Assembly: GCA_046726415.1 (NCBI GenBank)
Contig: JBKPAK010000017.1
Span: 1 to 34,635, forward strand
Direction: 5' to 3'
DNA length: 34,635 nt
Origin: Candidatus Methylomirabilota bacterium
Lineage (GTDB): Bacteria; Methylomirabilota; Methylomirabilia; Rokubacteriales; CSP1-6
Part shown: piece after piece, positions 1 to 34,635 of the stretch
Numbering within the stretch: position 1 is the stretch's first letter
Layout of the letters: each line of letters opens with the position of its first letter
Notes under the pieces: generated by a model
What the model saw: the letters and a program-made list of their open reading frames with translations, nothing else
Database searches by the model: none
Told to the model about the DNA's origin: nothing
Made by a program: the position numbers and the translations under genes

Positions 1-397
<397 letters not shown>

Positions 398-428
398 TCA
401 GTCTCCTCCTTGAGTCGAGTGCTGTGAG

Positions 429-716
429 CTAGTCGAGCACCGCGAGAACGTCTTCCTCGCGCAGGATCAGGTACTCCTTGTCGTCGATCTTGACCTCGGA
501 GCCGGAGTACTTGCCGAAGAGGATTCGGTCGCCGGCTTTCACGTCGAGGGGGATCTTCTTGCCCTCATCGGTGACCTTGCCGGTCCCCGTGGCGATGACC
601 TTGGCCTCCTGCGGCTTCTCCTTGGCCGTGTCGGGAATGATGATGCCCCCCTTTTTGACCTCCTTCTCTTCGACGCGCTCGACGAGAATGCGGTCGTGTA
701 ACGGACGAATCTTCAT
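429..716 (-). CDS. groS: co-chaperonin GroES
   Basis: [17 protein letters not shown]...[14 protein letters not shown]...KYSGSEVK...[15 protein letters not shown] spacing favours ATG 716; ATG 725 is the alternative. Confidence 0.97.
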
Positions 717-786
717 ACCTGCCATCTCCTCCTGTGATTGGTCTGCTGCGACACTGGCAGCCCGTGCAAGGGCCTTCACCACACTG

Positions 787-813
787 TTAGCACTTGTATA
801 TGAAGAGTGCTAA
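787..813. promoter_or_regulatory. CIRCE element (HrcA operator) upstream of groESL
   Basis: Minus strand reads TTAGCACTC-N9-AAGTGCTAA, one mismatch to TTAGCACTC-N9-GAGTGCTAA. A TTGACG -35-like hexamer lies next to it at 816-821 (minus strand). Confidence 0.93.
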
Positions 814-829
814 CTCGTCAAGCTGGAGC

Positions 830-854
830 TTAAGTAATTGATTTAATTACTTAA
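830..854. promoter_or_regulatory. AT-rich perfect inverted repeat containing an IHF-like consensus
   Basis: TTAAGTAATT-GATTT-AATTACTTAA has perfect 10-bp arms. The minus strand contains AATCAA-TTAC-TTA, which matches WATCAANNNNTTR. Confidence 0.6.
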
Positions 855-902
855 TGTTCGTCTTCACGCGCGAGGGCCTACAACCTCCCTCTGAGCGAGC
901 AG

Positions 903-998
903 TGTGACCGGCTCCGTTCGGCCCCTGACGCCGCTCCGCTTTGGAGGCCGACGAAGAGGGAGGAAGCGGCAGAAACTCCCTCAGCCGGACCGGTCACA
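903..998. ncRNA. candidate structured RNA (three-way junction with a possible loop-loop pseudoknot)
   Basis: Pairings read by eye: 903-911/990-998 with 913-916/986-989; 918-923/946-951; 956-962/976-982; and loop-loop GCCGCT 930-935 with AGCGGC 965-970. No known family recognised. Confidence 0.35.
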
Positions 999-1008
999 TC
1001 GCGGCCGG

Positions 1009-1173
1009 TCAGGACTTGCGTGACGTTTTCGAAAAGAAGGTCCCCAGGAGTGGCCGGACGTCGTGCCCGTGACAGTGGGGACAGGTGGCGTTTCCCTTGT
1101 CGTGCTCGCTGATTGACATGGGGATCGTCACTTCCCGCCGGCAGGTCTCACAGTAGTATTCGTAGAGAGGCAT
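1009..1173 (-). CDS. FmdB-family zinc-ribbon protein (54 aa; below the ORF-track cutoff)
   Basis: Manual translation MPLYEYYCETCRREVTIPMSISEHDKGNATCPHCHGHDVRPLLGTFFSKTSRKS shows the MPxYEYxCxxC...CPxC signature. GAGGAG RBS upstream. Confidence 0.9.
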   Translation of the reverse strand: MPLYEYYCETCRREVTIPMSISEHDKGNATCPHCHGHDVRPLLGTFFSKTSRKS

Positions 1174-1332
1174 CGTCGCATCTCCTCTCGCCGCAAGTTC
1201 GTCGTTCGGCGCTCTGAGCGATCTGGGGCAGTACGCCTGTCACCCTATACGCTGGGGTGCCACCGCGCTAGCCGCGGTGCGCCATAACGGCTGGTAGGAA
1301 GCCGGGCGGCTCCTCGAGCTCTCCCCCAGACT

Positions 1333-2160
1333 CTAGTCCTGCACCTCGACGGCCAAGTAGAGATCGCCCGGAGGGCCACCCGGCGCGCGGTGCCCCTTGC
1401 CGCGCAGCCGCAGCCGCGTGCCGGATCGGATCCCCGAGGGAATGGTCACCAGCAACTCGTCGCGCCCGTCCTCGCGCTCCACCTCGAGCCGCTTCCGGCC
1501 CCCATTCCGAGCTTCCCTCCGTGTGAGGCGAAGCTGAACGGTAACATCGCGATCGTTGCGCCCCGCCGGGAGGGCGCCGGGAAGACCGAGAAACCGTCGG
1601 CCCGCATCCACGAGTCGCCCGAGGAGTCCCGGAGACGGGGTAATCGGTCGCGGCGCGCGCTCCTCGACGGGGACCCGGGCAGTGCGCAGGGCGGCGCGCA
1701 TAAGACGCAGCAGCCCGACGGCCGAGGTGAATGGCGTCACCACGACCACGCCGCCCGAGATTACCGTGCGGCCGCCGAACAGCGTCTGCTGAAAGGCGTG
1801 GCGGTCGACGCGCACGCCGATGCGCTCGAACTCGCGCACCAGCTCTTCAAACACCTCGCTCGCGCGCGGATCGGCGAAGAGGTCGCGGAAGATATCTTCA
1901 CGCTTGTGCCGGAAGCTGCCAGGAGCCCCGACCTGCCGCGCTCGATCGTACTCGCGCCGCTTGGCAGGATCGACGAGGACCGCATACGCTTCGCTGATCC
2001 CTTTGAAGCGCTCTGCCGCACTGGTATTGCCCGCGTTGCGATCGGGGTGCCACTGCAGAGCCAGCCGCCGGTACGACTTTCGGATCTCCTCTTCGGTCGC
2101 CTCCGGAGCGAGCCCGAGCGCAGCGTAGTAGTCTTTGTCGAATCGGGTCCTCGGCGCCAT
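1333..2160 (-). CDS. J-domain (DnaJ/CbpA-like) protein without a zinc finger
   Basis: DYYAALGL...YRRLALQWHPDRN (HPD motif) and a C-terminal DnaJ_C-like segment (VTIPSGIRSGTRLRLRGKG...GDLYL). A TGgTATTCT -10 box lies 7 nt before ATG 2160. Confidence 0.9.
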   Translation of the reverse strand: MAPRTRFDKDYYAALGLAPEATEEEIRKSYRRLALQWHPDRNAGNTSAAERFKGISEAYAVLVDPAKRREYDRARQVGAPGSFRHKREDIFRDLFADPRASEVFEELVREFERIGVRVDRHAFQQTLFGGRTVISGGVVVVTPFTSAVGLLRLMRAALRTARVPVEERAPRPITPSPGLLGRLVDAGRRFLGLPGALPAGRNDRDVTVQLRLTRREARNGGRKRLEVEREDGRDELLVTIPSGIRSGTRLRLRGKGHRAPGGPPGDLYLAVEVQD

Positions 2161-2250
2161 GGGCACCAGAATACCAGGGGACCGGAGCCAGTTCAGATGA
2201 CCCGCTGGGCGGCGGTCCGTCGATGCTGGCCGCCAGCCTGGGGGTGCGGC

Positions 2251-3459
2251 TCAGTTGTCGGGCGAGACGATGTCGCGCGCGCCGGCGGTGCGGCCAAGAG
2301 CCTCGCGCGGCATCTCGCGCCCGGCATCCGCGTAGGCCTTGGCGATGGCCTCCACGTTCGGGCCGAAGATGTCGCGTCGCCGCTCGCGGGCCCAGCGGTT
2401 GGAATCGGCGACGGTGTCGAGCGAGCCCTGGAATTGCGGCATCACGTACCGCGCGAACAGCTCGTAGCTCTTGAGCGTATCGTGGCGGTTCGCCCACTCC
2501 TGGGCGCGGAAGAGAATGCCGCCCGTGCCCCCCCGCGTCTGCTCGAGCAGCCGCCTGATGCCCGCGGCGACCGTGTCTGGCGAACCGACAAGGGTGGTTC
2601 CCATGCGGACGCCCTCGCGCAGCGGATCATCGGAGCGCCCAGGCGGCCGTCCCAGGGTCTCCTCGAAGTACGTGACCGTTTCGTGCCGCTCTCCCGCGTG
2701 CACCTGTCGCAACGCCAGCTCGTCCTCCTCGGCCACGTGCACGTTGGTGACCAATCGCCAGGCGCGCCGGTCCATACGCTTGCCGTGCGCGGCCGCTGTC
2801 TCCTCCGCGATCTTCCACTGGTCGGCCAGCGCTTCGGGACCGCCGGGAAGCCCCGCGGCCAGCGAGAGAACGCCCAACCCATGCTTGCCCGCTGCCACCA
2901 CGCCCGAGGGCGTGAGCGTGCTGGCGACGGCGATGGGAAAGTGCGGCTCCGTGTACGGCGCCAAGTGCAGGCGCGCGTCGCGCATCTCGAACCAATCGGT
3001 CTTCATGGTGAAGGGGCCGTCGCACTGGAGCAGCGCCATGATGGCGGTGAGCGACTCGTCCATGCGCTGTCGCTGCGTCACCGGCTCGATGCCCATCATG
3101 TAGGCGTCGGAGACCAGAGCGCCCGGTCCGCAGCCGAGCATGGCCCGGCCGCGCGTCATGTGATCGAGCTGGACGAAGCGCTGCGCCACCATGAGCGGGT
3201 GGTGGTACGGGAGGCTGGTGACGCCGGAGCCCAGCATGATGTGGCGAGTCCGCTCCGCCGCTGCCGCGATGGTCAGTTCGGGCGCGGCGATCAGCTCCCA
3301 ACCGGCGGAGTGATGCTCGCCGATCCACGCTTCGTCGTATCCCAGGTGATCGAGGCACTCGATCAGCTCCATGTCGCGCGCGAGGGCCAGCGTGGGATTT
3401 TCGCCGACGCGGTGGAACGGCGCCAGGAAGATACCGAACTTCAGTCCGCGATGAGCCAT
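2251..3459 (-). CDS. LLM-class flavin-dependent monooxygenase (limonene monooxygenase-like subfamily)
   Basis: KFGIFLAPFHRVGENPTLAL, GYDEAWIGEHHS and LDHMTRGRAMLGCGPGAL are luciferase-like motifs. Confidence 0.9.
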   Translation of the reverse strand: MAHRGLKFGIFLAPFHRVGENPTLALARDMELIECLDHLGYDEAWIGEHHSAGWELIAAPELTIAAAAERTRHIMLGSGVTSLPYHHPLMVAQRFVQLDHMTRGRAMLGCGPGALVSDAYMMGIEPVTQRQRMDESLTAIMALLQCDGPFTMKTDWFEMRDARLHLAPYTEPHFPIAVASTLTPSGVVAAGKHGLGVLSLAAGLPGGPEALADQWKIAEETAAAHGKRMDRRAWRLVTNVHVAEEDELALRQVHAGERHETVTYFEETLGRPPGRSDDPLREGVRMGTTLVGSPDTVAAGIRRLLEQTRGGTGGILFRAQEWANRHDTLKSYELFARYVMPQFQGSLDTVADSNRWARERRRDIFGPNVEAIAKAYADAGREMPREALGRTAGARDIVSPDN

Positions 3460-3686
3460 GATCCCCTCTGCCGAGGACGGTGATCCCCGATTGTTGGAGC
3501 CACGAGCACTCCTCCGTCCGAGTCTACGGCGCTCCGGCCATCAGCACCAGAGGCCCGTCGACGGTCTTTGGCCTCCTCCTGGTGAGCCTGGTGGGGTGAG
3601 CGACGCGCGGCGAATCGCCGCGTTCCTCGGCAACCCTCTCTCGTGCGAGGATTCTACGCACAGCGACGCTCGAGAGGGAGGTGGCC

Positions 3687-4625
3687 ATGAGGATCGGATT
3701 CATCGGTCTGGGCACGATGGGGCAGCACATGGCGATGAACCTGCTGCAGGCCGGTCACGCGCTGGTGGTCAACGACCTCCGGCGGGAGGCGGCCAAACCG
3801 CCTCTCGCGGCAGGGGCCACGTGGGCTGACACGCCCCGCCAGGCCGCCACGTCCAGCGAAGTCGTCTTCACATCGCTTCCGGGACCTCTCGAGGTGGAGG
3901 CCGTTGCGCTGGGGCACGAGGGTCTGCTTGCCGGCATGGCCGCCGGCACGGCCTATTTCGACCTCACCACCAATTCACCGACGCTCGTGAGGCGCCTGCA
4001 CGCCCAGTTCTCGGAGCGCGGCGTTGCGGTGCTCGACGCGCCGGTCAGCGGAGGCCCCCGTGGCGCCCGCACCCGAAAGCTCGCACTCTGGGTAGGCGGC
4101 GACGAGGCAGTGTTCCAGCGGTATCAGGCGGTGCTGGACGCCATCGGCGACCAGGCGCGCTACGTGGGACCCATCGGAGCCGGGTCGGTGGCGAAGCTGG
4201 TTCACAACTGCGCCGGATACGGCATCCAGGCCGTGCTGGCCGAAGTCTTCACGCTCGGCGTGAAGGCGGGCGTGGAGCCGCTCGCCCTCTGGCAAGCGGT
4301 CCGTCAAGGGGCGCTTGGGCGCCGCCGCACGTTCGAGGGGCTGATCGATCAGTTCTTGCCCGGTGTCTTCGAGCCGCCCGCCTTCGCGTTGCGACTGGCT
4401 CACAAGGATGTCACCCTGGCCACGGCGCTCGGGCGGGAGAAGGACGTCCCGATGCGCATGGCGAACCTCGCGCTCGCCGAGCTCACCGAGGCCCTCAACC
4501 GGGGCTGGGGTGAGCGGGATTCTCGCGTGGCCATGCTCCTTCAGGAGGAACGAGCGGGTGTGGAGATCCGCGTGCCGCCGTCAGCGCTTCGCGCGGCTCT
4601 CGAAGAGACGCCACCCGGTTCATGA
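3687..4625 (+). CDS. NAD(P)-dependent beta-hydroxyacid dehydrogenase (MmsB/GarR family)
   Basis: [11 protein letters not shown]ossmann motif, LDAPVSGG, catalytic K in AKLVHN, and [22 protein letters not shown] 3681 is an alternative start. Confidence 0.92.
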
Positions 4626-4694
4626 GTCGAGGCGCCCGCCACCCCCGGGTGATCGCACGGTATCGCGACAGAGGCAGCCGCCGCAGGAGGGAGT

Positions 4695-5105
4695 CTAGGG
4701 AGCCGCGGGCGGACAAGCGCGCGGCAGCGCATCGCTGGCCGGGGAGGCACACTGCGCGTGCACTGCGCCCGAGATCGCGGCGATCAATCTGTGCGTGTCC
4801 ACGGGTTTCGAGAAGGCCCTGAAGACGCCGAGCCGCTGCGCCACTTCGAGATCCCGGTCGCTTCCCGATGCTGCGATCACCATGATATCCGGCTGTTCCT
4901 GCCGAACGTGCCGGATGATGTCGAGACCGTGAACACCGGGGAGGTTCAGATCTGTCAGCACCACACGAGGGTGCCAGCGCCGCACCAGCTCCAGCCCGTC
5001 CCAGCCGTGGGCAGCCTCGCTCACCTCGTGTCCCGCGAGGGTGAGAGCGAGCACCCAAAGGGCACGGACTTCCCCGTTGTCCTCGATGATCAAAACTCTA
5101 GCCAT
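4695..5105 (-). CDS. single-domain response regulator (CheY-like receiver)
   Basis: MARVLIIEDN, VLTDLNLPGVHG (phospho-acceptor Asp), IAASG and FSKP. No output domain. Confidence 0.88.
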   Translation of the reverse strand: MARVLIIEDNGEVRALWVLALTLAGHEVSEAAHGWDGLELVRRWHPRVVLTDLNLPGVHGLDIIRHVRQEQPDIMVIAASGSDRDLEVAQRLGVFRAFSKPVDTHRLIAAISGAVHAQCASPASDALPRACPPAAP

Positions 5106-5268
5106 CGCAGTTCGTGGCACTGAATCGGCGACTGCCGTGTCATCATTGCAGGGGCTGTGCCAGTCAGATCGGGCGAACGAACTCAAGGGCATAGCCACTA
5201 TTGTGCTCGTGACGCGTCCTCGGTCCGGACGCCCACTGTTCGGGCCTCGACACGCCAGGCGTGCCTCC

Positions 5269-6534
5269 CTACCACGGACGTGCGTGCGTCCAGGCGAGGC
5301 CCGTGCGATGGGCGACGAGCACGAGGGCGGTCACAGCGAGCAGACCGGCTCCCCCACCCAGGGCGCAGGCGACCCGCACGCCGAGGTGTTCGGCAATCGA
5401 GCCGACCAGGAGCGACCCGAACGGAGTCATTCCCGCAAACGTCAAGGCGTACAGTCCCATCACCCGGCCCCGCAAGGCGTCCGGCGTGACGAGCTGGAGC
5501 GTGGTATTGCAGCTCGTGGTGAAGAAAATCTGGCAGCATCCGAGTGCGGCCAGCAGGGCCGCGGTGCTCTCGAAGCGGCCGACGAGCGCGAGCATGATGA
5601 TGCCGACGCAGAGCGCGGCGGCGGAGGCGGCCAAGTGCCAGAGCGGCGGACGGCCGCGGCGGAGCAAGGCGAGACCAATGGCTCCGGCGACGGCCCCGGC
5701 GCCCAACGCCGACATGAGGAGCCCGAATCCGCGCGCTCCCTGGTGCAGCACGGTGTGAGCCACCAGAGGCACCACGACGTTGAAGTTGAGGACCAGCAGG
5801 CTCACCGCGACGAGTAACCCGAGCGTGAACGCCACGGGAGGCGTTCCCGTCGCATAGCTGACCGCGCCGAGCAGCCCCTCCCTGATCCCCAGCCGGCCGG
5901 CCGGGTCGGGGCGCCCGTCCGTGCTGATGGCCGCCAGCGCAGCCAGGACGGCGACGAAGCTCACGCCGTTCAGGGCGAAGGCGACCGTCACGCCGAAGCG
6001 AGCGATGAGCAGCCCCGCCACCGCGGGGCCGACGATGCGCGCACCGTTGAAGACAACCGAATTGAGCGCGACAGCATTGGGAAGATCGAACTTGCCGACC
6101 AGATCAGTGACGTAGGCCTGACGTGCGGGAATGTCCATCGCCCGCCCCAGCCCATAGATCGCGGCCAGGATCGCCACGTGCCAATAGCGGACGTGGCCGC
6201 TCCAGACGAGCAGGGCCAGCGCCAAGGCCTGCACCATCATCGTCGTCTGCGTCACCAGCAGGATCTGTCGCTTCCCGATGCGGTCGCTCAGGGCGCCGCC
6301 GATCGGTGACAGGAACAAGATGGGGGTGAACTGCAGCGCGGTCACCAGCCCCAGCTGAAATGGAGACCGGGTTAGCTCGAGCACGAGCCACGCCTGGCCC
6401 ACGCTCTGCATCCACGTCCCGATCTGCGAGATCAGTTGGCCGATCCAGAACAACCGGAAGTCTCGATGGCGAAGGGCGCCGAGGGATGCTGGGGTCGGCG
6501 TGTCCGCGGGCCCCGCCCGGCTAGTGATTCTCAC
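5269..6534 (-). CDS. MFS transporter (MFS_3/EntS-like)
   Basis: ALRHRDFRLFWIGQLISQIGTWMQSVGQAWLV, GGALSDRIGKR and LRGRVMGLY, with about 12 hydrophobic segments. Start uncertain: GTG 6534 chosen, ORF open to 6600. Confidence 0.9.
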   Translation of the reverse strand: MRITSRAGPADTPTPASLGALRHRDFRLFWIGQLISQIGTWMQSVGQAWLVLELTRSPFQLGLVTALQFTPILFLSPIGGALSDRIGKRQILLVTQTTMMVQALALALLVWSGHVRYWHVAILAAIYGLGRAMDIPARQAYVTDLVGKFDLPNAVALNSVVFNGARIVGPAVAGLLIARFGVTVAFALNGVSFVAVLAALAAISTDGRPDPAGRLGIREGLLGAVSYATGTPPVAFTLGLLVAVSLLVLNFNVVVPLVAHTVLHQGARGFGLLMSALGAGAVAGAIGLALLRRGRPPLWHLAASAAALCVGIIMLALVGRFESTAALLAALGCCQIFFTTSCNTTLQLVTPDALRGRVMGLYALTFAGMTPFGSLLVGSIAEHLGVRVACALGGGAGLLAVTALVLVAHRTGLAWTHARPW

Positions 6535-6743
6535 ACCACCGCATAGACCTCGTTTCCCGGGCGCCGAGCGGCGCCCGGTCCATCCACTCGGGCGGGACAT
6601 CGATGAAGTGCGTCATCTCGCTGCTCAGAAGATCGGATGCCACGCGGTCGAACCTCCGGAGAGGATTTTAGCGGATCGGGTTCCTGGGCAGTCAAACGAT
6701 GCTGCCTCCGCTCCCCAGGAACGACTCCGCGCCGCGTGTCTGC

Positions 6744-6977
6744 CTACCCGAGGACCTCCGCGTGCCAGACGGCGAAGCACGGCCGATGAAAGCACAAGGT
6801 CCGTCCATCGAGGAAGTCCGCTTCCACCTCAATGTCCGTCTCAGACATCGGCCGGTCGCATACAGTGCAGAGACGACCGCTGCCCCAGCGGCCCTCCCGC
6901 GTCCGATTCGGCAGCTCCGCAGGAAGGTAACCACGACGGAGCTTCGCGGTGATCGTGGGATGGTCGGGCGCCGGCAT
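6744..6977 (-). CDS. small hypothetical protein with a CxxC...HxxC putative metal-binding motif
   Basis: MPAPDHPTITAKLRRGYLP...GSGRLCTVCDRPM...EVEADF...LCFHRPCFAVW (77 aa). Start uncertain. Confidence 0.65.
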   Translation of the reverse strand: MPAPDHPTITAKLRRGYLPAELPNRTREGRWGSGRLCTVCDRPMSETDIEVEADFLDGRTLCFHRPCFAVWHAEVLG

Positions 6978-7228
6978 GTCGCGTTCGTACCGGCACCCCG
7001 CATGCCAACGCGGAGTCTCAATTTCTCGGGTCCTTACCGGTGGGGACATGCTGGTGTGGCCCAGTGAGGTGGGCAGAGCGCTCATTTCAATGGACACCTG
7101 GCGGCCGATCTCGTCTCAGCACCCGTGGCAATTGGTCGACGTGGCACTCGGGCGCCGCGTCGCTCTGTGAGCGCGACGTCGGGGTCGGTGACCGGACGGC
7201 CCGGAGCGGGACGCGGAGAGGGATTCAC

Positions 7229-7402
7229 ATGGTCGAAGCAGGTGTGCCTGAGCGCGTGGCTGAGACCGTCACTGGCCAGCAGACACGGCCGGTCTTCGAT
7301 CGCCACAACATCGTCTCGCCAGCCCACCTGCGGGACACGGAGGCTGAGGGGGCGTCGTCGGTTGCGTTTGCCCGAGCGCAGGAAACGGTGTTGCGAAAGT
7401 AG
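7229..7402 (+). pseudogene. C-terminal relic of a tyrosine recombinase/integrase
   Basis: MVEAGVPERVAETVTGQQTRPVFDRHNIVSPAHLRD resembles the box II region (AGVPERVAM..TGHKT.SVFDRYNIV), with the catalytic Tyr replaced by His and GH by GQ. The N-terminus is absent and the ORF ends 15 bp before tRNA-Arg. Confidence 0.75.
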
Positions 7403-7417
7403 CTAAGATATAAGTAC

Positions 7418-7494
7418 GCGCCTGTAGCTCAGGTGGATAGAGCATCGGCCTTCTAAGCCGAGGGTCGCAGGTTCGATTCCTGCCAGGCGCGCCA
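7418..7494 (+). tRNA. tRNA-Arg(TCT)
   Basis: Acceptor stem GCGCCTG/CAGGCGC, anticodon arm TCGGC-CTTCTAA-GCCGA, T-loop GTTCGATTC and an encoded CCA; 77 nt. Confidence 0.97.
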
Positions 7495-7548
7495 TCGCTT
7501 GGCGGGACGAGCGGGCAGGCATGTCCCCTGCCCTGCGCAGCCCAGTGG

Positions 7549-7613
7549 GCCAATGCCTCCCACACCGGAGCATCATCCAGCGAGCCAATACCTCCCACGC
7601 CGGAGCATCACCC
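7549..7613. repeat. imperfect direct repeat, two 30-bp copies with a 35-bp period
   Basis: GCCAATGCCTCCCACACCGGAGCATCATCC (7549-7578) versus GCCAATACCTCCCACGCCGGAGCATCACCC (7584-7613); 27 of 30 identical. Confidence 0.8.
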
Positions 7614-7657
7614 CGATTCCCGCGCCTGCTAGCTGGGCCTCCGTCCGGCCCGAAGGA

Positions 7658-7861
7658 CTACTGCGGCGGGTAGCGGAACGGCGCCCACCCATCGGCGCGG
7701 AGCGGGGCCGGCGAATACCGCGCCGCCTCGCTGACCCGCGGCTCGCTGACGGGCGCAACCTTGGTGGGCTGCCTGGCTCCGGCTGGCTTGCTGACTGGCT
7801 TCTTGACCGCCTTCCTGGCCGCCTTCTTCGCCGGCTTGCTGGTCTTTACGCGCTTCTTCAT
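7658..7861 (-). CDS. small Lys/Ala/Pro-rich basic protein (67 aa)
   Basis: MKKRVKTSKPAKKAARKAVKKPVSKP...RYSPAPLRADGWAPFRYPPQ, directly preceded by a near-consensus promoter. Confidence 0.75.
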   Translation of the reverse strand: MKKRVKTSKPAKKAARKAVKKPVSKPAGARQPTKVAPVSEPRVSEAARYSPAPLRADGWAPFRYPPQ

Positions 7862-7868
7862 GGCGCGC

Positions 7869-7897
7869 ACTCTACAAAATCGGCGCGAGGCGGTCAA
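7869..7897 (-). promoter_or_regulatory. sigma70-type promoter giving a leaderless transcript
   Basis: TTGACC-N17-TAGAGT-N7-ATG, with no SD sequence. Confidence 0.75.
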
Positions 7898-7958
7898 TCG
7901 TCGCATGCGCCCCGCGGACTGGACGTCGGAGGGGCGGGACGGCCCGTGGTGAGAACGA

Positions 7959-8699
7959 TTACTTGGCGCCGAGCCGTCCGGCGATCGGGAGCTTGAGCGC
8001 TGGCCCGTTGAGGTCGACGCCGAAGGTGAGCCCCAGGAGGTTCAACTCGATCCCTTCCTCGCGTCCTACGAGAACCCCGCAAAGGCCGAGGATCGAGAGC
8101 TGCAACCCCGGGCCGCCCGGGGTGGAGAGCGAGCCAAGCGACGCTCCGGGCAGGTAGTCCTTCCCGATGGCCGTGGGTGGGAGGTCGAGGCGCAACTCGG
8201 GCACCGCGCGGCCCACGTAGGCGATGAAGGTGTTGCTGTTCGGTCCCGGCCAGAGGCGATACGTGGACGGGTAGGGATAGCTCGCCACGGCTGCCTCGAT
8301 CTTGACGATGAGATCGTCGACGCCGCTGCCCCGCCGATCGACGAGCTTGTTGGGGCGCTCGCCGAACCAGTAATTGTCAGGACCGGTACGGTTCACGCGA
8401 ACGGCCGGAAGGCCGCGATCGACCCCCCATCCAATGACTTCGTACCGCGTGTAGGCGGGTGCCGCACTCCGCTTGACGGCGACCCACGTATGCACACCGA
8501 GGATCCCGCGCCAGCCCAGCGCGCGCGCGGCGTAGACCTGGATCACGGCTTCGCGAGCGGTTTCGGGGTCGGGCGCCTGGTGTGAGGAGTCATGGCGAGC
8601 GTTCCAGAAGTCCCGGCGCGCGGGCAACGCGTTGCAGCTAGCGGCGATGGCGAGAAAACCGACGAGCAGCAGGGATTGCACAACTGCGCGTCGGCTCAC
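7959..8699 (-). CDS. DUF3750-family protein with an N-terminal signal/lipoprotein-like peptide
   Basis: VIQVYAARALGWRGILGVHTWVAVK, YTRYEVIGWG, YRLWPGPNSNTF and LPPTAIGKDY. Hydrophobic N-terminus ending LAIAASC. TATCGT -10 lies 6 nt before GTG 8699. Confidence 0.85.
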   Translation of the reverse strand: MSRRAVVQSLLLVGFLAIAASCNALPARRDFWNARHDSSHQAPDPETAREAVIQVYAARALGWRGILGVHTWVAVKRSAAPAYTRYEVIGWGVDRGLPAVRVNRTGPDNYWFGERPNKLVDRRGSGVDDLIVKIEAAVASYPYPSTYRLWPGPNSNTFIAYVGRAVPELRLDLPPTAIGKDYLPGASLGSLSTPGGPGLQLSILGLCGVLVGREEGIELNLLGLTFGVDLNGPALKLPIAGRLGAK

Positions 8700-8978
8700 C
8701 CCGTCACGATACACCCGGGATTCCTTTCCGGTGGCGACGAAGGGGCGTGGGCCACGCTCGCACCCTGAATAAGCTCCGGGCGCCTGCCGTCTCTTCGGCA
8801 ACGCGCGCTGGCGGGCCACCGCCCGAACCCAGCCAGGCGGCGATGGTCAAGCGCTATCATCCCCCGCCTGATTACATAGATGCTACGTCCGGCCGGGGGG
8901 CGTCATCCCCGGCCGGATCAACGATCTCCTGGAATCCTCTCCTTGCGCTGCGTCATCTCATGTCCAGGAGGGTTGGAG

Positions 8979-9341
8979 ATGATCAGCGTTGTCGTGTCCG
9001 TCCTGCTTCTCGCGATCTTCGTGCTCGGCCCTCTCGTATGGCGAGTCTGGCGTGACCGTCGCGAGGAGCGGGCGCTTGTCGTGCGTTCTGAGATCGAGGC
9101 GGCCGTGCGCCGGGCTCTCGGCGGGGAGTCGCTTGTTTCGATCCAGGTCGAGCCTCCTCGGCCCTTCGTGAACGGACGGGTCATTCTCTCGGTGCCGAGG
9201 GGATGGGACTGGCTGATCCGGGAGGCGTGGACGCGCGTGGTCCCGCATGTGCCACACAACTATGAGCTGGTGGTGCGCCCCGGTGACCAGGACGTGGCTC
9301 CTGCGTACTCGGCAAACCGAGCGGTGCGGCGGGCGGCCTAA
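8979..9341 (+). CDS. hypothetical single-pass membrane protein
   Basis: AGGAGG RBS; N-terminal hydrophobic helix MISVVVSVLLLAIFVLGPLVW followed by a basic stretch and a globular-looking domain. Confidence 0.75.
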   Translation: MISVVVSVLLLAIFVLGPLVWRVWRDRREERALVVRSEIEAAVRRALGGESLVSIQVEPPRPFVNGRVILSVPRGWDWLIREAWTRVVPHVPHNYELVVRPGDQDVAPAYSANRAVRRAA

Positions 9342-9416
9342 CACCTGCGCACCCATCGGGCCGGAGCTCGGACGGGCGCTCAGCAGTGCGCCCCCCGACT
9401 CCATTCTCGCGATAGC

Positions 9417-9454
9417 GACGTTGGTTGTCGTGTCAGACGTTGCTTGCCGTGTCA
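9417..9454. repeat. tandem 19-bp direct repeat upstream of ridA (possible regulator site)
   Basis: GACGTTGGTTGTCGTGTCA followed by GACGTTGCTTGCCGTGTCA (17 of 19 identical). A TATGCT -10-like hexamer lies at 9484-9489. Confidence 0.7.
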
Positions 9455-9530
9455 ATAGTCCGGCGCGCCGAACCGGAACGGTCTATGCTCACTTGGTCGG
9501 TGGTAACCACTGCGAGCAGGGAGGCCAACC

Positions 9531-9923
9531 ATGGCGAAGATCGAGGGGTTCTGCGCGCCTGGCGTCTACGATCCGCCGACGTACACGCAGGGTATCCGGG
9601 TCACTGGTGCCCAGACTATCCTGTTCCTCTCGGGGCAGGTGGCGTACGACAAGGACGGAGGAGTCCTGCACCGCGGCGACTTCAAGGCCCAGGCTCGTGA
9701 GGCGTACCGGGCCCTCAAGGCCCTCGTCGAATCGTCGGGCGGGACGATGGACAGTATCGTGAAGCTCAACACCTATGTCACCGACATTCGCTATCGCGCC
9801 GACCTGATGCCCGTTCGGCAGGAGTTCTTCCCGAGGAGATCGCCTGCCTCCACCCTCGTCCAAGTGAGCGCCCTCGCCCATCCGGACTGGCTGATCGAAA
9901 TCGAAGCCATCGCCGTGGTGTAG
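9531..9923 (+). CDS. RidA/YjgF/UK114-family protein
   Basis: YTQGIRV, LFLSGQV, SIVKLNTYVTD and PASTLVQVSALAHPDWLIEIEAIA; GGGAGG RBS. The usual catalytic Arg position reads PAST rather than PAR. Confidence 0.92.
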   Translation: MAKIEGFCAPGVYDPPTYTQGIRVTGAQTILFLSGQVAYDKDGGVLHRGDFKAQAREAYRALKALVESSGGTMDSIVKLNTYVTDIRYRADLMPVRQEFFPRRSPASTLVQVSALAHPDWLIEIEAIAVV

Positions 9924-9948
9924 GAGTTGGCCACGGGGCGCCGACCGC

Positions 9949-10095
9949 TCAGGGGTCGCTGCAGTCCCTCGCCATGCCGCAATTCGCGCACACGATCTTG
10001 CATTGGCCTTCTTCCATCCGCTCGCCGCAGCGGTCGCAGATGTGTACCCATGGGGAGCTCGCGCCAAGGGGGGACGTGGGGATCCGCTCCTCCAA
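9949..10095 (-). CDS. small six-Cys zinc-finger microprotein (HVO_2523-like pattern), not in the ORF track
   Basis: Manual translation from TTG 10095 gives MEERIPTSPLGASSPWVHICDRCGERMEEGQCKIVCANCGMARDCSDP*. An in-frame TGA lies just upstream, so TTG is the earliest possible start. Confidence 0.75.
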   Translation of the reverse strand: MEERIPTSPLGASSPWVHICDRCGERMEEGQCKIVCANCGMARDCSDP

Positions 10096-10111
10096 AGCGA
10101 GAAGCTCTCAC

Positions 10112-10160
10112 CGCGGCGGAGCGGAAGTCAACGCGGCGGAGCGGAAGTCAACGCGGCGGA
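10112..10160. repeat. 20-bp tandem repeat (2 perfect copies plus a partial third)
   Basis: CGCGGCGGAGCGGAAGTCAA twice, then CGCGGCGGA. Each full copy carries TTGACT on the minus strand. Confidence 0.9.
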
Positions 10161-10211
10161 TCGGAGTCGAGCGGCGCCCCGTGTCATGCGGTCCTCCCGT
10201 ACAATGGGGCC

Positions 10212-10709
10212 GTGAGCAGCCGGTGGAGCGATCCTGAATTCCTGCGCCACATCTTCGAACACACGGAAATTTTGCGCAAACCTCTCACTGGAATCATTAC
10301 CGGCTACCACGTGTTGCCCTACATCTTAGTGGGACCGGAGGAAGATCACCCGCACCGGTCGGTCGAGGTGCGCGGACGCATTAAGGTGTCGCCCCGGCTC
10401 GTGATCAGCCCGCGCGAAGGAGGCCTGACCTACGGCGAGTTTTTCTCGGACCGGGAGCTCATGGACCAGGCCATCGTCGCGCGCGTCTTCAGCTTCCGCT
10501 ACGCCTCGCGCGTGAATCTGGAGAACGAGGACCTCAAGATCACTCGCCAGGACCACGACTCGTCGCGACACCTGGAGCGAGTCCTGGACGAGCTGGCCCG
10601 ACGGGAGGTCGTCAACACCGGCGTGATCGCCGCGCCCGATGTCCGTTTCTACCCGGTGTCCATCGACCGCTTCATCCGGGAGCTGCTGGACCAAGAATTT
10701 GCCGGCTAG
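10212..10709 (+). CDS. hypothetical protein (165 aa)
   Basis: Protein-like composition (HTEILRKPLTGIITGYHVLPYILVG...FYPVSIDRFI) and strongly GC-biased third positions. TACAAT lies 6 nt before the GTG start. Confidence 0.8.
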   Translation: MSSRWSDPEFLRHIFEHTEILRKPLTGIITGYHVLPYILVGPEEDHPHRSVEVRGRIKVSPRLVISPREGGLTYGEFFSDRELMDQAIVARVFSFRYASRVNLENEDLKITRQDHDSSRHLERVLDELARREVVNTGVIAAPDVRFYPVSIDRFIRELLDQEFAG

Positions 10710-10757
10710 AGCCAGCGCCGGAGGCGCGGTCGCCTTGACAGGTCAGGGCGCGGATGG

Positions 10758-11211
10758 ACCTTTCAGGTCATCCGGGTGTTTCCCGAGCTGACCGCGCTGG
10801 AGAACCTGCTCGTGGCCACCCGAGGGCGTCACGAGGAGGCCCGTGCCCCGCGCCCGGGAACTGCTGCGCTTCGTGAAGCTCGAGCGACTCGCCGGGAATA
10901 CGCGGGCAACCTCTCCTACGGGCAGCAGAAATTCATCGAATTCGCGCGCATGGTGATGCGCGACCCCATCCTCGTCCTGCTCGACGAGCCCGCCGCTGGC
11001 GTCAACCGGACGCTGCTAGTGACCTCCTGGACGCCGTGTGCGAGCCGCGCGACCGCGGCAGACCGTGCTCGTCGTCGAGCACGACATGAAGGTCGTGATG
11101 GGACTCTGTGAGACGGTGTTCGTCCACGACCACGGCGAGAAGATCGCGGAGGGACCACCGGGCGTCATCCAGGCCGATGAGCGGGTCATTGAGGCGTACT
11201 TCGATCGTTAA
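10758..11211 (+). pseudogene. livG: degraded LivG-type branched-chain amino acid ABC ATPase
   Basis: Fragments TFQVIRVFPELTALENL, LSYGQQKFIEF, LLDEPAAGVN, VLVVEHDMKVVMGLC and IEAYF are spread over different frames. The Walker A/N-terminus is missing. Confidence 0.85.
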
Positions 11212-11221
11212 CACCATCCTG

Positions 11222-12649
11222 GTGGCGGCCTACGCGGCGGTGGCGACGGCGCTCGCCGGCCGATCGCTTGCCTGGCCCCTCATCCACGACGCGCCAATCA
11301 TGCACTACCTCGCCTGGCGCATCGGCCACGGGGCGGTGCCGTACCGCGATCTCTTCGACATGAACTTCCCCGGCACCTATCTGGTGCACCTGGCCGCGCT
11401 CCAGGCGTTCGGCGCGAGCGACGCCGGCTGGCGAGCCTTCGACCTCACCTGGCTCGCCCTCACCTCGCTGAGCCTCGCTGCCTTCGCGCGACCCTGGGGA
11501 TGGGCGGCCGCCGCGGGAAGCGCGCTGTTCTTCGCGGTCTGCCACCTTTCGGGAGGAGCGTGGCAGGCGGGTCAGCGCGACTTCGTGCTGGCGGTGTTCC
11601 TGGTGCTCGGCGCGCTTGCCGTGGCCCGCTGGACGTCGGGAAGGGGAAGGATAAATCTCGCGTGGGGTGGCCTCGCGCTGGGCGCGGGGATCACCATCAA
11701 GCCCCACGCACTGCTGTTCGCGGGTGGGCTGGCGGCGGTCGTGCTCGTGGTGGGTCTCCGCGAAGGAGCAGCCGTGACCGCGCCGCTGGTGACTTTACTC
11801 GGGGCGATGGTCGTCGTGCCAGCGGCGGTGGTGACGTGGATCGCCGCCGCCGGTGGATTTCCGGCGTGGCGCGATATCGTGGTCCACTACCTCGTGCCCT
11901 ACTACATCCGCCTGGGTCGCCCCCGTTCCTGGGCCTTCCCTCGGTGGTACGTGTGGATCCCCGTTGCGGCCGCCGTGAGCCTCTCGGTCGGTCATGCCGT
12001 GCTCGCGCGCAGGTTCGCCGTGCGGCACGCGATTGCCGTGCTGGGCGTCACCTACGGGCTCGTTCACTTCTTCGGGCAAGGCAAGGGCTGGGAGTACCAC
12101 GCTTACCCGCTTCTTGCCTTCGTGGCGCTCCTCGCGTTTGCCGAACTGACCGCGGCGTTCGGGTGTCGTCGGCTCCTGGGTTTCCCCCTCGTCGCCAGCC
12201 TCGCCATTGCCCTCGTGCTCCTGGCCCAACGGGGGGTGGAGGCCACCAACGCGAGTTGGATCCGTGAGAAGGAGGATCTGGTCGGGGTCGTGACGCGCGA
12301 TCTCGCCGCGCTGAGTCCGGGAGAGACGGTGCAGGTACTCGACACCACCGACGGGGGCATCCATGCCCTGCTGCGCTTGGGAGCCGTCCAGCCCACGCGC
12401 TTTCTATACGACTTTCACTTCTTCCACGACGAAGCCACCCCCGAGATCCGGGCCCTGCGGGCAGAGCTGATGCGCGATCTGACGGCCCGTCCGCCGCGCT
12501 TCGTCGTCCTGTTCGCGCGGGGCTGGCCAGCCGGCGGCGCCGAGCGCGTCGCCCGTTTTCCCGAACTGGGCTGCTGGCTGGCCGAGCGCTACCGAGTCGT
12601 CCGGGATCGGCCCGGCTACATCGTCTATGAGAAGCGACGCGATCCGTAA
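11222..12649 (+). CDS. integral membrane GT-C-type glycosyltransferase (ArnT/PMT_2-like)
   Basis: HDAPIMHYLAWRIGHGAVPYRDLFDMNFPGTY, GQRD, IKP and GWEYHAYP motifs, many TM segments and a soluble C-terminal domain. The start is uncertain (11207-11222 region). Confidence 0.75.
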   Translation: MAAYAAVATALAGRSLAWPLIHDAPIMHYLAWRIGHGAVPYRDLFDMNFPGTYLVHLAALQAFGASDAGWRAFDLTWLALTSLSLAAFARPWGWAAAAGSALFFAVCHLSGGAWQAGQRDFVLAVFLVLGALAVARWTSGRGRINLAWGGLALGAGITIKPHALLFAGGLAAVVLVVGLREGAAVTAPLVTLLGAMVVVPAAVVTWIAAAGGFPAWRDIVVHYLVPYYIRLGRPRSWAFPRWYVWIPVAAAVSLSVGHAVLARRFAVRHAIAVLGVTYGLVHFFGQGKGWEYHAYPLLAFVALLAFAELTAAFGCRRLLGFPLVASLAIALVLLAQRGVEATNASWIREKEDLVGVVTRDLAALSPGETVQVLDTTDGGIHALLRLGAVQPTRFLYDFHFFHDEATPEIRALRAELMRDLTARPPRFVVLFARGWPAGGAERVARFPELGCWLAERYRVVRDRPGYIVYEKRRDP

Positions 12650-13280
12650 CGTGATCCGCGCGTACGATGACCCGGTCGTGCGGGCGTACTGTTGGGCGCG
12701 TTTCTGGATCCTGCGCCAGCGCTTTCTCGACGAGATCGGGCAGTACCTGCCCACCGCCGGCCCGGTGCTGGACATCGGCTGTGGGTTCGGGCTCTTTTCC
12801 CTTTACTACGCCTCCCTGGAGCCGGGGCGCTTCCTCCGCGGCGTCGATCTCAACCCTCGCCGCATTGCCATGGCCCGGCGGGCGGCCGCGCGGCTGGGGA
12901 CGCAGAACGTCGCGTATGAGGAAGGCGATGCACAACACTTCAAGGGCGACCAGGAGATGGCGGCCGCCTATATGCTCGACATCGTCCATCACATTGCGCC
13001 GGCCACCGTCCTCCCCCTCTTGGGCCAGCTCTACCGTTGCCTCCAACCAGGCGGGCATCTGCTCGTGAAGGACGTCGACACTCATCCCCGGCCGAAGCGC
13101 TGGTTCACCTGGATCCTCGATCGCGCCATGGCGCCGGGCACCCCGGTGCACTACTGGCCGTCCGAGGCGCTGGCTGCGGCGCTGGACGAGACCGGCTTCC
13201 GAGTTCGGCGGCATCTCATGGTGGACTTCCTGCCCTATCCCCACGTCCTCTATGTCTGCCAGAAGCCCGCGGCGCGGTGA
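12627..13280 (+). CDS. class I SAM-dependent methyltransferase
   Basis: VLDIGCGFG motif I, GVDLN, LDIVHH and LQPGGHLLV. Overlaps the upstream gene. Confidence 0.9.
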   Translation: MRSDAIRNVIRAYDDPVVRAYCWARFWILRQRFLDEIGQYLPTAGPVLDIGCGFGLFSLYYASLEPGRFLRGVDLNPRRIAMARRAAARLGTQNVAYEEGDAQHFKGDQEMAAAYMLDIVHHIAPATVLPLLGQLYRCLQPGGHLLVKDVDTHPRPKRWFTWILDRAMAPGTPVHYWPSEALAAALDETGFRVRRHLMVDFLPYPHVLYVCQKPAAR

Positions 13281-13891
13281 GTCCGCCAATCCTGGTGGCC
13301 AAGCGTTTGACCGCCGGGTACGGCAAGATCGACATCCTGCATGAGGTGTCGCTCGATGTGCGTCTGGGGGAGATCGTCAGCATCATCGGCCCCAACGGCG
13401 CCGGCAAGTCCACCGCCTTCCAGACGATCGTGGGGGTTCTCCCCTCTCGCCCGGGGCGGGTGGTGTTCGGGGATGCCGATATCACCGGGCTGAGTCCCGA
13501 TTTTCGTCCTCCGACGCGGCCTGGCCTACGTGCCGCAGGGCCGCATTGTATTCCCCCAGATGACCGTGCTCGAGAAACCGGCAAGCAGAAGGCAGGCACC
13601 ATGTCGGGCGGTGAGCAGCAGATGCTGGCCATCGGCCACCCCATCATGACTACGCCCAAGTTGATCATGCTCGACGAGCCGTCACTCGGCCTCTCGCCGA
13701 AATTCGTCACGCTGATCTTCGGGAAGCTCGGGGAGATGGAGTGGGAGGGCGACACGCTCATGATCGTCGAGCAGAATGCCGCCCGCGCGCTGGCCCTCGC
13801 CGATCGCGCGTACGTGCTGGAACTGGGGCGCAACCGCTTCGAGGGGCCGGGGCGCGAGCTCCTCCTCGACCCCGAGGTCAAACGCCTCTAA
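13277..13891 (+). pseudogene. livF: degraded LivF-type ABC ATPase (frameshift plus internal deletion)
   Basis: GPNGAGKST, MSGGEQQMLAIG, LDEPSLGL and VEQN are in frame. The conserved RRGLAYVPQGRIVFPQMTVLE lies in another frame (about 13505-13575), and the helical segment after it is deleted. Confidence 0.8.
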
Positions 13892-14709
13892 CTGGGCGGA
13901 TAGGCCCGGCGCTGGCGCAGGCGAGCCGCGAGCCGCTCGCCCACGCGGCGCACGTCCACTGGGAGGGCGTGCCTCCACTTCTGCGCGAAGCGCGCGAGCG
14001 CCGTGCGCCGCTGAGCGAGATCGGCCGATACGCTGAGGGGCGCCGACGGCCCGGTGCGGGTGCCGCCCCCGCGATGGACGAAGGGCGCGTTCACCACCAC
14101 GCAGCGCCGCCCGGTGGCGCGGACCGCGAGGGACAGATCCCGGTCGTAGCCGTGCAGGAACCCGTAGCCCTCGTCGAAGCCACCTACCTGGGTGAACACG
14201 GTGCGCGGAAGGAAGAGGCACACGCCGTCGACGGCGGCGACCTCGACGACGGGCTCGCGGATCGTCGGCCCTTCGGCGAGGCAGTGGACGATGCTGCGCC
14301 CCGCGTAGCGGCCATCCCGCCGCAGGCGGCGGGCGCCGTACAGCCCGGCCAGCCCGACGTCTCTCGCCGAGGCCACCGCCCCTTGGAACTTGTCGAGCCA
14401 GCGGGCATCCAGCATTTCGGTGTCGTTGTGCAGGAAGCACAGGGCATCGCCGCCCGCCAGCCCGGCGCCCTGGTTGAGGGCGCGGATGAGTCCGATGTTC
14501 TCGGCATTGCGCTGATAGCGCAGCGTCCGGTCGCCGCGCCAGCCCGCGAAGTACTCTGCCGTTCCGTCGCTGGAGGCGTTGTCGACGACACACAGCTCGA
14601 AGCGCCGCGTAGTCCGGCGCAAGCTGTCGATGCAGGCCCGGGTAAGCTCGATCTGATTGTAAACGACGAGGACGATGCTGGCCCTGGGAGACGAGGGTGC
14701 CGGTGTCAC
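13888..14709 (-). CDS. glycosyltransferase family 2
   Basis: SIVLVVYNQ, VVDNASSDGT, ALNQG, FLHNDT and GGFDEGY. Confidence 0.9.
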   Translation of the reverse strand: MTPAPSSPRASIVLVVYNQIELTRACIDSLRRTTRRFELCVVDNASSDGTAEYFAGWRGDRTLRYQRNAENIGLIRALNQGAGLAGGDALCFLHNDTEMLDARWLDKFQGAVASARDVGLAGLYGARRLRRDGRYAGRSIVHCLAEGPTIREPVVEVAAVDGVCLFLPRTVFTQVGGFDEGYGFLHGYDRDLSLAVRATGRRCVVVNAPFVHRGGGTRTGPSAPLSVSADLAQRRTALARFAQKWRHALPVDVRRVGERLAARLRQRRAYPPS

Positions 14710-14749
14710 AATGCCAGGGCGACGGAACGAGAGGCGGTGGATGGATGTT

Positions 14750-14825
14750 TGGTGGAGCTGAGGGGGCTCGAACCCCTGACCCCAAGACTGCCAGCCTTGT
14801 GCTCTCCCAACTGAGCTACAGCCCC
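14750..14825 (-). tRNA. tRNA-Ala(GGC)
   Basis: Acceptor stem GGGGCTG/CAGCTCC with G3:U70, anticodon loop CTGGCAG, GTTCGAG T-loop and CCA; 76 nt. Confidence 0.97.
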
Positions 14826-14838
14826 ACCGCGAGCAGTC

Positions 14839-14867
14839 ACGTTACAAGGGAGGGTGAGGAGTGTCAA
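14839..14867 (-). promoter_or_regulatory. sigma70 promoter for tRNA-Ala
   Basis: TTGACA-N17-TAACGT, ending 13 nt before the tRNA 5' end. It overlaps the RBS and start of the divergent serine hydrolase. Confidence 0.75.
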
Positions 14868-16054
14868 GGAATCGGACGGCCCTGACGATTCGCTCGCTGT
14901 GCCTGGTGACCGCTCTGGCAGCGCTTTGCGCCTCTGGCGCCGAAGCCCAGATCAACCTCCGCCAGGTGCTGGAACCGTACCTCGCCACCTATGGCCTCCC
15001 CGCCCTCGCCGCCGCGGTCGTCAAGGACGGCAAGGTCGTAGCGGCCGGCGCCGTGGGCACACGCAAGGTGGGAACGAAGATTCCGGTGACGACGGGGGAT
15101 CGGTTCCACCTCGGATCCGACACCAAGGCGATCACCGCGCTGCTCGCAGCCCTCCTCGCCGAGGAGGGCAGGCTCAGCTGGACATCGACGGTGGCCGAGA
15201 TCTTCCCGGAGTTGGCGCCGACCATGACCGCCGGCCTTCGAGCCGTCACGCTTCAGCAACTCCTGTCTCACACGAGCGGCATCCCCAGCGACAACGCCGC
15301 CTTCGATGACCTTCTCGGCAAAACCGCCCTCCAGGAGGGCAACCTCGACGACTTGCGCTACTTCATGGTCCAGCAGTGGAGCGCGCAACCGCTCTCGACG
15401 GAACCCGGCACTGCGTTCGCGTACTCGAACATGGGGTACACGCTCGCCGGGGCCATGTTGGAGCGTGTGGGTGGCAAGACGTGGGAGGAGTTGGTGACGG
15501 AGCGGATCTTCAAGCCGCTTGGCCTGGCGTCCGCGGGATTCGGACCGCAAGCAACCCTGGGCAAGGTCGACGCGCCGCTCGGCCACGCCGTGGTCGACGG
15601 CAAGCTCAAGGCGTTCTTGGCCGGGCCCGGCGCCGACAACCCACTCGTGATCGGACCGGCCGGAACGGTCCACATGTCCCTCCTCGACTTCGCGAAATGG
15701 GCGGGGTGGAACGCCGGTGAGGGCCGGCGGGGTCCGCGGTTGGTGCGGCCGGAGACGCTGCGGACGCTTCACACCCCCGTGATCTCGATGCCGGATCGTC
15801 CGGACGCAGCACCGGGGACACCATCGCGCGGGAAATATGCCCTCGGCTGGGGTCAGGTCATCGCCGAGTGGGCGCCCGAGCCGTTTGTTTATCACGGCGG
15901 ATCGAACCTGAAGAACCTCGCCCATATCCTGCTCCAGCCGAAGCACGACTTCGGCCTGGTCCTCGTCACGAACGTCTCCGGAACGAAGGCCGATCAGGCG
16001 TTTCTCGCCCTGGCTCAGCAGCTCTCTCGAGCGTATGGCCCTCCGAGGAAGTGA
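14861..16054 (+). CDS. secreted serine hydrolase, beta-lactamase/AmpC-like family
   Basis: Signal peptide ending AEA; FHLGSDTK (SxxK), LLSHTSG, FAYSN (YxN) and HGGS. Confidence 0.9.
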   Translation: MSRNRTALTIRSLCLVTALAALCASGAEAQINLRQVLEPYLATYGLPALAAAVVKDGKVVAAGAVGTRKVGTKIPVTTGDRFHLGSDTKAITALLAALLAEEGRLSWTSTVAEIFPELAPTMTAGLRAVTLQQLLSHTSGIPSDNAAFDDLLGKTALQEGNLDDLRYFMVQQWSAQPLSTEPGTAFAYSNMGYTLAGAMLERVGGKTWEELVTERIFKPLGLASAGFGPQATLGKVDAPLGHAVVDGKLKAFLAGPGADNPLVIGPAGTVHMSLLDFAKWAGWNAGEGRRGPRLVRPETLRTLHTPVISMPDRPDAAPGTPSRGKYALGWGQVIAEWAPEPFVYHGGSNLKNLAHILLQPKHDFGLVLVTNVSGTKADQAFLALAQQLSRAYGPPRK

Positions 16055-16081
16055 GGCGGGCACTCCCGAACGGCATGGGCG

Positions 16082-16168
16082 TGGTGCCGAAGGTGGGAGT
16101 CGAACCCACACACCCTTCCGGGTACACGATTTTGAGTCGTGCGCGTCTGCCAGTTCCGCCACTTCGGC
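16082..16168 (-). tRNA. tRNA-Leu(CAA)
   Basis: Acceptor stem GCCGAAG/CTTCGGC, anticodon arm CACGA-CTCAAAA-TCGTG, long variable arm and CCA; 87 nt. Confidence 0.97.
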
Positions 16169-16250
16169 GCGATCACTAGGATAGCCGATTGACCCGAGCG
16201 GGGCAGCGCTTCGCGCTAGGCCGTGACCCCACCCGTTAGAGTACCGCGCG

Positions 16251-17432
16251 CTAGGCGGTGGCCGCACCGGCCAGAGCACAGAGCGCGACGATCAGCCAGG
16301 GTGGGGCCCGCCAGAACATGAGAAGGCCGAAGGCCGCGAGAGCGATGGCGACGTCGGCGCGTGTCGCCACGGCGCTCGTCCACACGGGGTGATAGAGGGC
16401 GGCGAGGAGGATGCCCACCACGCCGGCGTTGATGCCGCGGAGCGCGGCCTGGAAGTCGGCGCGCGTTCGTATCTCGTCCCAGAAAGGTAGAACGCCGACC
16501 ACGAGCAGGAACGAGGGCAGAAAGATGGCCAGCAGGGCCAGCGCCGCGCCCGCCACTCCATTGGGCTCAGGCCGCATGACGGCGCCGAGGTAGGCGGCAA
16601 ACGTGAAGAGGGGGCCGGGGACAGCCTGCGCCGCGCCGTAGCCGGCGAGGAACTGCTGGTCGGTCACCCAGCCGGGAGGAATGACCTCGGCCTGAAGCAG
16701 CGGCAGCACCACATGACCGCCGCCGAACACGAGCGATCCGGTTCGATAGAAGCTGTCGAAGGCGGCGAGCGCCGTGCTCGCCGAGAATTGCCGGGCGACC
16801 GGCAAGGCGATCAGGAGGGCGAAGAAGATCGCCAGCGATACGGCGCCGACCCGCCGGGAGATCCACACCCGCTCGCGCGATGTCGCGCGGCTCACGCCCT
16901 CGGGGAGGAGCCCCCAGCCCACCAGTCCGGCGACGACGATGATGGCCACCTGCGCCAGGGCCACCGGGACGGCGAGGGCCGCGATGGCCGCGGCAATGGC
17001 GAGGCTGGCTCGTTGGCGATCCGGCGCCAGCGACCGCGCCATGCCCCACACCGCGGTGGCCACCACGGCGACCGCCGCCAGCTTGAGGCCGTGGAGCCAG
17101 CCGGCGTCCGTCACCCCGGATCGCTCCAGCGCGAACGCGAAGATCACGAGGGCGATGGCCGATGGAAGCGTGAAGCCGAGCCAGGCGGCGAGACCTCCCG
17201 TCAGGCCCGCGCGAGTGATTCCCACCGCGATCCCCACCTGGCTACTGGCCGGGCCGGGAAGGAACTGGCATAGCGCCACCAGGTCGGCGTAGCGGTGCTC
17301 GTCGAGCCACTTCCGCTTGAGCACGTATTCCTCGTGGAAGTACCCGAGGTGCGCCACGGGGCCGCCGAACGACGTCAGTCCGAGCCTCGTGGCCACCGCC
17401 AGGACTTCCAGGGTGCGGGAGGTGTCAGCCAT
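16251..17432 (-). CDS. chrA: chromate efflux transporter (long-chain CHR family)
   Basis: LGLTSFGGPVAHLGYF, CQFLPGPASSQ, GSLVFGGGHVVLPLL and AQAVPGPLFTF, with two CHR repeats. Confidence 0.93.
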   Translation of the reverse strand: MADTSRTLEVLAVATRLGLTSFGGPVAHLGYFHEEYVLKRKWLDEHRYADLVALCQFLPGPASSQVGIAVGITRAGLTGGLAAWLGFTLPSAIALVIFAFALERSGVTDAGWLHGLKLAAVAVVATAVWGMARSLAPDRQRASLAIAAAIAALAVPVALAQVAIIVVAGLVGWGLLPEGVSRATSRERVWISRRVGAVSLAIFFALLIALPVARQFSASTALAAFDSFYRTGSLVFGGGHVVLPLLQAEVIPPGWVTDQQFLAGYGAAQAVPGPLFTFAAYLGAVMRPEPNGVAGAALALLAIFLPSFLLVVGVLPFWDEIRTRADFQAALRGINAGVVGILLAALYHPVWTSAVATRADVAIALAAFGLLMFWRAPPWLIVALCALAGAATA

Positions 17433-17448
17433 CGCTAGACTGCGGAGT

Positions 17449-18003
17449 ATGGGCCAAGAAATTCGAGCGATCCAGATTGGTGAGGCGCTTCCGCCGCTCC
17501 GGCTAGAGACCGGATTCGGAGAGGCCGTCGAGCTCACCGCCTGGGGCGGTCGACCGCTCCTCATCGCCTGTCTCCGCTACTATGGCTGAATGCCCTGACG
17601 CGACTATCTCGCGCAGGTGCGCGAGGCCCATCCAATCGTCGAAGCGCTCGGCGCCAAGGTCATCGCGGTGGCCACCGGCGCGGACTTTCAGGCGCGCGCG
17701 CTCATGAAGGACGGCATGCCTTTTCCCTGTCTCGTCGACCCCGACGCCGCGCTCTACCGCGTCCTGGGCATCGGCCGTATCGGACTCCACGCGTTCGTCG
17801 ACCCGGCCACCTACCTGAACTACTGGCGGGCCTGGCGACGCGGGAGCCGTCAGGGCGCGGTGACCGGCGATCCGCGGCGCCGGTCCGGGGTGGCCATCGC
17901 AGATGCCGACGGCCGCCTGCGCTGGCGTCACGTCGCATCCACGATCGGCGACTATCCTCCAATATCGAGCGTGCTGGATCGCCTGCGGCAGGTCGCGCGA
18001 TGA
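17449..18003 (+). CDS. selenoprotein, peroxiredoxin-like/SelL-related redoxin with a UxxU motif (184 aa)
   Basis: ORF-track fragments ending at 17589 and starting at 17617 are in the same frame: LRYYG-TGA-ATG-CCC-TGA-RDYLAQVRE. Both TGAs occupy the CxxC positions of a thioredoxin fold (later KVIAVATG and FPCLVDPDAALYRVLG). A SECIS-like hairpin follows. Confidence 0.85.
17608..17625 (+). promoter_or_regulatory. bacterial SECIS-like hairpin
   Basis: CTCGCGC-AGGT-GCGCGAG is a perfect 7-bp stem with an AGGU loop. The loop begins 16 nt after the second UGA and 25 nt after the first. Confidence 0.75.
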
Positions 18004-18148
18004 GCCGCTCCCGCACCCCGGCCGCCGGTTGGCCGACGCCCCTTGCGGTAGAATCACGGCAATTCCTGAGGTTCGATCCGCGCGTGGAGGGCCGGAGCAT
18101 GGCAGTCTACACACGTTTCCCACGGTCGTGCTGAAGGCGAGCTGACTC

Positions 18149-20290
18149 ATGGAACGCTCGTTTGCCGAGGACGTCAAGCAGCTGGGGTTCGGCGCCGGCC
18201 AGGTCCTGCACGGCGAAGGCATTCTGGCCATCACCAAGGCGTTGCTGGAGTCCGGGGTGAGCTATGTGGGCGGCTATCCGGGCGCTCCCGTCTCGCATCT
18301 CATCGATGTGCTCGCCGACGCCAACGAACCGCTCCTCAAGTCGATGGGCGTCTACTTCGAGCAATCGGGGAGCGAGGCGGCGGCCGCGGCACTGCTGGGC
18401 GCGTCGATCAACTACCGCATGCGCGGCGCCGTCACCTGGAAGTCGGTCGTTGGCACCAACGTGGCCTCCGACGCCCTCTCCCACGTGGCCTCGGCCGGGG
18501 TGCTGGGCGGGGCCCTGATCGTCATTGGAGAGGACTACGGCGAAGGCGCGTCGATACTTCAGGAGCGCACCCACTCGGCCGCCCTCAAATCGAGCGTCCC
18601 CCTCCTCGATCCCCGGACCACCTTGCCGAGCTTCCAGCACTTCGTGCACGAGGGCTTCGGCCTTTCCGAGGCGTGCAACGAACCCGTATTCTTCAGCATC
18701 CGCATCCGCGCCTGTCACCTCCGCGGCACCATGGTGTGCCGCGACAACATCACGCCAGCCATCAGCATGCTCTCCCCGCTGGGGACGCCCAGCTTCAGCC
18801 TCGAGCGCATCAACCTGCCGCCGTTCACCTATGCCATGGAGACGAAGAAGTTCGAGGAGCGGCTGCCGGCCGCGCGCCGCTATGTGGTCGAGCACGCGCT
18901 CAATGAGCACATCCCCGGTCCGGAGAGCGACGTCGGAATCGTCATGCAGGGCGGCGTCTGGAACACGACCCTGCGCGGGCTCGCGAGCCTGGGCCTAGCC
19001 GACCTCTACGGACGGACGCCCATTCCGCTCCTCATCCTCAACTGCCTGCATCCGCTGGTGCCCGAAGAGCTGCTCGGCTTCCTGCGCGGCAAGCGCCGCG
19101 TGCTCGTGGTCGAGGAGGGGATGCCGAACTACATCGAGCGGGAATTGAAAGCGCTGGCCCACGAGGCGCGGCTCGACGTGGAGATTTCGGGCAAGGATGT
19201 GCTGTCGCCAGCCGGCGAGTATGTGCCCGGCCTCGTCATCTCGGGGCTGCGGCGCTTTTTCACCGCGGCGCCCCTCCGCTCGGTGTCGGCGGCCGGCGTG
19301 GAGGAGCGCTACCAGAGCCTGACCGCCCATCAGGGCAGGGTCCGCGCGGTGCTCCCGCAGCCGGTGGCCAAGCGGCCGCCCTCCTTCTGCACCGGCTGCC
19401 CCGAGCGGCCGGTGTTCAGCGCCATGAAAATCCTCAAGCATCAGGATCCCGCCATCGGCGATACCCACGTCGCCCACGACATCGGGTGCAGCACGTTCTC
19501 CACCCAGGCGCCTTTCAACGTCGGCAACTCGGTCCTCGGCTACGGCATGGGGCTCGCCTCCTCCAGCGCGGTGGCTCCGCTCTTCGGCAAGCGGGTCATC
19601 TCGGTCATGGGCGACGGCGGCTTCTGGCACAACGGGCTCACCAACGGTGTGGCCAACGCCGTCTTCAACAAGCAGGACTCGGTGCTCGTCATCCTCGACA
19701 ATTTCTACGCGGCGGCCACCGGCCAGCACCACGTGCCGTCGACCGGCACCAACGCCCGCCGCGAGACGGTCCCCATGACCATCCCTCAGGCCCTTCAGGG
19801 ATTGGGCGTCAAGTGGATCCGCACGGTGAACTCCTATCGCATCCCGGCCATGATGCGAGCGCTCCGGGAGGCGCTCACCACGCGCGAGGGTGGGCTCAAA
19901 GTCATCATCGCCAAGGGGGAATGCCAGCTCGAGCGCCAGCGCCGCGAGCGCCCGCGGCTGCGGGCACTCGCCGCCCAGGGGCAGACGATCGCGCAACCGC
20001 GCTTCGGCGTCGACCCCGACGTCTGCACCGGCGATCACTCGTGCATGCGCCTCAACGGGTGTCCGTCCCTCACCCTTCGCGAAAGCTCCGACCCGCTGCG
20101 CGAGGATCCCGTGGCCCACGTCGACGAGACCTGCGTGGGCTGCGGAGTGTGCGGTGAGGTGGCCCACGCCGCTACCCTCTGTCCGTCTTTCTATGAAGTG
20201 CGGGCGATTCGCAACCCGGGTTGGTGGACGCGGTGGCTGGGGGGCGTGCGCCGGGCCATCATTCGTCGGCTGGCTGCCGTGGGAGGGTAA
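18149..20290 (+). CDS. iorA: indolepyruvate:ferredoxin oxidoreductase alpha subunit family
   Basis: GGYPGAPVS, RPPSFCTGCPER, DIGC, the TPP motif MGDGGFWHNG...LDN, and a C-terminal ferredoxin-like domain (CVGCGVC). Confidence 0.92.
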   Translation: MERSFAEDVKQLGFGAGQVLHGEGILAITKALLESGVSYVGGYPGAPVSHLIDVLADANEPLLKSMGVYFEQSGSEAAAAALLGASINYRMRGAVTWKSVVGTNVASDALSHVASAGVLGGALIVIGEDYGEGASILQERTHSAALKSSVPLLDPRTTLPSFQHFVHEGFGLSEACNEPVFFSIRIRACHLRGTMVCRDNITPAISMLSPLGTPSFSLERINLPPFTYAMETKKFEERLPAARRYVVEHALNEHIPGPESDVGIVMQGGVWNTTLRGLASLGLADLYGRTPIPLLILNCLHPLVPEELLGFLRGKRRVLVVEEGMPNYIERELKALAHEARLDVEISGKDVLSPAGEYVPGLVISGLRRFFTAAPLRSVSAAGVEERYQSLTAHQGRVRAVLPQPVAKRPPSFCTGCPERPVFSAMKILKHQDPAIGDTHVAHDIGCSTFSTQAPFNVGNSVLGYGMGLASSSAVAPLFGKRVISVMGDGGFWHNGLTNGVANAVFNKQDSVLVILDNFYAAATGQHHVPSTGTNARRETVPMTIPQALQGLGVKWIRTVNSYRIPAMMRALREALTTREGGLKVIIAKGECQLERQRRERPRLRALAAQGQTIAQPRFGVDPDVCTGDHSCMRLNGCPSLTLRESSDPLREDPVAHVDETCVGCGVCGEVAHAATLCPSFYEVRAIRNPGWWTRWLGGVRRAIIRRLAAVGG

Positions 20291-20297
20291 GAGGCCC

Positions 20298-21851
20298 GTG
20301 GGCGAGCCACGCATCATCAGCGCGCTGATCCCCGCGGTGGGCGGGCAAGGTGGAGGCGTGCTGGCGGAGTGGATCGTGGAGGCGGCCCTGGCCGATGGCT
20401 ACACCGTGCAGAGCACGTCGATTCCCGGGGTGGCCCAGCGGACGGGCTCGACGTCGTACTATGTCGAGCTGTTCGAGGAGCGTGACCACCGCGCGGCGGG
20501 ACCCCCCATCTTCTCGCTGTATCCCGTCCCCGGAGCCCTCGACATCCTGCTCGCTCCGGAGTTCCTCGAAGTGGGGCGCGCCATCGAGCTGGGGTTTCCA
20601 TCGCCCGCCCGCACCACGATCATCGCCAGCTCGCATCGGCTGTACGCCATCCACGAGAAAATGGCCATTGGGCGGGGCATTTACCCGATCGACGATCTGG
20701 AGGCGGCCGCCCGCGCCTTCTCGCGCACGGCGATCGTCTTCGACGCGCTCGCCTTGGCCCGCGAGCACGGCACCGAGGCCAACGCCGTTCTCCTCGGAGC
20801 CCTGCTGGCCAGTGGGGCCCTTCCGGTGAGCGAGGCCGCCTACCGCAAGGCCATCGAGGTCAAGGGCGTGCAGGTCGCCGCCAATCTGAGGGGCTTCGAG
20901 GTCGGCGTCGAGCGCGCCCGAGCCGTCATGGCCTCCCGACGCAACGGTCAGGCGACGGCCGCGACACCAGGAGTGACACCACCCCCGGAGTTCGCCGACG
21001 AGGTGGCGGTCCTTCCCGAGTCGCTGCGCGCGATCGCGAGCACGGCGCTGGCTCGTCTCGTCGACTATCAGGATGCCGCCTACGCCCGCCGCTATCTCGA
21101 CCGGATCCGGCCCTTCGTCGCGCGCGACCCCGAGCTGGCCAGCCTCGTGGCGCGCCAGCTCGCCGTGTGGATGACCTACGAGGACGCCATTCGCGTCGCC
21201 CAGCTCAAGACGCGGTGGACCCGCTTCGAGCGGATTCGCCGAGAGGCCCGCGATCCGGGCGCGGAAATCGTCGTCACCGACTACTTGAAGCCCGACCTCG
21301 ACGAGATCTACGGCATCCTGCCTCACCGGTTGGTGGCGCCTTTTGCGCGCTGGGCGGAGCGGCGGTGGCCCCAGGGTCGACCCACGCTCGGACAGCACGT
21401 CCGAACGACGACGGTGATGGGATACCTCCGCCTGTGGCTGCTGGCTCGCTGCCGATGGTTGCGCGCATCCTCCTATCGCGCGCACCACGAGGGGGCTCGC
21501 CGGGAGCGCTGGCTCGAGCTGGTGGAGCGCTGCGCCGCGCGCAATCTCGAGTTGGCGCGCGAGGTGGCCCAGGCCCCTCGGCTCGTAAAGGGCTATGGGC
21601 AGGTGCGCCGCCGTCTGGAGACGACGTTCGACGAGCTCCTGGCGTACGTGTCGCGCGCCGCTGACCTCGACGCGTCCCGTGACGGCGATTTTTACGTTGC
21701 CCGAACGCTGTCTCGCCGCTGCCGTGAGCTCGTGCTGGCGGGGCCCGATGGCGAGGCGCAGGCATCGCGTGTGGCGGCCGATGCCGTGACGCGGCTGGAG
21801 GCCAGCGACCGTGCGGGGGCGCTGGCCGCGCTCGGCGAACGGGCCTCGTAG
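20298..21851 (+). CDS. iorB: indolepyruvate oxidoreductase beta-subunit family protein (long form)
   Basis: AVGGQGGGVL, SIPGVAQRTGSTSYY, RLVDYQDAAYA, WMTYEDAIRVA and LVKGYG. GTG start 7 nt after the iorA stop. Confidence 0.9.
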   Translation: MGEPRIISALIPAVGGQGGGVLAEWIVEAALADGYTVQSTSIPGVAQRTGSTSYYVELFEERDHRAAGPPIFSLYPVPGALDILLAPEFLEVGRAIELGFPSPARTTIIASSHRLYAIHEKMAIGRGIYPIDDLEAAARAFSRTAIVFDALALAREHGTEANAVLLGALLASGALPVSEAAYRKAIEVKGVQVAANLRGFEVGVERARAVMASRRNGQATAATPGVTPPPEFADEVAVLPESLRAIASTALARLVDYQDAAYARRYLDRIRPFVARDPELASLVARQLAVWMTYEDAIRVAQLKTRWTRFERIRREARDPGAEIVVTDYLKPDLDEIYGILPHRLVAPFARWAERRWPQGRPTLGQHVRTTTVMGYLRLWLLARCRWLRASSYRAHHEGARRERWLELVERCAARNLELAREVAQAPRLVKGYGQVRRRLETTFDELLAYVSRAADLDASRDGDFYVARTLSRRCRELVLAGPDGEAQASRVAADAVTRLEASDRAGALAALGERAS

Positions 21852-22357
21852 TCGCCCGCCAGCTCTAGTCTGCTCCCGCGGAAGAAGTCCCGCCAGAAGC
21901 TGGAACTCGCCGGTTGCCTCGCGGTTTGGCCGAGCAGCGCTGGCCCCGCGAATCGGTGCCGGGCACGATAGGCGAAGCTGTAGAAGGCCCAGATGCTCCG
22001 TGGCGTGAGCTGGCCGTTGAAGGCGATGTCGAGCGCGAGGTGCATCAACCCGCCGACGAGATAGCCGGCGAGCCAGGGGGTCTGAAGCCACCAGGCGAGC
22101 ACGCCGAGAGCCGCAAACAGTTCATAGGAGTGCAGGGCGAGCACGAGCCGCTGCACGCGGCCCTCCAGGTAGTAGCGCAGAAACGTTCCGGGACGGAGAT
22201 CTGCCTGGCGTTCGAAGAGCACGTAGTCCACGGCGTGATCCACGTCGATGAAGAATCCACCGAGGGCGATCCCCGCGGTGAGGGCGGCCGAGCCGGTGAG
22301 CATGGCCGCCGCGCCGCACACGCCGGCGGTGGTGACAAGGTGGCCGCCTGGGCTCAT
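21692..22357 (-). CDS. membrane-bound metal-dependent hydrolase-like protein (YdjM/DUF457-like motifs)
   Basis: MSPGGHL, IDVDHAVDY, LHSYE and MHLALD His/Asp motifs between hydrophobic segments. The 3' end overlaps iorB by 160 bp. Confidence 0.75.
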   Translation of the reverse strand: MSPGGHLVTTAGVCGAAAMLTGSAALTAGIALGGFFIDVDHAVDYVLFERQADLRPGTFLRYYLEGRVQRLVLALHSYELFAALGVLAWWLQTPWLAGYLVGGLMHLALDIAFNGQLTPRSIWAFYSFAYRARHRFAGPALLGQTARQPASSSFWRDFFRGSRLELAGDYEARSPSAASAPARSLASSRVTASAATRDACASPSGPASTSSRQRRDSVRAT

Positions 22358-22539
22358 GGCCGGATGCGTGGCAAACCTCGTGCCGGAGATCGCCGCTTCG
22401 GAAAGTCCCGCCATTGTTGTCAAGGACAGCCCAGCGGAATCGGAGACTGGCCATTTTCGATCAGCGGCGGGACAAATCTGCCCGCTCGGTGATCGTATCG
22501 ATTGGCGCGGCACATGGGCCCGGCGCGGGAAAAGCGCCG

Positions 22540-22578
22540 TGATATACTGGGTCATCGGGTCGACACTTTCTGGAGGAG
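22540..22578 (+). promoter_or_regulatory. extended -10 promoter and RBS of the nuo-like operon
   Basis: TGaTATACT at 22540-22548 and GGAGGAG just before TTG 22583. Confidence 0.55.
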
Positions 22579-22582
22579 TGCC

Positions 22583-22936
22583 TTGTCCGGTTACGTGGCC
22601 GTCTTCATCTTCGCCTTGATGATCGTCGCCTTCGGCGTGGTGTCGATGGCCGCGGCGAAAGTGCTCCGGCCGTCTCGACCCGATCCCGTGAAGCTCATGA
22701 ACTACGAATGCGGAGCGGAGCCGATCGGCGAGGCCTGGGTGCGGTTCCCGGTGGGGTTCTATCTGGTCGCGCTGGTGTTCGTGGTCTTCGATGCGCTGGC
22801 GGTCTTTCTCTTCCCGTGGAGTCTGGTGCTGCGCGAGGCTGGGATGCCGGCCTTCTGGACCATGGCGGCGTTCGTGGGGATCCTCGGACTTGGCTGGCTG
22901 TATGCCTACCGCGAAGGCGTACTCGAATGGAAGTGA
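22583..22936 (+). CDS. nuoA: complex I subunit A
   Basis: [30 protein letters not shown] and EGVLEWK. TTG start after GGAGGAG. Confidence 0.93.
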
Positions 22937-23562
22937 AGCCGCCCATCCCCCAAGTGCCGCCGCCCGGGTGGAGCGAGGTCAAGGACCTTCAGGAGTGGGA
23001 GAAGTACCACCAGGAGCGCGGTGACAACGACAAGACCAGTGAGGTTCTGGCCAGCATCGCCGACGCCATCCACCACATGCCGGGTGGCTGGATTGCCACC
23101 ACGTCGACCGACAAGATCTTCAACTGGGCGCGAAAGTCCTCCCTGTGGCCGGTGACCTTCGGCCTCGCCTGTTGCGCCATCGAAATGATGGCCACGTTCG
23201 CCTCGCGCTTCGACGTCGAGCGCTTCGGCATGGTGCCGTGGGCGTCGCCGCGCCATTCGGATCTCATGATCGTCTCGGGTACCGTCACCATCAAGATGGC
23301 CCCCATGCTCAAGCGCATCTACGACCAGATGCCCGATCCCAAGTGGGTCGTATCGATGGGGTCGTGCGCGAACTCCGGCGGTCCGTTCCGCCACGGTTAC
23401 CACGTGGTGAAGGGGGTGGACCGTGTCGTGCCGGTGGACGTGTACGTGCCTGGATGCCCGCCCACCCCTGATTCGCTGATGTTCGGCCTGTTGAAGCTGC
23501 AGGAAAGAGTCGCCGAGTTCCAGAAAACTGGCACGCGATCGGCTGCGGCCCCCGAGGAGTAA
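22927..23562 (+). CDS. nuoB: complex I subunit B
   Basis: [26 protein letters not shown] and [10 protein letters not shown]. Confidence 0.96.
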
Positions 23563-23565
23563 GCC

Positions 23566-24018
23566 GTGACCGCCGCCCAGGCCGTCGAGAGAATCCGGGA
23601 GCAGTGTGACGTCGAGCCGAGCCTGGAGGGCGGGCTGGTCGTCATTCGCCTCGCGCGCGAGCGCTGGCTGGCGGTGGCGCGGGTCGCCAAGGACGATCTC
23701 GGGTGCCACTACTTCAACTGGCTGAGCGCGATCGACTGGAAGGAGAAGGGGCTCGAGGTGCTTTGCCGCCTGGAGAATCTCGACACAGGACTGGTGGTGA
23801 TGCTGCGCTGCCAGTTGCCCCCGGGCGACGCGCGCTGTCCGACGTTGACCGGGCTCTTCCGCGGCGCCGACTGGATGGAGCGGGAGTGCTACGACCTCCT
23901 CGGCGTGACCTTTGACGGTCATCCCGACCTCCGCCGCATCCTCCTCGGTGACGACTGGGAAGGACATCCCCTGCGCAAGGACTACGCCGTCGACATGCCG
24001 TTCACCCCGTATCGCTGA
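23566..24018 (+). CDS. nuoC: complex I subunit C (short form)
   Basis: ADWMERECYDLLGVTFDGHPDLRRIL...GHPLRKDY. Confidence 0.94.
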   Translation: MTAAQAVERIREQCDVEPSLEGGLVVIRLARERWLAVARVAKDDLGCHYFNWLSAIDWKEKGLEVLCRLENLDTGLVVMLRCQLPPGDARCPTLTGLFRGADWMERECYDLLGVTFDGHPDLRRILLGDDWEGHPLRKDYAVDMPFTPYR

Positions 24019-24049
24019 GGCCACGGCCTCGCGCCAAAGGAGCCGACGC

Positions 24050-24685
24050 ATGATCTACGAACTGCGCACCTACACACTCGTGCCGGGAACGCAGGCGCAG
24101 TATCTGAAGCTCAACGCGGAGGTGGGCCGCAAGATCCGCGGCGACAAGTACGGCAAGCTCGAGGGGGCCTGGACCACCGAGTTCGGGACCCTGAACCAGT
24201 ATGTGCACTTGTGGGGGTATCCCGACCTCAACGAGCGGGACCGGCTGCGCGGTGAGCTGGCCAAACACGAGGAGTGGACCAAAGGCTACGGTCCCCAGAT
24301 TCGCCCCTTCATCCTCGCTCAGGAGAACAAGATCCTCTCGGCGGTCCTCCCCCTGCAGCCACCCGCCGACGCCGGGCATCTGTACGAGCTGCGCTGGTAC
24401 CGCACGCAGACTGGCAAGGCCGGAGAGTGGCTCAACCACTTCAAGGCTATTCAGCCGGTGCGCGAGAAGTACTCCCGCCGCGTTGGGCTGTGGCAGACCG
24501 AGATGGGCCAGCTCAACGAGGTCGTGCACATGTGGGCCTATGGCGATCTAAACGAGCGGGCCGCCACGCGGGCCAAGCTGGCGCAGGATCCCGAGTGGCA
24601 GGCCTTCCTGGGCAAGGCCACGCCGCTCCTGGTCAACATGCAGTCCGTCATCCTCACTCCCACCCCCGTGTCGCCGATGAGGTAG
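24050..24685 (+). CDS. tandem (two-domain) NIPSNAP-family protein
   Basis: Two repeats: IYELRTYT...G-W-TEFGTLNQYVHLWGY.DLNER and LYELRWYR...GLWQTEMGQLNEVVHMWAY.DLNER, ending LTPTPVSPMR. AAGGAG RBS. Confidence 0.92.
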   Translation: MIYELRTYTLVPGTQAQYLKLNAEVGRKIRGDKYGKLEGAWTTEFGTLNQYVHLWGYPDLNERDRLRGELAKHEEWTKGYGPQIRPFILAQENKILSAVLPLQPPADAGHLYELRWYRTQTGKAGEWLNHFKAIQPVREKYSRRVGLWQTEMGQLNEVVHMWAYGDLNERAATRAKLAQDPEWQAFLGKATPLLVNMQSVILTPTPVSPMR

Positions 24686-24693
24686 CGCGGCGC

Positions 24694-25857
24694 ATGACCG
24701 ACCCGAGCGGGCGGACGGTCGTCGAGATCGGATACGGGGGCAACGAGCGCCTCATGATGAACATGGGGCCTCAGCATCCGTCTGCCCACGGCGTCTTCCG
24801 CGCCATTCTCACCCTCGAGGGCGAGACCGTGGTGGCGGTGGACGCCGTCATCGGCTACCTCCACCGCTGCCACGAGAAGCTCGGGGAGACCCTCACCTAC
24901 GTGCAATACCCGAGCATCGCCTCCAAGACGGACTACGTGGCGGCCATGACGGCGGAGCTGGCCTACGTCTCCGCCGTCGAGAAGGTCGGCGCCATCGAAG
25001 TGCCGAAGCGCGCGCAGTATCTCCGGGTGATCGCCGCCGAGCTGCAACGAATCGCCTCGCATTGTCTGTGGCTGGGCACATGGTGCATGGACATGGGGGG
25101 CGCCCTCGGCGGCGGCGCTACCATCTTCCTCTACTGCCTGCGCGAGCGGGAGGCCATTCTCGACCTGTTCGAGGCGCTCACCGGAGCTCGGCTCCTCTAT
25201 GGGTTTCACCAGATCGGCGGCGTGCGGTACGACGTCCCCCCGGCATGGGCCGACCGGGTGCGGGACACGCTGAAGCTCATCGAAGGGCGGGTCGACGAAT
25301 ACGAGGCGATGCTCGAGGGCAATGCCTTCTTCGAGGTGCGCACCAAAGGCGTGGGGGTGATCTCCCGTCAGCTCGCCCTCGAAGTCGGCATCGCGGGACC
25401 GCTCCTGCGCGGATCCGGAGTGGCCTTCGACGTCCGCCGGGCCGAGCCCTACTCGTCGTACCAGGACTTCGACTTCAAAATTCCCGTGCAAACAGCGGGA
25501 GACTGCCACGCGCGGTACCGGGTCCGGATGGTCGAATTCAGAGAGTCGATGGCCATCGTGCGCCAGGGGCTCGACGGGCTTCCGGAAGGGCCGATCTCGT
25601 CACGGCCCGGCGTGAAGTCTGTCGGCCAGGTGCGGGTCCCGAAGGGCGAGGGCTACGCGCGGGTGGAAGGCGCGCGGGGAGAGGTGGGCTGCTACCTCGT
25701 GGCTGACGGCGGTCCCAAGCCCTACCGGCTCAAGTGGCGCGGGGCATCGTTCTCGAACCTGTCGGTGCTCCCCCACATCATCCCCGGGCACAAGGTGGCC
25801 GACGTCGTGGCCATCATGGGATCTGTCGACCCCGTGTTCGGCGAAGTGGATCGGTGA
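24694..25857 (+). CDS. nuoD: complex I subunit D
   Basis: NMGPQHPSAHGVFR, GYLHR, ELQRIASH and GSVDPVFGEVDR. No Ni-binding CxxC pairs. Confidence 0.95.
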   Translation: MTDPSGRTVVEIGYGGNERLMMNMGPQHPSAHGVFRAILTLEGETVVAVDAVIGYLHRCHEKLGETLTYVQYPSIASKTDYVAAMTAELAYVSAVEKVGAIEVPKRAQYLRVIAAELQRIASHCLWLGTWCMDMGGALGGGATIFLYCLREREAILDLFEALTGARLLYGFHQIGGVRYDVPPAWADRVRDTLKLIEGRVDEYEAMLEGNAFFEVRTKGVGVISRQLALEVGIAGPLLRGSGVAFDVRRAEPYSSYQDFDFKIPVQTAGDCHARYRVRMVEFRESMAIVRQGLDGLPEGPISSRPGVKSVGQVRVPKGEGYARVEGARGEVGCYLVADGGPKPYRLKWRGASFSNLSVLPHIIPGHKVADVVAIMGSVDPVFGEVDR

Positions 25858-26840
25858 CCTTGCCCCCGCTGGCCATCTACACCATCGAGGCCTTCGTCCT
25901 GCTCAACGCCGTCATCCTCATGGTCACGTACGTGACCTTGCTGGAGCGGAAGTTTGCCGCGCGGATGCAGTCGCGCATCGGCCCCTACTACGTAGGGCCG
26001 CGAGGGCTCCTCCAGCCGATCGCCGACGCCCTCAAGCTCATGATGAAGGAGGACGTGGTGCCGACCGCGGCCGATCGCCCCGTGTATCACCTCGCCCCTC
26101 TCGTCTTCCTGGTGCCGTGCATCCTGATCTTTGCCACGATTCCCTTCGCCCCCGAGCTGGGGCTCGTCGATCTCAACATCGGCGTGCTGTTCTTCCTCGC
26201 CGTCTCCGCCCTGGAGATCGTCGGGTTGTTCATGGCAGGCTGGGGCTCGAACAACAAGTACGCCCTGCTCTCCGCCATGCGAGCGGTGAACCAGATCATT
26301 TCGTACGATCTGCCGTTCATCTTCGCCGCCCTCGTTCCCGTGGTCCTGGCCGGCTCCATGCAGCTCTCGGCCATCGTGGTGGCCCAGCAGGGACTGTGGT
26401 TCGCCGCCTATCCGGTGATCGGGCAGCTCGCCTTTGTCGCGTATCTGGTGGCCACCCTGGCCGCGGAGAACCGGGTTCCCTTCGACATCCTCGAGGCGGA
26501 GTCCGAGCTGGTGGCGGGGTTCCGCGTGGAGTACAGCGGGATGAAGTTCGCCCTCATCCAGCTCGGGGAGTATGCGCACATGATCGGCTCGTCGTTCCTG
26601 GGCGCCTTGCTCTTCCTGGGGGGCTGGTTGGGGCCGGGACCAGCGTGGCTGGGCCCGCTGTGGTTTCTCCTCAAGGCGCTGGTGATCTTCCTGCTCGTGA
26701 CGTGGGTCCGCTGGAGCTTCGTGCGCATTCGCGTCGACCAGATCCTGGCCATCTCCTGGAAGCTGCTGCTCCCAGCCACCCTGCTCATCCTGTTGGGGAC
26801 CGGCTTCTGGGTGGCTGTGCGAGGGACCGGTGGGGTCTAA
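25854..26840 (+). CDS. nuoH: complex I subunit H
   Basis: LERKFAARMQSRIGP, GLLQPIADALKLMMKE and NRVPFDILEAESELVAGF. GTGA overlap with nuoD. Confidence 0.95.
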   Translation: MTLPPLAIYTIEAFVLLNAVILMVTYVTLLERKFAARMQSRIGPYYVGPRGLLQPIADALKLMMKEDVVPTAADRPVYHLAPLVFLVPCILIFATIPFAPELGLVDLNIGVLFFLAVSALEIVGLFMAGWGSNNKYALLSAMRAVNQIISYDLPFIFAALVPVVLAGSMQLSAIVVAQQGLWFAAYPVIGQLAFVAYLVATLAAENRVPFDILEAESELVAGFRVEYSGMKFALIQLGEYAHMIGSSFLGALLFLGGWLGPGPAWLGPLWFLLKALVIFLLVTWVRWSFVRIRVDQILAISWKLLLPATLLILLGTGFWVAVRGTGGV

Positions 26841-27387
26841 CGGCAAGGGGTTCTGGGCGGAGACGGGACAACTGGTGGCCGCGGTGGGGCGGGCCATGGG
26901 AATCACCTTGCGAAACCTCCTGCGCAAGCCGGTGACCGTCCGCTACCCTGACGTGAAGCGAGAGTATCCCGACCGCTTCCGCGGAATTCTGGCCCTCACC
27001 TACGACCCGGAGACGGGCGAAGAGAACTGCATCGGCTGCCGGCTGTGCGAGTACATCTGTCCGCCCCAGGTCATCAAGGTCGAGATGCTGAAGGCGGAGA
27101 AGCGGAATTACGCCAAGACCTTCACCCTCGAGCTGTACGCGTGCGAGTTTTGCGAACTCTGCGTTCAGGTGTGCCCCACCGACGCCATCATCATGATGAA
27201 GTCGTTCGATCTCGCCACCAGCGACCGCCGCGATCTGCTGCTCGACAAGGACCGCCTGCACGCCCTGGGCCTTCAGTTTGAGCCCTCGTGGGCGACGGGC
27301 AACCGGCTTCGCGACATGCAGGCTCCGCCCAAGGCGGTCAAGGCTGGGGCCAAAGCGCAAGGAGAGGCGAAGGAGTCCGGCGAGTGA
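26830..27387 (+). CDS. nuoI: complex I subunit I (2x[4Fe-4S])
   Basis: VTVRYP, RFRG, CIGCRLCEYICP and CEFCELCVQVCPTDAI. Confidence 0.95.
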   Translation: MGSNGKGFWAETGQLVAAVGRAMGITLRNLLRKPVTVRYPDVKREYPDRFRGILALTYDPETGEENCIGCRLCEYICPPQVIKVEMLKAEKRNYAKTFTLELYACEFCELCVQVCPTDAIIMMKSFDLATSDRRDLLLDKDRLHALGLQFEPSWATGNRLRDMQAPPKAVKAGAKAQGEAKESGE

Positions 27388-27878
27388 CGGGCGAGGTCCT
27401 GGGGTTCTGGGGAGTAGCCGTCGTGCTGCTCGCCGCGAGCCTCGGCGTCGTCCTCACGCGCAATCTCTTCCACGCGGTGCTCTACCTGGCCGCGGCCCTG
27501 GTGGCCACGGCGGTGGTCTTCCTCCTCCTGGACTCGCCCTTCCTGTTCGCCGTCCAACTCTTGCTCTATGCCGGCGGTGTGGTCACCATCGTCGTCTTCG
27601 CGATCATGCTGACGGAGCGGCTGGTGGGGGAGACGCTGGCCCAGACGAACCGCTACGTCCTGAATGGCGCCATCGTCTCCACCGCCCTGTTCGTGGCGAT
27701 CGCAGGCTTCCTGTTCCAGACGCGCGCCGTGACCGCCCCGCCCGCCCCGGCGGGTGACGCCACGGCAGCCGTGGGCCGGGCTCTGCTCGGTCCCTTTGCC
27801 CTCTCGTTCGTCCTGCTCGCGGTCCTGCTGGTCGTCGCGCTCATCGGGGCCGTTTACTTCGCCCGCGCCGACGACTAG
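27384..27878 (+). CDS. nuoJ: complex I subunit J
   Basis: TRNLFHAVLYL and QLLLYAGGVVTIVVFAIML. GTGA overlap with nuoI. Confidence 0.93.
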   Translation: MTGEVLGFWGVAVVLLAASLGVVLTRNLFHAVLYLAAALVATAVVFLLLDSPFLFAVQLLLYAGGVVTIVVFAIMLTERLVGETLAQTNRYVLNGAIVSTALFVAIAGFLFQTRAVTAPPAPAGDATAAVGRALLGPFALSFVLLAVLLVVALIGAVYFARADD

Positions 27879-27881
27879 CCG

Positions 27882-28181
27882 ATGCCCCTGGAGGCGTATC
27901 TGACCCTCGCCGGACTCGTGTTCGCCATCGGCCTCTTCGGCGTGCTCACCCGGCGCAACGCCATCGGAATCCTGCTCGGCATCGAGCTGATGCTCAATGC
28001 GGTGAACATCAACCTCGTGGCCTTCAGCCGCTTCCGCGCAGATCTGACCGGCGTGATCTTCGCGCTGTTCACCATCGCGATCACCGTGGCCGAGATCGCC
28101 GTGGGGCTCGCCATCGTCATCATGATCTTCCGAGTGCGCCGGACGGTCGATGCCGACCACCTCGACCTCCTCCGCGGCTGA
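27882..28181 (+). CDS. nuoK: complex I subunit K
   Basis: RRNAIGILLGIELMLNAVNIN and AEIAVGLAI. Confidence 0.95.
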   Translation: MPLEAYLTLAGLVFAIGLFGVLTRRNAIGILLGIELMLNAVNINLVAFSRFRADLTGVIFALFTIAITVAEIAVGLAIVIMIFRVRRTVDADHLDLLRG

Positions 28182-28388
28182 CCGCACGCGTGAGACTCGC
28201 CGGCCCGCGCCACCTCCGGGCGGGTTCGAGCAGCGGCCATGCCGCCACCGACCAAGAGCCATCGCGGACGATGCCGTCGGGGAGGCTTCGAGCGGCGACC
28301 GTGCCGCCGCCCTCGAGGCTGAACCCCGGGCGCTCCCGTTGGGGGATGTCGGGGGGAGCGACCGCCGCTCCCCCGACATCAATAGCCA
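28182..28388. repeat. 207-bp non-coding insert with two related GC-rich units and a strong REP-like hairpin
   Basis: TTCGAGCAGCGGCCATGCCGCCACC is similar to TTCGAGCGGCGACCGTGCCGCCGCC. The hairpin GATGTCGGGGGGAGCG-ACCGC-CGCTCCCCCGACATC lies at 28345-28380. Confidence 0.65.
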
Positions 28389-30212
28389 ATGAAGATCTTG
28401 GTCTGGCTTCCACTCGCGGTTCTGGGGCTCCCGTTCGTCTCCTTCGCGCTCCTCGCCCTCCTGCCGCCCTTGCGGCGAACCGGCCGGCCGGCGGGAGTGG
28501 TGGGAATCGCCGCCATGGCCCTGGCCCTGGCCGGGGCCATCGCCATGTGGCGCGAGGGCTTCTACAGCACGGCGATGTGGAGCTGGCTGCCCGGCGAGGG
28601 TGGGCCCATGGCCACCGTGGGCATCATGGTCGACCCGCTGTCGCGGACGATGCTCGTCCTGGTGGCGCTGGTGTCGCTGCTGGTGCAGATCTACTCGCTG
28701 GCGTACCTCCATGACGAGCCGGGCCCCTCCCTGGGCCGCTACTACGCCTACCACTCGCTGTTCGCCTTCTCCATGATGGGCCTTGTCATCTCGCCGACCT
28801 TTCTCCAGATGTTCGTCTTCTGGGAACTGGTGGGGCTCTGCTCGTACCTGCTCATCGGCTACTGGTACGATCGACCGACCGCCGCGCAGGCCGCCGTCAA
28901 GGCCTTCTGGGTCACCAAGTTGGGCGACCTCGGCTTCATAATCGGCATCGTCATGCTCTGGGGCGCGACGGGGACGTTCGAGTTCCCCGCGCTGTTGCGC
29001 ATGGCCGAGGATCAGGCGCTTCCCCTCGAAGGGCTCGGGTTGATCATGTTCTTCATCTACCTGGGCGCGGTGGGCAAGTCGGCCCAGGTCCCGCTCCACA
29101 TTTGGCTGCCCGACGCCATGGAAGGGCCCACGCCGGTGTCGGCCCTCATCCACGCCGCCACCATGGTCACCGCCGGCGTGTTCATGGTGACGCGGGTCCA
29201 CGCGCTCTTCGCCCTCGTGCCCGATCTCCTCGCGCTCATCGCGTGGATCGGCGCCGTCACCGCCCTCATGGCTGCCACCATGGCCTGCGTGGAGAGCGAC
29301 ATCAAACGCGTGCTGGCGTACTCGACGGTGTCGCAGCTCGGCTACATGATGGCCGCCGCGGGCGCGGAGGCGCCCGACGCGGGCTTCTTCCACCTGCTGA
29401 CCCACGGGGTGTTCAAAGCCCTGCTGTTCCTCGCCGCCGGGGCCCTCATTCACGCGGTGGGGACCAACGACATCTTTCGCATGGGTGGACTGCTGCGCGC
29501 GATGCCCCAGACCGGCATCGTCTTCATCGTCGGGACGCTCGCGCTCTCCGGTGTGCCACCTCTGTCGGGTTTCTTCTCGAAGGAGGCCATTCTCGGGGGC
29601 GTGTGGGAGAAGCATCCGGGGATTCCCTTCGCCATGCTGGCCCTCACGGCGTTCCTCACCGCCTTCTACATGTTCCGGGTGATCTTCGTGACCTTCTTCG
29701 GGCGCGGTCACCCGGCCGGCCATCCCCACGATCCGCCCGCGCTGATGAGCGTGCCGCTCTGGATCCTCTTCATCCTCACCGTGGCCACCGGCCTGCAGCT
29801 CCTGGTGACGCCCAGTGACGACGCGCACGGACCGGGATGGCTGATGCCATTGTCCATTGCCCTGGCGCTCGGCGGCATTGCGCTGGCCTGGCTGATCTAT
29901 CAGCGCGGCGCGATCGACCCGGCCCGGATGGCTCGGGCGCTCGCCCCGCTCGACTACATGGCGCGCCACCGGTACGGACTGGATGCGCTGGCCGTGGGCC
30001 TCTATCGGGCGTGCCTCCTCGGCTTTTCGCGGCTGATCGGTTGGATCGATCGCTACGTCGTCGATGGCCTCCTCAACGCGACGAGCGCGTGGTGCCTGCG
30101 GGCGGGTGACCGGCTGCGCCGGATCCAGACCGGGCAGCCGCAGGACTATGTGTACGGCGTGGCCTTCGGCGTTCTCCTGGTCATCGTGTGGGCACAGTGG
30201 TGGCGGCGATGA
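28389..30212 (+). CDS. nuoL: complex I subunit L
   Basis: FWELVGLCSYLLIGYW, GKSAQVPLHIWLPDAMEGPTPVSALIHAATMV and HLLTHGVFKALLF. Confidence 0.96.
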   Translation: MKILVWLPLAVLGLPFVSFALLALLPPLRRTGRPAGVVGIAAMALALAGAIAMWREGFYSTAMWSWLPGEGGPMATVGIMVDPLSRTMLVLVALVSLLVQIYSLAYLHDEPGPSLGRYYAYHSLFAFSMMGLVISPTFLQMFVFWELVGLCSYLLIGYWYDRPTAAQAAVKAFWVTKLGDLGFIIGIVMLWGATGTFEFPALLRMAEDQALPLEGLGLIMFFIYLGAVGKSAQVPLHIWLPDAMEGPTPVSALIHAATMVTAGVFMVTRVHALFALVPDLLALIAWIGAVTALMAATMACVESDIKRVLAYSTVSQLGYMMAAAGAEAPDAGFFHLLTHGVFKALLFLAAGALIHAVGTNDIFRMGGLLRAMPQTGIVFIVGTLALSGVPPLSGFFSKEAILGGVWEKHPGIPFAMLALTAFLTAFYMFRVIFVTFFGRGHPAGHPHDPPALMSVPLWILFILTVATGLQLLVTPSDDAHGPGWLMPLSIALALGGIALAWLIYQRGAIDPARMARALAPLDYMARHRYGLDALAVGLYRACLLGFSRLIGWIDRYVVDGLLNATSAWCLRAGDRLRRIQTGQPQDYVYGVAFGVLLVIVWAQWWRR

Positions 30213-31738
30213 CGGCGCTGCCCCTACTGTCCGCCATCACCTGGGCGCCATTTGTGGGCGCGCTCCTCATCATGTTCACCGCGCGTCACCGTCCGCTGGC
30301 CGTCCGACTCATCGCGGCCGTCACCACGGGAATCTCGGCGGTCCTCTCGATCTGGATCTACGCCGCCTACGACCGGGAAGTGGCGGGCTTTCAGTTCTAC
30401 GAGAAGCTCGCTCTGGTGCCGCCCCTCGGCATCAACTACGAGCTGGCGGTGGACGGGATCAGCCTGCTGATGGTCCTCCTCACCTCCATCATCATCTTCG
30501 CCGGGGTTTTTGCGTCGTGGACCGTGGCCGTGCGGAGCCAGGAGTTCTACGCCCTCCTATTGGCTCTGGTCACCGGCGTCTACGGCGTCTTCGTCTCCCT
30601 CGACCTCTTCATCTTGTTCCTTTTCTACGAGCTGGCGGTGTTGCCGATGTACCTGCTCATCGCCATCTGGGGCTCCACGGGAGAGGTGCGACCGCGGGGG
30701 ATCTTCGCCTGGGCCTATCGCGAGACCGGCGTGGGAACCAAGGAGTACGCGGCCATGAAGCTCACGCTGTATCTGCTGCTGGGCTCCGCGTTCATCCTGG
30801 TCGGCATCTTCGCCCTGTACGTCAGCGCCGGGGTGTCGTCCTTTTCGTTCCTGGAGATGGAAACCATCGCGTTCCCGCTGGCCCTGCAGCGATGGGTATT
30901 CTTCGCCTTCTACCTCGGCTTCGGCGTGCTGGCCGGCATCTGGCCCCTGCACACGTGGTCGCCCGACGGCCACGCCTCTGCCCCCACCGCGGTGTCGATG
31001 CTGCACGCCGGCGTGCTCATGAAGCTCGGCGCGTACGGCGTGGTCCGGGTGGGTATGGGGCTGCTGCCCGACGGCGCGGTCGATCTCGCGTGGCTGGTGG
31101 GGGGGATCGCCTGCATCAATGTCGTGTACGGTGCCCTGTCCGCCATGGCCCAGGGCGATCTCAAGTACGTCATCGCGTACTCGTCGGTCTCGCACATGGG
31201 GCTCGTCATGCTTGGGGCCGCCACCCTCACCGAGGCCGGGCTGAATGGCTCCGTCTTCCAGATGTTCGCCCACGGCGTCATGACCGGTCTCTTCTTCGCC
31301 TTGGTCGGGCTGGTATACGAGAAGGCTCACTCGCGCGAGATCGCCAAGATGGGGGGCTTCGGCCGCGTGATGCCGGGTATCGCGACGGCATTCACCCTCG
31401 GCGGATTGTCTTCGCTGGGCCTCCCGGCGACTTCGGGATTCGTGGCGGAGGTGCTGACGTTCATGGGAGCGTGGCGCTCGTCCGCTCCGTGGTGGCTCTT
31501 CCCGGCGGTGGCCGGCACGTTCCTGACGGCGGTCTACGTCCTCCGCGTGACCAAACAGATCTTCTGGGGCCCCCCGTCGCCACACTTCCACCACCTCGAG
31601 GACGCGCGCGGACCCGAATGGGTGGCCATCTGCCTCCTGGTGGCGGTCATCGTGATCTTCGGCATGGTTCCCGGCATCGCGCTGGGGCCGGTGGACACGG
31701 CCACCGTCCCCCTCCTCCTGAGGATGATCGGCCCCTGA
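30209..31738 (+). CDS. nuoM: complex I subunit M
   Basis: VDGIS, FYELAVLPMYLLI, WPLHTWSPDGHASAPTAVSMLHAGVLMKLGAYG and IAYSSVSHMG. ATGA overlap with nuoL. Confidence 0.95.
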   Translation: MTALPLLSAITWAPFVGALLIMFTARHRPLAVRLIAAVTTGISAVLSIWIYAAYDREVAGFQFYEKLALVPPLGINYELAVDGISLLMVLLTSIIIFAGVFASWTVAVRSQEFYALLLALVTGVYGVFVSLDLFILFLFYELAVLPMYLLIAIWGSTGEVRPRGIFAWAYRETGVGTKEYAAMKLTLYLLLGSAFILVGIFALYVSAGVSSFSFLEMETIAFPLALQRWVFFAFYLGFGVLAGIWPLHTWSPDGHASAPTAVSMLHAGVLMKLGAYGVVRVGMGLLPDGAVDLAWLVGGIACINVVYGALSAMAQGDLKYVIAYSSVSHMGLVMLGAATLTEAGLNGSVFQMFAHGVMTGLFFALVGLVYEKAHSREIAKMGGFGRVMPGIATAFTLGGLSSLGLPATSGFVAEVLTFMGAWRSSAPWWLFPAVAGTFLTAVYVLRVTKQIFWGPPSPHFHHLEDARGPEWVAICLLVAVIVIFGMVPGIALGPVDTATVPLLLRMIGP

Positions 31739-33150
31739 TGAGCTCCCCCTTCGTCCTCGAGCACGGCCTCGGAATCGCGCTGCTCGTGGTCTTCGTCGCG
31801 GGGCTCTTCGCGCGTGGCGAGAATCGGCGATTCGTGGGATGGCTGGCGACGCTCGGCGTTTTCGCCCTGGCCGTGGCGTCGTTGCTCCTGGCGCCGCTGG
31901 AGGGTCCCGCCGGCGCCGTCTTCGTGCAGGATGGACTGGCCCTCTTCGCCAAGCGGTTGCTCCTGGGGGCGACCTTCATCGGTCTGCTGGGAGGCCTGTC
32001 GCTTCCCGGCGCCCCGTTTGTGCGCCGCTCACTCGAGTACCATATGCTGATCCTCACCTCGCTGTTGGGGATGCTCGTGCTGGCGTCCGCCCGCGACATC
32101 ATCCTGCTGTTCGTGGCCTTCGAGCTGATGTCCATCCCGCTCTACGTGCTCTCGGGCTTTGTGAAGCGCGACGGCGTGGCCGCAGAGTCGGCGTTGAAAT
32201 TCTTCCTGGTAGGCAGCGTGTCGTCGGCGGTGATGGCGTATGGACTCTCGTTCGTGTGGGGCGCGGCCGGCACGAGCCATCTCGACGGCGTGGCCAAGGC
32301 CTCCGCCTCCGGCGACCCTTTGCTCGCGCTCGGGCTTTTGACCGCATTTGCCGGCTTCGGGTTCAAGATCGCGGCCGTCCCTTTCCATATGTGGGTCCCC
32401 GACACCTACGAGTCGGCCAGCACCCCCTTCGTGGCGTGGCTCAGCGTGGCCCCGAAGGCCGCCGGCTTCGTGGCCATCCTGCGCGTGTACGTCGAAGGGG
32501 TCGGCGATGGGATCGGATGGCTCGTCCCGGTGGCCGCCGGCCTGGCTGCCATCACCATCGTCGCCGGCAACCTGATGGCCATTCCCCAGCAAAACGCCAA
32601 GCGGCTGCTGGCGTATTCAGGGATCGCGCACATCGGCTACATGCTGATCGGCTTGGCCGCGGCCTCCGCCTCCGGGACGGCCATGGTGCTCTTCTATCTG
32701 GTGGCGTATGTCTTCGGGAACATGGGAGCTTTCCTGGTGGTCGAGGCGGTGAATCGCGCCGAAGGCTCGGAAAGCTTGTCGGCGTTCTCGGGTTTGGCCC
32801 AACGCTCGCCGGTCCTCGCCCTCTGCATGCTCCTCTTCCTGCTGTCGCTCGGAGGGATTCCCTTCGTGGCAGGGTTCTGGGCAAAGCTGTACGTCTTCTG
32901 GGCAGCGGCCGAGCAGGGACTCTACTGGCTCGTGCTGCTCGGCGCGGTTCTCACCGTCGTTGCCCTCTTCTACTACCTCGTGGTGGCCAAGCGCATGTAC
33001 GTGGAGCCTCCTCTGCGGACGGAACGCGTGCCGCTGGCCCCGACGCTCGCGCTGGCCCTGGCCCTCTGCGTCACCGGGATCGTCGCGATTGGCGTGTATC
33101 CGAAGCCACTGGTGATGGCCGTCCTCCGCGTAGCGAGCCCGCTCTTCTGA
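31738..33150 (+). CDS. nuoN: complex I subunit N
   Basis: AFELMSIPLY, ESALKFFL, FKIAAVPFHMWVPDTY, KRLLAYSGIAH and SLGGIP..GFWAK. TGATG overlap with nuoM. Confidence 0.95.
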   Translation: MSSPFVLEHGLGIALLVVFVAGLFARGENRRFVGWLATLGVFALAVASLLLAPLEGPAGAVFVQDGLALFAKRLLLGATFIGLLGGLSLPGAPFVRRSLEYHMLILTSLLGMLVLASARDIILLFVAFELMSIPLYVLSGFVKRDGVAAESALKFFLVGSVSSAVMAYGLSFVWGAAGTSHLDGVAKASASGDPLLALGLLTAFAGFGFKIAAVPFHMWVPDTYESASTPFVAWLSVAPKAAGFVAILRVYVEGVGDGIGWLVPVAAGLAAITIVAGNLMAIPQQNAKRLLAYSGIAHIGYMLIGLAAASASGTAMVLFYLVAYVFGNMGAFLVVEAVNRAEGSESLSAFSGLAQRSPVLALCMLLFLLSLGGIPFVAGFWAKLYVFWAAAEQGLYWLVLLGAVLTVVALFYYLVVAKRMYVEPPLRTERVPLAPTLALALALCVTGIVAIGVYPKPLVMAVLRVASPLF

Positions 33151-33200
33151 AGCTGGCCCTTCCAGAACTCGCGGGAAATATGGGGATCGCTAGCACCAGC

Positions 33201-33248
33201 TTGACGCAATGCGCTGTTCGAACTAGCCTGTACCAACTGGTCGGTACA
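33201..33248 (+). promoter_or_regulatory. sigma70 promoter plus palindromic TetR-type operator
   Basis: TTGACG-N17-TAGCCT (33201-33229) followed by TGTACCAACTGGTCGGTACA (33229-33248; 16 of 20 palindromic), which covers the expected +1. Confidence 0.8.
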
Positions 33249-33250
33249 CG

Positions 33251-33883
33251 ATGATTGCCAAGAGTCCCCAACCACTGCGACCGCGTGACGGCCGGAACGC
33301 CCGGGAAGCGATTTTGGTTGCGGCAACCCGCCTCATGGGGATCCACGGCTACCGAAACACCTCGATCGATGACGTGCTGCGGGAGAGCGGGGTTGGCAAA
33401 GGCAACTTCTACTACCACTTTCGGAGCAAGGAAGAGCTGGGCTACGCGATTCTCGATCAGCTCATCGAGGCCTTCCTCGATCGCACGCTGCGGCCTTGCT
33501 TCTCCGACGCCGACGTGCCCCCGCTCGGCCAAATCCGATGCTTTCTCGACCGGGTCCGCGAGCTTCAGCGGGAGCACAACTGCGTGGGTGGGTGCCCTCT
33601 GGGAAACCTGGCCGCTGAACTGTCTGACCTCCACGAGGGATTCAGAGGCTTACTCAACGGGGTCTTTTCGGCGTGGCGCCAGCGGCTCACGGAGGCCCTT
33701 CGGGATGCCCAAGGGCGGGGAGACGTGCACGCCGACTGCCGGCCGGAAGCTGTCGCGCATTTTCTGGTGGCCTCCCTCGAGGGCGCCATGCTGATGACGA
33801 AGCTCACGAAAGACATCGGCGTCATGGAGCAGTGCGTCCACGAGATGAAGCGCTACCTCGCTCTATACGAGATCGCGCCATGA
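33251..33883 (+). CDS. TetR/AcrR-family regulator (NemR/LmrA-like, six Cys)
   Basis: HTH GYRNTSIDDVLRESGVGKGNFYYHFRSKEEL and the C-terminal GGCPLGNLAAE motif. Confidence 0.93.
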   Translation: MIAKSPQPLRPRDGRNAREAILVAATRLMGIHGYRNTSIDDVLRESGVGKGNFYYHFRSKEELGYAILDQLIEAFLDRTLRPCFSDADVPPLGQIRCFLDRVRELQREHNCVGGCPLGNLAAELSDLHEGFRGLLNGVFSAWRQRLTEALRDAQGRGDVHADCRPEAVAHFLVASLEGAMLMTKLTKDIGVMEQCVHEMKRYLALYEIAP

Positions 33884-34488
33884 CGGCACCCACCCGAACC
33901 AAGCCCGACGTGGATGCCTCCTTGGTGGAGGCTTTGCGGCGAGACGACCCGGACGCCGCGGCCCAGCTCGTCGAGACATACGGCGATCGCGCGTTCCGGC
34001 TGGCCCGGCGGATCACTGGTTCCAATGAGGACGCTGAGGAAGTGGCTCAGGACGCGCTGTGGACCGCCGCGCGCAAGATCCAGACCTTTAAGGGCGAGTC
34101 GGCGTTCGGCAGCTGGCTCTACCGGATCACGGCCAACGCGGCGTACATGAAGCTTCGCTCGCGGCGATCCAAGGCCAACGAGATCGCCCTCGACGATGTC
34201 TTGCCAGCCCTCGATGAGGAAGGGCGACACTTCGAGCCGATGGACGACTGGTCGACCCGCGTCGATGAGAACGCGCTGCAGGGCGAGCTGCGCGACGTCC
34301 TGGAGAGCGCCATCGCCGCGTTGCCTGCGGACTACCGGACGGCCGTGGTCCTTCACGATGTCGAGGGACTCTCCAACCCCGACATTGCAGAGGCGCTTGG
34401 GATCAGCCTGCCCGCGGTCAAATCGCGGATCCACCGCTCGCGCCTGTTCCTGCGCCAGCGGCTCTCCGAGTACCTCAAGACCGCCTGA
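33880..34488 (+). CDS. ECF-type sigma-70 factor
   Basis: DAEEVAQDA, FKGESAFGSWLYRITAN (region 2) and LHDVEGLSNPDIAEALGISLPAVKSRIHRSR (region 4). ATGA overlap with tetR. Confidence 0.94.
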   Translation: MTAPTRTKPDVDASLVEALRRDDPDAAAQLVETYGDRAFRLARRITGSNEDAEEVAQDALWTAARKIQTFKGESAFGSWLYRITANAAYMKLRSRRSKANEIALDDVLPALDEEGRHFEPMDDWSTRVDENALQGELRDVLESAIAALPADYRTAVVLHDVEGLSNPDIAEALGISLPAVKSRIHRSRLFLRQRLSEYLKTA

Positions 34489-34503
34489 TCGCGCCGCGTC
34501 CCG

Positions 34504-34635
34504 TGGGGAGGTTTGGAGGGCCCGGGTGGCACCTCGCGCGAATGGGGAGGTTTGGAGGGCCCGGGTGGCACCTCGCGCGAATGGGGAGGTTTGGAGGGCC
34601 CGGGTGGCACCTCGCGCGAATGGGGAGGTTTGGAG
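34504..34635. repeat. perfect 39-bp tandem repeat (3 full copies plus a partial copy, running off the window)
   Basis: TGGGGAGGTTTGGAGGGCCCGGGTGGCACCTCGCGCGAA starts at 34504, 34543 and 34582, with a partial copy at 34621. There are no spacers. Confidence 0.95.

Follow-up and report, generated by a model that had tools for sequence, protein, structure and literature searches.

Does a pair of closely spaced TGA codons in a bacterial redoxin frame mark the place where a gene has broken, or are both codons read as selenocysteine (Sec) with the help of a single RNA hairpin? The question is raised by a locus in a stretch of 34,635 nucleotides from a Candidatus Methylomirabilota bacterium (assembly GCA_046726415.1, contig JBKPAK010000017.1; this whole stretch is referred to here as the window), for which an earlier reading, made from the letters of the DNA and hereafter called the sequence-only reading, had proposed the second answer. 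The analysis that followed indicates that the locus is, very probably, a genuine gene whose small peroxiredoxin-like product has both active-site cysteines replaced by Sec through the action of one hairpin.

Under translation table 11 the locus appears as two ORF fragments, 17317-17589 and 17617-18003, the second of them with a GTG start. As proposed earlier, the two belong to a single frame broken by TGA-ATG-CCC-TGA, in such a way that the 184 codons counted from 17449 are open save codons 47 and 50 and the frame closes with the stop at 18001-18003. The start methionine is aligned to the start methionine of six relatives. The perfect 7-bp hairpin with an AGGT loop described for the region just downstream was also found in place, its loop lying 25 nt past UGA1 and 16 nt past UGA2. 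The positions of these features are collected in Table 1.

Table 1. Positions of the features of the redoxin locus in the window.
Feature	Position	Strand	Remarks
UxxU redoxin, complete coding sequence	17449..18003	+	184 residues + TGA stop; ATG start at 17449
UGA1, codon 47, first CxxC position; predicted usual Sec codon of the redoxin family	17587..17589	+	TGA in 16/16 distinct Sec-form sequences
UGA2, codon 50, resolving CxxC position; predicted second Sec codon	17596..17598	+	TGA in 4/16 distinct Sec-form sequences; runs X3, X8
Putative SECIS hairpin	17608..17625	+	arms 17608-17614, 17619-17625; loop AGGU 17615-17618
GTG inside the hairpin; start of the 128-aa fragment 17617-18003 for gene callers	17617..17619	+	ORF listing; P0002
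-10-like hexamer TAGACT, possible leaderless promoter	17436..17441	+	ends 7 nt before ATG
Chromate transporter (ChrA family), divergent neighbour	16251..17432	-	Pfam Chromate_transp, 260 bits

The splitting of such a gene by standard annotation pipelines had been anticipated, and this is what the databases contain: 118 of the 120 best matches are C-terminal pieces of 125-140 aa, covering 65-71% of the query and beginning just past the motif, and P0002 together with most of the others starts at the GTG of the hairpin. Gene callers truncate this redoxin family at the TGA almost everywhere. A C-terminal piece of this kind, deprived of the first strand and of the active site, would not form the redoxin fold.

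The start codon of the divergently oriented ChrA gene is located 16 nt away from that of the redoxin, and a pair of genes similar to 2-oxoacid:ferredoxin oxidoreductases is found downstream; these neighbours (the chromate transporter and the oxidoreductase-like pair) give no firm clue to the function of the protein. A consensus scan of 17200-18250 yielded no promoters or terminators, and no properly spaced Shine-Dalgarno sequence was seen upstream of the redoxin ATG. The TAGACT hexamer agrees with a -10 element at four of six positions and is also found 7-8 nt before the ATG in two relatives, L057 and L051. A leaderless mRNA would be compatible with this hexamer and with the absence of a well-spaced Shine-Dalgarno sequence.

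With Cys in place of Sec, the deduced protein matches three Pfam families, all over their cut-offs: AhpC-TSA (45.2 bits), Redoxin (35.3 bits) and AhpC-TSA_2 (PF13911; 34.0 bits versus a gathering cut-off of 27), the last of which is precomputed on nearly all relatives. Its score with the NCBIfam model NF040769, named 'SelL-related redox protein', is 102 bits, below the 120-bit cut-off, and the same model is matched by all 34 aligned relatives, with a best E value of 6.8e-56. The AlphaFold2 model obtained from the alignment of the relatives (mean pLDDT 93, pTM 0.90) presents a strand at residues 37-41, a loop, and a helix at residues 48-66 that starts right after residue 47, with U47 at its N-terminal end, supporting the earlier placement of both TGAs where a thioredoxin-like fold has its CxxC motif. 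When a profile of 34 sequences was used, the best solved relative was human prostamide/prostaglandin F synthase, PRXL2B (PDB 9us9, E = 4e-16, positions 14-170), whose CxxC motif coincides in the alignment with that of the profile, and the top matches of Foldseek were peroxiredoxins of the Bcp/PrxQ type and PGFS (PRXL2B; 24% identity, rmsd 2.6 Å). By its Pfam score and its modelled fold the redoxin is placed among the peroxiredoxin-like 2 proteins (PF13911). PRXL2B (PDB 9us9/9usa), best relative by profile and among the top matches by fold, differs in being a eukaryotic Cys enzyme that acts on a lipid substrate, and the match says nothing about the substrate of the bacterial redoxin. A thioredoxin-type CxxC reductase is the closest relative to have been characterised.

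For the codons to be read as Sec, the machinery for its synthesis and insertion should be encoded in the same genome, a draft of 352 contigs that is 98% complete. This was the case: selA (517 bits), selB (374 bits) and the gene for tRNA-Sec (selC; 71 bits) are neighbours on contig C313, with selD (336 bits) on contig C223, all of them above curated cut-offs. The selD gene itself contains an in-frame TGA, and a TGA at the active-site position, or beside it, is present in at least three further redoxin genes of this organism. Hairpins were predicted 16 nt after the UGA in a redoxin gene of contig C120 (loop AGGUCA), 21 nt after it in selD (loop GAUC) and 24 nt after it in a redoxin gene of contig C214 (loop GGGC), and these predictions suggest that the SelB protein of this organism works across both of the spacings that the redoxin needs. 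The largest predicted bacterial selenoproteome belongs to a Methylomirabilota genome, according to passages of a 2026 review (PMC13188914). The database relatives of the redoxin are labelled Rokuibacteriota.

The same genome bears on the possibility that UGA2, or UGA1, is read as a residue other than Sec, either as Cys through a SelB-dependent Cys tRNA similar to tRNA-Sec, called tRNA-ReC, or through near-cognate decoding. The second motif position tolerates Cys in most relatives, and tRNA-ReC-like genes, which decode UGA as Cys with a SECIS, are described as enriched in genomes that encode UXXU hydrogenases in passages of a 2026 paper on these enzymes. Against such a reading, ARAGORN found 46 tRNAs in the whole genome, including one tRNA-SeC (tca) and one ordinary tRNA-Cys of 76 nt (gca), and the only tRNA with a UCA anticodon that was found is tRNA-Sec; with the Rfam model for tRNA-Sec there was a single match over the cut-off, and the seven weaker ones, once checked, corresponded to ordinary tRNAs. 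Neither the Rfam tRNA-Sec model nor ARAGORN, applied to this 98% complete draft, detected a tRNA-ReC, and we regard the incorporation of a different residue as very unlikely.

To follow the two codons across the family, DNA of the relatives was gathered from 16 genome loci, from 8 loci found in 251 genomes of the phylum of the window, and from 33 metagenome loci. Members of the family come from soil and sediment metagenomes and from genomes of the window's own phylum, where 9 of the 251 genomes (G000 included) have a match at E <= 1e-20. Homologues had been expected to carry Cys or Sec at both positions of the motif, and all 34 aligned relatives do so. The first position is TGA in 16 distinct sequences, for which L049 and L059, identical to L032 in the motif region, were counted once, and among them the second position is TGC or TGT in 12 (UxxC) and TGA in four (UxxU). 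The UxxU sequences are the window, L063, L064 and L066, in such a way that, apart from the window, this form is represented only by three divergent metagenome contigs, and the window is the sole genome with two TGAs among the nine matching genomes of its own phylum. One of the 12 UxxC rows is L052, from the unpublished genome G217, and no claim is made on it alone. Other states of the motif were detected at different distances from the window: L053-L056, which form a clade farther removed within this phylum, have U-L-P-C; P0028 (185 aa; coverage 87%), a near relative of full length with Cys, has C-I-P-C; and the actinobacterial-type forms all have C-M-P-C, without a comparable hairpin.

The hairpin was then compared with the consensus model of bacterial SECIS elements (bSECIS), which in passages of a review is described as a loop of 3-9 nt on a stem of 4-16 bp, with a G at one of the loop's two leading positions, usually followed by G or U, a distance of 16-37 nt from UGA to loop and an energy of at most -7.5 kcal/mol. 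All these values are respected for both UGAs, in agreement with the earlier proposal: the AGGU loop has 4 nt, the stem has 7 bp, the second position of the loop is a G followed by another G, and the hairpin alone has an energy of -12.0 kcal/mol. The 16-nt spacing of UGA2 coincides exactly with the lower limit of the model, and insertion of Sec at this codon may be inefficient, given that it is at the bottom of the 16-37 nt range. A scan with Rfam of 17300-18200, at E values up to 10, gave one chance-level sRNA match and no SECIS family.

Hairpins of this kind (perfect 7-bp stem, loop of 3-9 nt, G among the first two nt of the loop) have a frequency of 7.6e-4 per nt in the plus strand of the genome, and the chance of one in the permitted 22-nt interval after a given TGA is about 1.7%. 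What raises the hairpin above chance is the recurrence, in divergent relatives, of the TGA or TGAs and of an identical 18-mer. With 71 nt of context included, the z-score was -0.71, and the minimum-energy fold contained a competing pairing instead of the hairpin; since this z-score is unremarkable and another fold competes, thermodynamics alone does not single the hairpin out. A ribosome placed on the UGA would, judging from ribosome footprints, cover the upstream partner of the competing pairing.

The support from comparison is of a different kind from the one expected. Covariation across orthologues had been put forward as a check of the SECIS, and none of the seven pairs showed a compensatory double change; what was found instead is extreme conservation. 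Pairing is kept in 95.5% of the cells of the 16 distinct Sec-form sequences, and the three one-sided changes preserve it as G-U, two of them at the expense of an amino acid, with Glu replaced by Gly in L067 and Arg by Cys in L068. At the codons for conserved residues a single codon was used in 4 of 5 positions within the hairpin and in 1 of 61 elsewhere (Fisher p = 3.4e-5; 15 sequences, the frameshifted L051 and L058, a near-copy of L057, being omitted). The hairpin is frozen at synonymous sites. The evidence at the RNA level consists of conservation, and this may have other causes among related sequences.

Conservation also helps to decide whether each UGA has a recoding signal of its own, with a second downstream element or an alternative fold acting on UGA2. 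Bacterial SECIS elements are diverse, and some are outside the consensus model, according to passages of the review mentioned above. The RNAalifold consensus is a different and weak structure (-11.55 kcal/mol), and an alternative extended fold was obtained over columns 17-47 of alignment A1. This fold holds UGA2 within its own stem and for this reason cannot serve that codon. In the alignment, no second conserved helix was predicted by RNAalifold downstream of the hairpin, where the sequence is variable. The identical 18-mer is, by contrast, common to both forms, being present in four of four UxxU and in 5 of 12 UxxC sequences. A separate signal for each UGA appears highly improbable from these data, and a single hairpin for both codons is the reading that we retain.

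An error of sequencing or assembly was the simplest origin to be considered for the second TGA, as it depends on a single base in a metagenome-assembled genome. The presence of both TGAs in the reads had been named as a point to verify, and independent Logan contigs from runs X3 and X8 carry the two codons. The contig from X3 (2306 nt, depth 13.9) spans the whole stretch of the gene and derives from a variant strain, with 8 differences in 851 nt, none of them in the TGAs or in the hairpin; that from X8, which belongs to another study, has 153 nt and matches 17510-17662 with no differences. As three more divergent contigs also have TGA at the same codon, the probability of an error is practically negligible. 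Runs X1 and X4 yielded short partial pieces over conserved parts, which are not informative on the TGAs, and none of the runs listed for this stretch was an RNA run.

A genuine TGA could still be a nonsense mutation, in such a way that the UxxU copies would be UxxC genes inactivated recently, or genes that yield mostly a truncated product of 49 residues. A change from TGC to TGA takes one base, Cys is kept at this codon in 12 of the 16 distinct relatives, and with 16 nt UGA2 has the shortest spacing that the bSECIS model allows. Decay does occur in the group, where L051, from a genome of the same genus, is frameshifted by a 1-nt insertion just 3' of the hairpin; either the gene can decay or the L051 assembly is wrong. 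The nonsense explanation requires four independent stops at the same codon, and in four of four UxxU genes the frame is open through to the normal stop, with no other stop or frameshift. The variant strain of run X3, moreover, retains both TGAs and the hairpin.

The recurrence of this codon was apparent from a maximum-likelihood tree of 23 rows (L051 omitted), on which the UxxU label changes four times, at least three of the changes being forced by well-supported branches. L063 (UxxU) is the sister of L061 (UxxC) with support 100/99, and the window (UxxU) is the sister of L057/L058 (UxxC), also with support 100/99. The CxxC form P0028 is a neighbour of L065, a UxxC form, on the same tree.

Selection on the part of the protein encoded after UGA2 was estimated from dN/dS, with L051 and L058 omitted and, for the comparison between groups, also L044, which has a long branch. 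The median was 0.25 in the six UxxU-UxxU pairs, 0.31 in the 40 mixed pairs and 0.39 in the 45 UxxC-UxxC pairs, and the pair L063/L061 gave 0.146; these ratios read the same for read-through and for separate initiation at the internal GTG. All four UxxU genes are under purifying selection, and the ratio after UGA2 is not raised with respect to UxxC genes, contrary to what inactivation would produce. Stops that recur at a single codon, in genes otherwise undamaged and under unrelaxed selection, fit a codon that is being read and not a decaying gene. On the sequence data the UxxU copies are unlikely to be pseudogenes, and the nonsense explanation as a whole is, in our judgement, improbable.

With these alternatives weighed, it is likely that the locus encodes a 184-residue peroxiredoxin-like 2 oxidoreductase with the motif U47-M-P-U50 in which both UGAs are recoded via one SECIS. 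The product would be a cytoplasmic thiol-type oxidoreductase of the AhpC-TSA_2 or 'SelL-related' type. SelB with its Sec-tRNA(Sec), bound to the one in-frame hairpin with the AGGU loop, would recode both codons, the ribosome meeting UGA1 at 25 nt from the loop and, three codons on, UGA2 at 16 nt from it. The insertion of Sec at the two codons through this sole SECIS, the diselenide and the substrate are points that we infer. The redox cycle would go through a diselenol and a diselenide, instead of through the selenol/thiol pair and the selenenylsulfide of a UxxC protein.

The distribution of the motif suggests how the second Sec codon could have arisen. UxxC would be the ancestral state of the clade, with the hairpin serving UGA1 from 25 nt. 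As the codon for the resolving Cys lies 9 nt nearer to the hairpin and is still in its range, a single TGC-to-TGA change at this codon would create a second decodable Sec codon with the RNA element unaltered. Such a one-base switch under a hairpin already in place would explain why UxxU forms recur beside UxxC sisters, and the same model would account for the CxxC form P0028 being found beside the UxxC form L065. We somewhat favour the view that CxxC, UxxC and UxxU orthologues form a series that shares a near-invariant 18-nt SECIS, and that the resolving Cys was replaced by Sec at least three times by a single base change.

One known counterpart is SelL, reportedly described from aquatic animals and marine bacteria. 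In the work of Shchedrina et al. (PNAS, 2007), bacterial SelL genes are said to carry their one SECIS within the coding sequence, spaced so as to suit either or both UGAs, and the diselenide reportedly was demonstrated. Like the redoxin of the window, SelL is a peroxiredoxin-like protein of thioredoxin fold in which UxxU replaces CxxC. The redoxin family differs from it in its origin from soil and sediment and in that UxxU is a minority state, most members being UxxC; compared through the NF040769 model alone (102 bits, cut-off 120), the redoxin is at most a candidate member of SelL. A single SECIS acting on the two UGAs of SelL, two codons apart, is also described in passages of PMC4989117.

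Other UxxU proteins have been reported from sequence surveys. Passages of PMC2398784 mention the motif in bacterial Prx-like proteins, among the 'Prx-like 2' sequences of the GOS survey, and passages of the 2022 and 2026 catalogues (PMC9312934, PMC13188914) list it for families of PF00578 called 'Prx-like thiol:disulfide oxidoreductase'. These catalogued Prx-like selenoproteins share with the redoxin the match to PF00578, a first CxxC position occupied by Sec and, at times, a second Sec. The subfamily described here is recognizable by the motif R-Y-Y-G-U-x-P-C/U and was set beside the catalogued families by the descriptions given of them in those passages, in which, for the two selenoprotein catalogues, no listing of it was found. 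NF040769, PF13911 and SelL are likewise without mention in the passages of the 2026 review (PMC13188914), where the cd02970 family figures only as UxxS, and the subfamily seems to be uncatalogued there. UXXU-type Group 4 [NiFeSe] hydrogenases offer a further parallel, as passages of the 2026 paper on these enzymes propose one downstream SECIS for both of their UGAs. Like the redoxin, they combine a bacterial UxxU motif with a conserved SECIS and a mosaic of Sec/Cys switching on the tree; they differ in that the protein is unrelated, its motif binds metal, and tRNA-ReC is enriched in their genomes, whereas none was found here. Both UxxU redoxins and a single SECIS that serves a pair of close UGAs have been published before, and the idea is not new; what is new is the redoxin subfamily, with its member described here, and the repeated switching between UxxC and UxxU.

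Pairs of neighbouring Sec residues are seldom found in proteins, and the diselenide bonds demonstrated in nature are very few. Provided that both codons are decoded, a single bacterial SECIS acts on one mRNA from 25 and from 16 nt, in the space of three codons, and diselenide active sites would arise easily and repeatedly in nature. The tolerance to spacing of the SelB-SECIS-ribosome geometry would then be directly testable with natural sequences, and so would the relative selective value of the diselenide and the selenenylsulfide. A UxxU redoxin whose hairpin is shared by close relatives of the UxxC and CxxC types constitutes a ready experimental series, which bears on the reach of a SECIS from its UGA and on the benefit of a second selenium to a redox enzyme. 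The 'AhpC/TSA' fragments of 128-134 aa present in the databases should be re-annotated as full-length selenoproteins.

In the genome to which the window belongs (G000), the selD gene carries an in-frame TGA (see the table), and a hairpin of the 9-bp class is predicted 3' of this UGA, with its GAUC loop beginning 21 nt past it. Because of both features, SelD is itself predicted to be a selenoprotein. Three more redoxin genes of this genome contain a single in-frame TGA each, at or near the active site; in the case of the one on contig C178, a hairpin was also sought after the UGA and no clear one was found.

Features located in the window and in other contigs (C) of its genome
Feature	Location	Strand	Remarks
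selD (L019)	G000:C223:11994-12938		In-frame TGA; C-A-G-U-A-S-K
Redoxin (L025)	G000:C214:28134-28430		Y-W-U-P-F-C; predicted hairpin 24 nt past UGA
Redoxin (L028)	G000:C120:1994-2305		Y-W-U-P-K-C; predicted hairpin 16 nt past UGA
Redoxin	G000:C178:7334-7657		G-S-I-U-T-P-E
tRNA-Arg(tct)	window 7418-7494	+	
tRNA-Ala(ggc)	window 14750-14825	-	
Beta-lactamase family (serine hydrolase)	window 14861-16054	+	Pfam PF00144, 183 bits
tRNA-Leu(caa)	window 16082-16168	-	Directly 3' of chromate transporter gene
2-oxoacid/indolepyruvate:ferredoxin oxidoreductase-like pair	window 18149-21851	+	TPP_enzyme_C; POR + DUF6537; downstream of UxxU redoxin
Complex-I/hydrogenase-type subunits	window 22708-25857	+	Oxidored_q6, Complex1_49kDa; downstream of UxxU redoxin
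tRNA-Asp(gtc)	G000 C80:36924-37019		ARAGORN; unusually long, 96 nt
tRNA-Arg(acg)	G000 C345:6129-6219		ARAGORN; unusually long, 91 nt
tRNA-Leu(gag)	G000 C292:24493-24586		ARAGORN; unusually long, 94 nt
tRNA-Pro(cgg)	G000 C85:35350-35436		ARAGORN; unusually long, 87 nt

None of the four long ARAGORN tRNAs matched the tRNA-Sec model (0/4), and they may be tRNAs of odd structure or false calls. Within the window, no motif of the Sec type appeared when 24274-26013 was translated past its TGA; the end of the 49-kDa homologue is normal.

Upstream of the UxxU redoxin start, the hexamer TAGACT (window 17436-17441) is also present in the UxxC relatives L057 and L051, ending 7-8 nt 5' of the ATG, and in the window a GGAG lies just 1 nt 5' of this codon. 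Several further relatives show A/T-rich hexamers 8-12 nt 5' of the start, in an upstream region without a Shine-Dalgarno sequence. This sequence pattern is compatible with leaderless transcripts. L051, an orthologue with the same hairpin from a genome (G163) of the same genus, has a 1-nt insertion around 12 nt 3' of the hairpin (at about 1510-1520) that shifts the frame. This points to a pseudogene or, alternatively, to an error in the assembly.

The strain from another sequencing run (X3) differs from the window at three bases of the 555-nt redoxin gene (17524-17525 and 17778), where one codon goes from Ala to Ser and another changes synonymously, and at five bases of the roughly 145-nt spacer 3' of the stop (18030-18091). 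The database protein P0002 (6 member sequences) shows a single Lys-to-Asn change with respect to the window protein. Together, the X3 and P0002 differences indicate that close strain variants of the UxxU redoxin gene circulate in soils.

Follow-up and report, generated by a model that had tools for sequence, protein, structure and literature searches.

A tandem NIPSNAP gene embedded between nuoC and nuoD is a candidate partner of the headless complex I of Rokubacteria

Lineage-specific accessory proteins of complex I are already known. In the NDH-1 enzymes of cyanobacteria and chloroplasts, NdhS, NdhV and NdhO form the ferredoxin-docking site of a complex I that lacks NuoEFG; NdhS and NdhO have an SH3-like fold, and the genes for the three proteins lie mostly outside the core operon. 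In Thermus thermophilus, Nqo15, a small, frataxin-like, lineage-specific protein without a cofactor, sits on the peripheral arm of a bacterial complex I, as part of a canonical enzyme that contains NuoEFG, and is encoded outside the nqo operon. In Campylobacter and Helicobacter, NuoX and NuoY replace NuoE and NuoF, and are thought to adapt the enzyme to flavodoxin. In PMC11238625, adaptor subunits are described as known only for cyanobacteria, the direct donor of the 11-subunit complex I is given as unknown, and a search for a common donor protein is said to have failed.

An accessory protein of the NIPSNAP type, encoded between nuoC and nuoD of a headless enzyme (one without NuoEFG), would be new. 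Text searches retrieved no literature linking NIPSNAP with nuo genes and, for the complex I or nuo genes of Rokubacteria, nothing on this arrangement. The main text of a complex I survey (10.1101/2025.03.13.643058) contains 0 occurrences of NIPSNAP, Rokubacteria or Methylomirabil, with supplements that could list operon variants; two reviews that join NIPSNAP, complex I and the complexome concern mitochondrial quality control.

The gene described here lies in a window (the whole analysed stretch of 34,635 nucleotides, from contig JBKPAK010000017.1 of assembly GCA_046726415.1) that contains a nuo operon (Table 1). The open reading frame begins with ATG, 31 nt after the nuoC stop codon (24016-24018), and ends with a TAG at 24683-24685, 8 nt before the nuoD ATG at 24694. 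Its product matches the Pfam NIPSNAP family PF07978 (E 4.1e-53; 178.3 bits against a cut-off of 22.3) in two stretches, the second of which aligns residues 112-209 with profile positions 1-102, and is therefore a two-domain protein; both halves were also recovered in a search of the genome's own contigs. A reading of the DNA made earlier from its letters (the sequence-only reading) had described an intact tandem NIPSNAP frame with its own ribosome-binding site at these distances from nuoC and nuoD, and both coordinates and Pfam agree with it. A GAGG at 24679-24682, presumed to serve nuoD, falls within the last codons at the 3' end of the NIPSNAP gene, and no promoter-like or terminator-like sites were found on the plus strand between nuoC and nuoD. 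By its anatomy, the NIPSNAP gene is part of the nuo transcription unit.

Table 1 Features of the headless nuo operon in the window
Feature	Coordinates	Strand	Evidence and remarks
nuoA	22502..22936	+	PF00507, E 3.5e-32; start codon uncertain
nuoB	22921..23562	+	PF01058, E 2.1e-31; CCxxE, GSCA and GCPP (N2-cluster cysteine motifs) in translation
nuoC, 150 aa, short form	23566..24018	+	PF00329, E 1.9e-36
Shine-Dalgarno-like AAGGAG	24037..24042	+	7 nt before NIPSNAP ATG, read from sequence
Tandem NIPSNAP gene, 211 aa, type A	24050..24685	+	PF07978 twice; AlphaFold2 pLDDT 97.3; conserved position; dN/dS 0.11
nuoD, 387 aa	24694..25857	+	PF00346, E 2.5e-89
nuoH	25734..26840	+	PF00146, E 1.6e-107; listed ORF overlaps nuoD end
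nuoI, two 4Fe-4S motifs	26830..27387	+	Fer4 families; invariant C67, C70, C73, C77, C105, C108, C111, C115
nuoJ	27288..27878	+	PF00499; true start probably later
nuoK	27882..28181	+	PF00420
nuoL	28389..30212	+	PF00361 and PF00662
nuoM	30188..31738	+	PF00361
nuoN	31735..33150	+	PF00361, E 5.5e-66; tblastn

Pfam searches of the open reading frames gave the operon order nuoA, nuoB, nuoC, NIPSNAP, nuoD, nuoH, nuoI, nuoJ, nuoK, nuoL, nuoM, nuoN, in which the 11-subunit set (nuoA, B, C, D, H, I, J, K, L, M and N) is complete. The same searches, run on all frames, detected no nuoE, nuoF or nuoG within the operon, where nuoD is followed directly by nuoH. The Q-module nevertheless looks redox-competent, since NuoB carries its N2 cysteine motifs and NuoI its eight invariant cysteines. 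The true start of nuoH is probably near 25860, as relatives align only from about residue 35-50, and the frame at 31839-33254, considered as nuoN, was rejected when tblastn placed the gene in another frame, at 31735-33150. Directly upstream of nuoA in this genus lies an indolepyruvate/2-oxoacid:ferredoxin oxidoreductase gene pair (18149-21851), a neighbourhood that fits a ferredoxin-fed enzyme; the linkage of this pair to nuoA was absent from the eight loci inspected in a second family of the order (f2).

Set beside the described systems, the locus resembles that of NuoX and NuoY in being an extra, non-Nuo gene embedded in a nuo operon without the NADH-oxidising subunits, whereas nuoX and nuoY occupy the nuoE and nuoF slots after nuoD, in operons that keep nuoG, and are unrelated to NIPSNAP. 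Nqo15 has another fold and its gene stands apart from the operon, whereas NIPSNAP is encoded within that of a headless enzyme. The protein shares with NdhS, NdhV and NdhO that it is small, soluble, free of redox cofactors, lineage-specific and basic, and that it goes with an 11-subunit core without the NADH module. It differs from NdhS and NdhO in fold, and the binding of those three is proven by structures, whereas that of NIPSNAP is something we only infer.

The genome (7.6 Mb in 352 contigs, 98% complete) also carries a second, canonical complex I operon on another contig (C281), with nuoB, nuoC, nuoD, nuoF, nuoH, nuoI and nuoK. No NIPSNAP gene was found in this operon, in which the nuoC and nuoD alignments lie 94 nt apart. 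The nuoF matches of the genome fall on contigs C281, C8 and C225 and never on that of the window (C17), and in five of five relatives checked there was no NIPSNAP gene on the contig that holds the canonical-type nuoD. With canonical operons lacking NIPSNAP both here and in these five relatives, the tandem gene is specific to the headless operon. The association with the absence of nuoEFG that had been proposed from the sequence holds wherever it was examined, nuoD running straight into nuoH in every NIPSNAP-bearing operon.

The conservation of the junction was determined across 251 genomes of the phylum Methylomirabilota, to which the named homologues (Candidatus Rokubacteria or Rokuibacteriota) belong. 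The NIPSNAP query found matches in 186 genomes at E<=1e-10 (153 of 158 in family f1 and 19 of 21 in family f2) and the headless-type NuoD in 214 at E<=1e-90, NuoD orthologues of at least 76% identity being restricted to families f1, f2, f4 and f5, that is, to the order. The 150 top matches of the NIPSNAP search and the 150 top matches of the NuoD search had 131 genomes in common; by their coordinates, NIPSNAP lay immediately upstream of nuoD and in the same orientation in 121 of these, with a gap between alignment ends of -1 to 270 nt (median 18). Direct inspection found nuoC-NIPSNAP-nuoD in 28 of the 30 best loci and in eight of eight f2 loci, and a GTDB-wide scan recovered the arrangement in 72 of the best 80 of 286 relatives, two loci being cut by contig ends and three having an extra gene between. 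After exceptions had been traced, at least one NIPSNAP gene was present at the junction in 137 of the 145 genomes with a readable junction, in four families, a count that, like the others, is given without statistics because linked genes share both inheritance and loss, and the genomes are closely related, so that co-occurrences are not independent tests. Leaving out the genomes flagged as unpublished (G216 and G217, with NIPSNAP adjacent, and G076) gives 134 of 142, and changes 28 of 30 to 27 of 29 and 121 of 131 to 119 of 128.

Six f2 genomes that came from the NuoD list only (G233, G235, G238, G242, G243 and G244) are uncounted, and the junctions of G249, G111 and G175 are unreadable and hence outside the count. 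A contig break falls inside the NIPSNAP gene beside nuoD in G076, G106, G206 and G179, a truncated nuoD follows NIPSNAP in G141, and the junction of a family f5 genome (G250) holds a single-domain NIPSNAP of about 100 residues. Neither the headless nuoD nor the NIPSNAP orthologue is present in two near-complete genomes, G105 (99%) and G202 (92%). Apparent fusions of NIPSNAP with NuoD were discounted as sequencing, assembly or pseudogene artefacts, because those in three singletons (P0273-P0275) have fragmentary domain matches and those in G180 and G122 reflect, respectively, a 1-nt frameshift and a deletion of about 25 residues with a frameshift.

Sister genomes with a bare nuoC-nuoD pair had been named beforehand as the sign of a recent random insertion. 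They are not what the great majority show, and NIPSNAP is here no recent random insertion. The gene is old, dating to the base of the order, and, as one would ask of an accessory subunit, is encoded and co-inherited with the core subunits at 137 of 145 junctions. It is also a real gene, as judged from its many database matches (1768 proteins at E<=1e-3), the near-uniform length of its relatives (nearly every one of the best 120 has exactly 211 residues, at 71-100% identity) and a dN/dS of about 0.11.

The conserved junction, the link with the absence of nuoEFG and the canonical operons without NIPSNAP together make a dedicated role with headless complex I well supported, and the tandem NIPSNAP a strong candidate for a partner protein of this enzyme. 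Our best reading is of an accessory protein particular to this lineage, perhaps one that caps the enzyme or serves as a docking adaptor at the place of the NADH module. It would be made together with NuoC and NuoD and would bind the Q-module (NuoC/D/I) on its exposed top or side, at the site that the NADH module fills in canonical complex I. Once bound, it would lend stability to this exposed NuoC/D/I surface, and its basic character might let it contribute to a docking site for a soluble acidic donor, ferredoxin for example, in the manner of NdhS, NdhO and NdhV. By analogy with those subunits, we tentatively regard such a soluble, basic, non-redox protein, seated on the peripheral arm at the docking place of the N-module and doing both these things, as a quite plausible picture.

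Two types of NIPSNAP occupy the same nuoC/nuoD junction. Type A, 63-100% identical to the window protein, is found in most of f1, and all of the best 80 of 286 GTDB-wide relatives belong to this orthologue group; type B, 45-53% identical, was found at all ten f2 loci checked and in some f1 genomes. Type B stands alone at the junction in G165, G167, G197, G203, G227, G241 and G231, and in the second operon copy of G168, while five genomes have two NIPSNAP genes in tandem there, in the order C-A-B-D in G201 and C-B-A-D in G166 and in the genomes of loci L147, L151 and L157. A quick maximum-likelihood tree of 52 rows, with two paralogues of this genome as its root, groups type A in one clade (SH-aLRT 100) and the f2 type-B proteins in another (97); an f1 type-B clade (88) includes the second of the two G201 genes and the first of those in G166. 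Five long-branch representatives (P0131, P0135, P0140, P0153 and P0161) fell within the type-A clade, a placement that we treat as unreliable. Long nuoC-NIPSNAP spacers in G211 and G198 were considered as remnants of type B, and set aside when these repeat-rich spacers gave no significant tblastn match.

The eight genomes of the 145 in which nuoC and nuoD are directly adjacent all belong to f1 (G115, G117, G136, G148, G170, G189, G212 and G213). Five of them have a close NIPSNAP copy elsewhere: G117 (74% identical), G189 (66%), G212 (71%), G213 (profile E 5.5e-81) and G115, with a partial copy at the edge of a contig (E 5e-31 over 68 residues). The six relocated copies included in the tree (G117, G111, G189, G212, G165 and G249) are scattered within clade A. 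G111 is a relative of G117, and the two share a neighbourhood of dienelactone hydrolase, glyoxalase and solute-binding protein genes, which is unlike those of the copies in G165, G189 and G212; scattered tree positions and differing neighbourhoods together point to several independent relocations. The NIPSNAP gene is thus retained in trans when displaced from the operon. Searches of G136 (92% complete), G148 (67%) and G170 (75%) gave weak paralogues at most. The protein may therefore be dispensable, and we would argue from these three operon-bearing genomes without a detectable orthologue that it is auxiliary rather than indispensable. The sequence-only reading had proposed an accessory subunit, an assembly factor or an alternative input adaptor; its dedicated role with headless complex I stands on the conserved junction, while constant presence with the enzyme, as would mark an accessory subunit, does not, with eight of 145 operons lacking the gene in place and three of these lacking a close copy.

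Such a pattern would also suit a transient assembly chaperone of the Q-module, binding newly made NuoC and/or NuoD or holding the NuoBCDI arm until the membrane arm joins, and absent from the mature enzyme. The gene sits exactly between those of two first-assembling and often fused subunits, NIPSNAP works from other loci, eight of 145 genomes have the operon without a junction copy, and the protein has no cofactor-binding residues. Its strong ribosome-binding site and mid-operon place suggest subunit-like amounts, however, two paralogues kept in tandem would be unusual for a chaperone, and the cell's canonical complex I manages without one; we consider this role rather unlikely.

The NIPSNAP protein contains no cysteine and has a pI of 9.3 (27 K+R against 22 D+E); 43 of its positions do not vary within or between types A and B, among them ten arginines and one histidine per domain (H53 and H160). 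At the end of helix 1, the loop G26-R27-x-x-R30-G31-D32 is invariant in the operon set, and its R27, G31 and D32 are the least shared of the invariant positions, present in 26-33% of 43 more distant NIPSNAPs; this GRxxRGD loop is therefore the best candidate for an operon-specific contact. AlphaFold2, given an 86-row alignment, returned a confident model (pLDDT 97.3, pTM 0.91) with two strand-helix-strand-strand-helix-helix-strand halves that form a fused dimeric alpha+beta barrel. Bacterial NIPSNAPs of the same Pfam family with structures from structural genomics (1vqy, 2ap6, 1vqs, 5ixu, 5k9f and 5kak) superpose on each half of the model (5ixu, Z 16.1, rmsd 1.1 A, 34% identity; 5k9f, Z 15.8; 1vqy, TM 0.91 on the target), and differ in being single, dimerising domains, whereas the window protein is a fused pseudo-dimer with the operon-specific loop. 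A prediction of the complex of NuoC, NuoD, NuoI(1-163) and NIPSNAP gave a score of 0.00 (mark, 0.32) with controls not folded, and so speaks neither for nor against a contact.

Beyond NIPSNAPs, the top structural neighbour listed is sulfur oxygenase reductase (6qpa, Z 18.0), followed by tandem proteins of the ABM type (3f44, Z 17.2; 2pgc, Z 17.0; 3mcs, Z 17.0; TM about 0.7, 6-11% identity), the anthrone-oxidase-like 5f9p (Z 16.8) and, lower down, quinol monooxygenase YgiN with menadione (1tuv, Z 10.4, 20% identity over domain 2) and heme-degrading barrels; no respiratory-complex subunit appears among the structural neighbours listed. 3f44, 3mcs, 2pgc and YgiN have the same architecture as NIPSNAP, with two barrel halves in one chain, so that by structure (3f44, 3mcs, 1tuv) the protein has an ABM fold, a likeness that does not show function. 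In Pfam there was no match to the ABM family PF03992, PF07978 being the sole family at E<=0.001.

These neighbours raise the possibility of a ligand-binding or catalytic alpha+beta barrel that is coupled to the enzyme without being a subunit, for example one that binds a (mena)quinone or quinol, or an aromatic or hydrophobic ligand, or a cofactor-free oxygenase that clears a reactive by-product. The best matches (6qpa, the putative monooxygenases 3f44 and 3mcs, 5f9p and menadione-bound 1tuv) are small-molecule-binding or oxygenase barrels, not respiratory subunits, and an invariant histidine in each domain would suit such a function. Against this, Pfam at E<=0.001 detects no ABM domain, the aligned NIPSNAP homologues share the H-x-W motif, and similarity of fold at 6-10% identity says little about function; we know of no NIPSNAP with a demonstrated activity, and think this reading, too, somewhat improbable.

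The strictest form of the adaptor idea, in which NIPSNAP is a stoichiometric subunit on NuoC/D/I and constitutes the missing 'head' adaptor that creates a docking site for ferredoxin or another soluble donor, we hold to be distinctly doubtful; a protein able to function from another locus is not bound to be a stoichiometric subunit. Were it true, this would be the first biochemical role of the NIPSNAP fold, possibly echoed by mitochondrial NIPSNAP1/2, eukaryotic members of the same Pfam family that are known for mitophagy signalling and not for complex I. To our knowledge, no biochemistry is established for NIPSNAP proteins, the mitochondrial ones included, and a partner in respiration would thus give the family its first functional anchor; that a role with headless complex I explains NIPSNAP function in general is speculation. 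For complex I itself, a whole bacterial order that keeps one soluble protein in its Q-module gene block offers a concrete, clonable candidate for a donor adaptor.

Across nine close genome pairs, the median dN/dS (NG86) of NIPSNAP was 0.114, compared with core medians of 0.085 for NuoB, 0.086 for NuoD (8 pairs), 0.150 for NuoI (8 pairs) and 0.164 for NuoC; by these ratios, purifying selection on NIPSNAP is as strong as on the core subunits. Mean column identity over about 28 genomes was similarly 71% for NIPSNAP, against 68% for NuoC, 69% for NuoI and 87% for NuoD. Pairwise distances of NIPSNAP and NuoD correlated with an r of 0.50 in 19 type-A genomes, above the 0.34-0.43 of any pair of core subunits, which we read as co-inheritance and at most a weak hint of co-evolution. 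A passenger gene unrelated to complex I, kept because its excision is rarely neutral or because it profits from being regulated with the operon, would agree with the many unrelated contexts of NIPSNAP genes and with the genomes that have lost it from the operon, but is very improbable given a position conserved across four families and common to two paralogue types, a dN/dS of 0.11, joint absence with the headless operon in G105 and G202, and covariation with NuoD.

Runs that share words with the window are mainly soil metagenomes. Rokubacteria are uncultured and abundant in soil, where the variant enzyme may be of consequence for energy metabolism. In one soil RNA library (X19), a 383-nt contig from a relative, only about 90% identical, covers 24636-24971, from the 3' end of NIPSNAP into nuoD, and has 44 unaligned letters extending upstream; a 250-nt contig of the same library is identical to nuoD 25539-25788, and, of two further runs, X20, probably DNA, has one contig on nuoD and X22 none on the stretch. 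The X19 contigs give a weak hint that the locus is transcribed, as they cannot prove a single transcript and RNA libraries may carry over DNA.

The NIPSNAP family as a whole is large, with 2197 matching representative clusters, and an ESM Atlas search returned NIPSNAP clusters only. The genome of the window has about seven further NIPSNAP loci in unrelated places, at about 34% identity or less, and the family is promiscuous, which weighs against a dedicated partner. Nine of the best 80 GTDB-wide relatives are titled as other phyla; seven of these nine are the same contigs as family f1 genomes, so the titles are submitters' labels.

Types A and B, the paralogous two-domain NIPSNAP genes of the nuoC/nuoD junction, were found to adjoin one another between nuoC and nuoD at loci L070 (genome G201), L062 (G166), L147, L151 and L157, with the order A-B in G201 and the reverse order, B-A, at the other loci. 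A further form of the junction was seen in G250, a genome of family f5, where the two-domain gene is replaced by a one-domain NIPSNAP, which would have to homodimerise in order to build the same barrel.

The NIPSNAP gene is disrupted in three genomes (G163, G180 and G122). Because the assemblies of G163 and G180 consist of few contigs, indel errors are as likely an explanation for their disruptions as real pseudogenes. In G198 and G211, the spacer separating nuoC from NIPSNAP is unusually long and contains internal sequence repeats, and no similarity to NIPSNAP was found within either spacer; these may be small repeat elements that were inserted into the nuo operon.

Amongst the operon-bearing public records (the best 80 of 286 relatives), nine carry titles from outside the Rokubacteria: Acidobacteria, Gaiellaceae, Acidoferrum, Limnocylindria, Deferrimicrobiaceae, Binatia, Nitrosotalea, Verrucomicrobiia and Dormiibacterota. 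Since seven of these nine were identified, by matching coordinates, as contigs of genomes assigned to the Rokubacteria family f1, the titles look like mislabels.

The nuo operon of the window is directly preceded by a two-gene pair resembling indolepyruvate/2-oxoacid:ferredoxin oxidoreductase. The same arrangement of this pair and nuo is present in G163, which belongs to the same genus (locus L054), and the pair was absent upstream of nuo at each of eight loci from family f2. It is possible that these genes act as a local supplier of reduced ferredoxin to the headless complex I.

Two long open reading frames in the window (287 and 697 aa) gave no Pfam match and, as the DNA is GC-rich, may be spurious. 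Finally, the source genome encodes a cluster of NuoL/M/N-like antiporter-type genes, located apart from both of its nuo operons, whose products are 40-53% identical to NuoL and NuoM of the window.

Features of the window, the source genome and related loci
Feature	Location	Strand	Remarks
Oxidoreductase-like gene pair	window 18149-21851	+	TPP_enzyme_C; POR + DUF6537
TetR-family regulator and ECF sigma factor	window 33251-34488	+	directly 3' of nuoN
ORF, 287 aa	window 21692-22555	-	between oxidoreductase genes and nuoA, opposite strand
ORF, 697 aa	window 1390-3483	+	
Three antiporter-type genes	source genome (G000) contig C25, about 9271-13811		clustered
NIPSNAP, disrupted	L054 (G163) 5298-5931		frameshift
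NIPSNAP, disrupted	L181 (G180)		1-nt shift near 3' end, read-through into nuoD
NIPSNAP, disrupted	L182 (G122)		~25-residue deletion and frameshift
nuoC-NIPSNAP spacer	L091 (G198) 3610-3895		286 nt
nuoC-NIPSNAP spacer	L087 (G211) 1333-1700		368 nt
Single-domain NIPSNAP	L074 (G250) about 2195-2500		~100 aa; nuoC/nuoD junction
Records titled as other taxa	L106, L117, L136, L139, L144, L153, L158, L164, L167
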